This document shows, piece after piece, positions 1 to 50,554 of a stretch of 50,554 nt of DNA. The DNA is from an uncultured Candidatus Peribacteria bacterium (lineage in GTDB: Bacteria > Patescibacteriota > Gracilibacteria > UBA1369). The notes below the pieces were generated by a model, which was given only the letters and a program-made list of their open reading frames with translations, was not told where the DNA came from and ran no database searches. Both the position numbers and the translations under genes were made by a program. The stretch is from positions 1-50,554 of the forward strand of contig CAZOQT010000005.1 in the NCBI GenBank assembly GCA_964582265.1, given 5' to 3'. Within the stretch, counting starts at the first letter, position 1. Every line of letters starts with the position of its first letter.

Positions 1-918
1 GATGAAGACAAACCAATTATTCTTGAATCAATCACCTTCCCAGAACCAGTTATCCAGATTGCGATTGAGCCAAAAACTAAAGCGGATCAAGAAAAAATGG
101 GCATCGCTCTACAAAAACTTTCAGAAGAAGATCCAACCTTCCAGGTTAAATCTAACGAAGAAACCGGACAAACTCTTATTGCCGGTATGGGAGAACTTCA
201 CCTTGATATCATTGTTGATCGTATGCGCCGTGAATTTAAGGTTGAGGCTAACATCGGTCGTCCACAAGTAGCTTACCGTGAAACTATTCAAAAAGAAGTT
301 GAAGCAGAAGAGAAATACGTTAAGCAGTCAGGTGGTCGTGGTCAATATGGTCACGTTTTGATCCGTGTTATTCCAAATGAGCCAGGTAAAGGTTACGAAT
401 TCGTTAACAAGATCGTTGGTGGTAAAATTCCTCGTGAATTCATTCCAGCTGTAGATAAAGGTATTAAAGAAGCCCTAACACGTGGTATTTTGGCTGGATA
501 CCCAGTAGTAGACGTTAAAATTGAACTCTATGATGGTTCTTACCATGATGTGGATTCAAACGAACTTGCGTTTAAGATTGCCGGATCTCTCGCCTTCCAA
601 AAAGGTGCAAAATCAGCTTCCCCTGTTATTCTTGAGCCAATCATGAAAGTAGAAGTAACTTCTCCGGAAGAATTCTTTGGTGACGTTATGGGTAACTTAA
701 GCTCACGCCGTGGCCAAATTTACGAAACTTCTAACCGCGGTATGGCCAAGGTCATTCATGCTTACGTTCCACTTTCAGAAATGTTTGGTTACGCTACAGA
801 CCTACGCTCCATGACTCAGGGCCGCGCTGCTTACACTATGGAATTTGATCATTACGAAAAAGTTCCACAGAACGTAGCGGAAAAGATCATTGCCGAAAGA
901 ACCGCAGGAAAAGCCTAA
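1..918 (+). CDS. fusA: Elongation factor G, C-terminal part (5' end cut by window edge)
   Basis: Frame 1 is open from nt 1 ([34 protein letters not shown]...) and runs into ORF 97..918. EF-G domain III-V motifs are present ([36 protein letters not shown]). str-operon context. Confidence 0.95.
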
Positions 919-930
919 ATCACACCCACT

Positions 931-965
931 AAAAACTCCGGACCAACCCCCGGAGTTTTTTATTT
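931..965 (+). terminator. Intrinsic terminator after fusA
   Basis: AAAAACTCCGG-accaaccc-CCGGAGTTTTTTATTTT: GC stem followed by a T-run, 13 nt after the fusA stop. Confidence 0.8.
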
Positions 966-1080
966 TCTTACACAAACTAAGACAAACCACATTTTAGCAT
1001 GATGGCAACTTAATCCGGTAATGAAATGAAATTATTCCATTATAAAAACTGGAATAAAATTTTATTTAATTATCAAAATC

Positions 1081-1467
1081 ATGCCAGAAAAGATTCAAAC
1101 TGATGACACTCCTTCTTTACAGGAATTAATCCATAAGCGTCTTAACCCACAACCAGAAGTAGCGGATTCATCCAGCGCAAGACAAGTGGAAATTCTAAAA
1201 ATTATGCAAAGAATAATCGCTGCGCACCACGCCGCCATTGATGATGAACAGTACCAGGAAATTACCGCGGAAGATATAATTTGGATTAGCGATAATCAAA
1301 CAACAAAAGGCAAACCAACTCCACCACCTCTTCCTAAAAAACAGGCAATAAGCACACCTCCACCATCTGGCGTGCGTTTATCAAAAAACAGGCTGGAAAA
1401 TATCTCTTCAGGCAAATCCACCCCAGATAACGATTTTGAAACAGATTCAGATAGAGCTTCAGCATAA
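1081..1467 (+). CDS. Hypothetical protein with proline-rich segment (PTPPPLPKK...STPPPSG)
   Basis: 128-aa ORF in host-like composition. No family recognised. Confidence 0.5.
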   Translation: MPEKIQTDDTPSLQELIHKRLNPQPEVADSSSARQVEILKIMQRIIAAHHAAIDDEQYQEITAEDIIWISDNQTTKGKPTPPPLPKKQAISTPPPSGVRLSKNRLENISSGKSTPDNDFETDSDRASA

Positions 1468-1494
1468 TACAATTTGAAAACGCACAAAAAAGAA

Positions 1495-1523
1495 TTGTCC
1501 TTCTTTTAAGATGTCTCTATAAT
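1495..1523 (+). promoter_or_regulatory. Sigma70-like promoter (TTGTCC-N17-TATAAT)
   Basis: Hexamers read directly at 1495-1500 and 1518-1523, about 40 nt upstream of the ORF at 1564. Confidence 0.5.
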
Positions 1524-1563
1524 TCCGTCGATCTTTATTGCTAGCTGAGTCAACTTTCGAATT

Positions 1564-1800
1564 ATGAAATTCCTAATCGCTCTCAAAAATTTCTGGATTA
1601 AAATCGGCGAAATTCTTGGAAACATTATTGGCCCAATTCTATTAGGCATCATCTATTTAATTATAATTGGCCCACTTTGGCTTATTTCAAAAATCGCCAA
1701 GAAAGACTTTTTAGCTGAACGCAGCAAGTCCGATTCTTATTGGAACAACGCCCATAAAGAAAATATCGACACACTTGAAGAATTACAATTACCATTTTAA
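1564..1800 (+). CDS. Small membrane protein, SxtJ-like
   Basis: 78 aa. The pattern FW.K.G..LG.I..PILLGIIYL.I.GP......K.AKKDFL.....DSYW matches my recollection of the C-terminal half of SxtJ-family proteins. Lies directly upstream of a carbamoyltransferase, as in the usual SxtJ neighbourhood. Confidence 0.55.
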   Translation: MKFLIALKNFWIKIGEILGNIIGPILLGIIYLIIIGPLWLISKIAKKDFLAERSKSDSYWNNAHKENIDTLEELQLPF

Positions 1801-1809
1801 ATATTTAGT

Positions 1810-3612
1810 ATGTACGTTTTAGGGGTATCCTGTTTTTATCATGATGCTGCTGCCGCAATTTTAAAAGACGGAAAAATAATCGCCGCCAGCGAAGAAGAAA
1901 GATTCACACGCAAAAAGCACGACAACGGCTTTCCAACTAACGCTATTGAATTTTGTTTAAAAAAAGCCGGGATTACGGCCACAGATCTGGACAGCGTCAT
2001 CTTTTACGAGAAACCTTTTATAAAATTTGAACGCATTTTATACAACACAATCGCCACGTTTCCAAAGTCATTTTTCTGGTTTATTAAAGCTATTCCCGTG
2101 TGGCTCCAAAAAAAGTTATGGTTTAGTCATTTTCTAAAAAAAGAAATTGGCTACAACGGACCTGTTTATTATGGCGATCACCACATTAGCCACGCAGCCA
2201 GTTCACTTTATTCTTCTGACTTTAGCGAAGCCGCATATTTAACCGCAGACGGCGTTGGCGAATGGGTCACCACCAGCATGGGTTCTTTTAAAAATGGTGA
2301 AATCAAAGTCCTTAAAGAAATCAACTATCCTCATTCACTCGGACTGCTTTACAGCACTTTCACCGCATTCCTTGGATTTGAAGTTAACAATGGCGAATAC
2401 AAAGTAATGGGGCTCGCTTCTTATGGTAAGCCTGAATACAAAGACCTTATCTATAAGCACTTAATTGATGTAAAAGAAGACGGCAGCATTAAATTGAATT
2501 TGGATTATTTTGGCTTTCACTACTCATTTGTAAGCTACAATAAAAAATTCGCCGAACTTTTTGGCGAAACCATTCCTCCGGAAAAAGAGTTTACACAAAA
2601 GGCCGCTAACATCGCAGCCAGCATTCAAAAAGTGACCGAAGAAATCGTCATCAAACAGGCTAATCATCTTTGGAATTTAGCGCCATCAGATAACCTATGC
2701 CTGGCGGGAGGAGTAGCACTGAACTGTGTTGCGAATGCAGAAATTTTAAAACATACCAAATTTAAAAATCTTTATGTACAGCCCGCCGCGGGTGATGCCG
2801 GCGGAGCAGTTGGAGCGGCTTACTTTTTTTGGCAACGCCATTTGGCAAATTTGGCCAAACAAGGCAAACCTATGCCAGCTTACAAACCACAAGACATCTG
2901 GGAAAACGCCTATTACGGCTCAGACGGCAGTGATTACAAAGGCCAACAAATCGACCAATTTCTAAAAGAAAACGAACTTAAATTCACCAAATATCAAACC
3001 CAAAAAGAGCTCACCGAAGCCGTCGCCCAGCTTGTGGCTAAAAACAAAGTCATTGGCTGGTTCCAAGGGCGCCAGGAATTTGGACCAAGAGCGCTGGGAC
3101 ACCGCAGTATTATAGGCAACCCAGCGTGCATAGACATGCAAGAAATTCTGAACCTTAAAATTAAACACCGCGAAAAGTTCCGTCCGTTTGCGCCTTCTGT
3201 ACTGCATGAATCGGCTCGCAAATATTTTGAACTTGGCAATAACGACAGCCCATTCATGCTGCTTATTGCCCCTGTTAAAGAGCAATATCGCGCTAACCTT
3301 CCTGCCATTACCCACGTGGATGGCTCTGCTCGTCTGCAAACTGTAACGCAAAATGCCAATCCCCTTTATCACGCCCTAATTAAACGTGTAGGAGAACTAA
3401 CCGGTTTTGATGTAATCATTAATACTTCTTTTAATATTCGTGGCGAACCGATCGTGCGCACGCCAAAAGAAGCTTTTAACTGCTTTGCCACAACCGATAT
3501 GGACGTTTTGGTTTTAGAAAATTATGTTTTGCACAAAGAAGACCTTGATCAAAGCAAAATCGTAAAAGTCGATCCTAAAAAAATTAAAGAAAAAGGCGTG
3601 GAAATAATTTAG
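1810..3612 (+). CDS. Carbamoyltransferase (NodU/CmcH family)
   Basis: 600 aa. N-terminus LGVSCFYHDAAAAILKDGKIIAASEEERFTRKKHD is typical of Carbam_trans_N. C-terminal HVDGSARLQTV and NTSFNIRGEPIV motifs are present. Confidence 0.9.
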   Translation: MYVLGVSCFYHDAAAAILKDGKIIAASEEERFTRKKHDNGFPTNAIEFCLKKAGITATDLDSVIFYEKPFIKFERILYNTIATFPKSFFWFIKAIPVWLQKKLWFSHFLKKEIGYNGPVYYGDHHISHAASSLYSSDFSEAAYLTADGVGEWVTTSMGSFKNGEIKVLKEINYPHSLGLLYSTFTAFLGFEVNNGEYKVMGLASYGKPEYKDLIYKHLIDVKEDGSIKLNLDYFGFHYSFVSYNKKFAELFGETIPPEKEFTQKAANIAASIQKVTEEIVIKQANHLWNLAPSDNLCLAGGVALNCVANAEILKHTKFKNLYVQPAAGDAGGAVGAAYFFWQRHLANLAKQGKPMPAYKPQDIWENAYYGSDGSDYKGQQIDQFLKENELKFTKYQTQKELTEAVAQLVAKNKVIGWFQGRQEFGPRALGHRSIIGNPACIDMQEILNLKIKHREKFRPFAPSVLHESARKYFELGNNDSPFMLLIAPVKEQYRANLPAITHVDGSARLQTVTQNANPLYHALIKRVGELTGFDVIINTSFNIRGEPIVRTPKEAFNCFATTDMDVLVLENYVLHKEDLDQSKIVKVDPKKIKEKGVEII

Positions 3613-3622
3613 CCAAAACTGG

Positions 3623-4747
3623 ATGAAAACAAAGCTTAAAACCATCATCAAAATCATACTCATCAACATTCTGATTTTGTTTGTCGGAATTTTTTTGATT
3701 TTTTTGAGCTACGAAATTTATCTGCGAAATAAATTAAGCGATCCAAATCAAATCAAAACTGTTATAGATCAACCAATTTATGTTAGCGATCTAGATTTAG
3801 GCTGGTTTCATAAAACCAATTTTGATTTTGATTATTTTGGAGGAAAATCACATTTAAATATTTTTGGCCAACGTAGCGCAGATAATCCAAAAGCCAAAAA
3901 TCGCATCCTTATGCTGGGAGATTCTTTTACTTTTGGTATGAATGTGGCTCAAAATCAAACTATGTCTGCTATTCTTGAAAGCCAGCTCAATCAACAACCA
4001 AACTCCAAAAATGCAGATTGGGACGTACAAAATGCAGGAGTTATTGGCTACTCCATCCGTCAGGAACTAATTTATTTAAAAAGAGAATTTAACAAACTTA
4101 AACCGCAAATTGTAGTTTTAAATGTTTTTGTTGGTAACGATCTAACAGAACAAAGACGCAGTACCGTAACCAGAGACGCACAGGGCTATCCCATTAAAAT
4201 TGAAGATAAAGAAGTGCTGGTTCGTGATGGCATTCTTTCTTCACGAACACCACTCCCCTTTAATAGCCTGGCAATTGCCGATTTAATGCAGCGCTACAAA
4301 ACTTACATGATGAACAAAAACGCTTATCCCGGCTATATTTGGGCGGTTTTTTTGGATAAAGACAATCCACATTACCCATCAGACATGGAAGCGCTATGGC
4401 AAGAATATGAGCAGGATCTTGTCCACATGCAAAAATTTCTCACAGAAAAAAACGTAAAATTTTTGGTAAACATTATTCCCATGGATGTGCAGGTAGATAA
4501 ATCATATTGGACCAAATATCCAAATCGGGTTTTTGGCGATAAAGAATTTGCGCTTGATCTTCCACAAAAACACTTTGAAGAAATTTGCAGCAAAAATAAA
4601 CTAAATTGCCTGGATTTACTTCCAATTCTTCGTAAGAATACGGCACAACAACTCTATTTTATAGCGGCTGACCCACATTTTGACGTTGCTGGAAACAAGG
4701 TTGCAGCCGAAAACATTTATCAACAACTTTTAAATTTCATAAATTAA
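3623..4747 (+). CDS. Membrane-anchored SGNH/GDSL-type hydrolase or acyltransferase-like protein
   Basis: N-terminal TM helix. Block I LMLGDSFTFG, block III VFVGNDL, block V DPHF. Confidence 0.6.
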   Translation: MKTKLKTIIKIILINILILFVGIFLIFLSYEIYLRNKLSDPNQIKTVIDQPIYVSDLDLGWFHKTNFDFDYFGGKSHLNIFGQRSADNPKAKNRILMLGDSFTFGMNVAQNQTMSAILESQLNQQPNSKNADWDVQNAGVIGYSIRQELIYLKREFNKLKPQIVVLNVFVGNDLTEQRRSTVTRDAQGYPIKIEDKEVLVRDGILSSRTPLPFNSLAIADLMQRYKTYMMNKNAYPGYIWAVFLDKDNPHYPSDMEALWQEYEQDLVHMQKFLTEKNVKFLVNIIPMDVQVDKSYWTKYPNRVFGDKEFALDLPQKHFEEICSKNKLNCLDLLPILRKNTAQQLYFIAADPHFDVAGNKVAAENIYQQLLNFIN

Positions 4748-4751
4748 CACT

Positions 4752-4910
4752 ATGAGTCGTTTAAAAAACATTAAGCATCTATTCCAGTTTTTAATGAAGA
4801 GAAAAAGACTTTGGCTTCTACCAATTCTGATTATTCTAGCTTTACTTGGAATTCTGATCATCTTTACCCAGGGCACAGTGTTAGCACCATTTGTTTATAC
4901 TTTATTCTAA
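4752..4910 (+). CDS. 52-aa membrane micro-protein, DUF5989-like (not in ORF track)
   Basis: Hand translation gives MSRLKNIKHLFQFLMKRKRLWLLPILIILALLGILIIFTQGTVLAPFVYTLF*. The K/R-rich head, single TM and ...APF(I/V)YTLF end match the DUF5989 family as I recall it, a family usually found next to carbamoyltransferase genes. Confidence 0.7.
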   Translation: MSRLKNIKHLFQFLMKRKRLWLLPILIILALLGILIIFTQGTVLAPFVYTLF

Positions 4911-4938
4911 AACTTTCTTTAAGCCTGCAAAAAAAAAC

Positions 4939-6249
4939 ATGAAAAAAAAGCCAGAAATCCTAAATATCATCTTGATTGCCACATTTGCTGCCGCACTTTT
5001 TTGGTATTTTTATAAACAGGTATTAGGTGGCGACTACTGGAATTGGCTGATTTTTTCTTTTTATTTAATTCTGTTCGCAGCCTTAATTTTTTCCATCATT
5101 TCCAAGAAAAAAATTGACGGCCTAATAATTTCGATCATCGCAACATGTGTCACTATTATCGCAGTAGATATTCTGATCGTTGCTTTAAAATTCGATCCAT
5201 TCGAAATCAAAATTCGCAAAACAACCGTCCCACAGCTGGGCGTAATTAATGTCCCTAAATTTCACGATACAGTCGATTTCTCTGCTCAAAAAAATGGCGA
5301 TCTTTTGGATATTTATAAAGTAAACCCCAAAAGTCTGCCCGAATTAAACACAAATGAAAGTTATACTTTTAGCTACAATATAGACAAACTCGGCTTTAGG
5401 AATCAGGATGACCGCCAAATTAAAGATGCTCAAATTCTAACAATCGGTGATTCATACACTATCGCTTCCAGCTTACCACTGGATAAAGGTTGGCCGTACC
5501 TGATAGAAAATTTAACGCAAAAAAAAGTATATTCAGCCGCAACCAACCAAATCGTCCCCATAAATTACTTAAGATCTCTTGAGTATTTTGCTCCGCAGCT
5601 CGCCCCAAACACAACCATCTTAATTGGCTTTTTTGAAGGCAACGACTTTGTTGATCTGGACTTTACGCTCCCCCAAAACACACAAAAAAACCTGGCGAAT
5701 TTATTAAGGTATGTGTGGATTAATCGCAACAGCGTAGTCAAGAATCTGGATTCAATCGAAATCCCTCAATTTAAAGTTGGTGACACATCCTGGCCAATTT
5801 TATTTTACAAAGCTTATGTTGATCAGCTTCTGATGGACGAAAACACCTTCACGCAAAGACCACAATTAAAAGAACTAGCCCAAATCCTTGGCAAGATGAA
5901 GGAGATTTGCAATACATATCAACATAACTGCGCAGTTGTATATTTTCCCGACAAGTTTCATGTTTATTTTCCAATTATAAAGAACCAATTTAATTACCAA
6001 AAATACTTCGCACAAATTTTAGGAAGCAGCAGCGATATTTCAACAAATCTTGCAGAGAAAACCATATCTGTACAAGAAAAAACCTTCAAGAAAATGGTGG
6101 AAGCAGCTGGATTAAAATTCATTTCCTTAACTTCCGCCCTCACACAAAAAGCCGCAGACAGCCTACTGTATTGGCCATACGACAGCCACTTAAATGGTCT
6201 TGGAAATCAAACCTCGGCAGAAGAAATTATCAAAGAATTAGAACTCTAA
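4939..6249 (+). CDS. Multi-TM protein with SGNH-like catalytic blocks
   Basis: ATG at 4939 (MKKKPEILN...) is preferred over the TTG at 4891, which overlaps the micro-ORF. Three predicted TM helices, then ILTIGDSYT, GFFEGNDF and YDSHLN blocks. Confidence 0.55.
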   Translation: MKKKPEILNIILIATFAAALFWYFYKQVLGGDYWNWLIFSFYLILFAALIFSIISKKKIDGLIISIIATCVTIIAVDILIVALKFDPFEIKIRKTTVPQLGVINVPKFHDTVDFSAQKNGDLLDIYKVNPKSLPELNTNESYTFSYNIDKLGFRNQDDRQIKDAQILTIGDSYTIASSLPLDKGWPYLIENLTQKKVYSAATNQIVPINYLRSLEYFAPQLAPNTTILIGFFEGNDFVDLDFTLPQNTQKNLANLLRYVWINRNSVVKNLDSIEIPQFKVGDTSWPILFYKAYVDQLLMDENTFTQRPQLKELAQILGKMKEICNTYQHNCAVVYFPDKFHVYFPIIKNQFNYQKYFAQILGSSSDISTNLAEKTISVQEKTFKKMVEAAGLKFISLTSALTQKAADSLLYWPYDSHLNGLGNQTSAEEIIKELEL

Positions 6250-6279
6250 CGTAACCCCCAAAGGCAAGCAAAAATTCTC

Positions 6280-6308
6280 TTGCATTACAGTTTTTTTTCC
6301 GATAATAT
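6280..6308 (+). promoter_or_regulatory. Sigma70-like promoter for tuf (TTGCAT-N17-TAATAT)
   Basis: Hexamers at 6280-6285 and 6303-6308. Followed by a ~100-nt leader with two GC hairpins (CGCTACGC...GCGTGGCG; GCGCA...TGCGC). Confidence 0.55.
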
Positions 6309-6408
6309 CCTTTCGCTACGCACGAAGCAAAGCGTGGCGCGCATTGAAATTTGCGCAGAAATAAGCCAAAATTCACAAATTATTTTAATAACTTTTTAAT
6401 TCTTAAAT

Positions 6409-7593
6409 ATGGCAGACGTATTCCAAAGAACGAAACCACACGTAAATGTGGGAACCATCGGCCACGTAGACCATGGTAAAACAACCTTAACAGCAGCAAT
6501 TACTATGTATTGCGCTCAAAAAGGTATGGCAAAGGCTCGTAGGTATGATGAAATTGATAACGCTCCAGAAGAAAAGGCGCGTGGTATTACAATTGCTACT
6601 TCTCACCAGGAATACGAAACTGACAAACGTCACTATGCTCACGTTGACTGTCCAGGGCATGCCGATTACGTTAAGAACATGATTACTGGTGCCGCTCAGA
6701 TGGATGGCGCTATCCTTGTATGTTCAGCTGCAGATGGTCCGATGCCACAAACTCGTGAACACATTCTTTTGGCTAAGCAGGTGAATGTTCCATACATTGT
6801 AGTATTCATGAACAAGATGGACATGGCTGATCCAGAAATTGCAGAACTTTCTGAAATGGAAGTTCGTGAACTTCTTAAGAAGTACGGCTTTGATGGAGAC
6901 AAAACTCCATTTATTAAAGGCTCTGCTCTTAAGGCTATGGAAAACCCAACTGATCCAGAAGCTACAAAGTGCATCCAGGATCTTCTTGACGCTTTGGATA
7001 GCTACATCCCAGAACCAAAACGTGACTTGGACAAGCCACTTTTGATGCCAGTTGAAGATGTATTCTCAATTAAAGGACGTGGTACAGTAGCTACAGGCCG
7101 TATTGAAGCAGGTATTGTTAAGATCAATGATGAAGTTGAAATTGTTGGTATCGTTCCAACACGCAAGGTAGTTGTAACTGGTGTTGAAATGTTCAAGAAA
7201 TTACTCGATCAAGGTCAAGCTGGTGATAACGTAGGATTACTTCTCCGTGGTATTGAACGCGAAGAAATCGTTCGTGGTCAGGTAATCTGTAAACCAGGTT
7301 CAATCAAACCTCATACTAAATTTGAAGGTGAAGTATATATTTTGACTAAAGAAGAAGGTGGACGTCATACTCCATTCTTCAAGGGTTACAAACCTCAGTT
7401 CTATGTTCGTACAACAGACGTAACTGGTGCTGTAGAACTTCCAGCTGGTGTTGAAATGGTTATGCCAGGTGATAACATCAAGATGGTTGTTACACTTGGA
7501 GCTCCAGTAGCTCTTGATGCAGGAACTCGCTTTGCTATCCGCGAAGGCGGACGCACAGTAGGTTCAGGAGTAGTTACTAAGATCGTTGAGTAA
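6409..7593 (+). CDS. tuf: Elongation factor Tu
   Basis: 394 aa with [18 protein letters not shown] and NKMD motifs. Confidence 0.99.
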
Positions 7594-7616
7594 TTCTCTA
7601 CAAACTTAAATGAATA

Positions 7617-7650
7617 TTTTAGGCTCAGCGCATCGCGACTGGGCCTAAAA
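7617..7650 (+). other. Stem-loop downstream of tuf (possible attenuator or processing hairpin)
   Basis: TTTTAGGC-tcagcgcatcgcgactgg-GCCTAAAA with an internal CGC/GCG stem. There is no T-run on the + strand, so it is not a canonical terminator. Confidence 0.4.
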
Positions 7651-7694
7651 TAACTCTCACAGAAATCCCCAAATATTATTAATTCTTTGACAAC

Positions 7695-8018
7695 ATGGCT
7701 AGTAAACAGAAAATCAGAATCAAGATTCAAGCATATGATCACAAGGTAATCGATGACTCCTCAAAACTAATCATCGAAACAGCTGAACGCACTGGTGCAA
7801 TCGTTGCGGGTCCAATCCCACTTCCAACTAAAATTGAGAAGTTTACAGTAAATCGCTCCACTTTCGTTCACAAGAATGCTCGTGATCAGTTCGAAATGAG
7901 AACTCACAAGAGATTGATCGATATTACAGAAAGCACACCAAAGACAATTGATTCGTTAACAAACCTCAGTTTACCAGCCGGAGTTGATATTGAAATTAAA
8001 ATGTTGACAAGCGACTAA
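7695..8018 (+). CDS. rpsJ: 30S ribosomal protein S10
   Basis: 107 aa, [14 protein letters not shown]... Position after tuf. Confidence 0.97.
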
Positions 8019-8197
8019 AAGAACGCTAAAACTATTACGCCCCTCGCACGGGAACAAAAGTGGAGTGCGAACAAGAAAATACATCAAAACAAGGATATGT
8101 TATATCGGAGAACGGCAGTTCATCCAAGATGAACCAGGAATTTATTCCTAAGCCTACACTCCACCCTCGCCAAAGCGGGGATAACCTCTAAACTACT
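8019..8197 (+). promoter_or_regulatory. Structured 179-nt spacer between rpsJ and rplC (candidate cis-regulatory leader or small RNA)
   Basis: GC-elevated relative to other spacers. Long-range GTGGAGTG (8060-8067) pairs with CACTCCAC (8157-8164). Hairpins GTTCATC-caa-GATGAAC (8118-8134) and AGGAA-ttta-TTCCT (8136-8149). CCCTCGC occurs twice and competes for GCGGGG (8175-8180). Confidence 0.45.
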
Positions 8198-8779
8198 ATG
8201 ACCGGTTTACTCGGAAAAAAATTAGGCATGACGAGAGTCATTCAAGACGACGGCCGCGTGATCCCAATGACAGTGATTAAGTGTGATCCAAATGTTATCA
8301 CTCAAATCAAAACTGTTGAAAAAGATGGATATCCGGCGATAGTCCTGGGTTTTGACGCGTTAAAAAAACCTACAAAGACACGTAAATTCTATTTTCAACG
8401 CGAATTCCGCATTAAGGGTGATGAAAATATGAATAAGGGTGACAAAATTACTGTTGAAATCTTTAAAGAAGGTGAAGACGTTGTAATTACAGGTGTATCA
8501 AAGGGTAAAGGTTTTCAGGGTGTAGTTAAAAGATTCCATATGGCTGGAGGTCCAGCATCTCATGGTTCTCACTTTCACCGCGAACCTGGTTCCGTAGGTG
8601 CACGTGCAAAACCAGGTAAAATCCTTCGTGGTAAGCATTTACCAGGTCACATGGGTCATGAAACTACTACTGTTCGCTCCTCTGTTGTTTACCTGGATCC
8701 TAAGAAAAACCTAATTGGTATTAAGGGTGCAGTTCCAGGAGCTGCAAATACCATGATCACTCTCCGCAAACTAGCGTAA
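8198..8779 (+). CDS. rplC: 50S ribosomal protein L3
   Basis: 193 aa, LLGKKLGMTRV start, FQGVVKR motif, operon order. Confidence 0.95.
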   Translation: MTGLLGKKLGMTRVIQDDGRVIPMTVIKCDPNVITQIKTVEKDGYPAIVLGFDALKKPTKTRKFYFQREFRIKGDENMNKGDKITVEIFKEGEDVVITGVSKGKGFQGVVKRFHMAGGPASHGSHFHREPGSVGARAKPGKILRGKHLPGHMGHETTTVRSSVVYLDPKKNLIGIKGAVPGAANTMITLRKLA

Positions 8780-8789
8780 AACAATCATC

Positions 8790-8808
8790 ATTATTAATTA
8801 CTAATTGA
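8790..8808 (+). repeat. TAATTAY heptad leader motif (upstream of rplD)
   Basis: ATTATTAATTACTAATTGA, ending 6 nt before the GTG start. Confidence 0.7.
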
Positions 8809-8814
8809 ACTACG

Positions 8815-9525
8815 GTGGCAAATATCACTCTCTACAATCAGCAAGGTCAGAAAAAGGGCGAAGTACAAGTTTCAGATACAATCTTTGGTGCTAAATTCAA
8901 CCAAGATCTTATTCACCAAGCTTTAGTTCGTCAATTAGCGAATGCTCGTGTTTCTGTAATTACACACACTTTAACAAAATCAGAAGTAAGTGGTGGTGGC
9001 CGCAAACCATGGAGACAAAAAGGTACAGGCCGCGCTCGTCAAGGTTCTACCAGAAATCCACACTGGAAAGGTGGTGGAGTTGTATTCGGACCAAAGAACA
9101 ATCGCAACTACAAACAAATGATGCCAAAAAAACAAAGACGTTTGGCATTGTTTTCTGCTCTCTCCGCTAAAAACAACGATGGTAAAATCATCGCTCTTGA
9201 TGGCTTTGAATCTCAGGCAATCAAGACTAAAACTTTTGTGGAAATGCTTCACAAGTTGCCAATCGAAAAAGATGTACTCTTTTTGATTCCAGAAAAAAAT
9301 GATCTTATTGCAAAATCTTCAAGAAATCTTCCATTTGTAAAAACTATGTTGGTAAACTACCTTAATATTGCTGATTTACAGCGCTATGACAAGGTAGTCT
9401 TTTTAGAAACAGCCCTCCAGAAAATGGAAAAACTTTTCCTTTCTGGTGAAGAAAAATCAGAAAGCGAATCTGCAGAAACTCCTGTGAAGGCAAAAAAGGT
9501 TGTTAAGAAGGCTTCTAAAAAATAA
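8815..9525 (+). CDS. rplD: 50S ribosomal protein L4
   Basis: 236 aa, GTG start, GGGRKPWRQKGTGRAR motif, K-rich C-terminal tail. Confidence 0.95.
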   Translation: MANITLYNQQGQKKGEVQVSDTIFGAKFNQDLIHQALVRQLANARVSVITHTLTKSEVSGGGRKPWRQKGTGRARQGSTRNPHWKGGGVVFGPKNNRNYKQMMPKKQRRLALFSALSAKNNDGKIIALDGFESQAIKTKTFVEMLHKLPIEKDVLFLIPEKNDLIAKSSRNLPFVKTMLVNYLNIADLQRYDKVVFLETALQKMEKLFLSGEEKSESESAETPVKAKKVVKKASKK

Positions 9526-9553
9526 TTATTCCTAATACCTAATTCTAAAAAAA

Positions 9554-9856
9554 GTGAAAGCATTAAATACAATCATTAAGCCAGTAGTAACCGAAAAAAG
9601 CACCGCTCAAAGTGCAAAACATACTTATGCCTTTTGGGTTAGTCGCAAGGCTACCAAAATTGACGTTAAGAATTCTGTAAAAGAAATTTACGGCGCTGAT
9701 GTGGAAGCAGTTCGCATGATCAATACCGCTCCAAAAACTCGCCAGGTAAAAAGAATGATTGTTGATAAAAAGCCTCCAATGAAAAAAGCTCTTGTTACTC
9801 TTAAGGGAGGCAAAAAGCTCGACGTCACTAAGGTTGGAAAAGAAGCAAAGAAATAA
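9554..9856 (+). CDS. rplW: 50S ribosomal protein L23
   Basis: 100 aa, GTG start, IKPVVTEKS motif, operon order. Confidence 0.93.
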   Translation: MKALNTIIKPVVTEKSTAQSAKHTYAFWVSRKATKIDVKNSVKEIYGADVEAVRMINTAPKTRQVKRMIVDKKPPMKKALVTLKGGKKLDVTKVGKEAKK

Positions 9857-9882
9857 GCCTCAGGCTAACATCAACTAAAAAC

Positions 9883-9910
9883 ATTACTAATAATTATTAA
9901 TATTAATTAC
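9883..9910 (+). repeat. TAATTAY heptad leader motif (upstream of rplB)
   Basis: ATTACTAATAATTATTAATATTAATTAC immediately before the ATG at 9912. Confidence 0.65.
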
Positions 9911-9911
9911 A

Positions 9912-10751
9912 ATGGGGTTCAAAAAATTTAAAGCAACTACGCCGGGAAGAAGATTCATGAGTGTCTTAACTTTCGAAGAAATCACCAAGACACGTCCTGA
10001 AAAAAGTCTGCTCACAAGTTTCAAGAAAAACGCAGGCCGCAACAATCAGGGTAAGTTGACCATTCGTCATCAGGGTGGTGGTCACAAACAACTTTATCGC
10101 ATGATTGACTTCAAGCAAACCGACAAAATTGGTATTCCTGCTAAGGTTACAGCAGTTGAATACGACCCAAACCGTACAGCATTTATTATTTTGGCAACAT
10201 ACGCAGATGGTGAAAAAAGATATCATCTTGCACCAGATCAAATCAAAGTTGGTACTACCATTGTTACAAAAGAAAAAGCCGAAATTCGCACAGGGAACAG
10301 AATGGCTTTAAAGAATATTCCAGTTGGCTACGACATCCATAACATTGAACTTACTCCAGGTCGAGGCGGACAAATTGTTCGCTCTGCCGGATCAAAAGCT
10401 CACGTTGTTGGTATTGAAGGTGATCACGCTCAAATTCAACTTCCTTCAAACGAAGTTCGTTTAGTAGATAAAAACTGTTTCGCGACAATCGGTGGTGTTA
10501 GCAATATAGATCATGCCAATATCAAAATCGGTAAAGCAGGACGCAAACGCTGGATGGGTAAAAGACCAGAAGTTCGTGGTAAAGCCATGAATCCGATTGA
10601 CCATCCGCATGGTGGTGGTGAAGGTAATCAGCCAACAGGTCTTCCAGGTCCAAAAACTCCATGGGGTATGCCTGCACTTGGCTTCAAGACTCGCAAGCGT
10701 AAGTATTCAGATACTATGATTGTTAAGGATCGCCGTCGTGGAAAAGCCTAA
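9912..10751 (+). CDS. rplB: 50S ribosomal protein L2
   Basis: 279 aa, [18 protein letters not shown] and HPHGGGEG motifs. Confidence 0.98.
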
Positions 10752-10766
10752 TCCCCTATTTAAAAC

Positions 10767-10796
10767 TACTAATTACTAATAATTAATTACTAATTA
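10767..10796 (+). repeat. TAATTAY heptad leader motif (upstream of rpsS)
   Basis: TACTAATTACTAATAATTAATTACTAATTA, 3 nt before the ATG. Confidence 0.7.
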
Positions 10797-10799
10797 AAA

Positions 10800-11108
10800 A
10801 TGGCACGAAGTACAAAAAAAGGACCCTACATAGACGAAAAATTAATGAAGAAGATCCAAACCGCTAACTCAAGTGGTCAAAAGAAAATTATCAAGACTTG
10901 GGCGCGTGGATCTATGATTGCACCTGATTTCGTAGGGCACACTATAGCAGTTCACAACGGTAAACAGCATGTTCCAGTCTTCGTTACTGAAAACATGGTA
11001 GGGCACAGAATCGGTGAATTTGCTCCAACTCGTAAATTCAAAGGTCATGGTGGTAAGCTGGCTAAGGAATCAGCAGCTCCAGCAGCACCATCAGCTCCAA
11101 AAGCATAA
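10800..11108 (+). CDS. rpsS: 30S ribosomal protein S19
   Basis: 102 aa, [11 protein letters not shown] and HNGKQHVPV motifs, Ala/Pro-rich tail. Confidence 0.97.
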
Positions 11109-11147
11109 TTTTATATACTAGATTCAAAATACCTAATTCCCTAAAAA

Positions 11148-11600
11148 ATGAAGTCAATAGCAAGGTCAATCCGCATCACTCCAAAGAAAATTAATCTGAT
11201 TGCAGATCTCGTACGCCGCAAGGATGTTACTGAGGCTATGCACATTTTAAAATTCACTCCAAAGAAAGCAGCTAAAATTTTAAACAAAGTTGTAAAAAGT
11301 GCTGTAGCAAATGCCGAAAATAATTTCAAGCAGGAACGTCCAAGTTTGTTTATTCAAGAAATCATTGTTACAGAAGCTCCAACCATGAAACGCAGTGTTC
11401 CTGTTTCTCGTGGTCGCGCTAACCCTATTTTAAAAAGAAATGCTCATATAACAGTATTCCTTGGTGTTAAGGGTGATGACACCGCAGCTTCCAAAGCTGA
11501 AGTTAAAGCCGCAGAAGAAAAGAAACCTGCTAAGGCTTCCAAAGCAACAGTTACCGTAAAAAAGGCACCAGCAAAAAAGAAGGTAGCTAAAGAAGAGTAA
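11148..11600 (+). CDS. rplV: 50S ribosomal protein L22 with Lys/Ala-rich C-terminal extension
   Basis: 150 aa. The core RITPKKINLIADLVRRK... is followed by about 40 aa of K/A-rich tail. Confidence 0.93.
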   Translation: MKSIARSIRITPKKINLIADLVRRKDVTEAMHILKFTPKKAAKILNKVVKSAVANAENNFKQERPSLFIQEIIVTEAPTMKRSVPVSRGRANPILKRNAHITVFLGVKGDDTAASKAEVKAAEEKKPAKASKATVTVKKAPAKKKVAKEE

Positions 11601-11616
11601 AAGGCTTAGGCATCCA

Positions 11617-11651
11617 TAATTACTAACTACTATTATTAATTACTAATTATA
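11617..11651 (+). repeat. TAATTAY heptad leader motif (upstream of rpsC)
   Basis: TAATTACTAACTACTATTATTAATTACTAATTATA, 4 nt before the ATG. Confidence 0.7.
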
Positions 11652-11655
11652 TCCC

Positions 11656-12306
11656 ATGGGTCAAAAAGTAAATCCAAACATTCTAAGAATCGGTGTAATT
11701 AAAAGCTGGGACTCAAAATGGTACGCTCCAAAGCGTAACTATTCCAAGCTTCTACACCAGGACCTAGAGATTCGCAAAATGATTGAGCAAAAACTAAACG
11801 ATGCAGCAATTTCTAAGATTGAAATTCAAAGAACTGCAAATAAAGTTCACGTTCATATTCATTCTGCAAAGCCAGGTGTAATTATTGGTCGCCAGGGAGC
11901 AGGAATCGATGGACTTAAAGATGAACTCCAAAAGAAATTTCATGAAGAATTTACTTTAAATATTAAAGAAATTCAAAAGCCAGCTTTAGATTCCAAACTT
12001 TTGGCTGACAGCATTAAGCAGCAAATTGAAAAAAGAGTTTCTTATCGCCGTGCTGCCAAGATGGCTATTGATAAAGCTCTCGAAACAGGAGCGCTTGGAG
12101 CAAAAATCTTCCTTTCCGGACGTCTAAACGGCGTTGAAATTGCTCGTAGCGAATTCTTCTCCAACGGAAAAATTCCTCTTCATACATTAAGAGCTGATAT
12201 TGATTACTGCTGTGAGCACGCTAAAACAACTTATGGCACAATCGGAATCAAGGTGTGGATTTATAAAGGGGACGTCTTCAAGAAGAAAGAAGTTTATAGC
12301 CAATAA
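11656..12306 (+). CDS. rpsC: 30S ribosomal protein S3
   Basis: 216 aa, MGQKVNPNILRIG start, KH and S3-C domains. Confidence 0.98.
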   Translation: MGQKVNPNILRIGVIKSWDSKWYAPKRNYSKLLHQDLEIRKMIEQKLNDAAISKIEIQRTANKVHVHIHSAKPGVIIGRQGAGIDGLKDELQKKFHEEFTLNIKEIQKPALDSKLLADSIKQQIEKRVSYRRAAKMAIDKALETGALGAKIFLSGRLNGVEIARSEFFSNGKIPLHTLRADIDYCCEHAKTTYGTIGIKVWIYKGDVFKKKEVYSQ

Positions 12307-12308
12307 GC

Positions 12309-12336
12309 TTGATTTATAAGGCAAAAACAGTATAAT
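12309..12336 (+). promoter_or_regulatory. Internal sigma70-like promoter (TTGATT-N16-TATAAT) between rpsC and rplP
   Basis: Hexamers at 12309-12314 and 12331-12336 inside an unusually long (113-nt) rpsC-rplP spacer. Confidence 0.5.
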
Positions 12337-12419
12337 CTTCGCGCACTTAAGAAACGAATACCGCATAGCAAGAACACAAAATATACTAAATACTTCATAC
12401 TAGATACTAAATACTAACT

Positions 12420-12836
12420 ATGTTCGGACCAAGAAAAGTAAAATACAGGAAATCACATCGCTTACGAAATAGCACCAATGGTGTAGCAACTGTTGGCACC
12501 AGAACAGCTTTCGGCGCTTTCGGACTTAAAACTATGGAAGGTGGAGAAATCTCTGGACGCCAAATAGAAGCTGCTCGTCGCGCTATGAGTCGCTACGTAA
12601 AACGTGGCGGAAAAATCTGGATTCGCATTTTCCCACACAAACCAGTGACTCAAAAAGCTGCTGAAGTTCCAATGGGAAGCGGAAAAGGAAGCGTTGAAAA
12701 ATACGTAGCAGCTATCAAGGCAGGAACAGTTTTATTCGAAATGGATGGCGTAGATGAAGCATCAGCACGTGAAGCAATGCGTCTCGCTTCTCAAAAATTG
12801 TCACTCAAATGCAGATTTGTTACTTCTAAAATTTAA
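12420..12836 (+). CDS. rplP: 50S ribosomal protein L16
   Basis: 138 aa, KYRKSHR... and [11 protein letters not shown] motifs. Confidence 0.97.
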
Positions 12837-12839
12837 ATC

Positions 12840-13040
12840 ATGTTATCACTACAAGAAATTAGACAATTACAGGAGGCTCAATGGCAAGAAGAGCTTACTC
12901 AGGCTAGAAAAGATCTTCTTAAGATTAAATTCAATCTTAAGAGCGGTCATGCAAAAGAATCAAATAAAGTTAGACTCCTTAAAAAGTACATTGCTCGTTT
13001 GCAAACAGTACGCAAAGAGACAAGCGTTAGCAAAAAATAA
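12840..13040 (+). CDS. rpmC: 50S ribosomal protein L29
   Basis: 66 aa, position and heptad-like L29 pattern (ELTQARKDLLKIKFNL). Confidence 0.9.
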   Translation: MLSLQEIRQLQEAQWQEELTQARKDLLKIKFNLKSGHAKESNKVRLLKKYIARLQTVRKETSVSKK

Positions 13041-13076
13041 TAACTTTACTTATAAATCATAAATCCCAACCATCAC

Positions 13077-13322
13077 ATGAGAACTAAAAAAGGTATTATC
13101 ACTAGCGATAAAATGGATAAAACCCGTGTAATTACGGTTCATTCCTATAAAACTCATCCTAAATATAAGAAGAGATATCGTGTTTCCAAGAAATACTACG
13201 CTCATGATGAAAACAACACTACTAAGGTTGGTGATGAAATAACTATTTATGAAACAAGACCTTTGAGCAAATTAAAACGCTGGACAGTAGAAGCTCCAAA
13301 GGCAGAAACAACCAAGAAATAA
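13077..13322 (+). CDS. rpsQ: 30S ribosomal protein S17
   Basis: 81 aa, [14 protein letters not shown] and HDENN motifs. Confidence 0.95.
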
Positions 13323-13361
13323 TCTTAACTTAAGCCCACTCGGGAAATTACCTAAACATAT

Positions 13362-13730
13362 ATGATCCAATTAAGAAGCATGATACAAGTAGCTGATAAC
13401 ACCGGAGCAAAACTTGCTCAGTGTATCAAAGTTATGGGAAGCACCGGCCGCCGCTATGCAGGTCTTGGTGACATAGTTGTGGTAACAGTAAAGGTTGCTG
13501 CTCCACGTGGCACAGTAAAAGAACACGCGGTTGAACGTGGTGTTGTAGTACGCTGCAGAAAAGAAACAAAGCGCAAAGACGGAAGTTATATCCGCTTTGA
13601 TGAAAATGCTATTGTCATTATCAATAAAGAAAATGAACCAAAAGGAACCCGTGTTTTTGGACCAATCGGTCGTGAATTACGTGAAAAAGGTTTTCAAAAA
13701 ATTATCAGTCAGGCTCCAGAAGTACTATAG
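13362..13730 (+). CDS. rplN: 50S ribosomal protein L14
   Basis: 122 aa, MIQ...[11 protein letters not shown] start. Confidence 0.98.
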
Positions 13731-13771
13731 CAAGCGATATCACCTTAAAAATTATTACTCAAAACCCCAAT

Positions 13772-14140
13772 ATGAAAGTTAAAGTTAACGACAAAGTGCT
13801 GGTTATAAGCGGAAAAGACAAAGGTAAGCAAAGCCGCGTTACACGCGTAATGGTTAAGAACCAAAAGCTTATCGTGGAAAAAGTAAACATGAAGACTAAG
13901 CATGTTAAAAAATCCAGCCAGAAAGCCGGTGAAAAAATTACTTTCGAAGGACCGATTGACGCATCTAATGTAGTGATCATTTGTCCAAATTGCACTAAAC
14001 CAACTCGAGCCGGATACAAACTGCTCGATAACGGCAAAAAAGAACGTATTTGCAAAAAATGTAATCAGTCTTTGGATGGTGCAGCTGCAGAGACAGGGAC
14101 TAAGACTAAAAAGAGCACCAAGAAAATCAAAGCGCTCTAA
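13772..14140 (+). CDS. rplX: 50S ribosomal protein L24 (KOW) with CxxC...CxxC segment
   Basis: 122 aa, KVNDKVLVISGKDKGK KOW motif, CPNC...CKKC in the C-terminal half, K-rich tail. Confidence 0.93.
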   Translation: MKVKVNDKVLVISGKDKGKQSRVTRVMVKNQKLIVEKVNMKTKHVKKSSQKAGEKITFEGPIDASNVVIICPNCTKPTRAGYKLLDNGKKERICKKCNQSLDGAAAETGTKTKKSTKKIKAL

Positions 14141-14154
14141 GCTGAATCTCAAAA

Positions 14155-14179
14155 ATACTAATTATTAATTACTAATTGA
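14155..14179 (+). repeat. TAATTAY heptad leader motif (upstream of rplE)
   Basis: ATACTAATTATTAATTACTAATTGA, 7 nt before the GTG. Confidence 0.7.
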
Positions 14180-14186
14180 AACTAAA

Positions 14187-14753
14187 GTGGCTACACAATT
14201 AACTCTCAAAGAAAATTTTTACAAAAACATCCTTCCTCAGCTTCAAAAGGAACTGAAGATTAAAAATTTTATGGCAGTTCCACGAGTTACCAAAGTTAAG
14301 CTCAATGTGGGAATTGGTAAAATTACAGAGGGCGGAAAAGATTATTCTCACATCGTTGATAATCTTGCTGCAATTACAGGCCAAAAGCCAATTGTTTCCA
14401 AAGCTCGTAAAGCTATTTCCAACTTTAAGTTAAAACAGAATCAACCAGTTGGAGTAAGTGTAACACTCCGCGGCAACAGAATGTATGACTTTTTAAATAA
14501 ACTAGTAAACGTAACTTTTCCTCGTGTTCGCGATTTCCGTGGAATTTCTCCAAAAAGTTTTGATGGCCGTGGCAACTATTCAGTAGCTATTAAAGAACAC
14601 ACTGTATTCCCAGAAATTAACGCTGACGATATTGCTAAGTTACATGGACTTGAAATTACAGTTGTTACAACTGCAAAGTCTAACGAGCATGGCCTTAAAC
14701 TATTAAAGGCACTTGGATTCCCTTTCCAGGAAAGAAAATCTAAGCAATCATAA
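14187..14753 (+). CDS. rplE: 50S ribosomal protein L5
   Basis: 188 aa, GTG start, NFMAVPRVTKV and RGISPKSFDGRGNYS motifs. Confidence 0.97.
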   Translation: MATQLTLKENFYKNILPQLQKELKIKNFMAVPRVTKVKLNVGIGKITEGGKDYSHIVDNLAAITGQKPIVSKARKAISNFKLKQNQPVGVSVTLRGNRMYDFLNKLVNVTFPRVRDFRGISPKSFDGRGNYSVAIKEHTVFPEINADDIAKLHGLEITVVTTAKSNEHGLKLLKALGFPFQERKSKQS

Positions 14754-14758
14754 AAAGA

Positions 14759-14785
14759 TAATTACTAATTATTCATTACTAATTA
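14759..14785 (+). repeat. TAATTAY heptad leader motif (upstream of rpsN/Z)
   Basis: TAATTACTAATTATTCATTACTAATTA, 6 nt before the ATG. Confidence 0.7.
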
Positions 14786-14791
14786 AAGAAG

Positions 14792-15016
14792 ATGGCAAGA
14801 AAAGCTCTTAAAGTAAAAACGGAACGTAACAAGCAAGAATTACTCAAATCTCTTGCGGATGGCAAAAAGCCAAAGTTCGCAACCAAGGTATACAACCGTT
14901 GCAAGCTTTGCGGGCGCAAAGGCGGATATATGAGAAAGTTTGAAATGTGCCGCATTTGCTTTAGAGAAAAAGCCGCAAATGGCCTAATCATGGGCGTGAA
15001 AAAATCATCCTGGTAA
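14792..15016 (+). CDS. rpsZ: 30S ribosomal protein S14, zinc-binding type Z with internal insertion
   Basis: 74 aa, CKLCGR...CRICFRE zinc motif, position between L5 and S8. Confidence 0.92.
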
Positions 15017-15063
15017 AAAACAATCTACACAATTAACTATCAATAACTCCTAAGTATTAAAAC

Positions 15064-15450
15064 ATGTTGACCACCGATCCAATCGCAGATCTCTTAACTC
15101 GCATTAGAAACGCCACTATGGCTCGCAAAGATTTTGTAACTGTTCCATTTTCAAATCTAAAAATGGCAGTACTAAAGGTTTTGCTTTCTAAAGGCTTTGT
15201 TAAAGAAGCAGAAGTAGAAACAAATGGCTCATTCCAGGAAATAAAAATCACTTTAAATCCTGAAAAAGGTAAATTCCACCTTAAGAAGATCAGTACCCCA
15301 GGACAAAGAATTTACATTAGCACTTCTTCTATCAAAAAAATAAATGGAGGCCTTGGTGTTTCTGTTCTTTCTACTTCAAAAGGCGTAATGAGTGGAGAAG
15401 AAGCAAAAAAACAAAATCTCGGTGGAGAATTAATTTGCGAAGTATACTAA
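15064..15450 (+). CDS. rpsH: 30S ribosomal protein S8
   Basis: 128 aa, DPIADLLTRIRNA start. Confidence 0.97.
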   Translation: MLTTDPIADLLTRIRNATMARKDFVTVPFSNLKMAVLKVLLSKGFVKEAEVETNGSFQEIKITLNPEKGKFHLKKISTPGQRIYISTSSIKKINGGLGVSVLSTSKGVMSGEEAKKQNLGGELICEVY

Positions 15451-15455
15451 TCGCC

Positions 15456-15481
15456 ATTACTAATTATTAATTACTAATTGA
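15456..15481 (+). repeat. TAATTAY heptad leader motif (upstream of rplF)
   Basis: ATTACTAATTATTAATTACTAATTGA, 6 nt before the ATG. Confidence 0.75.
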
Positions 15482-15487
15482 ACCAAA

Positions 15488-16042
15488 ATGTCTCGAATCG
15501 GTAAACAACCAGTCACTATCCCAGCAGGTGTAACTGTTGAACAACGCACGGGAAACATAATTTTCGTTAAAGGACCAAAAGGTGAATTAACTCTTCCTTT
15601 ACACGAAAGAGTTAAAGTAGAAATTGCTGATGGCAAAGTTACTGTAATCCGCACTTCAGAAGAAAAAATCGACAAAAGCCTTCACGGTTTAAGCCGCACA
15701 CTTATTTCTAACATGGTTGAAGGAGTTACAAAAGGCTTCACCAAACAATTAGAAATTCAAGGAGTAGGTTATCGTGCAGCTATGCAAGGTAGTAAATTGG
15801 TTCTTTCTCTTGGTTATTCTCACCCAGTGGAATTTGTTCCTCCAAAGGGAATTACCATAACAATCGACCCAGAAAAGAAAAATATTTTAACCATCACCGG
15901 ATGCAATAAACAAGTTATTGGTGAAGTAGCAGCAAAAATCCGCAGCTATCGTAAACCTGAACCTTATAAGGGCAAAGGTATCCGTTATGTTGGTGAATAT
16001 GTTGCTCGTAAAGCCGGTAAAGCTGCATCAAAGGAGAAGTAA
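15488..16042 (+). CDS. rplF: 50S ribosomal protein L6
   Basis: 184 aa, MSRIGKQPVTIPAGV start. Confidence 0.97.
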   Translation: MSRIGKQPVTIPAGVTVEQRTGNIIFVKGPKGELTLPLHERVKVEIADGKVTVIRTSEEKIDKSLHGLSRTLISNMVEGVTKGFTKQLEIQGVGYRAAMQGSKLVLSLGYSHPVEFVPPKGITITIDPEKKNILTITGCNKQVIGEVAAKIRSYRKPEPYKGKGIRYVGEYVARKAGKAASKEK

Positions 16043-16095
16043 AATAGATAGCATTAAGAAAAATCACTTACATTTACAAGAATCTTAAAGTCATT

Positions 16096-16446
16096 ATGAA
16101 AACATCACCAAAAATCACAGCTCGTGCAAATCGTCACAATCGCATTCGTGCCAAGGTTTCCGGTACTGCAGAAAAACCACGTCTTGTAATTTTCCGCAGT
16201 CTAGATAACCACTACGCTCAATTGATTGATGATGTTACAGGAAAAACTCTAATTTCTGCTTCTGACCTTAAATCTAAATCTAAGGACAAGAAAGCTGATC
16301 GCGCTAAACAAGTAGGTTTAGAAGTAGCAAAACTCGCGTTAGAGAAAAAGATCAATACATGCGTTTTTGATCGTAACGGTTACAAATACCACGGTCGCGT
16401 TAAAGCTATTGCTGAAGGCGCACGTGAAGGTGGCTTACAATTTTAA
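16096..16446 (+). CDS. rplR: 50S ribosomal protein L18
   Basis: 116 aa, [23 protein letters not shown] and [14 protein letters not shown] motifs. Confidence 0.97.
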
Positions 16447-16460
16447 GCCGATAAAAAAGT

Positions 16461-16489
16461 CTAATTACTAATTATTAATTACTAATTGA
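16461..16489 (+). repeat. TAATTAY heptad leader motif (upstream of rpsE)
   Basis: CTAATTACTAATTATTAATTACTAATTGA, 7 nt before the ATG. Confidence 0.75.
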
Positions 16490-16496
16490 TAAGAAA

Positions 16497-17117
16497 ATGG
16501 CAAAACCTCCAATTAACAAAAAAGGCAGAGCTCCAATGCATGAACAAAAAGAGTTCGAAGAAGAAGTAATACAAATTGATCGCGTAACTCGTGTAGTTAA
16601 AGGAGGTCGCAGACTTCGTTTCCGCGCTACTGTAGTAATTGGTAATAAAAAAGGTAAAGTTGGCGTAGGTATTGGCAAGTCAACTGAAGTTCAGGGAGCA
16701 ATCAAAAAAGCTATTGCTCAAGCCAAGAAGTCTTTGATTGAAGTTCCAATGATTGGACAAACCATTCCTCACCGAGTGGATATGAAATTCAAGAGCGCAA
16801 AATTAATTATTATGCCAGCTCGTCCAGGTACTGGAATTATTGCCGGAGGACCACTGCGCAAGGTAATTGAATTATCTGGTGTTAAAGATGTACTTAGTAA
16901 ATGTTTAGGCGCTAAGAATCGCTTGAATAACAGCCAAGCTGCTATCAATGCTCTTGCTGCGCTAAAAAGCATGCCATGGATCAAAAAGGCCGCTCCAGCA
17001 ACAGCAGCACATGCTGCTCCAGTTGTTGCTAAACCGGTTGCTCCTGTTGCAAAAGCTCCAGCTGAAGCTCCAAAGGCAAAAAAAGAAACTACCAACACTA
17101 AAGCTGCTAAAGCTTAA
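16497..17117 (+). CDS. rpsE: 30S ribosomal protein S5 with Ala/Pro-rich C-terminal extension
   Basis: 206 aa, IDRVTRVVKGGRRLRFRA core, then AAPATAAHAAPVVAKPVAPVAKAPAEAPKAKK tail. Confidence 0.96.
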   Translation: MAKPPINKKGRAPMHEQKEFEEEVIQIDRVTRVVKGGRRLRFRATVVIGNKKGKVGVGIGKSTEVQGAIKKAIAQAKKSLIEVPMIGQTIPHRVDMKFKSAKLIIMPARPGTGIIAGGPLRKVIELSGVKDVLSKCLGAKNRLNNSQAAINALAALKSMPWIKKAAPATAAHAAPVVAKPVAPVAKAPAEAPKAKKETTNTKAAKA

Positions 17118-17154
17118 GAGTCACATTATTTAATCAACTGTAACGCTCATCCCA

Positions 17155-17637
17155 ATGGACAAATTATTGAACTTAAAAAGCAAACCAGGTGCACGCAAAA
17201 AACGCAAGACTGTAGGACGTGGTAATGGATCCGGACACGGCACATATTCAACCAGAGGTGGCAAAGGTCAAACTGCTCGCACTGGTAGTGGCTACAAACC
17301 TGGGTTTGAAGGTGGTCAAACTCCACTTTATCGCAAGATGCCAAAACTTAAAGGTTTTAACAATATCAACCATATAAACTACCAACCGGTTAATGTTGAA
17401 AGCCTTAACATTTTTGATGACAACGAAGAAATCAATGTAGTTAAACTTTATGAAAAGAAACTGGTTAGCCGCAAAGACAAACCTGTAAAGGTTTTAGGCA
17501 ATGGCGAATTAACCAAAAAATTGACTGTTAAAGTAGATCGCGTTTCCGCTTCTGCAAAAGAAAAAATAGAAAAAGCAAAGGGCACAGTTCAAGAACTTAT
17601 GGCTAAAGAAAAAAAAGAGGCTGCAGAAACGAAATAA
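17155..17637 (+). CDS. rplO: 50S ribosomal protein L15
   Basis: 160 aa, GRGNGSGHGTYSTRGGKGQ motif. Follows rpsE directly with no L30 gene between. Confidence 0.96.
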   Translation: MDKLLNLKSKPGARKKRKTVGRGNGSGHGTYSTRGGKGQTARTGSGYKPGFEGGQTPLYRKMPKLKGFNNINHINYQPVNVESLNIFDDNEEINVVKLYEKKLVSRKDKPVKVLGNGELTKKLTVKVDRVSASAKEKIEKAKGTVQELMAKEKKEAAETK

Positions 17638-17698
17638 TCGGTAAACTTTAAAAAGTACTGATTTAAGTCATAAAACAAACTCTTAACTGCCCATTAAA

Positions 17699-18997
17699 AT
17701 GCTCAAGTACCTCCAACAAATCTGGAATTCTAAAGATCTACGTAAAAAGATCCTTTTTACTGTACTCATTCTGGTTACATTCCGTTTAATGGGACAAATT
17801 ACCATTCCGGGTGCTGACGTGAATGCTCTTCAGGCTATTTTCAACAAAAATCAGCTTTTAGGCATGTTCAGTTTATTAACTGGTGGTAGCGCGCATAACT
17901 TCTCCATCATTTTGATGGGGCTTTCTCCATATATTAATGCTTCCATCATCATCCAGCTTTTAACAGTTATTATTCCTAGACTGGAAAATATTTCCAAAGA
18001 AGGACAACAAGGACAAAGAAAGCTTAACCAATATACTCGCTGGTTGAGCTTACCACTTGCATTCCTACAGTCTTACGGCATGATTTTGATTTTGAACTCT
18101 CAATCCCCTGTTCCAATTTTACAAAATATATCTTCCCCAGCGGTAATTTTACCCGTTATGCTAACTGTAACAACTGGTACAGTGCTCTTAATGTGGTTAG
18201 CTGAACTTATTACTGAGTATGGCATTGGCAATGGTAGCTCCATGATCATCTTTGCCGGAATTATTGCTAGTATTCCAGAAACCATCGGACAAAGTTTAGC
18301 CTTATCTCAACAATCCTCAGATAAACTAATTCCATTTGTTATAATGATCTTAATTACCTTGGCTTTAACAATCACGGTAATTTTAGTAACAGAAGCACAA
18401 CGCAACATTCCAGTAAGTTATGCTGGACGCGGCGGACGTGGCGCAAATGAACATTCCAGTTTACCGATTCGCATCAATCAGGCAGGTATGGTTCCAATCA
18501 TCTTCGCAGTTTCTTTAATTACCTTCCCTGGAATTTTGGCTCAATTCTTCCAAAATTCAACTATCGGCTGGCTTAAAAATATGGCTAGTTTTATAGCTAC
18601 ATATTTTCAATCCAACAGCATTCCGTACGTAATTACATATTTCATTCTTGTAATTGCCTTTACTTTCTTCTATGTAGGCATCACTTTTAACCCAGAACAA
18701 GTAGCAGAAAATATTCAAAAACGCGGTGGATACATTCCGGGCATTAGACCAGGAAAACAAACAGCAGAATATCTTGCTGGCATTTCTAACCGTTTAAATT
18801 TGTTTGGTGGCCTATTTATAGCATTCATTGCTGTCTCTCCTATTGTGATTCAAATGATTTCCAGCCGTTTAAGTTTTGGCAGTGTACCAACTATCATCAC
18901 TGGCGCAGGACTTATTATTATAGTTGGCGTTGTACTTGAGGTTATTCGCTCAATTAACGCGCAACTGGTAATGCACGATTACAATAAGCTCTACTAA
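17699..18997 (+). CDS. secY: Preprotein translocase subunit SecY
   Basis: 432 aa, 10-TM pattern, GIGNGSSMIIFAGI motif, operon position. Confidence 0.97.
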   Translation: MLKYLQQIWNSKDLRKKILFTVLILVTFRLMGQITIPGADVNALQAIFNKNQLLGMFSLLTGGSAHNFSIILMGLSPYINASIIIQLLTVIIPRLENISKEGQQGQRKLNQYTRWLSLPLAFLQSYGMILILNSQSPVPILQNISSPAVILPVMLTVTTGTVLLMWLAELITEYGIGNGSSMIIFAGIIASIPETIGQSLALSQQSSDKLIPFVIMILITLALTITVILVTEAQRNIPVSYAGRGGRGANEHSSLPIRINQAGMVPIIFAVSLITFPGILAQFFQNSTIGWLKNMASFIATYFQSNSIPYVITYFILVIAFTFFYVGITFNPEQVAENIQKRGGYIPGIRPGKQTAEYLAGISNRLNLFGGLFIAFIAVSPIVIQMISSRLSFGSVPTIITGAGLIIIVGVVLEVIRSINAQLVMHDYNKLY

Positions 18998-18999
18998 AA

Positions 19000-19635
19000 A
19001 TGGACATTGTTTTGTTTGGTATTCAGGGCTCCGGAAAAGGTACTTTAGGTAAAGCTCTTGCCGAAAAGTATAATTTGCAGATTTTTGAAACGGGGTCAGT
19101 ACTAAGAAAACTTTCCCAAGAAACTTCACCGTTGGCTCAAAAAGTAAAAAGCATTATTGAAGCTGGCCATTTGGTTCCTACCGAAGTGGTGATGGAAATC
19201 ATTGAAGATTTCATGAAAAACCTTAAACCTGGAATAAACGTTTTATTCGATGGCATCCCAAGAAAAATGGATCAGGCGGAAGCTTTTGATAAAATCATGC
19301 AAAAAAATAATCGTAATTTTGTTGGGTTACTGCTTGATATTTCTCAGGAAATAGCGATTCAAAGATTAACAACTCGTCGTCTTTGTAAAAATTGTAAGAC
19401 TGTTTATCCAGCTGCTTATTCAAACTCAAAATGTGAAAAATGCGAAGGAGAACTTATTACCAGAAGTGATGACAACCCGGAGAGTATAAAAACACGTTTA
19501 CAGGCATATTTCACCGAAACCATACCAGTCATTGATAAATATAAGAAAGAAGATAAAATGATCGTAGTGGACGGCACAAAAAGCATAGAAGAAGTTCAAA
19601 GTATTGCTTTTGAAGCACTCCAGGGAAAACTTTAA
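19000..19635 (+). CDS. adk: Adenylate kinase (zinc-lid type)
   Basis: 211 aa, GIQGSGKGT P-loop, CKNC...CEKC lid. Confidence 0.95.
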   Translation: MDIVLFGIQGSGKGTLGKALAEKYNLQIFETGSVLRKLSQETSPLAQKVKSIIEAGHLVPTEVVMEIIEDFMKNLKPGINVLFDGIPRKMDQAEAFDKIMQKNNRNFVGLLLDISQEIAIQRLTTRRLCKNCKTVYPAAYSNSKCEKCEGELITRSDDNPESIKTRLQAYFTETIPVIDKYKKEDKMIVVDGTKSIEEVQSIAFEALQGKL

Positions 19636-19643
19636 TTTCACTT

Positions 19644-20420
19644 ATGAGAATTTGGAAAGAAGGCTCTCTTCGCATCGGCATTAAAGATGCAAGAGAAATT
19701 CAATTAATGCGTGAAGGTGGAAAAATTTTGGGGTCGATCTTACAGCAACTTAAGTCAATGATCGTACCTGGAATTACCCCATTGGAACTTGACCAAAAAG
19801 CGGCCGAATTGATGGCTATAAATAAAGTAAAACCATCATTTTTAGGTTATCATGGATATCCCAACGTGCTTTGCATTAATGTTAATAATGTAGTTGTACA
19901 TGGAATTCCAAATAAAACACCATTATGTGAAGGAGATATTGTGACGATTGATTGTGGGGTAATCCATGAAGATTTTCATACCGATGCCGCAATTCAAACA
20001 GGCGTAGGAGAAATTACTCCGGAACTTGCAAAATTTTTAAACACAGCAGAAAAAGCTTTATACAAAGCCATAGAAACAGTTAAGCCAGGAATAAGAATCA
20101 GAGCAATCAGTGGAGTCATTCAGGATATTGTGGAAAAAGGCGGTTACGGTGTTGTTAGGGATTTGATTGGTCATGGTATTGGCCACAAATTGCATGAGGA
20201 CCCACCGGTTCCAAATTTCCGTGACGAACATGGTCCAATGTTACAGGTAGGTATGACCATCGCGATTGAACCAATCATTTGCATGGGCAGTCATAAAGTT
20301 AAAACTTTGCGCGACGGTTGGACCATTGTAAGCGCAGACGGACGGCCAGCAACTCAGATCGAACACACTATTGTAGTAACCCCAAAAGGAGCCGAAATTT
20401 TGACCAAAAGCCAGGATTAA
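19644..20420 (+). CDS. map: Methionine aminopeptidase type I
   Basis: 258 aa, VVHGIP, D..H..TI and GHGIGHKLHE metal ligand motifs. Confidence 0.96.
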   Translation: MRIWKEGSLRIGIKDAREIQLMREGGKILGSILQQLKSMIVPGITPLELDQKAAELMAINKVKPSFLGYHGYPNVLCINVNNVVVHGIPNKTPLCEGDIVTIDCGVIHEDFHTDAAIQTGVGEITPELAKFLNTAEKALYKAIETVKPGIRIRAISGVIQDIVEKGGYGVVRDLIGHGIGHKLHEDPPVPNFRDEHGPMLQVGMTIAIEPIICMGSHKVKTLRDGWTIVSADGRPATQIEHTIVVTPKGAEILTKSQD

Positions 20421-20475
20421 AAAAATGCCAAGATTGGGCTTGCAGAAGCACCTTAAAAAGCCTCAAAAAAATCCC

Positions 20476-20504
20476 TTGCATTGTTAAAAAATGTCATGTA
20501 AAAT
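20476..20504 (+). promoter_or_regulatory. Sigma70-like promoter for infA (TTGCAT-N17-TAAAAT)
   Basis: Hexamers at 20476-20481 and 20499-20504. Same -35 hexamer and spacing as the tuf promoter. Confidence 0.55.
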
Positions 20505-20565
20505 CCTAACGCTCTTTTGAAATTTTTTGGGCAAAAAACGTCTTAAATAAGCCTAATCCGTTCTT

Positions 20566-20874
20566 ATGGCAAAAGAGGTAATCGAACTACTGGGAGTAGT
20601 GGTTGAGGCGCTTCCAAACGCCACTTTCCGCGTTAAACTCCTGGATGAAAGATACCCAAATCATATCGTTCTCGCACATGTTTCCGGAAGAATGCGCATA
20701 AATTACATTCGCATTTTACCAGGCGACAAGGTCACTATTGAGCTGACTCCGTACGATCTGACCAAGGGCCGCATAATTTTTCGCCACAAAGAAGGCGCAA
20801 AGTTTGAAACAGCTGCGCCAGAACCAGTAGCGCCAGCCGCACCAGAACCGGCAAAAGAATCAGGGGAACAATAA
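20566..20874 (+). CDS. infA: Translation initiation factor IF-1 with ~30-aa Ala/Pro/Glu-rich C-terminal extension
   Basis: 102 aa. The S1-like core ([12 protein letters not shown]...[33 protein letters not shown]) is followed by [28 protein letters not shown]. Confidence 0.95.
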
Positions 20875-20892
20875 TCTCGTTAACTTATAAAT

Positions 20893-21006
20893 ATGAAAGT
20901 TCGTTCATCAGTAAAGAAAATTTGTGATAAATGCAAAGTAATTCGCAGAAAAAATGTTGTTCGTGTAATTTGTATTACAAAAAAACATAAGCAGCGACAA
21001 GGTTAA
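20893..21006 (+). CDS. rpmJ: 50S ribosomal protein L36 (not in ORF track)
   Basis: Hand translation gives [37 protein letters not shown]. Canonical L36 sequence and position. Confidence 0.95.
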
Positions 21007-21103
21007 TTGGGACGGGATCTTTAGGAGAAGCAGTGGGCACTCCTCTATCTTCACTCCAATGTTATAAACATTTTCATACATCATTAATCATTAATCAAAA
21101 AAA

Positions 21104-21487
21104 ATGGCAACAGTAGCTCGTATCGCAGGTGTTACTCTCCCCCAACAAAAAAGAGTTGAAATCGGCTTAATGGCTATTTATGGAATTGGTAGAAATCTGA
21201 GCAATCAAATTTTAGAAGAGGCTAATGTAAACCCCGATACTCGAGTTAAGGATCTGACAGAAGAAGAAATCGGCCGTCTCCGTGAAATTATTTCTAAGCA
21301 GGCAACAGAAGGTGACCTTAGAAGAAAAATTCAATTAGATATCAAACGTCTTCAGGAAATTGGTTCTTACCGTGGCTTTCGCCATCGCAAGGGCTTGCCT
21401 GTTCGTGGTCAACGCACACGTTCTAATGCGCGCACAAGAAAAGGCAAGAAGAAGACAGTTGCAAACAAGAAGGTTGTTACTAAATAA
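21104..21487 (+). CDS. rpsM: 30S ribosomal protein S13
   Basis: 127 aa, [25 protein letters not shown] start. Confidence 0.97.
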
Positions 21488-21496
21488 TAAATAATC

Positions 21497-21528
21497 ATTA
21501 TTAATTACTAATTATTAATTACTAATTA
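21497..21528 (+). repeat. TAATTAY heptad leader motif (upstream of rpsK)
   Basis: ATTATTAATTACTAATTATTAATTACTAATTA, 2 nt before the ATG. Confidence 0.75.
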
Positions 21529-21530
21529 TC

Positions 21531-22022
21531 ATGGCAGACGAGAAGACCATTGAAGCAAAATCCGAGGTAAAAGAAGAAATTAAAGCTTCAGAAGCAAAAG
21601 CGGAAAAAGCTGAAACCAAAAAGGCTGGAAAGGCTGTTAAGGTTGCAAAGGGCAAAAAGAAACCAAAGCGCCGCCTTTTACAAGAAGGAAAAGCTTATAT
21701 TCAAGCAAGTTACAATAACACTATTGTTACAATTACAGACATGAACGGTGAAGTTATTGCTTGGAGCAGCGCCGGTTCAAATGGATTTAAGGGCGCTAAA
21801 AAGGCCACTCCTTACGCAGCTCAGATTTCTGCAGAAAACGCTGTAACTAAGGCTAAAGTTTATGGCTTGGAAAAAGTTCACGTCTTCATTAAGGGTGTTG
21901 GTACAGGTCGCGAACAATCAATCCGTGGTTTACAGGCAGGTGGAGTAAATATTGAATCAATTACCGATTTAACACCAATCCCACACAATGGTTGCCGTCC
22001 ACGCAAATCAAGAAGAGTGTAA
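21531..22022 (+). CDS. rpsK: 30S ribosomal protein S11 with ~40-aa Lys/Glu/Ala-rich N-terminal extension
   Basis: 163 aa. Core [18 protein letters not shown]...[13 protein letters not shown]. The N-terminal K/E/A-rich part is in frame from the ATG at 21531. Confidence 0.93.
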
Positions 22023-22056
22023 ATTTAAAGTTCCCAGGGTGGAACACAAACAATTG

Positions 22057-22084
22057 CTAATTATTAATTACTAATTACTAACTA
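22057..22084 (+). repeat. TAATTAY heptad leader motif (upstream of rpsD)
   Basis: CTAATTATTAATTACTAATTACTAACTA, 3 nt before the ATG. Confidence 0.75.
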
Positions 22085-22087
22085 AAC

Positions 22088-22699
22088 ATGTCACGTTATA
22101 CAGGTCCCAAATGCCGTTTATGCCGCCGCGAAGGAGTTTCCCTATGTGGAAAGGAAAAATGCGCAATTAAAAAGAAGAACTATATTCCAGGTATGCACGG
22201 CCCAAAAGGCAGCTTTGCAAAGAAATCTGAATATGCTCGTCAATTACGTGAAAAGCAAAAATTGAAGAGACTTTTTGGTATTACTGAACGCCAACTTTCA
22301 AACTATTTTGAAAAAGCTGGTAAGATGAAGGACATCACTGGTGATGCACTTTTAAAACTACTTGAATATCGTTTAGACAACGTGATTTATCGTTCAGGCA
22401 TTGCTAAAACCAGAAATCAGGCACGTCAAATGGTTAATCACGGACTTTTTAAAGTTAATAACATAAAGATTAATATCCCTTCCCTTCAGATGAAGGTTGG
22501 TGATAAATTTGAAGCAATTGCCCGTATTAAAAAATCAAAGCTTTTCGCAGATCTCGAAAAGCAAAAATATGCTCCAGCAAAATGGCTGAAGGTTGATTAT
22601 AAAACCTTGAATGGAGAAGTAACTCGTCCTATTGAAAAGGAAGAGCTCGAAAGTATCATTCAGAGCAACTTGATCGTTGAGTATTACTCAAAAGCTTAG
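22088..22699 (+). CDS. rpsD: 30S ribosomal protein S4
   Basis: 203 aa, SRYTGPKCRLCRREG start, S4 RNA-binding domain. Confidence 0.97.
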   Translation: MSRYTGPKCRLCRREGVSLCGKEKCAIKKKNYIPGMHGPKGSFAKKSEYARQLREKQKLKRLFGITERQLSNYFEKAGKMKDITGDALLKLLEYRLDNVIYRSGIAKTRNQARQMVNHGLFKVNNIKINIPSLQMKVGDKFEAIARIKKSKLFADLEKQKYAPAKWLKVDYKTLNGEVTRPIEKEELESIIQSNLIVEYYSKA

Positions 22700-22784
22700 T
22701 CTAAGCTCTTAGACTAAATTAAGCTATAGCAATTATTCCCCCGCTGAGGCGGTGTGGAAAATAACCCCTAACCCCCTTTCTAGA

Positions 22785-23762
22785 ATGCATCAGATTCAAG
22801 AAGAAATCGGCATCCCAAAGATTAAAACTGAGAGAATCAGTAATAATCATGCCATTTTCACGGTTAGTCCTTTACCTCCAGGATATGGAATGACCATTGG
22901 TAATTCTTTCCGCCGTGTACTTTTGTCTTCTTTACCAGGTGCAAGTGTAACTGGAATTAAGATCGATGGCGTTAGTCACGAATATTCCACAATCAAGGGT
23001 GTTAAAGAAAGTGTTTTGGATTTAACTTTGAATTTGAAACTTCTTCAAATCAAAAAAACATCAAAAGAAGCTTCAACTTGCACACTTCACGTTACAAAAG
23101 AAGGTCCAGTTTACGCAAAAGACATTAAGTGTCCAAGCGACATCGAAATTCTAAACGGCGATCTATACCTTACTACCCTTGAAAAAGGCGCAAAATTAAA
23201 CATGGAGTTACGCGTTGAAAAAGGTGTTGGCTACATTCCTGCTCATTTACGCCAAAAAGAAGAAGGTGTTGATCCTGGAATGATTATTCTTGATGCTATT
23301 TATTCTCCTGTTAAGAAGGTACGTTACGATGTAGAAGCTACTCGCGTAGGCCAAATGACTAACCTGGATAAGCTCACAATGGAAGTACTCACAGATGGTT
23401 CAATTACTCCAGAAGATGCAGTTAAATTTGCTTCTAACATTCTTCAATCTTACTTCAACCTCTTCAATCAGGAAAACGCAATGGTTGAGGCTGATTACAT
23501 GTCAGATTTCAAAAAGATCGTAGAAAAAGAAAAAGCTGAAGAAAAGAACAAACCAGCTCAAGAAAGCTACACACCAATTGAAATTCTCGGTTTTTCTCCA
23601 CGCACTTTGAATGCTTTGATCAACGGAGGAATCGGTTCAATCGAACAATTATCAAAATGCACTGAAAGTAAATTGACTAATCTCCGTGGTTTTGGTAAAA
23701 AGGCACTCACTGAGGTAAAAAATGCACTTAAGGCCAAGAACCTAACGTTATCAGAAGAATAA
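22785..23762 (+). CDS. rpoA: DNA-directed RNA polymerase subunit alpha
   Basis: The ATG at 22785 (MHQIQEEIGIPKIK...) aligns with the usual alpha N-terminus; the GTG at 22752 in the ORF track is probably an over-extension. GNSFRRVLLSSLPGAS motif, C-terminal HhH domain. Confidence 0.93.
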   Translation: MHQIQEEIGIPKIKTERISNNHAIFTVSPLPPGYGMTIGNSFRRVLLSSLPGASVTGIKIDGVSHEYSTIKGVKESVLDLTLNLKLLQIKKTSKEASTCTLHVTKEGPVYAKDIKCPSDIEILNGDLYLTTLEKGAKLNMELRVEKGVGYIPAHLRQKEEGVDPGMIILDAIYSPVKKVRYDVEATRVGQMTNLDKLTMEVLTDGSITPEDAVKFASNILQSYFNLFNQENAMVEADYMSDFKKIVEKEKAEEKNKPAQESYTPIEILGFSPRTLNALINGGIGSIEQLSKCTESKLTNLRGFGKKALTEVKNALKAKNLTLSEE

Positions 23763-23782
23763 TTCTAAAAGAGCAAGCCACC

Positions 23783-23813
23783 ATACTAATTATTAATTAC
23801 TAATTACTAACTA
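23783..23813 (+). repeat. TAATTAY heptad leader motif (upstream of rplQ)
   Basis: ATACTAATTATTAATTACTAATTACTAACTA, 2 nt before the GTG. Confidence 0.75.
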
Positions 23814-23815
23814 AA

Positions 23816-24169
23816 GTGAGACATCAGAATACTAAATCCAAGCTCAGCCGACCACGAGATGCACGTCGTCTACTCCTCGGCAACCTGGCAACATCTCTCA
23901 TCATTCATGAGAAAATCCAGACTACCAAAGCTAAAGCAAAAGCTGTGCAACCACTCGTTGATCGCCTGATTTCTGTAGCTAAAACAAAGGAAAAGACTCT
24001 TGCTATTCGTGAACTAAATCGCGTTTTACACAGCGAACTTAGTGCCAAAAAAGTTATGGAAGAACTAACAAAACGTTACGCAGAAAGAACAAGTGGTTTT
24101 ACCAGAGTTATTCCAATTAAATTCCGTGCAGGAGATGCAGCTTTGCTAGTTCAAATAGAACTGGTGTAA
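23816..24169 (+). CDS. rplQ: 50S ribosomal protein L17
   Basis: 117 aa, GTG start, MRHQNTKSKLSRPRDARRLLLGNLA start. Confidence 0.96.
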   Translation: MRHQNTKSKLSRPRDARRLLLGNLATSLIIHEKIQTTKAKAKAVQPLVDRLISVAKTKEKTLAIRELNRVLHSELSAKKVMEELTKRYAERTSGFTRVIPIKFRAGDAALLVQIELV

Positions 24170-24193
24170 AGAAAACGCCCACAGGGCACCATC

Positions 24194-24225
24194 ATTACTA
24201 ATTATTAATTACTAATTACTAACTA
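24194..24225 (+). repeat. TAATTAY heptad leader motif (upstream of rplM)
   Basis: ATTACTAATTATTAATTACTAATTACTAACTA, 2 nt before the GTG. Confidence 0.75.
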
Positions 24226-24227
24226 AA

Positions 24228-24659
24228 GTGAAAACGTACTCCCCAAAACTAGAAGACATACAGCGCCAATGGTTTGTTGCTGATGTAAAAGGTAAGACTC
24301 TTGGAAAAGTTGCTACCAAAGTCGCTAATATCTTAAGAGGCAAAAACAAAGCAATGTTTTCTCCTCACCTTGATTGTGGCGATTTTGTAATTATTTTGAA
24401 CGCCAAAGAAATCCGTTTAACTGGTACAAAATCAACTTCAAAGCTTTATCATCATCACACACGCTACGGAAACGGTTTACGCACAACAACTCCTGCTGAA
24501 CTTATCCGCACTGGAAAACCTGAAGATATTCTTTTCCACGCTGTAGCTGGTATGATTCCTCAATCAAAACTCAAAAAAGATATTTTGAAGAAACTCAAGA
24601 TTTTTGGTGGCACAGAGCACAAACATACAGCACAAGAGCCAAAAACTTTGGAACTATAA
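24228..24659 (+). CDS. rplM: 50S ribosomal protein L13
   Basis: 143 aa, GTG start, WFVADVKGKTLGKVAT and GDFVIILNA motifs. Confidence 0.96.
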   Translation: MKTYSPKLEDIQRQWFVADVKGKTLGKVATKVANILRGKNKAMFSPHLDCGDFVIILNAKEIRLTGTKSTSKLYHHHTRYGNGLRTTTPAELIRTGKPEDILFHAVAGMIPQSKLKKDILKKLKIFGGTEHKHTAQEPKTLEL

Positions 24660-24667
24660 AGCGCAAC

Positions 24668-24698
24668 TACTAATTATTAATTATTAATTACTAATTGA
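24668..24698 (+). repeat. TAATTAY heptad leader motif (upstream of rpsI)
   Basis: TACTAATTATTAATTATTAATTACTAATTGA, 5 nt before the ATG at 24704. Confidence 0.75.
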
Positions 24699-24703
24699 AG
24701 AAA

Positions 24704-25141
24704 ATGGCAGATATAACCACTAAAACTAAAGTTACAGCAAAGAATCCTTCTCAGGAATATTTTTATGCTTCTGGAAAACGCAAAACTGCAATCGCTCGCG
24801 TTCGCCTTTACCCAAAGGGCAAAGGAAACGTAATCATAAACGAAAAACCAGTAGAAGAATATATTAAACTCAACACAAGCAAAGGTTTAATGCTTTCTCC
24901 TTTACGCATTACAGGTCTTGCAAAAGAATTTGATGTTTCTGTTAAGGTAATTGGTGGTGGCGTTAGTGCTCAAGCTGAAGCTATCCGTCACGGTATTGCC
25001 CGCGCACTGCTTGAATACAATGATGCTTTAAGAGCAACTTTAAAGAAAGCTGGATTTTTAACACGTGACGCTCGCATTAAAGAACGTAAGAAACCAGGTC
25101 TAAAACGTGCACGCCGCGCTCCACAGTTCAGCAAACGTTAA
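24704..25141 (+). CDS. rpsI: 30S ribosomal protein S9
   Basis: The ATG at 24704 is preferred, because the ORF-track TTG at 24695 lies inside the leader motif. GKRKTAIARV motif and ...KKPGLKRARRAPQFSKR end. Confidence 0.95.
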   Translation: MADITTKTKVTAKNPSQEYFYASGKRKTAIARVRLYPKGKGNVIINEKPVEEYIKLNTSKGLMLSPLRITGLAKEFDVSVKVIGGGVSAQAEAIRHGIARALLEYNDALRATLKKAGFLTRDARIKERKKPGLKRARRAPQFSKR

Positions 25142-25164
25142 GCACCAGGTATATACAAATCTTC

Positions 25165-25196
25165 AAAACCCCGCCGAAACGCGGGGTTTTTTGTTA
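25165..25196 (+). terminator. Intrinsic terminator after rpsI
   Basis: AAAACCCCGC-cgaaac-GCGGGGTTTTTTGTT: GC stem plus T-run. Confidence 0.85.
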
Positions 25197-25217
25197 TCTC
25201 TTCATTATTTACTTTTT

Positions 25218-25769
25218 TTACCTTCTAAAAGGTTTAACCGTTTTTACAGGTATTCTTGTAAGGTCTGTTGAACAAGTTTTTAACAAAAATTTATCCTTGT
25301 CTTCAGATAAGGCATTCCAATTATAATAAGCAGAATCAAAGGCCCTTGCCACAACCCATGTTCCATTATACATTTCGGTACAAATAAATCCCCTAAAAAC
25401 CTCCGGCTTAATTATTAATCCCGTTGGATTACCAACTTTCTTTTTATTAATTTGAGCTGGAAAATTCACAAAATGGGGTTGTCCAAATTTTCCACCAAGT
25501 TTAACTACACAAGGAACACCTTCTTCAATAACACTAAGGCCCAATATTTCTGATTGAAAAAAATTATTTTCCGCATTTACACAAACTGGCGCCATGGCCG
25601 GCATGACAATTACCGCACATTTTTCACTGCCGCATATAAGTTCAATTTTCCCGCCTATTTCAGAAATAATAAGTTCAGGCTTACCAAAAGCCGCAATAAT
25701 TTTGGCGTCAGGTGACACATCTATGTTCCCTCCTTCAGATTTATCAATTGTTAAGGCTCTACTATCCAT
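25218..25769 (-). CDS. Hypothetical protein, 183 aa
   Basis: Long ORF with host-like composition. No family recognised. Confidence 0.5.
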   Translation of the reverse strand: MDSRALTIDKSEGGNIDVSPDAKIIAAFGKPELIISEIGGKIELICGSEKCAVIVMPAMAPVCVNAENNFFQSEILGLSVIEEGVPCVVKLGGKFGQPHFVNFPAQINKKKVGNPTGLIIKPEVFRGFICTEMYNGTWVVARAFDSAYYNWNALSEDKDKFLLKTCSTDLTRIPVKTVKPFRR

Positions 25770-25798
25770 AAAAGAGTGCTAATATACTGTTTTGTATT

Positions 25799-25987
25799 TT
25801 ACTCTGGCTGATCATATTCACCCAAAACGCCATCAACAGCATCGCATTCCTCAATGCTTGCTAACCTTCGCCCAAATCCAGCAAGCAAATCACCGAAACC
25901 ATCACAATCATCTACAACAACTCCCGCTGCAATATCTTGATAAGATTGACCAACCTCATCTTGCCTAGGTCTTTGTATTGGAAGCAT
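25799..25987 (-). CDS. Hypothetical small acidic protein, 62 aa
   Basis: ORF directly upstream of and co-oriented with 25218..25769. Very acidic. Weak support. Confidence 0.3.
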   Translation of the reverse strand: MLPIQRPRQDEVGQSYQDIAAGVVVDDCDGFGDLLAGFGRRLASIEECDAVDGVLGEYDQPE

Positions 25988-26084
25988 ATATTTTTATTAA
26001 AGGGGTATATAGTACAACATTTTATAATAAAAAGCAAGTGTTAACCAAAAAATTGGCATGTTAAACTGTGCAAGGCCAATTTCC

Positions 26085-26096
26085 ATAATTACTAAT
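26085..26096 (+). repeat. Partial TAATTAY leader motif (upstream of trmD)
   Basis: ATAATTACTAAT is a single unit, the only copy seen outside the r-protein operons. Confidence 0.4.
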
Positions 26097-26107
26097 TTCC
26101 AATTAAC

Positions 26108-26806
26108 TTGCGCTTCGACCTGCTAACAATCTTTCCAGAAATATTTGATTCCTATTTAAAGGAAAGCATTATTAAAAGAGCCCTAGAAAGCGGCAAAATC
26201 AAAATCGTAGTGCATGACATTCGTAAATTTAGCCTGGATCGCCATCATAAAGTTGACGACAGCCCTTACGGCGGAGGTTCTGGCATGTTGATGATGCCTC
26301 AACCTATTTACGATTGTATTGCCCATGTTAAAACTTTAAATTCCGGTCCGGTGATTTTTATGAGCCCCAGAGGCAAAACACTCACACAGGTAAAAGCTGA
26401 ACAATTAGCCAAAATCGGCCAAAGCAAAAAACCATATCCCAGCAAATTAAAAAGCAAAGACTCCAAAGAAAATGGCTTAATACTGCTTTGCGGACGCTAT
26501 GAAGGTATCGACCAGCGCGCAATTGATTTAGCAATAGATGAAGAACTTTCTGTGGGTAAATTTGTATTAACCGGAGGCGAACTTGCTGCCATGATTGTTG
26601 TAGACTGCGTTAGTCGCCTTATCCCAGGCGTGCTTGGTGATGAAAATTCCCATATAGAAGAAAGCTTTTCTAAAGCCCTAAAACGCAAAAAAGAATATCC
26701 ACATTACACACGTCCAGAAGAATTTAAAGGGCTAAGAGTACCAGAAGTTTTATTAAGCGGTCATCATGCCAAAATCAAAAAATGGCGTGAAGAAAAGCTA
26801 AATTAA
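26108..26806 (+). CDS. trmD: tRNA (guanine37-N1)-methyltransferase
   Basis: 232 aa, TTG start, MRFDLLTIFPEIF start, GRYEGIDQR motif. There is an internal K/S-rich insertion. Confidence 0.93.
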   Translation: MRFDLLTIFPEIFDSYLKESIIKRALESGKIKIVVHDIRKFSLDRHHKVDDSPYGGGSGMLMMPQPIYDCIAHVKTLNSGPVIFMSPRGKTLTQVKAEQLAKIGQSKKPYPSKLKSKDSKENGLILLCGRYEGIDQRAIDLAIDEELSVGKFVLTGGELAAMIVVDCVSRLIPGVLGDENSHIEESFSKALKRKKEYPHYTRPEEFKGLRVPEVLLSGHHAKIKKWREEKLN

Positions 26807-26895
26807 ATCGTAAGCCCATACGTCAAAAAAAAATTTAGCTTTATTTATCACTGAATCCGGAATAAAATCCGTATAATTATTGATGAACCATTTTT

Positions 26896-29652
26896 ATGAC
26901 AAAAGAGCTGGAATCATTATTCGCCCAACATCAAACTTCTCTGGACGGAATAACTACCACAGAGGCACAAAAAAGGTTAAAAATTTATGGTAAAAACGAA
27001 CTTAAAGCCGCGGCAAAAAAATCATATTTCATTAAGTTTTTGGAAGAATTCAAAGATTTAATGGTTATTATCCTGATTATTGCCACAATTTTAGCCTTTC
27101 TTTCCAAAGAATATCTTGATGCCACCATCATTCTTTTTATTGTGTTCCTGAATGCCACAATCGGCTTTATTCAAAAATTTAAGGCAGAAAAGGCTATTGA
27201 GGCATTAAAGAAAATGATCGCCCCAAATGCCAAAGTTTGGCGTGATGGCAATATGCAAAAAATATTAGCTACCGAAGTCGTACCGGGTGACATTTTGATT
27301 TTAGAAGAAGGTGACCAAATTCCCGCAGATGCAATTTTGCTTGAATCCAATGAAATTGAAACCCAAGAATCGGCTTTAACCGGAGAATCTACAGCTGTAG
27401 AAAAATTAAATTTTAGCACGGAAATTAAAGCAGAAAATCAGGTATTCATGGGCACTAACGTTGTGCACGGAACATGTAAAGCCCTCGTCATCAAAACTGG
27501 AATGCATACAGAAATGGGCAAAATCGCAAAACTCACCACCGAAACCGAAAAAGACAAAACTCCTCTGCAAAAAGAAATGCAGGATTTGGGTTTATTCATA
27601 GGTAAATTCACATTTGTAATCACTGCCATCTTAATAATTTTAGGGATATTTGTGCAGAAAAGAGAAATCATAGACACTCTGCTTTTTGCCACTTCTGTAG
27701 CGGTAGCCGCAGTGCCAGAAGGATTACCGGCCACAGTTACAATTACACTAGCACTGGGAGTTCAAAGACTGGCCAAAAATAGCGCTATTGTTAAACAACT
27801 GGCTTCCGTAGAAACGCTCGGTTCTACAACGGTAATTTGCAGCGATAAAACCGGCACACTCACCAAAAATGAAATGACCGTCAAAGAGCTTTATTACGAC
27901 AAATATAGTGCAAAAGTGGAAGGTGTTGGTTACGAACCAAAAGGTGAGATCAAATTTGAAGGTAAAAAACCGATGGACATGCTCTATTTAACCGCCGCAT
28001 TTTGCAATAATGCCGACGTAAGCGAATCTGATGGGCAATGGAAAGTTATTGGCGATCCTACTGAAGCTGCTTTAATTACCTTAGTTAAAAAAAGTAACTT
28101 TCCTTTACAACAGTTCAAAGCCAATCTGCAAAAAATCCATGAATTTCCTTTTGATTCCAATCGTAAATGCATGACCGTGCTTTATGAAGAAAAGGCATCG
28201 GGCAAAGTTTTTGCCCTGTCTAAAGGCGCACCAAGCAGCATTTTTAAAGCAGCGGACCACATGGTTTTAAATGATCACCCTATGAAAATCGATCACAACA
28301 CCATGCAGGAATTTAAAGACAAAAACGAAAAGATGGCTCAAAAAGCCTTACGAGTTTTAGCTTTTGCTTACCGTGAATTAACCGCGCATGAAATTAAAAC
28401 CTGGCAAAAAAACATCAATGGTCGTTTCCCTTTTAGCAAAGAAGAAATAGAAAAAAACCTGATCTTTTTGGGTCTAATTGGAATGATTGATCCTCCACGG
28501 GCAGAAGTTTCGGAAGCGATTGAATTAACCAGACAAGCGGGCATTAAAGTATATATTGTTACCGGTGATCACGGAACCACAGCCGAAGCCATTGGCAGAC
28601 AAATCGGCTTAGTGGGCAAAAACAAACATCTAATAATTACCGGACCAGAATTAAATGAGCTTGATGATCCTGATTTAAAAAAACTTTTTGAAGATAAACA
28701 TTTAGACATTATTTTTGCAAGAGTCAGTCCGGCACACAAATTAAGAATCGTTTCTTTATTAAAAGAATTAGGTGAAGTTGTGGCCGTAACAGGTGACGGC
28801 GTAAACGACGCGCCTGCGCTTAAGCGCAGCGATATTGGTGTAGCCATGGGCAGCGGCACAGATGTAAGCAAAGAAGCTTCAAACATGATCCTAACCGATA
28901 ATAGCTTTAGCAGTATCGTTAAAGCCGTAAAAGAAGGTCGTACCATTTACGAAAACCTAAAAAAATTCATCTACTTTATGTTTACCTCTAATACTGGTGA
29001 ACTCTTAACTATCTTGGCCGCGATTGTATTAAACTTTCCAGCGCCATTAACAGCCATTTTAATTCTATTTGTAAATTTATTTACTGACGTTTTACCGGCC
29101 CTGGCACTAGGCCTGGAACCTGGCGAAAATAACATTATGCTTAAAAATCCACGGCGCAAAACCGAAAGAATGCTAAATCGCCATTTTATATTCCGCATTT
29201 TTTATGGAGGATTTTTTATGATGATCATAATTTTGAGTGGCTTCATTTGGACACTCTACCACTATGGCTGGGAATGGGGTCAATTATTGGACTCATCTCA
29301 TCCAACCTATTTAAAAGCTAGTACACTTACTTTTGCTTTAATGGTAATTACGCAAATGGGCATTGCTTTAAGCGCTAAAAGTGAAGATCAATCAGTTTTT
29401 AAAAGTGGCATTATAAAAAATAAAAAATTGCTTGGAGCTATTTTGGTTTCCATCTTTTTAACAGTTACCCTGATTCAGGTACCTTTATTACAGCAGTACT
29501 TTCACACAACTTCTTTGAACATGCAGGAATGGTTTATAGTTGCTGCAGCGTCTGTCCTTATTTTAAGCCTGGAAGAATTACGTAAAGCTTATGTAAGAAA
29601 CACCAAACATAATGCGCCAGACATTGAATATCTAAAAAGTTCCAATATATAA
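26896..29652 (+). CDS. P-type cation-transporting ATPase (type II, Ca2+/Mg2+-like)
   Basis: 918 aa with TGES, CSDKTGTLT, TGDHGTTA and VTGDGVNDAPALK motifs; 10-TM layout. Confidence 0.93.
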   Translation: MTKELESLFAQHQTSLDGITTTEAQKRLKIYGKNELKAAAKKSYFIKFLEEFKDLMVIILIIATILAFLSKEYLDATIILFIVFLNATIGFIQKFKAEKAIEALKKMIAPNAKVWRDGNMQKILATEVVPGDILILEEGDQIPADAILLESNEIETQESALTGESTAVEKLNFSTEIKAENQVFMGTNVVHGTCKALVIKTGMHTEMGKIAKLTTETEKDKTPLQKEMQDLGLFIGKFTFVITAILIILGIFVQKREIIDTLLFATSVAVAAVPEGLPATVTITLALGVQRLAKNSAIVKQLASVETLGSTTVICSDKTGTLTKNEMTVKELYYDKYSAKVEGVGYEPKGEIKFEGKKPMDMLYLTAAFCNNADVSESDGQWKVIGDPTEAALITLVKKSNFPLQQFKANLQKIHEFPFDSNRKCMTVLYEEKASGKVFALSKGAPSSIFKAADHMVLNDHPMKIDHNTMQEFKDKNEKMAQKALRVLAFAYRELTAHEIKTWQKNINGRFPFSKEEIEKNLIFLGLIGMIDPPRAEVSEAIELTRQAGIKVYIVTGDHGTTAEAIGRQIGLVGKNKHLIITGPELNELDDPDLKKLFEDKHLDIIFARVSPAHKLRIVSLLKELGEVVAVTGDGVNDAPALKRSDIGVAMGSGTDVSKEASNMILTDNSFSSIVKAVKEGRTIYENLKKFIYFMFTSNTGELLTILAAIVLNFPAPLTAILILFVNLFTDVLPALALGLEPGENNIMLKNPRRKTERMLNRHFIFRIFYGGFFMMIIILSGFIWTLYHYGWEWGQLLDSSHPTYLKASTLTFALMVITQMGIALSAKSEDQSVFKSGIIKNKKLLGAILVSIFLTVTLIQVPLLQQYFHTTSLNMQEWFIVAAASVLILSLEELRKAYVRNTKHNAPDIEYLKSSNI

Positions 29653-29653
29653 C

Positions 29654-29959
29654 ATGTCACCCAAGCCAAACAATTCAGCTCTCCGTGACACCCTGGAACA
29701 GGCAAAAACAAAGCTGTTCAGTACAAAAAAAATCACGATTAAAATCAAAGTCACTGCCAAAAGTGGCAAACATGAATTTAGTGATTTAATGGCTGATGGA
29801 ACGATTAAAATTAAGGTTAAGGCCGCTCGCGACCAAGGCAAAGCCAACGCGGAAGTAATTGAATTGTTAGCCGACTTCTTTGGAGTATCCCGCAGTAGTG
29901 TTACAATCCTCACCGGCGAAACCTCTGCGCAAAAGATTATAGAAATTAATCCAAATTAA
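29654..29959 (+). CDS. DUF167 (YggU-like) protein
   Basis: 101 aa, pattern KIKV.A....GKAN.E.IE.LA..FGV.RS.V.I..GE.S..K. Confidence 0.7.
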   Translation: MSPKPNNSALRDTLEQAKTKLFSTKKITIKIKVTAKSGKHEFSDLMADGTIKIKVKAARDQGKANAEVIELLADFFGVSRSSVTILTGETSAQKIIEINPN

Positions 29960-30817
29960 TTGCTTTACCACAACTCCCAAGAACTAATTTCCTTCCTACA
30001 AGAACACGGGCTTTGGAACAAAAAAGCACTGGGGCAAAATTTTTTGGTGAATTTTGAAGTCCTAAAAAAAATCCTTGCTGCTGCGGAAATAACGCCCAAT
30101 GATAACGTCATAGAAGTAGGCACGGGGCTGGCAGTTTTAACAGAAACACTGGCCCAAAGCGCCAAACAGATCACCACAATTGAATACGATTCCACACTGA
30201 TTCCAGTCTTGACCGAATATTTAAAAAAATTCCCGAATGTAAATTTAACTCATCAAGATGCGCTTAAATTTGAGCTACCCACTTACGATTACAAGCTGGT
30301 CGCCAACATTCCATATTACATCACTTCCCCACTCCTTAATCATTTTTTGCAACCCGACCTCAAAGGTCGACCTCAAAGGTCGAGACCCAAACTAATTGTT
30401 TTATTAGTCCAAAAAGAAGTGGCCGAAAAGATTTGCGCGCGTGAAGGCGACCAAAGCGTTTTAAGCCTGCAGGTTCAAATTTTTGGCAAGCCAACAATCG
30501 TCAGCAATGTAGGCAAAAGCAGTTTTTTTCCCGCACCAAAAGTAGATTCCGCCATCCTAAAAATCGAGATGTTCCCCGAACCCTTGATCCCCACCGAAAG
30601 CCTACCCGCCTTTTTCCGCTTGATACACGCCACCTTCAGCCAGAAACGAAAAACGCTCAGTAACTCACTTAGAACGCTTGCCCTAACCCGCGAACAAGCC
30701 CTTGCCTCGTTAAATCAAGCAGGAATAGCCGAAAACCAAAGGCCGCAAGCGCTAACAATTGAGGAGTGGAAGAAATTAGTTGAGATTATACCTTCCCCAA
30801 CTCCTCTTTCATCTTGA
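29960..30817 (+). CDS. rsmA: 16S rRNA (adenine1518/1519-N6)-dimethyltransferase
   Basis: 285 aa, TTG start, LGQNFLV, EVGTG and ANIPYYITSPLL motifs. Carries an in-frame repeat insertion at 30356-30381. Confidence 0.9.
   Translation: MLYHNSQELISFLQEHGLWNKKALGQNFLVNFEVLKKILAAAEITPNDNVIEVGTGLAVLTETLAQSAKQITTIEYDSTLIPVLTEYLKKFPNVNLTHQDALKFELPTYDYKLVANIPYYITSPLLNHFLQPDLKGRPQRSRPKLIVLLVQKEVAEKICAREGDQSVLSLQVQIFGKPTIVSNVGKSSFFPAPKVDSAILKIEMFPEPLIPTESLPAFFRLIHATFSQKRKTLSNSLRTLALTREQALASLNQAGIAENQRPQALTIEEWKKLVEIIPSPTPLSS
30356..30381 (+). repeat. Tandem pair of 13-nt hairpin units GACCTCAAAGGTC, in frame inside rsmA
   Basis: Read directly: GACCTCAAAGGTC GACCTCAAAGGTC, translated as DLKGRPQRS. Flanks (GCAACCC ... 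GAGACCCAAAC) resemble those of the copy at 41474. Confidence 0.85.
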
Positions 30818-31730
30818 TTACTGCCGCGCGTGCTGCTTCTGCGAAGTCACGCTCGGTATAACTATCTGACTCTTCCCAGGCAAAAATAATTCCACGTGAA
30901 GAGTTTACGATTGCGCCGGTTCCATCTTCATTAAAACAGGCCTTAACATCTGCAGCTGTACCACCCTGGGCACCATAGCCAGGTACCAAAAAGATATTTT
31001 GAGGCATCAGCTTGCGAAGTTTAGCGGATTGTTGCGGATAAGTCGCCCCCACCACCGCACCAACCAAAGAATAGCCACTTTCACCCAAATCATCGGCCCC
31101 CCAGGATTCCAGATAGTGAGCCATAATCTCGTAAATTGTGCTGCCATCCTTCATTTGCAAATCCTGCAAATCACCCGAAGAAGGGTTAGAAGTTTTAACC
31201 AAAACAAAAACTCCTTTTCCATACTTTTGCGCCTCCGTTACAAAAGGTTTAATCCCATCCCAACCAAGATAAGGAACAATCGTAACCGCATCCGCATTAA
31301 AACTAAAAGCATCTTTTCCAAAAAGATTTACTTTGCCTAAAAAAGCCTTTGCATAAGCATCCGCGGTGGAACCAATATCACCACGCTTAGTATCTGCAAT
31401 GGTCAACAAACCCTTTTCCCGCGCGTAATTTAATGTTTCTTCAAATGCGCGAATACCTTCATACCCATACTGTTCATAAAAAGCGATTTGTGGCTTTACC
31501 ACTGGAACAAGGTCACAAACGGCATCAATAATTCCTTTATTAAACTCGGTAATCGCAATTCGCGCTGCCTCCATTGGTGTTTTAGCAGAAGTCAAAGCTG
31601 TATCTTTAATAAATTGTGGAATCTGCTCTAATCTTGGATCTAGTCCCACGCAAATCGCTGATCCTTTAGCTTTGATTTGTGCATTTAACCTGTCGGCAAA
31701 ATGGTTTGGTTTTTGATTTTGTTCAGTCAT
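30786..31730 (-). CDS. pyrF: Orotidine 5'-phosphate decarboxylase (long, type 2)
   Basis: 314 aa, ICVGLDP and DTKRGDIGSTA motifs. Confidence 0.92.
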   Translation of the reverse strand: MTEQNQKPNHFADRLNAQIKAKGSAICVGLDPRLEQIPQFIKDTALTSAKTPMEAARIAITEFNKGIIDAVCDLVPVVKPQIAFYEQYGYEGIRAFEETLNYAREKGLLTIADTKRGDIGSTADAYAKAFLGKVNLFGKDAFSFNADAVTIVPYLGWDGIKPFVTEAQKYGKGVFVLVKTSNPSSGDLQDLQMKDGSTIYEIMAHYLESWGADDLGESGYSLVGAVVGATYPQQSAKLRKLMPQNIFLVPGYGAQGGTAADVKACFNEDGTGAIVNSSRGIIFAWEESDSYTERDFAEAARAAVIKMKEELGKV

Positions 31731-31791
31731 AATAATTATTACGATTTATAGTCGCCGACACTATACCCTTAGGTCCGCGCAGAAACAAAAG

Positions 31792-32634
31792 CTATTTTTT
31801 ATAAACATCAACTTCCAATTTTTTTATACCAGCAAACATTTCTTTGATTCTATCTTTAATTGCCGGTGCCAGCTTATTGGATTTAATATCCAGTTCCTGC
31901 AACTTTTTTAAATCGCCAAAAGTTTTTGGCACAGAAGTCAAAGCGTTATAACTAACATTCAAAATCTCCAAATTCTGCAACTTCCCAAAATCATCCGGCA
32001 ATTTTTTTAGCTTATTGAAACTTAGATTTAACTTGATCAAATTAGACAAATTCCCAAAACTTTCCGGCAACTCAGTTAATTTATGCGCATTTAAATCCAG
32101 CTCCACCAAATTCACCAATTCTCCAAAATTTTCTGGCAAACTTTCTATAGCAAAGTTCATGTATGGCACATACAAACTATCCCGCTTTAACCCCAGTTTT
32201 TTTAAATTTTTAAGTTGGGCTATTTTTGGACTAACCAACTTCAAAGGCGTAAACATAAGCTGTAAATCTTCTAAATTTTCCAAATCATAAACGGATTCCG
32301 GAATTTCATAAATTTCCTGATGATTTAATGCCAGTTTCTTTAAATTTTTAAGCTGGCTGATTTCCGCTGGAATTTCTTTTAAACAACCTCTTTGCACTAT
32401 TGTAATTAAACTTAGTTCACGCAAATTGCTTAGTGCTCCAATTTTTGGAGTAACTTTTTTCAATTTATGATCATAAATTACCAGCTTTTCTAAATTTGTC
32501 AGATTTCCAAGATCATCCGGAAGTTGTTCGATGCTGGTTTCAACCATCAACGATTTAACTTTTGCCGGCATTTTTAAAGCACTTTCAAAAGAGAAGAATT
32601 CTCCCGTTTCCAAATTATCATTCTGCTGCACCAT
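31792..32634 (-). CDS. Leucine-rich repeat protein
   Basis: About 12 tandem LxxLxxLxLxxNxLxxLPxxhG repeats. The ATG at 32634 (MVQQNDNLETG) is preferred over the ORF-track start at 32742, which would overlap pyrE by 125 nt. Confidence 0.8.
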   Translation of the reverse strand: MVQQNDNLETGEFFSFESALKMPAKVKSLMVETSIEQLPDDLGNLTNLEKLVIYDHKLKKVTPKIGALSNLRELSLITIVQRGCLKEIPAEISQLKNLKKLALNHQEIYEIPESVYDLENLEDLQLMFTPLKLVSPKIAQLKNLKKLGLKRDSLYVPYMNFAIESLPENFGELVNLVELDLNAHKLTELPESFGNLSNLIKLNLSFNKLKKLPDDFGKLQNLEILNVSYNALTSVPKTFGDLKKLQELDIKSNKLAPAIKDRIKEMFAGIKKLEVDVYKK

Positions 32635-33292
32635 ATTGTTTTCTATATTCGTTAATCTTAGCCATTTTTTCCTCATCCACATACACCACACCTTCAATTT
32701 CGCGCTTGTACAAATAATCAATAATTTCTTCCAAAGACACAATCGAATAAACTTTTATCCCAAATTCATCTTTAAGCTCCTGAACCGCGCTTTTTTCGCC
32801 TACTCCTTTTTCCATGCGATCCACTGCAATCAAAATGCCATTAATATTTGGTCCACCTTCTTTTTTTAGAAGCTCAATACATTGACGCATCGCGGTTCCA
32901 GCCGTCATCACATCATCTACAATCACCAATTTGGAATCTTTTCTGATTGGCGCGCCCACTATCATGCCGCCTTCACCATGATCTTTGGCTTCCTTTCTGT
33001 TAAAAGCATACGCAACATTGATTCCAAAATGTTCATATAAAGCAGTACAAACCGCAACACTCAGAGGGATCCCCTTATAGGCAGGGCCAAAAATAGTATC
33101 ATAATCCTTAAGATATTCACGCAGTGCTGCCGCATAAAACGCTCCAAGCTGAGTAATCAATTCTCCCGTATAAAATTGTCCCAAATTCAAAAAATAAGGA
33201 CACTTGCGCCCACTTTTAAGTGTAAAATCGCCAAATTTTAGTGTATTAGATTTAACCAGGAATCTTATAAAATTTTCTTTATATTGTTGCAT
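32618..33292 (-). CDS. pyrE: Orotate phosphoribosyltransferase
   Basis: 224 aa, FGDFTLKSGRKCPYF and VIVDDVMTAGTA PRPP motifs. Confidence 0.93.
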   Translation of the reverse strand: MQQYKENFIRFLVKSNTLKFGDFTLKSGRKCPYFLNLGQFYTGELITQLGAFYAAALREYLKDYDTIFGPAYKGIPLSVAVCTALYEHFGINVAYAFNRKEAKDHGEGGMIVGAPIRKDSKLVIVDDVMTAGTAMRQCIELLKKEGGPNINGILIAVDRMEKGVGEKSAVQELKDEFGIKVYSIVSLEEIIDYLYKREIEGVVYVDEEKMAKINEYRKQYGAAE

Positions 33293-33331
33293 AGCGAATC
33301 AAGTAAAACTGTAAATTATACAAGAAAATGC

Positions 33332-34240
33332 CTAAAATTTATGTAATTTACCAACCAGATCACGATGATACTGGCCAAATTCGGTAATTTTACGCGCCCT
33401 ATTATTGTCCACAACCGGGCCCTCTTTACACATTCTTTCACCGTTTGGATCTGTACAGCATTGCCCACAAACCCCAAATCCGCACTTCATGTAGCGCTCA
33501 ATAGAAACCTGCGCATTAATTTTGGCCGCAAAGCACATATCAGAAATGCGCTTCATCATCATTTCCGGACCACAGGTATACACGCAGTCTATTTTTGCCG
33601 ATTTCACAGCCCTTGCTGCCTTTGCGGATTTAGCAGCCTTATGATCATTAATCAGCTTTTCCAAAATCAGCGTATTGTAGCCTTTTAATCCAACAGATCC
33701 ATCATCGGTCGTGATATGCAATTTCACGTTCTTTAATTTTTTAATACGATTGATGTAAAGCAAATGTTCTTTACTTCTCGCCCCAATCACAAAATCGACC
33801 TTACAGCCGGCTTTAACTGCAGTCACAGCCAAATTATAAAGTGGCGCCGCACCATATCCACCCGCCATCATAACCAGGTGTTGTCCCTTTTTAAATTCAC
33901 CGCCATCTCCAGCCGTAAAATGAGTACCATATGGACCTCGCACCCCTACCAAATCACCAGGCTTTAAAGTGTGCATGCGTTTAGAAAAAGGCCCAACCGC
34001 AAACATTGTCACCCAGAATTCTTTGCCATCATCATAAGCAATACTCATCGGCTTTTCATCTACACGCGGCAACCACAAATTAACAAATTGGCCAGGCTTT
34101 GACGGCTTACCATCCGCCGTTTTTAATTCATGCTTGAACACGAAAGTCTTAACGTAAGGCGTTTCTGTGATGATTTTTTTAATTGGGATTGATTTGGGGA
34201 TGTCGAATTTTTTTGAAATTTGAGCCATTGTTTCGCGCAT
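33332..34240 (-). CDS. pyrK: Dihydroorotate dehydrogenase electron-transfer subunit
   Basis: 302 aa, FAD/NAD-binding fold (MMAGGYGAAPLY) and C-terminal 2Fe-2S motif CGFGVCGQCC. Adjacent to class 1B pyrD. Confidence 0.88.
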   Translation of the reverse strand: MRETMAQISKKFDIPKSIPIKKIITETPYVKTFVFKHELKTADGKPSKPGQFVNLWLPRVDEKPMSIAYDDGKEFWVTMFAVGPFSKRMHTLKPGDLVGVRGPYGTHFTAGDGGEFKKGQHLVMMAGGYGAAPLYNLAVTAVKAGCKVDFVIGARSKEHLLYINRIKKLKNVKLHITTDDGSVGLKGYNTLILEKLINDHKAAKSAKAARAVKSAKIDCVYTCGPEMMMKRISDMCFAAKINAQVSIERYMKCGFGVCGQCCTDPNGERMCKEGPVVDNNRARKITEFGQYHRDLVGKLHKF

Positions 34241-35193
34241 TAATTAAAATTCTGAAATTTTTTGGAGTAATCGCCGTTATGAGCTGTTCCACGCAGTTCA
34301 TCCAAATTCTTGATTTTATGCGCTTTACCCCACTGTTTCATTTCATTGGCGATCAGCCCAAAACAGGTTATATCTCGATAATAAACCGCTGTTCCAACGC
34401 CCACCAAAGTCGCACCAACCATAATCATTTCAAGAGCGTCTTCACCGGTTAAAATGCCGCCTGTTCCAATAATTGGAGTCTTTGGCACAGCTTTGTGAAT
34501 GTCGTAAACAGCCTTAATTGCTATTGGTTTGATGGCTGGACCGCTCACTCCGCCAACTTTGTTCGCCAAAATCGGTTCGCGGGTTTCCAGGTCTATCATA
34601 AGCCCAGGACCGACTGTGTTTATGGCTGTAATTCCATCCGCGCCGGCATCAACAACCGCGCGCGCAATTTCGGCAATGTTTAATACGTTTGGGCTTAACT
34701 TGATCACAATCGGCAATTTTGTGCGCGCACGAACCGCTGCAGTTACCGCAGCCGCATCCACTCTGGAACAGGAAAATGGCTTACCGAATTCATCTTCCAC
34801 ATTCGGACAAGAAATATTCACTTCAATAATGTCTGGCTTAAGCGCAGAAACCATTTCTGCCACTTCCGCAAAATGTTCAATTTTAGATTCAACAATATTG
34901 GCAATTAATGGAGCGGGTTTTTCTTTAAGATACTCACCAATTTCAATATGAGCCTTTTCTATTCCCGCATCCGGAAGCCCAACCGCATTAAGCATGTAAT
35001 GGTCGTTGGCAATAATAACCGGATTAGGATGCCCCTGATGCCCCTCTCGCCAAATTGATTTAGTGGTTACACCGCCCGCGCCGCCCTTTTTGACAACGCT
35101 TTTTAGGCTTGCACCGGTCACACCCAAAACACCAGATGCCAACACCAGAGGGTTCTTAAACTTCACGCCGCAAAAAGTAGTTTCTAGGTTCAT
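34240..35193 (-). CDS. pyrD: Dihydroorotate dehydrogenase, class 1B catalytic subunit
   Basis: 317 aa, FKNPLVLASG, NISCPN and IIGTGGI motifs. Its stop overlaps the pyrK start by 1 nt. Confidence 0.93.
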   Translation of the reverse strand: MNLETTFCGVKFKNPLVLASGVLGVTGASLKSVVKKGGAGGVTTKSIWREGHQGHPNPVIIANDHYMLNAVGLPDAGIEKAHIEIGEYLKEKPAPLIANIVESKIEHFAEVAEMVSALKPDIIEVNISCPNVEDEFGKPFSCSRVDAAAVTAAVRARTKLPIVIKLSPNVLNIAEIARAVVDAGADGITAINTVGPGLMIDLETREPILANKVGGVSGPAIKPIAIKAVYDIHKAVPKTPIIGTGGILTGEDALEMIMVGATLVGVGTAVYYRDITCFGLIANEMKQWGKAHKIKNLDELRGTAHNGDYSKKFQNFN

Positions 35194-35333
35194 GGATTTT
35201 GCTTATAAATTGGCACTGCCCCGCGCGCATTTATTTAAGCACTTTTACGAGCCCAACTCAATGGTAGATTTTAGAAATTTTTAATGAAGAAAGCTTGATT
35301 TGGAATTAATGAAATCACCTGCTTTTCTTAATA

Positions 35334-35361
35334 TTGACATATAATTTAAATATGGTACAAT
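35334..35361 (+). promoter_or_regulatory. Near-consensus sigma70 promoter with extended -10 (TTGACA-N16-TGgTACAAT)
   Basis: TTGACA at 35334-35339, TG at 35353-35354, TACAAT at 35356-35361. Faces the high-GC ORF. Confidence 0.55.
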
Positions 35362-35367
35362 CCCAAC

Positions 35368-35640
35368 TCTGTTATGCTTTAACAGCATGCAGAAGCCTTG
35401 CTCTTTAAAAATTGAGAGTTTTGAGATGCTTTCTAGCTTATGTGAGCAGCAAATTGCCAAATTCATTTGGTAGCTTGTTGCTCACACAAGTTCTACGAAA
35501 GGAAAATACTTGTGACGAGCGATGATCGCATTTGCGACCGGTTTCGCACTTCCGCGATCTCTCATTACATGAATGTTACTAACTGGACCCTAGCCGCTTG
35601 ACGTGGCTGGGAGGAATTCATTCCGAACGAGGACAATGAC
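35368..35640 (+). ncRNA. Hairpin-rich ~270-nt leader or candidate ncRNA upstream of the high-GC ORF
   Basis: Long imperfect hairpin at 35441-35486 (TGTGAGCA...CCAAA-ttca-TTTGG...TGCTCACA). ACAAGT/ACTTGT stem at 35486-35513. Nested GATCGC[GCGA-ccggtt-TCGC]GCGATC at 35524-35559. No convincing ORF. Confidence 0.4.
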
Positions 35641-36102
35641 ATGAAGACCATGACCGTTCCCGAGGTGATTCTGGCTGTCTCGACCGACTGCGGCGCATTC
35701 TTCGGCGAGGCGCGCTGCATGAGGATCAAGCCGGATGGCGAGATCCTCTACATCGACGAGACGGACGTCGGCACCATCAAGCTGTCCCAGGTGTCCGGCG
35801 TCGACATCCGCGCGGCATACGTCCTCGAGGACGGCCGCGCAGGTCTCGCGATCTTCGGTCGGATCACGGTCGACCTCCTGCCGCTCGTGCGCGAGATCGC
35901 CAAGAACGCCGGCAAGTACGGCAAGTTCAAGATCTGGAGGTGCTCGGCGCGCCGGACCACCGAGGTCACGCTCGTGACGACCAACGAGACCAGCGCGTTG
36001 TTGACCAAGAACTATTCTGACGTGGATCTCGCGTTCGACAACAACGGGAACCCCCAGTTGGAGGCCTTCGACAAGGAAGGAAACCTCGTCACGCTGTTCT
36101 AG
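35641..36102 (+). CDS. Orphan 153-aa protein of foreign (high-GC) composition, function unknown
   Basis: 26 of the first 30 codons end in G/C (tuf: 12 of 30). A hand-counted 60-nt sample is 37/60 G+C, against 24/60 in pyrD. GAGGA Shine-Dalgarno at 35629-35633, 7 nt before the ATG. A GC-rich terminator hairpin follows. Confidence 0.75.
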   Translation: MKTMTVPEVILAVSTDCGAFFGEARCMRIKPDGEILYIDETDVGTIKLSQVSGVDIRAAYVLEDGRAGLAIFGRITVDLLPLVREIAKNAGKYGKFKIWRCSARRTTEVTLVTTNETSALLTKNYSDVDLAFDNNGNPQLEAFDKEGNLVTLF

Positions 36103-36118
36103 ACGACGCGCTGCCACG

Positions 36119-36155
36119 GACGCCGCGGGGGCGACGCAATCGTCCCCGCGGCGGA
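36119..36155 (+). terminator. GC-rich stem-loop after the high-GC ORF
   Basis: CGCCGCGGGG(gc)GACG-caat-CGTCCCCGCGGCG: 13 bp with one bulge and no T-run, in the style of high-GC organisms. Confidence 0.6.
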
Positions 36156-36179
36156 CCGCCGCACTCTCAACTCTCAATT

Positions 36180-36450
36180 AAATGCTTTCGTTAAACCCCT
36201 GCTTGCAGGAGGTGACTACGAGAGGGCTAGGCATCGCGTCCCCCATACCGAAAGGTCGTGGGGGCGCTTTGCTATGCACCCCACCCACACAAGTTTTGCA
36301 CAACTTTCAAAAATGGCTGTCGGGGGTTTTTACAGCAGCGCTAAAAATGGCAAGCAAAAGCCACAAGCACACATGCCGCGCGCATGCGCACAAATACTCG
36401 AGAATACAAACCCATGTACACCACATGCACACATACCAGCTCAACTAAAA
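36180..36450. ncRNA. Structured, GC-elevated non-coding segment (candidate ncRNA; strand undetermined)
   Basis: GCG(t)CCCCCA-[ACC-GAAA-GGT]-TGGGGGCGC at 36237-36268, with a GNRA loop. AAGTT/AACTT hairpin at 36291-36306. GCTGT-cgggggttttt-ACAGC at 36316-36336. CA/CATG-rich near-palindrome at 36367-36391. Confidence 0.35.
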
Positions 36451-36457
36451 TATAACC

Positions 36458-36793
36458 TTACTCTTTATTAATCTTATCTTCCAAATCCCTCAACAACTCA
36501 TCCGCCCTACGAACATTTTCCGCTGAAAATGGCGCATTCAAAACACCCACAACCTGATCCAGCAATTTACCAATTATCTCGCCAGGTTCAATACCAACAA
36601 CACTTTCTACACCCTGCTTCTTTGCCAAAGAATCATAAACCCTAGCTAATCTCTTTCTTAAATCCTTATCAATCTGACCAAATTCATCAATTTCCCTAGC
36701 TTCATCCTTTACAAAAACACCTGATCCTTCCTCTGCACTTGCCATATCTTCCAAGACTTCATCATCACAAACAGCGCCATCGATTACTGACAT
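36458..36793 (-). CDS. Hypothetical acidic protein, 111 aa
   Basis: Host-like composition, upstream of and co-oriented with the island. No family recognised. Confidence 0.5.
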   Translation of the reverse strand: MSVIDGAVCDDEVLEDMASAEEGSGVFVKDEAREIDEFGQIDKDLRKRLARVYDSLAKKQGVESVVGIEPGEIIGKLLDQVVGVLNAPFSAENVRRADELLRDLEDKINKE

Positions 36794-36865
36794 ATCTGTA
36801 AAAATTTAAAATACAACGAACTTTTTATCATTCGCGCGCTTAGAACACAAGGGATTTAAAGCCCC

Positions 36866-38272
36866 TCACCCCACAAACTCGACCTCTTTGCCAGGCCATC
36901 TGCCAAATTTATCGCGCCACTCATAATTAAGTTCGCCGGCAACAAAAGTCATAACCGGAAAGCCCTTCAACACCCAATTATGGAATGGCGACCAGTCAAC
37001 CTTAGTCCACAAATAGCGATGGCAAATGCGCTCCTCCAAATCAAGATCCACCACCGTTAAATCGGCATCATAACCGACCTCAATCGCACCTTTATGCGCG
37101 ATTCCAAACAAGCGCGCCGGATTAGCCGCGCACAGTTCAACCACTTTTTGCAAAGTTATAACCCCGGCATTCACTTCTGTTAATAAAAGCGGCAACATGG
37201 TCTGAACGCCCGGAACACCACTTGGCGCCTGCTCGTACGGCAACTGCTTTTCTTCAAGAGTATGCGGTGCGTGATCAGTCGCAATCATATCCACCGTACC
37301 GTCCTTTACCGCTTCCCAAAGGGCCACCTGGTCATGCGCAGACCTAAGCGGCGGATTAACCTTTACCAAATTTCCGTATTTTTCATAATCCTGATCAGTC
37401 AAAAACAAATGATGCGGAGTAACCTCCACACTCACATTTTGCTGTAAAGCTTTAGGCCCGCCATTTTTAAATTTACGGATGGATTCCAATTCCAACGCGC
37501 TCGAAACATGGCAAATATGCACGCGCGCGTCATACTTTTTAGCCAAATGCAGGACTTCTTTAACCGCCTCGTGCGCGCACTCTGCCGCGCGAATTTTGGA
37601 ATGGGTCGCCGCTTCTGCCCGCGCCAAAGATCCACCGTGTTCCGCTTCATATTTTTTAGCGTGCTCATCAATGCAACTGTTTAATTCCGCATGAACCGCT
37701 AACAGATGGGCATTTTTGGACTCGCCCTCCGGACCTTGCGGCCCTGCGTTTTCCGCCATGAACTTTTCCAGATCCTCTTTTTGATCCAGCAGAAGCCCAC
37801 CCGTGGAACTCCCCATAAAAATTTTCACACCGGCAATGTTTTTTAAATCCTTAATTTCTTCTACGTTTTCCCTCATCGCGCCAACATAAAAACCATAATT
37901 AATAAGCGCCTGTTTACCAGCCAATTTGCGCTTTTCATTCAAAGCTTTTTCATCGATTGTGGGCGGATTAGTATTCGGCATTTCCAAAACCGTGGTCACT
38001 CCACCAGCCAGCGCCGCCTTTGAACCGGTCAGCCAATCTTCTTTTTCCGGATTTCCCGGAGTTCTAAAATGCACGTGCACATCAATCAAACCTGGAAGTA
38101 AATATTTGCCTTCCAGATTGATAATCTTTTGCGAATTACCCATCGCTCCACCCAAATTCAACTCCTTGCCCCGTTGCACCTCCACAATTTTACCATCACT
38201 AATTATCACCGATCCCCAAAAAATTTCATTCGGCGTAACAATTTGCGCGTTAGTAAGGGCAAAAATCTTCAT
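36866..38272 (-). CDS. pyrC: Dihydroorotase (cyclic amidohydrolase family)
   Basis: 468 aa, GLIDVHVHFRTPG metal motif, ATDHAPH motif, pyr context. Has an internal ~40-aa insertion. Confidence 0.85.
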   Translation of the reverse strand: MKIFALTNAQIVTPNEIFWGSVIISDGKIVEVQRGKELNLGGAMGNSQKIINLEGKYLLPGLIDVHVHFRTPGNPEKEDWLTGSKAALAGGVTTVLEMPNTNPPTIDEKALNEKRKLAGKQALINYGFYVGAMRENVEEIKDLKNIAGVKIFMGSSTGGLLLDQKEDLEKFMAENAGPQGPEGESKNAHLLAVHAELNSCIDEHAKKYEAEHGGSLARAEAATHSKIRAAECAHEAVKEVLHLAKKYDARVHICHVSSALELESIRKFKNGGPKALQQNVSVEVTPHHLFLTDQDYEKYGNLVKVNPPLRSAHDQVALWEAVKDGTVDMIATDHAPHTLEEKQLPYEQAPSGVPGVQTMLPLLLTEVNAGVITLQKVVELCAANPARLFGIAHKGAIEVGYDADLTVVDLDLEERICHRYLWTKVDWSPFHNWVLKGFPVMTFVAGELNYEWRDKFGRWPGKEVEFVG

Positions 38273-38319
38273 AAAAAATAATTAAATAATAATCCCGCTC
38301 AATGCAGATTCTGTATTTA

Positions 38320-38718
38320 TTATTTTTTAACCTGAGTTTGAGTTTTTTGTGTATTTGTCTGGGTTGTTTGAGTTGAAGCTTTTTGACTTGATTGTTGAGA
38401 TTCAAGCCATTGCTTCATCATTGGTGGGAAATTTGCGTCATCACTATAAAACAGGGTACGTTTGCCATCACGAAAACCACCATTCAACATGCCATCCCAA
38501 AAGCGAACTTCTGAACGAAAAGTAATCAAGCTTCCAATAAGTCCAGCAGCCAACAAAATAACCGTCCACCTTAAAAGCTGCTTTGCTTTTAAGTTTTTAA
38601 CCATCCAGATGATCAACAAGATTGCACCAATGATAAACATCGCCATAAAAAGCGCGTGCAATGCATAACCGGCAAAAAAATAAAAATTATCTCCGCCGTT
38701 TTGGAATTGATACATCAT
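38320..38718 (-). CDS. Hypothetical membrane protein with Q/T-rich tail
   Basis: 132 aa, two TM helices, C-terminal QTTQTNTQKTQTQ low complexity. Confidence 0.5.
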   Translation of the reverse strand: MMYQFQNGGDNFYFFAGYALHALFMAMFIIGAILLIIWMVKNLKAKQLLRWTVILLAAGLIGSLITFRSEVRFWDGMLNGGFRDGKRTLFYSDDANFPPMMKQWLESQQSSQKASTQTTQTNTQKTQTQVKK

Positions 38719-38796
38719 AGATGAAAAATTAGTTAAAAAATAACTGACGTCATTCTACTATGAAAGTAAAAAATCTGAAATATCAACAAAGACACA

Positions 38797-38824
38797 TTGC
38801 CAACACCCAATAAAAGCATAGAAT
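38797..38824 (+). promoter_or_regulatory. Sigma70-like promoter (TTGCCA-N16-TAGAAT)
   Basis: Hexamers at 38797-38802 and 38819-38824. Followed by a TTGTGC-tgcgt-GCACAA hairpin in the leader. Confidence 0.4.
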
Positions 38825-38870
38825 ATGTTGTGCTGCGTGCACAAACGCAAACAACTACCCTAACCCCCAT

Positions 38871-40022
38871 ATGCAAAACCCATTTATATCAGTCAGAAAC
38901 GGTTTCATAAAATTTGGGTATAAAACTTTTCTTAAACCAATTTTCTTTAAACGTGATCCAGAAGACGTACACGACTCCATGAATAAAGTTGGTAAAATTT
39001 TAGGCAGATTTGCCTTGGGCAGAGGCTTAACCAAAGCCATGTTTTATTATAAAAACCCAGCACTTGAACAAAATATTCTTGGCATTAAATTTCCAAATCC
39101 AATCGGACTGGCAGCGGGATTCGACAAAAACGCCGAACTTACCCAGATCTTGCCGGAAGTCGGTTTTGGCTTTGAAGAAGTTGGATCCATAACCGGTGAA
39201 TACTGTGCCGGAAACCCAAAACCTCGTCTTTGGCGTTTAAAAAAATCAAAAAGTTTAGTAGTTTACTATGGCCTTAAAAACGACGGCTGCGAAAAGATTT
39301 CCGCCCGCCTTGCAGAGCAAATCCAAAAACGGCCTTTTAAATTTCCGGTAGGAATCAGCATTGCCAAAACCAACAACGCTCAAACTTGCGAAACGCAGGC
39401 CGGAATAAAAGATTACGTTAAGGCTTTCAAGCACTTCACGCATATTGGCGACTACATCACAATCAACATCAGCTGCCCAAACGCCTTTGGCGGCGAACCT
39501 TTTACAGAACCACATAAACTGGAAGCGCTCTTAACCGAAACCGATAAAATTCCTTGCAACAAACCAATTTTCTTAAAAATTTCGCCGGATCTATCAAAGG
39601 AACAACTCGATCAAATTTTACAAATTGTCAGCAAACACAAAGTTGACGGCATCATCTGCGCCAACCTCACCAAAAAAAGAGAAAACCATAAAATTCACAA
39701 AGATGATTTTATGCCAGAAGTGGGAGGTATAAGCGGAAAAGTGCAGGAAGATCTTTCTAACGAACAGATCCGTTACATTTATAAAAAGAGCCACACGCTA
39801 CATCGCAAACTTGTGGTTATTGGCTGCGGCGGGGTTTTTACGGCCGAAGATGCCTATAAAAAAATAAAAGCCGGCGCGTCACTTATCCAGCTCATTACCG
39901 GTATGATTTACGAAGGGCCACAAGCCATCAGCAGCATCAATATGGGACTCGCTGAACTGCTTAAAAAAGACGGGTATAAAAATATCAGCGAAGCCGTAGG
40001 GACCTTTGAGGTTGGCCATTAA
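38871..40022 (+). CDS. pyrD: Dihydroorotate dehydrogenase, class 2 (quinone-type)
   Basis: 383 aa. N-terminal extension, then GLAAGFDKNAE, EVGSITG..CAGNPKPRLWRL, NISCPN and GCGGVFTAEDAY motifs typical of class 2. Confidence 0.88.
   Translation: MQNPFISVRNGFIKFGYKTFLKPIFFKRDPEDVHDSMNKVGKILGRFALGRGLTKAMFYYKNPALEQNILGIKFPNPIGLAAGFDKNAELTQILPEVGFGFEEVGSITGEYCAGNPKPRLWRLKKSKSLVVYYGLKNDGCEKISARLAEQIQKRPFKFPVGISIAKTNNAQTCETQAGIKDYVKAFKHFTHIGDYITINISCPNAFGGEPFTEPHKLEALLTETDKIPCNKPIFLKISPDLSKEQLDQILQIVSKHKVDGIICANLTKKRENHKIHKDDFMPEVGGISGKVQEDLSNEQIRYIYKKSHTLHRKLVVIGCGGVFTAEDAYKKIKAGASLIQLITGMIYEGPQAISSINMGLAELLKKDGYKNISEAVGTFEVGH
40001..40013 (+). repeat. 13-nt hairpin unit GACCTTTGAGGTT (end of class-2 pyrD)
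   Basis: Read directly. Same family as the units at 30356 and 41474. Confidence 0.7.
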
Positions 40023-40058
40023 ATTCTATTAAATTTAATTAAACTTTATCAACCACCC

Positions 40059-40071
40059 AACCTTTGAGGTT
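40059..40071 (+). repeat. 13-nt hairpin unit AACCTTTGAGGTT (4 nt before the CDF start codon)
   Basis: Read directly. Direct repeat of the unit at 40001. Confidence 0.7.
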
Positions 40072-40075
40072 AAAT

Positions 40076-41482
40076 ATGCAAACCACCGCCAAACAAAATG
40101 TAGCTTTAAGTTCTGTTTTCGCCAGTTTTGGACTAACTGTCATGAAATTGATTGTGGGCATTTTAAGCATGAGTATTGGAATAATTTCCGAAGCCGCCCA
40201 TTCCGCCCTTGATCTTGGCGCCGCGCTACTCACCTATTTTGCGGTTAAAGCCGGCGATAAACCCGCAGACGAGGACCACCATTACGGCCACGGCAAAATC
40301 GAAAGTGTTTCGGCTTTAATTGAAACCGGTTTACTTTTTATAACCAGTGGTTGGATTATTTATGAATCAATAGAACGCTTAATGTCCGACAGCATAGAAA
40401 TTGAAACCACCTGGTACACCTTTGCGGTAATAATCATTTCTATTGTTGTGGATTTTTCACGTTCTCGCGCACTTACCAAAGTCGCCAAAGAAACAAATAG
40501 TCAGGCCCTGGAAGCAGACGCACTTCATTTTAGTTCCGATATTTTAAGTTCGATTGTAGTTTTAATTGGTTTAGCCTTGGTGGCTTTTGGAATAAAATCT
40601 GCCGATGCCTATGCCGCAATTGGCGTCTCTATTTTTGTGGCATATGCCGGATACAACCTTGGCAAGCGCACTTTAGAAGTTTTGACCGATGCTGCACCAA
40701 AAGGCTTGCGTGAAAGCATTACGGAAATTGTTAAAACCACACAAGGAGTAATTACCGTAGAAAAAGTCCGCGTTCGACCAATTGGGATTGATACATTTAT
40801 AGACATGACCGTCTATGTAAGTCGCACATTACCGCTTATTAAAGCGCACGAGATTACCAATCTCATAATAGAAGAAATTCGCAAGGAAATTCCCGGATCA
40901 GACATCACAATTCATCTTAAACCACTTCCATTAGACTCAGAAACCATCATTGAACAGGTAAAAATAGTAGCATCGCGTCATGAGCTGCATATTTCCAACG
41001 TCATCATCCACACTCAAAATAAACAAAAAAACTTAAGCTATCAGCTGGAAGTAAATCCTCATATTAAATTGAAAGAAGCACACAAAATCGCTACAGATTT
41101 AGAACAAAGAATTCAGGAAGAAATAGATAAGAATTTAATAATCAGCACGCACATAGAACCGGTCCATGCCGATGTTGTTCAAACCCAGCACGTTTCTGGC
41201 GAAGAAAATAAAAAACTGCAGGATTTTATAATATCTTCAGCACAAAATATTAAACTAATTCGCAGTATTCATGACCTTAAAATCAGCAAATGCGGAAACA
41301 AATTTTTTATTTCCTGTCATGCTGTTTTTGAAGGAGATGTTTTGTTAGAAGATGTTCATCAGGCTGCGGATGTTCTTGAATTTACAATAAAATCAAAGTG
41401 GCCGCACATTGGCAAAATAGTGATCCACACTGAACCACAAGAAATGTCGAGCGGAAGAGCAAAACCCTGCCACGACCTTTGA
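40076..41482 (+). CDS. Cation diffusion facilitator transporter with three tandem cytoplasmic domains
   Basis: The ATG at 40076 is preferred over the TTG at 40064, which lies in the repeat. HSALDLGA and HHYGHGKIE motifs, 6 TM helices. Three successive alpha-beta modules end in ITIHLKP, ISTHIEP and IVIHTEP. Confidence 0.88.
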   Translation: MQTTAKQNVALSSVFASFGLTVMKLIVGILSMSIGIISEAAHSALDLGAALLTYFAVKAGDKPADEDHHYGHGKIESVSALIETGLLFITSGWIIYESIERLMSDSIEIETTWYTFAVIIISIVVDFSRSRALTKVAKETNSQALEADALHFSSDILSSIVVLIGLALVAFGIKSADAYAAIGVSIFVAYAGYNLGKRTLEVLTDAAPKGLRESITEIVKTTQGVITVEKVRVRPIGIDTFIDMTVYVSRTLPLIKAHEITNLIIEEIRKEIPGSDITIHLKPLPLDSETIIEQVKIVASRHELHISNVIIHTQNKQKNLSYQLEVNPHIKLKEAHKIATDLEQRIQEEIDKNLIISTHIEPVHADVVQTQHVSGEENKKLQDFIISSAQNIKLIRSIHDLKISKCGNKFFISCHAVFEGDVLLEDVHQAADVLEFTIKSKWPHIGKIVIHTEPQEMSSGRAKPCHDL

Positions 41483-41499
41483 GGTCGACCTCAAAGGTC
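41474..41499. repeat. Perfect 26-nt palindrome made of two inverted 13-nt units (GACCTTTGAGGTC GACCTCAAAGGTC)
   Basis: Self-complementary as read. Contains the TGA stops of both the CDF gene (41480-41482) and pyrB (41491-41493 on the minus strand). Confidence 0.9.
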
Positions 41500-42423
41500 G
41501 GCACCCAAAACCAAAGCCAGCAGCGCCATCCTTACCGCTACCCCGTTTTGAACCTGCTTAAAGTAAGCAGCGCCTGGAAGCCCGTCCACGTCCATCGCGA
41601 TTTCGCCAACTCTTGGCAGTGGATGCATAATCGTCATTTTTGGATTGTATTTTTCAATCAGTGCGCGCGTCAAAATGTAATAATGTTTAAAGCGCTCGTA
41701 TTCGGCCATATCCGCAAAACGCTCCCGCTGCACACGCGTGCTATACACAATTTGAGCCTGTTTTAAAGCCGGCTCAAGTTGCTCCATTTCTTCAAAAACC
41801 ACCCCGCGCCCACTCAAAACCGCTTTCACACTGTCCGGCATTTTTAGCGCATCCGGAGAAACAAAAATCAATTTAGCACCATAGTGAGAAAGCATTTGCG
41901 ATAGCGAATGCACAGTTCTACCGTATTTTAAATCGCCAACCATCGCTACAGTCAATCCATCGATCTGGCCATGCATTTTTTTGATTGTAAGCAGGTCCAG
42001 CAAAGCTTGAGTAGGATGTTCCCCCGCCCCATCACCCGCATTAATAACCGGCACCGAAGCGCTTTCAGCAAGTTCAGCAGCCGAGCCTGTCCCAGGATGG
42101 CGTACCACAATCACATCAGCATAATTTTCTACCACCTTGGCTGTATCGTACAAAGTTTCACCTTTAGAAAGCGATGAATGTTCCATGCCCACCGCAGAAA
42201 TCACTCGTCCACCAAGACGATTCATGGCAGTCTCAAAACTTAATCTTGTTCTGGTACTTGGTTCATAAAAAAGCGCCGCCATCAACTTTCCAGCCAGCAA
42301 ATTTGACGTTTTTTCTTTTAAAGCAACAGGCAAAAGTTTCTCTGCTGTTTCCAAGATGTGATCAATATCTTCACGACCAAAATCAGCGGCCGAAAGAACG
42401 TCGCTGCCTAAAAATTTTTTCAT
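41491..42423 (-). CDS. pyrB: Aspartate carbamoyltransferase catalytic subunit
   Basis: 310 aa, EPSTRTRLSFE, HPTQALLD and HPLPRV motifs. Confidence 0.95.
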   Translation of the reverse strand: MKKFLGSDVLSAADFGREDIDHILETAEKLLPVALKEKTSNLLAGKLMAALFYEPSTRTRLSFETAMNRLGGRVISAVGMEHSSLSKGETLYDTAKVVENYADVIVVRHPGTGSAAELAESASVPVINAGDGAGEHPTQALLDLLTIKKMHGQIDGLTVAMVGDLKYGRTVHSLSQMLSHYGAKLIFVSPDALKMPDSVKAVLSGRGVVFEEMEQLEPALKQAQIVYSTRVQRERFADMAEYERFKHYYILTRALIEKYNPKMTIMHPLPRVGEIAMDVDGLPGAAYFKQVQNGVAVRMALLALVLGADL

Positions 42424-42665
42424 AGGATGAATGTAAAATTCTGCAATTCTTATACCTTTTTTTGAGGATAAAAAAAAGATAATGTTAAAAAAAATGCTAA
42501 TAAACGCTAATCAGCTATAAAAATCACCAAAAAATGTAAGTAAAACGGCTTCGTTGCGTTATAATTGGTGCAAAAAAAGACCATTGATGTGAACGTACCA
42601 CAGCTATTGACAGTTAATTAAAAAAGTGGCAAGATCTAAACTTAACAATATATCACCAAATCACT

Positions 42666-44906
42666 ATGGAAAGAATTTTAGGCTTACCTTACAGAGAAAA
42701 GTACCCAGAAGCTTATGAAAAAGCTAAAGAGATCTATTCAGCCATGCAACAAAATATTACAGGTCTGGACACTGAACTATCAGCAAAAATATTGGCTGCA
42801 GAAGTAATTAAAACTCGCCCACATGAGTTTACCGAGTTTTTAAAAGAACACCGCCCACATGGAATAGAAACTCTTCCAGCGGAACTTACCTTATTATTCG
42901 CAGGTATAATTTCTGAAAAACAGAGTAATAAACCAGCAAAACCGGATGGCATATCAGACAAATTTCTTAGAGGAATAGCTGCAGCATTTAGAACCAGCGC
43001 TCCTTTTGCAAGTGAACTTGAAGTCACTGATGAAGACGCTGCAATTGCCTCAACACCAAAGCCAGCGACAATTCCACCATACATGAGCGCACCCGCCGCA
43101 ACCAACAACACAAATGGTGTACCCGGTGCGAAAACCATGAACCATTTGTTAAACGAAAATAATGGAACTGGCGCTATCATCCAAGCCACAACAAATAACC
43201 TAAAAACAAATCCACCAGCAGCCAGTATTCCAGCAAAAAAAAGAGAGACACATTATGATAGCGACGTAGCCGGAATTTTAGCCAAAGTAGGAGTCGATCT
43301 AAGTAATCCACAAATCCCACAGGCAGCACCCACACCTAGTATTTTTGATGAAGTTACCCCCGATGAAGATAAGAATGACACAACCCCTAAAGCAACATCC
43401 AGGACTCCATCAATCCCAAGCCAGGTAAAAACAACCATGTTACCACCAAAGCCAGAAACATCCGTACACCCTGGCATGATAACAGCAAAGACCCCAGCCA
43501 TGACCTGGGAGAGAAAAGTAGTAGCCAGCTTAAACAACGCTTGGGAAAAGTTCAAATCAATGCTCCCTTCCAACAAAACTTTGGCAAGAACAGCTGGTGC
43601 AGCAGCGGCAATCGGAGCAGGAGTTTTAACATATGCCTATTCCAAATCGGATGTTAATGAAACCAGCGCAAAAGCAAGCGTAACTGCAACCGCAAGCGCA
43701 AACCCAAAGCCAGCCACTGAACCATCGGCAAAAAATGCACCTTCTGATAATCAAGTAGCTCCTTCCACTCCAAAATCAGCCGAAGCCAAAACTACAAACT
43801 TTACTATTGAAACGGATACTTCCGCAAATCCTGGATTTAAAAAATTACTTTCAGCGGTTAAAGATGCACAAAGCATTGCGAGAGCCATTGAAAACGTCGC
43901 TGCTAAAACTTTCACCAACTCACCTAATCGCATTGAACTATATAAAGCTTTCCTAGAAAAAGCGGTACAGATTTATCCTCAAGGAACTAATGGCACAGGC
44001 CATTACTTTGAAGATCATTTAAAGGTTTTAAATAAATTCCTAAGTCAAAATCCAAATGCTCAAATTTTGGACGTGGAAAAAGCTTTTGCAAATTCGCTAA
44101 ATGATCGCCTGCTTTTTGGCGCAATTATAAGCAAGACTGGCACACCAGCAGCAAGTGATAAATTCCATTTTGATATTCAAACAGATGCAAATGGTGAAAT
44201 TAACTTTAATGATCAAAACGATCTAAAACGATTTAATGAACTAAAAAGAGGTAAACTTCCAATTGCAAAAACACTGGAAGAAACAATTAAATCTTTTGAA
44301 GCGACTCCATTCCGCGCAGATAACACAAAAACTAACGCTTTAGAATTTATCGAGCGTGCTAAACAAATCCAACAGAGTTTAGACAAACAATCAGCGGAGT
44401 CAAAAGGACAAACCTACGACCCAAATAAAAAATCAGGAGCAATCTACATTCTTGATCAATGGAAAAGAAACATTGAAGCAGGCAGTGACGCCAAAACTCC
44501 AATTCACGAATTAATGTTAAAAATAACTCCATTAGCAGAAAAAACAGCGCAACTTGAATCTAATCCAGCTTCACCAAATTCTCCAGAAATTCCAGAAATC
44601 AACTTGCCTCAAATTCCAGCAGTGGAAAAAACTGGAATTACAGAAAAACATGCATCAATTCAAAAAGTTGATGCGATACAGGCCAAAATTGATGAAATCA
44701 CCAAGGATGAGCTTAGCAAGCCTATTAAAGTAGCTGACCAAGCAACAACGGAAAAACCAGCAAAATCGGCTGATGAGCTTATTCAAGAAAGAATCGCTGC
44801 AATTACTCAAGAAGTTTTAAACGGGCAAAGCGCTCCTAATACCACATCAGACGATCAACTGGCTGCGATCGATGCCGAATGGGAAGAAATTGCGAAAGCG
44901 GCTTAA
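42666..44906 (+). CDS. Hypothetical large protein (746 aa) with low-complexity Pro/Ala/Thr-rich region and one TM helix
   Basis: Long ORF of host composition. Central TM helix (TAGAAAAIGAGVLTYAY). No family recognised. Confidence 0.6.
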   Translation: MERILGLPYREKYPEAYEKAKEIYSAMQQNITGLDTELSAKILAAEVIKTRPHEFTEFLKEHRPHGIETLPAELTLLFAGIISEKQSNKPAKPDGISDKFLRGIAAAFRTSAPFASELEVTDEDAAIASTPKPATIPPYMSAPAATNNTNGVPGAKTMNHLLNENNGTGAIIQATTNNLKTNPPAASIPAKKRETHYDSDVAGILAKVGVDLSNPQIPQAAPTPSIFDEVTPDEDKNDTTPKATSRTPSIPSQVKTTMLPPKPETSVHPGMITAKTPAMTWERKVVASLNNAWEKFKSMLPSNKTLARTAGAAAAIGAGVLTYAYSKSDVNETSAKASVTATASANPKPATEPSAKNAPSDNQVAPSTPKSAEAKTTNFTIETDTSANPGFKKLLSAVKDAQSIARAIENVAAKTFTNSPNRIELYKAFLEKAVQIYPQGTNGTGHYFEDHLKVLNKFLSQNPNAQILDVEKAFANSLNDRLLFGAIISKTGTPAASDKFHFDIQTDANGEINFNDQNDLKRFNELKRGKLPIAKTLEETIKSFEATPFRADNTKTNALEFIERAKQIQQSLDKQSAESKGQTYDPNKKSGAIYILDQWKRNIEAGSDAKTPIHELMLKITPLAEKTAQLESNPASPNSPEIPEINLPQIPAVEKTGITEKHASIQKVDAIQAKIDEITKDELSKPIKVADQATTEKPAKSADELIQERIAAITQEVLNGQSAPNTTSDDQLAAIDAEWEEIAKAA

Positions 44907-44927
44907 AGTAAGTAAGCGCAGCTGATT

Positions 44928-47600
44928 TTAAAACGCTAAAGGCATCGGTATTGGCTTTAAGCCATCATCTACACCCGTACCCGCCTCATCGCCCAAATCT
45001 TTCAAAACCAGGCTTGCAAGTTCATGCAAATCGCTAAGCGAGTTAGCTTTAATCATAGAAGCCGAAACCGTGTATAAATTTTCGCCAATGTAAAGCGCAC
45101 GTCTAATAATGTTATCTGCATGGGCTATTTTGCCTTGCAACTTAAATCCATCGGCCAGCCCCACCTTATAAACATAAGCGCCTTCAAAAACTGGAGTGCC
45201 ATAATAGTCACTACCTCCCACACTATCCGCAGAACCACTTCCTTGATAAACGGTAATCGGGAAAGCCATCAATCCTTTAGCTTTATCAAACAAAAGCGCA
45301 CGATGATCGGTCAAAACCTCGCTGTCCGTTCCACGAGTACCAATAATTTCACTATACATCTGTTTTGGCGCCGCCACATTCGTCACATCAAAAAATCCCA
45401 GCTTCATCCCCTGCACAGCAGTATAATAAACCGCGCTTGGACTGTGCACCTTGTCCGCATCAATGCTTTCATCCACCATTTTTCCAAAACCAATTAAATG
45501 GTTTTCATCATATGGATGGAGATAATTGCTATAACCAGGAATCTTTAGTTCACCCAAAATGCGTGGTGCCGTTGGAACAGATAAATCAATCACAAAAAGC
45601 GGATCGATCTGCTTAAAAGTTACCAAATATCCGCGCCCACCAACAAACCTGGCAGCATAAATATTTTCGCCCGGAGCAATACCCGTTACCGCACCAATTT
45701 GCTTCATCGCAGAATTTAACACAAAAACATTATTGCTGATTTTTGGCTCAGTCCATCTGATTGGCATTGTTGTGCCCGCGCCATCAATCATTGGAACCGG
45801 CCCCGGATAATACTGCGTTTGCGTTGTAGCAATGCGCACATTTTGAGCCGCATCTTCATCCATACTAAATTGATTTAAGACCGTTCCGTTTACATTTCCA
45901 GAACCTGCAAATTTGATTGTTCCATTCCCAAGCGCGAATTTATACAGAGCTGTTTTTTGCACGCTTTCAGGCGCAAAATAATATCCTCCACGATAATCAG
46001 TCGCCGCCACATATAAATTAGAAGTCGACGCGTAAACATGTTCAACATTCCCCACAATCACTTCACGCTGAACAGTTTGTGTTAAATTTTCTACCGGCAC
46101 TGCAGCCGTAATCAAAAAATTATATGAAGAGGTTTTTGGGAACATCTTAATGCCTGAACAAGGCACTATTAATTCTTCTTTGCCAGAAACTGAATCTTTC
46201 ATTTTGGGCAGAAAATTTTCCGCATTAAGTTCGCTTTCTGTTCTTTCTTGCTGATAAAAATACGGAAAAGAAGGATAGTCATTCATCACCATATAAACAG
46301 TATCCCCCACGCGACGAGAAGTATTGTAATTACCATCAAAATCAACACGTCTAACAATGCTTGGCTGCTCATGATTTGTAATATCCACAATCACCAATTT
46401 TGTTTTTTGAGTGGAACGATAATATGGCATGGTCGTAAAACCTACAGCCGGCCGCGCCATTTTCACCATCGGATAAAAATACCCGCCGGACTGCCCAACC
46501 ACAATCAGTTTATTCCCTGAAACATACATCTCTTTTGGATAAAAATTCTGGTCCGGATCAATACTGATTTGCGCCAATTCTTTCATGGCGTTAGCTGGAT
46601 AAGCTTGGACCACACGCACCGTGCGTCCCTTTATGGTGTAAATATATTGACCATCATTTTTCACTATGTCAGCTTCATCCACACCCTGAACCTGCACATT
46701 CGTGGAAGAATAATCAGAAGCAGCACTAGAACCTGTGCCAGAAGTTGCACTTTTTTGCGCAGAATTCATTACCGAATCCGTTGCCGGAGCCATAGGTGCC
46801 GGAGCTGGAACACCAACAGCTTCCATCAAATACATGCCAGAACCCATATTATTTGACTGCATCTGCTCTGCGTATCTATGCTGAAAATCCACGCAAGAAT
46901 TTGCTTGCACTAAGCCATTTCCATTAATTTCATTAAATGTTCTTGAAGCTTTGTTCGTGACTTTGTCATGAATTCTATAAATCATTTCCGCCGATTCCCC
47001 ACGGGTCACGTTTTCATCAAAATAATCAACAGTTAAAGGAATATCTTTTTGACTTGCGAGCGCATCCACAAAAGGCTTAAACCAAATTGCACTGTCTGGC
47101 TGACCTTTACTTAAATTATAAGTATTTGTGATGATTTTGGATGCTTCTGTAAATTTGATTTTATTTCCAGGTTTGAAATATTTGCCATCGCCCACACCGC
47201 TCACCACGCCACGCGCTTTTGCTTCACAAATATATGGCGCAAACCATTCATTCTTAACATCAACAAAACAATTTTGACGATTTGGATTGCTCGCAGCATC
47301 TGGGTCATTGGGATCCAAAGTTCCCGTAATTGGAGCGATTAAAATCTTCACAAATTCCGCGCGAGTCATTTCTGATTCAGGTTTAAATGTACCATCAGAA
47401 TACCCCTGGATAATTCCGTCTGCTTTTAAAGTTTCGATTGCTTTGGCATCGGTGCGATTGGCAGCAACATCAGAGAAAGAAGCGGCTGCAACAGTACCGG
47501 TGTTGCCAGAAGTTTGCGTCGGCGCGATTTGAGCTTGTGCAAGCACAAAATTCGACAGCAAAGAAGAAATAACCACGATTGAAATGGCTGATTTTTTCAT
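44928..47600 (-). CDS. Secreted SLH-domain / beta-propeller-domain envelope protein
   Basis: 890 aa, signal peptide MKKSAISIVVISSLLSNFVLAQA. Two SLH-like modules (FSDV...GIIQGYSDGTFKP). The segment SSTNVQVQGVDEADIVKNDGQYIYTI matches my recollection of the bacterial Beta_propel domain. Confidence 0.75.
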   Translation of the reverse strand: MKKSAISIVVISSLLSNFVLAQAQIAPTQTSGNTGTVAAASFSDVAANRTDAKAIETLKADGIIQGYSDGTFKPESEMTRAEFVKILIAPITGTLDPNDPDAASNPNRQNCFVDVKNEWFAPYICEAKARGVVSGVGDGKYFKPGNKIKFTEASKIITNTYNLSKGQPDSAIWFKPFVDALASQKDIPLTVDYFDENVTRGESAEMIYRIHDKVTNKASRTFNEINGNGLVQANSCVDFQHRYAEQMQSNNMGSGMYLMEAVGVPAPAPMAPATDSVMNSAQKSATSGTGSSAASDYSSTNVQVQGVDEADIVKNDGQYIYTIKGRTVRVVQAYPANAMKELAQISIDPDQNFYPKEMYVSGNKLIVVGQSGGYFYPMVKMARPAVGFTTMPYYRSTQKTKLVIVDITNHEQPSIVRRVDFDGNYNTSRRVGDTVYMVMNDYPSFPYFYQQERTESELNAENFLPKMKDSVSGKEELIVPCSGIKMFPKTSSYNFLITAAVPVENLTQTVQREVIVGNVEHVYASTSNLYVAATDYRGGYYFAPESVQKTALYKFALGNGTIKFAGSGNVNGTVLNQFSMDEDAAQNVRIATTQTQYYPGPVPMIDGAGTTMPIRWTEPKISNNVFVLNSAMKQIGAVTGIAPGENIYAARFVGGRGYLVTFKQIDPLFVIDLSVPTAPRILGELKIPGYSNYLHPYDENHLIGFGKMVDESIDADKVHSPSAVYYTAVQGMKLGFFDVTNVAAPKQMYSEIIGTRGTDSEVLTDHRALLFDKAKGLMAFPITVYQGSGSADSVGGSDYYGTPVFEGAYVYKVGLADGFKLQGKIAHADNIIRRALYIGENLYTVSASMIKANSLSDLHELASLVLKDLGDEAGTGVDDGLKPIPMPLAF

Positions 47601-47782
47601 AAGGGCAAAATTAAATAATCCAAACAGTATAATACGCCAAATAAAAAATATTACAGCCGACTATTCTCACACTTACCAACAATGCAAACTTCCAATTGCG
47701 CAAGGCCTGAATTGTGGCTTAAGCTAGCCGCAAAATGCACATATATTGCGCCGCACTTTTAAAGCGATTTCAAGTCGGAAAG

Positions 47783-47811
47783 TTCGATTTTTAATCCAAA
47801 AAATGTATAAT
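47783..47811 (+). promoter_or_regulatory. Sigma70-like promoter (TTCGAT-N17-TATAAT)
   Basis: Hexamers at 47783-47788 and 47806-47811, about 75 nt upstream of the HNH gene. Confidence 0.35.
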
Positions 47812-47887
47812 TCTAATATTCAATAAAGCGCAGCAGAAAGAGGAAAAGCAACGCTGTAAAATTCAAAACGCATAATCAAAAATTCAT

Positions 47888-48907
47888 ATGCAAACTCAAA
47901 ACTTAGACCAGGAAAAAATCGCAAAAATGGACGACAGCAAATTACTCGCACTGTGCCAATATTTCGGCGAACAAGCCAGAATCTGGCGGCAAAGATTTGC
48001 CGGACTTTTGCCAGAAGTAAACAAACGCCGTTTATACAAGCGCAAAGGTTTTGATTCAATTTTCGTGTTCGCGAAAAAATTAGCGGGGATGAGCGAAGAA
48101 CAGGTTCGCAGAGCACTCAATTTGGATAAGAAATTTTCAGACAAACCAGTTTTGCAAAATTTGCTTGTTAACGGCGAGGTTAGCATAAACAAACTCGCGC
48201 GCATCGCCTCAATCGCTACACCAAAAAATCAGGAAATTTTAGCCGAACAATCAAAAATTCTTTCAAACCGAGCGCTTGAAACTTTTGTTCGAGATGAAAA
48301 ATTTGCCAAAGAAAATTTGAATCAGAACTCTTCCGGCGCACTGGAATCCGAAAATCAAAACGGCTCACAAAAGCCACTTTTTGAACCAAAATCTGTGCAC
48401 GTGCACACGCAAAAAACAGATTTATTCGAAAACGTCAAATTGCTGGAAAAATTCTCGCCAGAACTAAAAAACAAATTAAAAGAGCTGGACGAAAAAGGGC
48501 TCAACATCAATGAAATTTTGCTCGAACTTCTCCAAAGGCGCGACCAAGAAATCGCAGCAGAAAAGGAAAAAATCGCACAAGCGGTTTTGGCTGAACAAGA
48601 AGATAAGCAAAAAGAACTACAAGCCGAAAACGAACTACGCGCTATAATTGGATTCCCGCTCAAAAAACCGTCTCGCTACCTAACCGTAAAAGTCAAAAAT
48701 CTGCTAAAAAAAGAGCATGGCGACAAGTGCTCAATCCCAGGCTGCAACAAGTCCACACAAAACATCCACCACTCGCAAAGGTTTGTTCTAAGCCAAAATA
48801 ACGACCCGCATTACCTGGCACCACTTTGCCTCCAGCATCACGAAATCGCCCACTCGATCGACCAAAAATATCAGCAAAAACGGACGACCGCGATCAGCGC
48901 AAAATAG
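47888..48907 (+). CDS. HNH endonuclease-domain protein
   Basis: 339 aa. C-terminal CSIPGC...NIHHSQRF...LCLQHHEIAHS forms an HNH/zinc motif. Helical N-terminal region and E/K-rich linker. Confidence 0.75.
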   Translation: MQTQNLDQEKIAKMDDSKLLALCQYFGEQARIWRQRFAGLLPEVNKRRLYKRKGFDSIFVFAKKLAGMSEEQVRRALNLDKKFSDKPVLQNLLVNGEVSINKLARIASIATPKNQEILAEQSKILSNRALETFVRDEKFAKENLNQNSSGALESENQNGSQKPLFEPKSVHVHTQKTDLFENVKLLEKFSPELKNKLKELDEKGLNINEILLELLQRRDQEIAAEKEKIAQAVLAEQEDKQKELQAENELRAIIGFPLKKPSRYLTVKVKNLLKKEHGDKCSIPGCNKSTQNIHHSQRFVLSQNNDPHYLAPLCLQHHEIAHSIDQKYQQKRTTAISAK

Positions 48908-49015
48908 TTTTGATTGCGCTCACCCCAAACCAGTTTGATTAGAACCTGCGACAAGACTATATTTACAAAGATTTTGCCGAACTGAATTGGCAAACATAAA
49001 AAGCCAGACTTCGTC

Positions 49016-50554
49016 ATGAAAAAATTCCTTTCACTCCAAAATCTTTGGTACCTACTCATTTTTTCAGTCCCGCTAATTTTAAATCCGTGGGGCAATATCC
49101 CTTATGAAATACCAAAAGTAGGCTATGCCATAATTTTTATTGGTGCCGGAATATTTCTTTTTTCGCTCAAAATTTTACTTGGAGAAAAAATCGCCCACAA
49201 CAAAAAAATCCTCATTTACACCGCACTTTGGCTAGCATCTCTAACACTTTCCACCATTTTTTCCATAAGCCCCAGCGAAAGCTTTTGGGGATTATACGAA
49301 CGCATGCAGGGCTTACTACAATGGATTTTCTACCTTGCACATTTCCTGATTTGTTTGCAAATTTTCCAGGACCGAAAAATCAAAAACATCTTTTTCAACC
49401 TTACACTTTTTTGTGGAGCACTGATTTCGATCTACGCCATTTTGCAATATTTTCACCTGGACCCATATCCAATCGGCGACATCAACAATTTTAGCGGCCG
49501 AGCTTACGCCACCATCGGCCAACCTAATATGTTAGGACAATGGCTGATTTTCCCTTTTTTTGTGAGCCTTTTCCGCGCCCTGGAGGCATTTAAAAACCCA
49601 ACCTCAAACGCAAAAAAAATCTTACAAACATTATCCGTAGCTATCATTTCCTTCGCCCTTTTCACCACTCTCAATCGCGCCACCTTTTTGGGCATCGGCG
49701 TGGCCATCGCCATTTTGATGTTCCAAAACTTAAAAGGAAAAATCGCCCCATTCCTGTTCACGGCCACAATCGGCATCACACTGGTAATTGTTTTGTTGAG
49801 TGGATCTTTCCGCTCCTTTGAGAGCCGCTCGATTTTGTGGAAAGGCGCGATCCCAATCATCACAAGCCATCCAATTATCGGCATCGGCCCGGAAGCCTAT
49901 TACCAAGCCAGCCAAACCGTGCTCACCAAAGACATTTATGAAACCGAAAGAATGTACGACTCGCCCGACCGCGTTCACAGTGAAGGCCTTCAGGTCTTGA
50001 TTGATCAAGGCATAATCGGCTTTTTGCTTTATTTGGTACCGATTATTTTTCTGGGATTTTGCATCATCAAAAATAAAACGGAATCATTAGAAAGCAAAAT
50101 TGCTATGTCCGCATTAATTGCCACTTATGTTTCTTTGCAATTCAGCTTCACCTTCTCTGCGGAAATGATTTACTTTCTGGCTTTTTGGACGATCTTGCTG
50201 TCGGAAGTTACGACTTTCAGGATGGTAACTTTGCCGCAAAAAAGCAAAGCATTAAAATTGTTGCTGGCTCCTGTCATTTTGGGCGCATTTCTGATCGCTT
50301 TCTTCTCGTTCAATTACTCCATCAACATCGTCAAAGCGGACCAAAATTTAAGTAAAGCGCTCAAAATGTTTTTTGTGGATCAAAATGCGTCCTGGAGTTT
50401 ATTTAACAAAACAATTTCTCAAAATCCGCATAATTCCTATTATTTAAACCTTTCCATCAGCCTTTTTGGTTCGCCAATGTTCATCAAGGGCAATCCTGAA
50501 CTTATAAATATTTTAACTCAACAGGATCAAAATTACGCCAAGCTCACCAATCAA
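49016..50554 (+). CDS. O-antigen ligase / Wzy-like polytopic membrane protein (3' end cut by window edge; absent from ORF track)
   Basis: Hand translation from the ATG at 49016 gives 513 codons to nt 50554 with no stop. Many TM helices. RVHSEGLQVLIDQGIIGFLLY resembles the Wzy_C H-x(n)-E-G signature. Confidence 0.7.
   Translation, partial: MKKFLSLQNLWYLLIFSVPLILNPWGNIPYEIPKVGYAIIFIGAGIFLFSLKILLGEKIAHNKKILIYTALWLASLTLSTIFSISPSESFWGLYERMQGLLQWIFYLAHFLICLQIFQDRKIKNIFFNLTLFCGALISIYAILQYFHLDPYPIGDINNFSGRAYATIGQPNMLGQWLIFPFFVSLFRALEAFKNPTSNAKKILQTLSVAIISFALFTTLNRATFLGIGVAIAILMFQNLKGKIAPFLFTATIGITLVIVLLSGSFRSFESRSILWKGAIPIITSHPIIGIGPEAYYQASQTVLTKDIYETERMYDSPDRVHSEGLQVLIDQGIIGFLLYLVPIIFLGFCIIKNKTESLESKIAMSALIATYVSLQFSFTFSAEMIYFLAFWTILLSEVTTFRMVTLPQKSKALKLLLAPVILGAFLIAFFSFNYSINIVKADQNLSKALKMFFVDQNASWSLFNKTISQNPHNSYYLNLSISLFGSPMFIKGNPELINILTQQDQNYAKLTNQ

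What the first reader, a model, noticed from the sequence alone, without database searches (positions are those of the whole stretch)
35281..36457. Compositionally foreign ~1.2-kb island inside the pyrimidine gene cluster
Between pyrD (class 1B) and a host-like acidic-protein gene lies a 1.26-kb stretch that breaks the rules of the rest of the window. Other spacers are mostly under 120 nt, whereas this one holds an organised unit. The unit comprises a near-consensus promoter, a ~270-nt hairpin-dense leader, a 153-aa ORF of about 62% GC with its own Shine-Dalgarno, a GC-rich T-less terminator hairpin, and a second ~270-nt structured segment. I recognise no transposase, integrase or known defence gene, and no Rfam-like RNA signature. 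It could be a very recent acquisition from a high-GC organism, which is notable because episymbiotic CPR bacteria can live on high-GC hosts. It could also be a small autonomous RNA-plus-protein cassette of unknown function, or an assembly chimera.
Basis: partly seen in the sequence, partly recalled or inferred. Interest (0 to 1): 0.85.

Follow-up and report, generated by a model that had tools for sequence, protein, structure and literature searches.

The report
GC-rich orphan gene in fold-back RNA
A small, self-promoted gene unit in an AT-rich CPR bacterium encodes an orphan protein with codon usage opposite to its host's, wrapped in conserved RNA structures; it is an old resident kept GC-rich by an unknown force, not a recent import or an assembly error.

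Summary
A ~0.95-kb unit (35334-36275, + strand) lies between pyrD and an orphan acidic-protein gene in a Peregrinibacteria/Peribacteria chromosome. It has a near-consensus promoter, a 273-nt structured leader, a 153-aa ORF (GC3 0.90 vs 0.24-0.48 in host genes), a GC-rich hairpin and a structured 3'UTR.

It is not a chimera: four independent assemblies carry it, and three (L004, L005, L006) span both junctions.

It is not a recent import. Three lineages carry it at the same site, and its synonymous divergence (0.75) matches neighbouring host genes (0.69-0.71). No donor or homolog exists in ~15 billion proteins.

GC3 has not decayed. Four-fold sites are nearly saturated for G<->C swaps, so G/C-ending codons were actively maintained.

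The UTRs (94% identical) are more conserved than the ORF (71%; dN/dS ~0.45). A 16-17 bp leader-to-3'UTR helix encloses the ORF in every lineage.

A related unit in the closest named genome (L008) sits at the same locus in the opposite orientation, next to a candidate defence gene. Its leader is homologous; its ORF and 3'UTR are only analogous.

Best reading: an autonomous accessory RNA-plus-protein module with a hok-like fold-back mRNA. Function is unknown and the compositional maintenance is unexplained.

The parts
35334..35361 (+). Sigma-70-type promoter: TTGACA, 16-nt spacer, TG-n-TACAAT. The predicted transcription start is near 35368.
   Evidence: 11 of 12 consensus matches with TG. Conserved in L005 (TTGACA...TGGTAAAAT, 32/34 identical). 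An equivalent TTGACA-17-TGaTACTGT precedes the L008 unit.
35368..35393 (+). H1, the 5'-terminal hairpin (UCUGU...GCAGA).
   Evidence: Folds independently in the window, L005 and L008. L008 has a larger insert but the same UCUGU/ACAGA closing stem.
35410..35429 (+). 5' strand of the long-range closing helix (AAUUGAGAGUUUUGAGAUGC). It lies inside the most conserved leader block and can alternatively pair locally with the upstream CUCUU.
   Evidence: Inverted repeat I4. Paired with 36161-36179 in the full-length MFE folds of the window, L005 and L008, with pair probabilities 0.9-1.0. Duplex energy -22.1 kcal/mol, matched by 2 of 1000 shuffles. The local alternative pairing is seen.
35435..35492 (+). 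H2, a large leader hairpin of about 26 bp.
   Evidence: Inverted repeat I1. dG is -30.6 (window), -30.9 (L005) and -44.0 (L008). The window-L005 differences in the apical stem are G.U<->G-C and C-G<->U.G changes that keep pairing on the + strand.
35589..35611 (+). H4, the pre-ORF hairpin (CCCUAGCCG...UGGCUGGG).
   Evidence: Invariant in the window, L001 and L005. An equivalent hairpin of different sequence sits upstream of the L008 ORF, with 2 compensatory and 3 wobble changes in the RNAalifold columns.
35629..35633 (+). Shine-Dalgarno GAGGA, 7 nt before the ATG.
   Evidence: Read directly from the sequence. GAGGA is kept in L001 and L005, and L008 has GGAG. In the ensemble it is partly paired in the window and L005 (P about 0.5) and strongly paired to a 3'UTR CCUCC in L008 (P about 0.9).
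35641..36102 (+). ORF of 153 aa: an orphan, soluble, mildly acidic protein with extreme G/C-ending codon usage.
   Evidence: GC by codon position is 0.55/0.40/0.90. dN/dS is 0.44-0.51 among three alleles of 153-154 aa, with a 3-nt indel. Codon usage mirrors the host's: AAG 31/31, GAG 0.87. pI is 5.05 and there is no transmembrane segment. No family or structure match (104/108).
35590..36177 (-). Codon-aligned antisense ORF (195 aa). It is a by-product of the sense ORF, not a gene.
   Evidence: It stays open because the sense ORF has no TTA, CTA or TCA codons. Its position 1 is the sense position 3. Gene callers picked this frame in L004, L005 and L006.
36117..36158 (+). H5, the GC-rich post-ORF hairpin with no U-tract.
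   Evidence: 14-bp core (I6). dG is -33 to -37 in the window clade, and there is an analogous -42 kcal/mol hairpin after the L008 ORF. 96% identical between the window and L005. No intrinsic terminator is called.
36161..36179 (+). 3' strand of the long-range closing helix (GCACUCUCAACUCUCAAUU).
   Evidence: In L005 a C->U change gives a G.U pair and an extra A shortens the bulge. In L008 the 3'UTR, otherwise unalignable, carries AAAUCUCUCAUUUUCA matched to its own leader.
36195..36213 (+). H6, a small hairpin with a CUUG loop.
   Evidence: L004 carries C36206U, which keeps the pair as G.U. L008 has a 12-bp hairpin with a UUUG loop at the equivalent place.
36230..36273 (+). H7, a hairpin with a GAAA tetraloop. 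It lies in the 100%-invariant core (about 36190-36280).
   Evidence: Invariant in five copies. The analogous L008 hairpin shows G-C/C-G swaps in RNAalifold columns. However, a covariance model of H6 plus H7 finds L008 only at E 0.78.
36277..36457 (.). Distal trailer. It is locus backbone rather than part of the unit, and probably serves as the 3' region of the acidic gene on the - strand.
   Evidence: 36277-36325 matches the reverse complement of L008 3785-3835 (40 of 48 nt; z 3.3 against shuffles), so it keeps its orientation relative to pyrC while the unit is inverted. 36326-36457 has no counterpart in L008.

Best explanation
The island is a self-contained accessory gene module that has long resided in one small clade of Peregrinibacteria/Peribacteria (CPR).

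A strong constitutive-type promoter drives a ~0.9-kb RNA. Its conserved, heavily structured 5' and 3' untranslated regions fold back on each other: a 16-17 bp leader-to-3'UTR helix closes off the whole coding region. The coding region specifies a fast-evolving, soluble, ~150-aa orphan protein.

The most likely working principle is a fold-back-gated mRNA, the logic known from hok-type mRNAs. The closed full-length form would be stable and poorly translated. A local alternative pairing of the same leader motif, or 3' processing, would open it.

The module sits in a flexible slot of the pyr operon that also takes up defence and toxin-antitoxin genes in the sister genome, and it occurs there in either orientation. 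Its role is therefore most likely in genetic conflict (toxin, defence or addiction type) rather than in pyrimidine metabolism.

The alien base composition is not a relic of recent transfer. It is a maintained property of the coding RNA or DNA: G/C-ending codons, and almost no A/U tracts.

Shown here: the anatomy, independence from assembly, in-place co-divergence, constraint on the UTRs, the closing helix, the maintained GC3, the orphan status and the orientation flip.

Inferred only: gating of translation or stability, the conflict function, and the reason for the composition.
For: - Real and independently assembled.
- Coding: GC3 0.90, dN/dS 0.44-0.51, a 3-nt indel, and conserved start, stop and SD.
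- In-place co-divergence: ORF dS 0.75 against pyrD 0.69 and pyrK 0.71 for the same genome pair.
- Maintained composition: at four-fold sites with the amino acid unchanged there are 17 G<->C differences against 20 unchanged S sites (window-L005). pyrD shows 6 against 46. Polarised third-position changes are S>S 40, S>W 23 and W>S 5, against 11, 60 and 71 in pyrD. A/U runs of at least 4 nt number 0-0.45 per 100 nt, against 4-5.7 in host genes.
- UTR constraint: both UTRs are 94% identical between the window and L005. Host genes are 88-93%, host third positions 68-80%, and the ORF 71%.
- Structure: z -5.75 and -5.29. Homologous hairpins fold independently in every lineage. One-sided changes are G.U-compatible on the + strand.
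- Closing helix: present in the MFE of three lineages, with pair probability 0.9-1.0. Duplex tests give 2, 12 and 15 of 1000 shuffles. The window leader against the L008 3'UTR gives z 0.0, so each 3'UTR matches its own leader.
- L008 unit: same locus, opposite orientation. Leader homology has z 9.2 with 0 of 500 shuffles. Its ORF has GC3 0.83.
- Hotspot context: a KilA-N gene matching PADLOC PDC-S22 (E 1e-126) lies beside the L008 unit, a HigB/HTH pair lies inside the same pyr operon, and L009 has an empty pyrC-pyrD junction.
- hok tac/fbi logic, including a transient local alternative pairing: PMC9841398.
Against: - There is no functional evidence of any kind: no transcript, protein or phenotype data.
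- The protein is not small and hydrophobic like type I toxins.
- No antisense promoter was found.
- SD occlusion is strong only in L008.
- The L008 ORF is not detected by an HMM of the three close alleles, and hhalign is not significant. The L008 3'UTR is not significant by sequence or covariance model. 'Conserved architecture' beyond the leader therefore rests on analogy and on only two deep lineages.
- Neighbour genes differ between lineages (an acidic orphan in the window clade, KilA-N in L008), so guilt by association is weak.
- The ORF RNA is only mildly more structured than synonymous shuffles (z -2.7, -0.1, -2.4, -2.9).
- The evolutionary statistics rest on about 50 four-fold sites, and on NG86, which is ill-suited to extreme composition.
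Confidence: 0.4

Rival explanations
1. The structured RNA is the main product: a large riboregulator or dual-function RNA in the manner of RNAIII or SgrS. The ORF would be a secondary, weakly constrained passenger whose GC-rich sequence serves mainly as a stable, nuclease-resistant spacer inside the scaffold.
For: - The UTRs are more conserved (94%) than the ORF (71%; dN/dS about 0.45).
- The core 36190-36280 is 100% invariant.
- Folding z-scores are strong.
- Composition, rather than sequence, is conserved in the ORF.
- The ORF is nearly free of A/U tracts.
- In L008 the leader is conserved while the ORF is unrecognisable.
Against: - The ORF has stayed open at 148-154 aa, with SD and start codon, in four lineages.
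- dN/dS is below 1 and indels come in multiples of three.
- No Rfam family matches.
- No target complementarity was identified.
Confidence: 0.2
2. This is an ordinary lineage-specific accessory gene with long UTRs. Its composition would reflect an ancient transfer plus a local GC-retaining process, such as GC-biased gene conversion at a recombination hotspot, or repeated allele exchange with an unsampled reservoir that shares the same UTRs.
For: - There are signs of recombination around the locus. L004's trailer carries L001/L005-type SNPs. The acidic gene's dS is 0.10 against 0.7 for its neighbours. There is a SNP cluster in pyrK.
- Three roughly equidistant alleles exist.
- A slight excess of S>W over W>S changes (23 against 5) would fit slow decay.
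Against: - Gene conversion should also raise GC in the adjacent leader, which is 35-44% GC.
- G<->C exchange is near saturation while GC3 stays at 0.83-0.92 in four lineages.
- No reservoir exists in about 15 billion proteins or in the phage, plasmid or viral collections.
Confidence: 0.2
3. This is a very recent horizontal acquisition from a high-GC organism, for example the host of an episymbiotic CPR cell.
For: - The codon usage is typical of a genome of about 65-70% GC.
- The distribution among relatives is patchy, with an empty site in L009.
Against: - The unit is syntenic in three lineages, with dS equal to the host genes.
- It shares an AT-rich promoter and leader with host-like composition.
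- No donor homolog exists anywhere.
- There are no mobility genes, no tRNA and no convincing flanking repeats.
Confidence: 0.04
4. This is an assembly chimera or contamination.
For: The composition changes abruptly. The L001 and L002 contigs are short and of low coverage.
Against: - Both junctions are reproduced at 99-100% identity in independent assemblies from different runs and pipelines (L003, L004, L005, L006).
- The L008-type unit is identical in four further samples.
Confidence: 0.01

Closest known systems
hok-family type I toxin mRNAs (tac/fbi fold-back)
   Same: A long-distance 5'-3' helix encloses the coding region. A local alternative pairing of the 5' element is possible. A stable terminal hairpin follows the ORF. 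The unit has its own strong promoter and sits among accessory genes (PMC9841398).
   Different: The product is a soluble, acidic protein of about 150 aa, not a hydrophobic peptide under 60 aa. No antisense RNA promoter was found. SD sequestration is inconsistent between lineages. The RNA is about 0.9 kb rather than about 0.4 kb. There is no sequence or Rfam similarity.
Dual-function structured RNAs (e.g. Staphylococcus RNAIII; recalled from my own knowledge, not tested here)
   Same: A long, multi-hairpin RNA with long-range helices that also encodes a protein. The non-coding parts are more conserved than the coding part.
   Different: The ORF here takes up half of the RNA and encodes a 150-aa protein. 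No regulatory targets are known. No homology.
Horizontally acquired genomic islets / phage 'morons'
   Same: A compositionally deviant, self-promoted single-gene unit with a terminal hairpin, present patchily at a variable locus next to phage- or defence-type genes.
   Different: It has co-diverged with the host for dS of at least 0.7 without amelioration. It has no donor. Its UTRs are under stronger constraint than the ORF.
IS200-type elements (about 700 bp, a single ORF of about 150 aa, structured ends)
   Same: The size class, a single small ORF flanked by hairpin-rich ends, and occurrence in both orientations.
   Different: There is no Y1/HUH transposase signature: no Pfam hit, and the window protein has no histidine. 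It is single-copy (one copy in the 50-kb window and one at the pyr locus in each related assembly) and is restricted to one locus.

Membership tests
Type I toxin-antitoxin (hok/sok-like) | Small (under about 60 aa) hydrophobic, membrane-active toxin | tested here: not met
   The alleles are 148-154 aa, with pI 4.6-5.4, GRAVY about 0, and no clear 19-residue hydrophobic segment.
Type I toxin-antitoxin (hok/sok-like) | Cis- or trans-encoded antisense RNA antitoxin with its own promoter | tested here: inconclusive
   The consensus scan finds no - strand promoter inside the unit. The scan is crude and CPR promoters are poorly known. No transcript data are available.
Type I toxin-antitoxin (hok/sok-like) | Long-distance 5'-3' fold-back in the full-length mRNA | tested here: met
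   A 16-17 bp helix appears in the MFE and the ensemble of three lineages. Duplex energy beats 985-998 of 1000 shuffles.
Type I toxin-antitoxin (hok/sok-like) | Sequestration of the ribosome-binding site in the closed form | tested here: inconclusive
   In L008 the SD pairs with a 3'UTR CCUCC (P about 0.9). In the window and L005 there is only about 0.5 local pairing.
Recently acquired genomic island | Atypical composition together with evidence of recent arrival: absence from close relatives, an identifiable donor, and little divergence | tested here: not met
   The composition is atypical. But the unit is syntenic in three lineages with dS equal to host genes, and no donor was found.
Recently acquired genomic island | Mobility hallmarks: an integrase or transposase, an adjacent tRNA, flanking direct repeats | tested here: not met
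   There are no tRNAs in the window and no mobility genes among the window's ORFs. Only short repeats at chance level flank the unit, and the right-hand copy is deleted in L005.
IS200/IS605 (Y1 transposase) | TnpA with an HUH motif and catalytic Tyr (Pfam Y1_Tnp) | tested here: not met
   There is no Pfam hit at E<=1 for any allele. The window protein contains no histidine.
Diversity-generating retroelement target | A nearby reverse transcriptase, a TR/VR repeat pair, and adenine-specific variation | tested here: not met
   No internal repeat pair was found. No RT-like gene stands out among the window's ORFs by inspection, though these ORFs were not scanned against Pfam. Variation spreads over the whole ORF and is dominated by G<->C at third positions. 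The ORF is identical between the window and L004 despite SNPs nearby.
Any Rfam RNA family (riboswitches, ribozymes, introns, large ncRNAs such as GOLLD, ROOL or OLE) | A covariance-model match | tested here: not met
   There is no match at gathering score in the window. In 35100-36600 at E<=10 there are only three chance-level hits.
Known anti-phage defence systems (PADLOC) | An HMM match of the protein | tested here: not met
   No hit for any allele at E<=1. Only the neighbouring L008 KilA-N gene matches (PDC-S22).

The most novel reading that the evidence does not exclude
The unit is a previously undescribed kind of RNA-protein element in which selection acts on the base composition of the coding RNA itself. 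An A/U-free, G/C-ending coding core is locked inside a conserved fold-back scaffold.

Two concrete versions are not excluded:

(i) An 'armoured' mRNA, built to survive AU-directed RNA decay or mRNA-interferase toxins and to be translated when ordinary AT-rich host messages are being destroyed. The sister genome has a HigB-type toxin in the same operon.

(ii) A message or gene codon-adapted for expression in a high-GC partner cell of this presumably episymbiotic CPR bacterium.
Probability: 0.15. Interest if true: 0.85.

Novelty: new variant of a known kind. Interest (0 to 1): 0.62.

Why it matters
- Amelioration theory says a foreign-looking gene should drift to the composition of its host. Here a gene has sat in a 40% GC genome for as long as the neighbouring housekeeping genes took to reach dS of about 0.7-1.3. 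It still has GC3 of about 0.9, with its silent sites randomised only between G and C. That requires a strong, position-independent force on nucleic-acid composition in a single ~460-nt stretch, and no standard explanation covers it.
- It is also a caution for island detection. Atypical composition was read as recent transfer, and that inference is wrong here.
- The unit offers a compact, testable example of an mRNA whose UTRs are more constrained than its protein and which encloses its ORF in a 5'-3' helix. It comes from a phylum (CPR) where almost nothing is known about RNA-level regulation or accessory conflict systems.
- There is a practical lesson too. Gene callers pick the antisense frame, or read through the stop, in several public assemblies, so such genes are under-counted in protein databases.

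Tried and rejected
- Protein homology found nothing beyond the loci themselves. This covers two word-indexed searches of 5.8 billion proteins with the ORF, one full HMM scan of 1.84 billion representatives, Pfam, PHROGs, PADLOC and PDB sequences, and phage and plasmid tblastn.
- Structure: two AlphaFold runs gave pLDDT 44 and 47. The Foldseek search against PDB gave nothing (best E 0.07, TM below 0.35).
- DNA motif scans. The invariant 20-mer gave one chance hit inside an unrelated gene in the JGI metagenomes (L007), none in GTDB genomes, and none in viral contigs for two flank motifs. A degenerate leader motif hit one AT-rich phage family with no GC-rich ORF; I judged it unrelated or at most a shared short motif.
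- A covariance model of 3'UTR hairpins H6 and H7 did not significantly recover the L008 copy: not listed with default filters, and E 0.78 with filters off.
- hhalign and an HMM of the three alleles did not detect the L008 ORF. Only a global-alignment shuffle test was positive (z 3.6-4.5). I therefore do not claim ORF homology for L008.
- A weak tblastn hit in L022 lay inside a 1226-aa protein and was rejected as chance.
- I first read 'host flank 100% identical, ORF 62% identical' (L001) as allele swapping or hypermutation. I withdrew this. The flank is only 127 nt of the acidic gene, which is itself anomalously similar between lineages (dS 0.10). The ORF is also unchanged between the window and L004, which argues against ongoing hypermutation.
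- The antisense 195-aa ORF was rejected as a by-product of codon usage.
- The 10-nt direct repeat CACACAAGTT and the 14-nt 'TAC..CCCAACTC' repeats were rejected as target-site duplications. They are at chance level and the right-hand copy is missing in L005.
- A second predicted long-range helix (35393-35401 with 36333-36341) was rejected because it is absent from L008 and lies in backbone sequence.
- The literature search for GC-rich genes in Peregrinibacteria found nothing relevant.
Full report
**1. What is in the sequence**

The window is a 40% GC piece of core chromosome. It carries EF-G/EF-Tu, the S10-spc-alpha ribosomal-protein operons and pyrimidine genes, with no mobile-element genes, tRNAs or Rfam hits.

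Between the start of pyrD class 1B (35193, - strand) and the stop of a 111-aa acidic-protein gene (36458, - strand) lies a 1264-nt spacer. It contains the only strongly GC-rich stretch of the window. The 500-nt GC reaches 0.64 at 35651, against a mean of 0.40 (sd 0.042), and nothing else exceeds 0.51.

On the + strand, opposite to all flanking genes, the spacer holds these features in order:
- A promoter, TTGACA-16-TGgTACAAT (35334-35361; 11 of 12 consensus positions).
- A 273-nt leader that folds far better than shuffles (z -5.75).
- A GAGGA Shine-Dalgarno and a 153-aa ORF (35641-36102).
- A 14-bp GC-rich hairpin without a U-tract (36121-36153).
- A further structured stretch (z -5.29 for 36103-36457).

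**2. It is a real gene with alien codon usage**

GC at codon positions 1, 2 and 3 is 0.55, 0.40 and 0.90. Every host gene in the window has GC3 of 0.24-0.48.

Codon choice is the mirror image of the host's:
- Lys: AAG 31 of 31 (host AAA 0.74).
- Glu: GAG 0.87 (host GAA 0.84).
- ATC 0.88, TTC 0.93, AAC 0.90.
- No TTA, CTA or TCA codons at all.

That last point explains why the codon-aligned antisense frame is open for 195 aa. It is a by-product, yet gene callers chose that frame in three public assemblies.

The coding RNA has almost no A/U tracts: 0-0.45 runs of at least 4 nt per 100 nt, against 4-5.7 in host genes. The protein is soluble and mildly acidic, with no transmembrane segment.

**3. 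It is not an artefact**

- A Logan assembly of another run (L004) spans pyrK, pyrD, the whole spacer and the acidic gene. It is 100% identical from 34167 to 36162.
- L003 covers the right junction.
- L001 and L002 (ENA) carry a second allele joined to the same acidic-gene end.
- L005 (NCBI) and L006 (Logan) carry a third allele, with both junctions, in a genome about 12% diverged.

**4. It is an orphan**

No search found a relative other than the alleles at this locus. This covers the 5.8-billion-protein search (one hit, P0001, the L001 allele), the exhaustive HMM scan of 1.84 billion representatives, Pfam, PHROGs, PADLOC, PDB sequences, and phage and plasmid tblastn. AlphaFold models were of low confidence (pLDDT 44 and 47), and the fold search was accordingly empty.

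**5. Host and distribution**

The nearest named genomes are Peregrinibacteria/Peribacteria MAGs, with pyrD 82-87% identical at the protein level.
- L009 has pyrB-pyrC-pyrD with only about 200 nt between pyrC and pyrD. This is an empty site.
- L010-L012 have a different gene order upstream of pyrD.
- Among 29 relatives' loci, only L008 has a GC-rich block near pyrD.

**6. It is old, not recent**

For the window-L005 genome pair, the Nei-Gojobori dS of the ORF is 0.75. That is the same as flanking pyrD (0.69) and pyrK (0.71). Its dN is ten times higher: 0.33 against 0.02-0.03, giving omega of 0.44. Against L008, the ORF dS is about 1.1 and pyrD is 1.3. The ORF has therefore diverged in place together with its host. 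With no donor anywhere, this contradicts 'very recent acquisition'.

I initially took the L001 contig as evidence for allele swapping, because its host flank is 100% identical while its ORF is 62% identical. That flank is only 127 nt of the acidic gene. The acidic gene is itself unusually similar between lineages (dS 0.10), so the inference is weak. Ongoing hypermutation is also unlikely, since the ORF is unchanged between the window and L004 while SNPs occur on both sides.

**7. The composition is actively maintained**

Despite this divergence, all four alleles keep GC3 of 0.83-0.92.

At four-fold degenerate sites whose amino acid is unchanged, the window-L005 pair shows 17 G<->C differences, 12 S<->W differences and 22 identities out of 51 sites. 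So G and C are close to randomised. In pyrD the same genome pair shows 6 G<->C differences among 154 sites, and the usual S<->W changes dominate.

Polarised third-position changes among the three close alleles are S>S 40, S>W 23, W>S 5 and W>W 0. For pyrD they are 11, 60, 71 and 17.

The modest S>W excess allows some slow decay. The main signal is that third positions have drifted freely, but only within {G,C}. Amino-acid usage is also shifted toward GC-rich codons.

The adjacent leader is AT-rich (35-44% GC), which argues against a simple regional conversion bias.

Caveats: there are only about 50 informative four-fold sites per pair, and NG86 is not designed for such skewed composition.

**8. 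The non-coding parts are the most constrained**

| Region (window vs L005) | Identity |
|---|---|
| 5'UTR | 252/268 = 94% |
| 3'UTR core | 183/194 = 94% |
| Promoter | 32/34 |
| Host genes | 88-93% |
| Host third positions | 68-80% |
| ORF | 71% |

A stretch at about 36190-36280 is invariant in all five copies.

Several of the few substitutions keep base pairs only on the + strand. C36206U in L004 gives a G.U pair in hairpin H6. The window-L005 changes in the apical stem of H2 interconvert G.U/G-C and C-G/U.G.

**9. A helix that encloses the ORF**

The leader motif AAUUGAGAGUUUUGAG (35410-35429) is complementary to 36161-36179, just after the post-ORF hairpin.
- Full-length MFE folds of the window, L005 and L008 transcripts each predict this 16-17 bp helix.
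- Its pair probabilities are 0.9-1.0.
- Duplex energy of the 30-nt leader segment against the 3'UTR beats 998, 988 and 985 of 1000 dinucleotide shuffles, respectively.
- The window leader against the L008 3'UTR is no better than random (z 0.0). So each 3'UTR is matched to its own leader.

The same GAGAG can pair locally with the upstream CUCUU. That gives a possible switch between a co-transcriptional and a full-length fold.

The SD is strongly paired to a 3'UTR CCUCC in L008, but only half-paired locally in the window clade.

**10. The L008 unit**

In the closest named genome, the pyrC-pyrD gap holds a unit with the same layout:
- A promoter, TTGACA-17-TGaTACTGT.
- A leader.
- A 148-aa ORF with GC3 0.83 (host about 0.43).
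- A GC-rich hairpin.
- The 3' helix strand.
- Two further hairpins.

It is identical in four independent samples.

Its leader is significantly homologous to the window's over about 80 nt (score 42 against 19.1 +/- 2.5; z 9.2; 0 of 500 shuffles; the reverse-complement control gives z -0.2). The unit lies on the same strand as pyrC and pyrD, whereas the window's unit is antiparallel to them.

Two flanking segments keep their orientation relative to the pyr genes: the pyrD upstream region (84% over 43 nt) and 36277-36325 against L008 3785-3835 (40 of 48 nt; z 3.3, borderline). The unit from promoter to hairpin H7 (window 35334-36275; L008 3903-4989) has therefore been inverted or inserted independently.

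Beyond the leader the relationship is not demonstrable:
- The 3'UTR is not significant by sequence (z 0.3) or by covariance model (E 0.78).
- The ORF is missed by an HMM of the three alleles and by hhalign.
- Only a global-alignment shuffle test is positive (z 3.6-4.5).

L008 thus carries either a very diverged ortholog or different cargo in a related chassis.

**11. Context**

Next to the L008 unit is a KilA-N gene that matches the PADLOC candidate defence system PDC-S22 (E 1e-126). A HigB-like toxin and HTH pair is inserted between pyrK and pyrE in the same genome.

In the window clade the neighbour is instead an orphan acidic protein, with only one homolog in 5.8 billion proteins.

This part of the pyr operon therefore acts as a landing pad for accessory modules. 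No partner gene is consistently linked to the unit.

**12. Interpretation**

Firmly supported:
- An autonomous, promoter-driven unit that is long resident.
- UTRs under purifying selection that fold back around a weakly constrained orphan ORF.
- A base composition that is actively held far from that of the genome.

Inferred:
- The fold-back gates stability or translation, as in hok-type mRNAs (tac/fbi stem and a transient local alternative pairing; PMC9841398).
- The module serves a conflict-type function.

It is not a member of the type I toxin-antitoxin family, because the protein is large and soluble and no antisense RNA is evident. It is also not an IS200-like element, a DGR target, a known defence protein or any Rfam family (see the membership table).

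Rival readings are that the RNA is the main product, that this is an ordinary accessory gene with a local GC-retaining process, or that an unsampled reservoir exists. These remain open. Recent transfer and chimera are effectively excluded.

**13. Verdict**

This is a real and unusual feature. The 'recent acquisition' and 'chimera' readings do not.

The unexplained core is the compositional maintenance. It would surprise specialists in genome evolution, and it is directly testable with read-level population data and simple recoding experiments.

The element is confined to one small clade, there are only four alleles, and nothing is known of its function. I therefore score interest at 0.62. I class it as a new variant of a known kind (a fold-back, self-promoted accessory gene), with about a 15% chance that it represents something categorically new.

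Noticed in passing
L008:5079-5900 and L091:7581-8182: In the sister genome, a KilA-N gene matching PADLOC candidate defence system PDC-S22 (E 1e-126) lies between the GC-rich unit and pyrD. A HigB-like toxin and HTH_3 pair is inserted between pyrK and pyrE. The pyr operon of this clade is a landing pad for accessory and conflict modules.
   Followed up: partly
window 36458-36793 (-): The acidic 111-aa neighbour is itself an orphan, with one homolog in 5.8 billion proteins. Its dS to L005 is only 0.10, against about 0.7 for pyrD and pyrK. This points to recent exchange or a sweep of the right-hand part of the locus. dN/dS is 0.59.
   Followed up: partly
window 33857-34166: Eight SNPs between the window and L004 cluster in 310 nt of pyrK, whereas the next 2 kb (34167-36162) are identical. 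This looks like a recombination tract.
   Followed up: no
L004:490-1077, L005:1093-1587, L006:1787-2281; P0007: Public gene calls pick the antisense frame of the GC-rich ORF in three assemblies. NCBI reads the L008 ORF through its TGA stop (175 aa, code 25 annotation of a 'Gracilibacteria' MAG). Among 16 long window genes checked, the stops are TAA 12, TAG 2 and TGA 2. Such genes are under-represented in protein databases.
   Followed up: partly
L088:2695-2715, L089:1324-1344(-), L090:7561-7581: One AT-rich phage family (IMG/VR) carries the leader motif TCTTTAAAAATTGAGAG(T/A)TTT just downstream of a promoter. It pairs about 40 nt downstream with AAA(A/T)CTCAC, with a T/A covariation between contigs. 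No GC-rich ORF follows. This may be chance or a shared short regulatory motif.
   Followed up: no
L013:6001-7109: The pyrD match in this Peribacteria MAG is about 160 nt longer than expected and contains a locally GC-rich block (0.57 at 6651-7001). This may be an insertion within pyrD.
   Followed up: no
window 33332-35193 (-) and 38871-40022 (+): The window encodes two dihydroorotate dehydrogenases: a class 1B pyrD with pyrK, and a separate 383-aa class-2-like enzyme on the other strand.
   Followed up: no
window 36031-36052 and 36064-36085: A 22-nt direct repeat inside the ORF encodes two YD-like turns (AFDNNGNP and AFDKEGNLVT) at the C-terminus. The NxGNP motif is the only C-terminal feature shared with the L008 ORF. 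There is no Pfam RHS/YD hit.
   Followed up: partly

Follow-up and report, generated by a model that had tools for sequence, protein, structure and literature searches.

Phage morons and small genomic islets are autonomous units that run from promoter to terminator and deviate in composition. The intervening sequences of 23S rRNA genes that encode S23p (PF05635) are sporadic in distribution; in these, an ORF is bracketed by an end stem, which is presumed to be a substrate of RNase III.

Leaders of rRNA operons carry their signals in the order boxB-boxA-boxC, and leader and trailer form a closing helix (PMC10250234). The boxA consensus, GYTCTTTAANA, is gamma-proteobacterial and not CPR (PMC5725501). 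Several non-rRNA genes are also controlled by boxA, including suhB, rpsJ and others (Baniulyte et al. 2017, PMC5725501). In boxA of the suhB/rpsJ type, the distance to the start codon is at most 50 nt, and the site represses translation or promotes Rho termination (PMC5725501). With respect to ribosome recruitment, rpsU (bS21) in Flavobacteriia is a rare gene with a strong Shine-Dalgarno (SD) sequence in an SD-blind lineage (PMC9976891, PMC13000453). In Bacteroidia, the set of proteins that sequester the anti-SD includes bS21 (PMC7797042). Loss of the anti-SD has been reported only for a subgroup of the Parcubacteria, and Peregrinibacteria are frequently without bS21 (PMC9297842).

The locus described here lies in a window of 50,554 nt, the whole stretch of DNA analysed, from an uncultured Candidatus Peribacteria bacterium. 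It is best described as a boxA-led unit, an islet or moron and a leader-trailer-bracketed RNA in one, a combination that was not found described. With moderate confidence, an ORF in this locus is read as a fast-evolving, lineage-restricted gene that is probably the cargo of an autonomous, rRNA-operon-like cassette of ~1 kb (35334-36277), antisense in the pyrC-pyrD spacer, for which we infer a mechanism involving Nus factors and RNase III.

Composition and ribosome-binding site of the ORF

The ORF and its SD sequence are listed below; allele A is that of the window and allele B that of contig L001.

35641..36102, plus strand: orphan protein-coding gene, 153 aa, ATG start, acidic product (pI 5.05), GC3 0.91
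35629-35633, plus strand: Shine-Dalgarno GAGGA, 7 nt 5' of the ATG, kept in allele B

The GC1/2/3 of the ORF is 0.55/0.40/0.91 and its overall GC is 0.62, against 0.40 for the window and a GC3 of 0.24-0.57 for the remaining 47 ORFs. The surrounding segment, 35526-36400, is the sole GC-rich island in the 50 kb and peaks at 0.665. An earlier, sequence-only reading of this DNA had described a high-GC ORF amid a low-GC host, in which 26 of the first 30 codons end in G or C compared with 12 of 30 in tuf, and a recount agrees with it. The same reading had located GAGGA 7 nt ahead of the ATG and had held that host genes are without an SD. The position was reproduced, and GGAG, GAGG, AGGA or AAGG was found at -20 to -4 in none of the 47 host ORFs. 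The predicted SD:anti-SD duplex of the ORF has an energy of -5.9 kcal/mol; in 45 host ORFs the mean is +0.38 (sd 1.9), and a single one of them reaches -5 or lower.

Genomic location

The minus-strand order of the neighbouring genes is pyrC (36866-38272), orf111 (36458-36793), the island, pyrD (34240-35193), pyrK and pyrE. Because the neighbours from pyrC to pyrE are all on the minus strand, the island lies antisense inside the pyr cluster. In the relatives L006, L015, L020 and L028, pyrC abuts pyrD, and other relatives have unrelated genes between the two. The content of the stretch upstream of pyrD varies across Peribacteria. Among ~26 Peribacteria pyrD loci, the GC-rich island was found in the window species and in L005 only. 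L005 (identical to L085) is the closest relative, with 87% amino acid identity in pyrD, and its cassette sits between pyrC and pyrD on a 159-kb contig of the sister species. The relatives of the window pyrD identify the host as a member of the Peribacteria/Peregrinibacteria (CPR). A GTDB scan with orf111 gave no match, and ARAGORN identified no tRNA or tmRNA.

The compositional boundaries of the island are sharp, as they would be in an assembly chimera or after contamination by a high-GC organism. However, L001-L004, contigs from four other samples, join the island to host orf111 and pyrD at the same points, and a related cassette is present between pyrC and pyrD in L005/L085. Samples with this population include those behind ERZ28620071, ERZ15185638, SRR30542699 and ERR8482633. 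An artefact is therefore so improbable as to be negligible, and contamination, which had been named as a possible objection to the sequence-only reading, is excluded.

Parts of the cassette

What the sequence-only reading overlooked is that the ORF is the cargo of a conserved cassette that includes a promoter, a boxA and a leader-trailer helix. The predicted parts, in addition to the ORF and its SD, are as follows.

35334..35361, plus strand: sigma-70-type promoter, TTGACA, 16-nt spacer, TACAAT; 11 of 12 matches and an upstream TG (extended -10)
35368..35393, plus strand: promoter-proximal hairpin in a boxB-like position, from predicted folds; the L005 hairpin is at the same place
35400..35410, plus strand: candidate boxA GCTCTTTAAAA, a perfect match to GYTCTTTAANA
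35410..35429, plus strand: leader strand of the leader-trailer helix (AATTGAGAGTTTTGAGATGC), predicted to pair with 36161-36179
35437..35490, plus strand: AT-rich, host-like leader hairpin with 26-nt arms, from predicted folds
35493..35628, plus strand: GC-rich structured 5' UTR, including a hairpin at ~35588-35612
36121..36153, plus strand: GC-rich hairpin with a 14-bp stem that follows the stop codon, kept in allele B
36161..36179, plus strand: trailer strand of the helix (GCACTCTCAACTCTCAATT), ~60 nt past the stop codon; allele B differs by one base
36207..36215, plus strand: perfect extended SD-like AGGAGGTGA with no start codon downstream
36236..36277, plus strand: last GC-rich hairpin (GAAA loop), then TTTGCTATGC; probable 3' end of the cassette

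From 36278 onward, the window is homologous to the L005 host backbone. A scan for canonical intrinsic terminators found none, and the hairpin at 36236-36277 fails as one too. The sequence GGAGGTGA occurs once in the window; the 5' UTR of L005 carries AAGGAGGTGA. Across 242 kb of Peribacteria loci, the motif was counted 10 times. The leader (35365-35645) has a fold z-score of -5.6. The z-score of the whole transcript is -10.6, a value inflated by the shuffling of AT-rich and GC-rich segments together. Inside the ORF, mRNA structure beyond codon usage is modest and inconsistent in the three alleles (z -2.35, -0.2 and -2.5). A strong selective pressure on mRNA structure inside the ORF was rejected, as z is ~-2.4 in only two of the three.

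boxA and the leader-trailer helix

The 50-kb window contains three matches to GYTCTTTAANA, against 0.64 expected, and the other two are inside host genes. From this expectation, ~0.002 matches would occur per 270-nt leader. The candidate boxA starts 39 nt past the -10 hexamer and is preceded by the hairpin at 35368-35393. The boxA-like site of L005, GTTCTTTGAAA, has one mismatch to the consensus. A 21-mer around boxA is also present 52 nt upstream of the true 23S rRNA gene in L088, an unrelated rRNA operon. The window and the loci retrieved contain no rRNA operon of the host. When the same 21-mer was used to scan metagenomes, the L005 species was recovered again, together with a genuine rRNA spacer and three matches that are probably unrelated. 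From the sequence and its placement we infer that 35400-35410 is a putative Nus-factor antitermination site. The extended boxA sequence of the leader includes CTTTAAAAATTGAGAG.

The predicted helix between 35410-35429 and 36161-36179 has an energy of -22.1 kcal/mol, which was reached by 11 of 500 shuffles (p ~0.02). In L005, the helix formed by 3012-3037 and 3859-3883, in which GAAAATTGAGAGATTT pairs with AAATCTCTCATTTTC after the ORF, has -21.2 kcal/mol, a value attained in 37 of 500 shuffles (p ~0.07). Minimum-energy folding predicted the long-range helix in each of the two species independently. Comparison of the two shows that the GAGAG/CUCUC core is invariant, and that the flanking pairs have changed yet are still paired. 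A hairpin, then boxA, then a 5' helix strand that the trailer is predicted to close resemble the layout of a pre-rRNA leader.

The cassette of the sister species

In L005, the order of parts is promoter, hairpin, GTTCTTTGAAA, helix strand, long leader hairpin, SD, ORF and 3' hairpins. The promoter, TTGACA-N17-TGaTACTGT, is at the equivalent place. The leader hairpin is longer and of different sequence, and occupies the same place as 35437..35490. An SD-like GGTGGAG lies 6 nt before the ATG of an ORF of 148-153 aa with GC1/2/3 of 0.62/0.41/0.83, and an analogous hairpin is found directly after the stop codon.

The host backbone on both sides matches L005 in reverse complement (window 36278-36323 to L005 2789-2834, and window 35230-35272 to L005 4939-4981). 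The cassette leader at 35395-35461 matches L005 3001-3070 on the strand opposite to these backbone blocks, and the cassette is thus inverted between the two species. The neighbours also differ, with orf111 beside the window cassette and a KilA-N gene beside the L005 island. Neither a recombinase in the cassette nor terminal inverted repeats at the breakpoints were found. A 10-nt direct repeat, CACACAAGTT, brackets the GC-rich part at 35483 and 36286, and one such repeat is expected by chance. An insertion with target-site duplication at CACACAAGTT seems unlikely, because a repeat of this length is expected by chance and is absent in L005.

The proteins of the window and L005 are related only marginally, with a BLASTP E of 0.011 over 47 residues. 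In shuffling tests, the L005 protein gave a z of 3-4 against the window allele and was not significant against P0001, the allele B product. The window and L005 proteins share their length, an NNGNP motif and, in low-confidence models, a similar order of predicted secondary structure. Since the homology is marginal, replacement of the cargo, and not its divergence, may lie behind the difference. On the sequences compared, it would either have diverged at least 5 times faster than housekeeping genes or have been replaced.

Searches for homologues

Protein searches of 5.8e9 clusters were carried out with three queries, one of which was the antisense translation, to allow for gene callers having picked the wrong strand. 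These searches, and an exhaustive HMMER search of 1.84e9 representatives, returned only allele B and the queries. In a viral collection, neither the DNA motifs nor the protein profile had a match. The ORF product had no significant match in Pfam, PHROGs, NCBIfam, PADLOC or PDB, either as a single sequence or as a profile. These family searches bear out the sequence-only reading, in which the protein could not be placed in any family, and no housekeeping family, which that reading had considered as an alternative, turned up. Searches of the whole window with Rfam at the gathering threshold gave no meaningful match and no rRNA, and at E<=10 the segment 35150-36500 had not even a weak SSU or LSU match. 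Two AlphaFold models were unusable (pLDDT 44 and 37).

Several described types of element were rejected for this locus. A TnpA of the IS200/IS605 family (~150 aa, with subterminal hairpins) is contradicted by the lack of a Pfam match and of an HUH motif, and by a protein without histidine. The differences between alleles extend across the whole ORF and all base classes and are not adenine-specific, which argues against the target of a diversity-generating retroelement. A 23S intervening-sequence protein (PF05635) was dismissed on the grounds of no significant Pfam match and no rRNA in the window. An integron cassette was discarded because the unit has its own promoter, and a GTTAAAC match is due to chance.

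Coding status and strand

The sole homologue found, that of allele B (P0001), has 153 aa and 62% amino acid identity. The window ORF and allele B differ by no indels over 462 nt at 73% nucleotide identity (27% divergence); the flanks, unlike the ORF itself, contain indels between alleles. The observed BLOSUM score was 516, against 373+/-20 when the observed substitutions were re-placed at random positions within the same codon class (z 7.2), and 26% of the simulated sequences remained stop-free. The dN/dS of the ORF is ~0.5 between the window and allele B. Conservative substitutions, absence of indels and this dN/dS demonstrate purifying selection at the protein level. Judged from these comparisons, ORF 35641-36102 is a genuine protein-coding gene under protein-level constraint. 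An origin as non-coding RNA is made impossible by the three-base periodicity (GC2 0.40, GC3 0.91).

The opposite strand carries a long shadow ORF, as the sequence-only reading had stated.

35590..36177, minus strand: shadow ORF, 195 aa, TTG start, judged to be no gene

If this antisense ORF were the real gene, it would share its transcript with the pyr operon; in the window its direction is that of pyrC and pyrD. A Logan gene call on L004 picks the shadow strand, the cluster of the 195-aa product includes an NCBI member (P0009), and none of the three alleles interrupts the antisense frame. However, open antisense frames are expected where the sense DNA is GC3-rich (~0.9), and amino acid conservation is lower in the antisense frame (52% vs 62% in the sense frame). 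In the equivalent L005 frame GC1 is, atypically, lower than GC2, and, as the L005 island is inverted, this frame is not co-directional with the pyr genes there. With its TTG start as a further point against it, the antisense ORF is very improbable as the real gene.

Divergence of scaffold and cargo

Alleles A and B were compared over the following segments.

5' UTR, plus strand, 35554-35632 covered by L001: 91% identity
ORF: 73% identity
3' UTR: 92% identity
Adjacent host spacer: 88% identity
First 90 nt of orf111: 100% identity

Divergence between the alleles sets in right after the SD and stops a few bases past the stop codon. The dN of the ORF, 0.28, is greater than the divergence of the presumably near-neutral spacer (~0.12), and dS is 0.54. 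The GC-rich non-coding scaffold diverges no faster than adjacent intergenic DNA. According to these alignments, the strains share a conserved scaffold, which can still be recognised, in inverted form, in the sister species, and the ORF diverges several-fold faster.

Better conservation of the non-coding parts would also fit a stable, structured RNA as the product, either a derivative or a mimic of an rRNA operon, with the ORF secondary or a relic, such as the surviving insertion ORF of a degraded rRNA gene. The boxA and the leader-trailer helix form the architecture of an rRNA precursor, the whole transcript has the strongly negative fold z-score given above, and perfect SD-like AGGAGGTGA motifs are present in the UTRs of both species. 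In addition, AAATTGAGAGTTT has a 13-nt likeness to what we take to be the 5' end of 16S rRNA. A degraded 16S gene was rejected, as it has this likeness only and no Rfam signal. Against an RNA product, no Rfam family was matched, not even weakly by SSU or LSU, and the fold score is inflated by mixed-composition shuffling. Codon periodicity, avoidance of indels and conservative replacements indicate selection at the level of the protein. An RNA product is thus improbable, and the reading of the ORF as protein-coding cargo is retained below.

Maintenance of GC3

C<->G swaps account for 27 of the 49 third-position differences between the alleles, so G/C is retained at third positions. GC3 is 0.83-0.92 across three deeply diverged alleles. 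The sequences indicate that GC3 is actively maintained rather than decaying. GC1 and GC2 are at or slightly below the values predicted by a regression on the loci, although the control set is thin. Decoupling of GC1/GC2 from GC3 was weak as an argument against a high-GC origin, because the control regression is almost without high-GC3 ORFs.

These results bear on plain horizontal transfer from a high-GC, SD-using donor, whether bacterium, plasmid or phage, recent enough for the gene to have kept its foreign composition, in which case the signals of the cassette would be incidental. A GC3 of 0.91 and an SD in a genome of 40% GC without SDs are what such a transfer would bring. The patchy spread, in the window species and L005 only among ~26 Peribacteria pyrD loci, is also in line with it, as are the variable content upstream of pyrD across Peribacteria and the KilA-N gene that adjoins the L005 island. 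However, no homologue beyond these Peribacteria loci was found in the 5.8e9 or 1.84e9 sequences or in viral contigs. Three alleles, which differ by a dS of 0.54 and by species-level divergence, hold their GC3 through G<->C swaps, the GC-rich UTRs diverge no faster than host spacer, and GC1/GC2 are at or slightly below prediction on the thin control set. Transfer of this kind is therefore considered unlikely. Of the foreign high-GC gene that the sequence-only reading had implied, the part that stands is a real, unplaceable, SD-bearing gene, and the donor origin is left without a homologue. The recent import that it implied does not agree with the GC3 held in diverged alleles and the lack of a high-GC homologue, and the search for a donor clade recovered only Peribacteria alleles, from which no donor can be named.

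Comparison with described systems

Like an rRNA operon leader, the cassette has a strong promoter, a hairpin, a boxA and then a 5' helix strand whose partner is past the payload, and its extended 21-mer is shared with a true 23S spacer boxA (L088). In contrast to rRNA operons, its payload is a 0.46-kb, SD-led protein gene that is Rfam-negative. The leader-trailer helix has ~17 bp, compared with 25-40 bp in Enterobacteriaceae. There is no boxC sequence in the cassette. With boxA-controlled non-rRNA genes the cassette shares a consensus boxA in the 5' UTR of a protein gene. It differs from them in that the boxA is 230 nt upstream and coupled to a leader-trailer helix, and in that the gene is an orphan and not a translation factor.

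The cassette is similar to morons and islets in being a self-contained unit of deviant composition that is patchy and reoriented in a relative. Unlike these, it is outside any recognisable prophage and combines a high GC content with an AT-rich host, where the opposite is usual, and the analysis established neither a canonical terminator nor a mobility gene or att/TSD signature. As in S23p-type intervening sequences, the ORF is sporadic and bracketed by a stem from the ends of the element; the cassette, however, lies outside an rRNA gene. The protein is not PF05635, because it has no Pfam match whatever. Finally, rpsU of Flavobacteriia is similarly a lone SD gene in an otherwise SD-less genome, which implies special translational control. 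The Flavobacteriia case depends on sequestration of the anti-SD by bS21, whereas Peregrinibacteria are frequently without this protein (PMC9297842), and no autoregulatory logic is evident for the cassette gene.

Proposed mode of expression

For the cargo of an rRNA-operon-like cassette, expression may proceed in four steps. Host RNA polymerase would initiate at the cassette's own promoter. NusB/S10 would then load at boxA, as they do on rRNA operons, and would shield a long, structured and poorly coupled transcript from Rho termination. In the third step, the leader-trailer helix would close the transcript as in pre-rRNA and could provide an RNase III site, protect the ends, or both, which would yield a stable mRNA. 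Ribosomes would finally be recruited via SD:anti-SD pairing, presumably because a GC-rich, folded mRNA cannot use the A/U-rich, unstructured leaders of the host. The SD is plausibly readable by the host, since reports of anti-SD loss are limited to the Parcubacteria subgroup and bS21 is frequently absent in Peregrinibacteria. The protein would be cytoplasmic and probably beta-rich. Its role is most likely accessory, of a conflict or interaction type, to which rapid evolution and the variable neighbourhood point weakly; this is the weakest step of the proposal.

A broader version, toward which we are tentative and somewhat doubtful, is that the cassette represents an expression module of Peribacteria of a kind not described before, in which a protein gene takes the place of rRNA, synonymous sites are driven to G/C to make the mRNA act as a stable structured RNA, the cargo is exchanged or evolves fast inside a conserved scaffold, and the transcript would be protected by Nus factors and matured by RNase III. 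A further extension, in which the SD and GC-rich codons would be tuned for expression in a high-GC partner organism, is far less likely.

Significance

If the mechanism holds, Nus/boxA antitermination and the leader-trailer machinery, which usually belong to ribosome biogenesis, would drive expression of a protein gene in a member of the CPR. If true, the extreme synonymous GC would be actively kept in an AT-rich genome and would not be the fading mark of a transfer. Gene callers trained on AT-rich CPR genomes may systematically miss such genes, because calls in the protein collection use the shadow strand for this allele. The locus would then be informative on the means by which atypical or foreign genes avoid silencing by Rho, on the translation of structured mRNAs in lineages without SDs, and on the persistence and diversification of orphan genes in reduced genomes.

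Sequence elements of the GC-rich cassette

A perfect, extended Shine-Dalgarno (SD)-like sequence, (A)AGGAGGTGA, lies in the 3' untranslated region (UTR) of the cassette and also in the 5' UTR of the related cassette at L005, the sister-species locus. The SD-like sequence is not followed by a start codon. The window has a single copy of the motif GGAGGTGA, and Peribacteria loci seldom carry it (10 occurrences in 242 kb).

Window 36207-36215: (A)AGGAGGTGA, cassette 3' UTR
L005 3142-3151: (A)AGGAGGTGA, cassette 5' UTR
Window 35483-35492 and 36286-36295: copies of the 10-nt direct repeat CACACAAGTT

The two copies of CACACAAGTT flank the GC-rich segment almost exactly, and the right copy falls within a backbone block that is conserved in L005, where the direct repeat has no equivalent. 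The repeat could be an insertion scar; one repeat of this kind would also be expected by chance.

Opposite to the 153-aa sense ORF is a 195-aa shadow ORF, and it was this ORF that was chosen in a Logan gene call on L004, a contig from another sample with the same island-host junctions. The cluster of the shadow-ORF product includes an NCBI member (P0009) whose contig is 50,554 bases long, as is the window, and no record was found with the exact sequence of the 153-aa sense product. On the island, gene callers that learned from the AT-rich host seem to choose the wrong strand.

Window 35590-36177, minus strand: 195-aa shadow ORF

Neighbouring genes and related loci

Between the GC-rich cassette and pyrD, L005 carries a KilA-N domain gene of host-like GC content (Pfam E 2e-18) that the window lacks. 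The cassette's 21-mer boxA-like motif also occurs in L089 (WNFU01106324.1), a metagenome contig of 70% GC. There it precedes, by approximately 330 nt, an ORF with an N-terminus like that of a transposase, putatively of the IS110 family. The L089 locus is probably unrelated.

L005 4079-4900, plus strand: KilA-N domain gene
L089 about 180-560, motif's orientation: 21-mer and ORF region
Window 36458-36793, minus strand: orf111
Window 34240-35193, minus strand: pyrD, class 1B-type, with a pyrK partner
Window 38871-40022, plus strand: second dihydroorotate dehydrogenase-like ORF (383 aa), longer than pyrD

The acidic 111-aa product of orf111 is encoded between pyrC and the island by a gene of host-like composition. 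It had no relatives in the GTDB scan and was found in the window species only; its only family matches, one to RelB/ParD antitoxin at E 0.008 and one to dTMP kinase at E 0.002, were weak and both below the cut-off. The two dihydroorotate dehydrogenase genes of the window lie less than 5 kb apart.

An AT-only motif in the ribosomal-protein cluster

The spacers of the ribosomal-protein cluster contain TTATTAATTACTAATT, an AT-only motif made up of 7-nt units, which occurs 37 times at two or fewer mismatches against 0.15 expected (window 8790-24700).

Window 8791, 11633, 14162, 15464, 16472, 21498, 21512, 22061, 23790, 24202 and 24681: example positions of TTATTAATTACTAATT

In the leaders listed for ORFs of the window, the motif stands just upstream of the start codon. 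TTATTAATTACTAATT may be the host lineage's SD-independent initiation or enhancer element.
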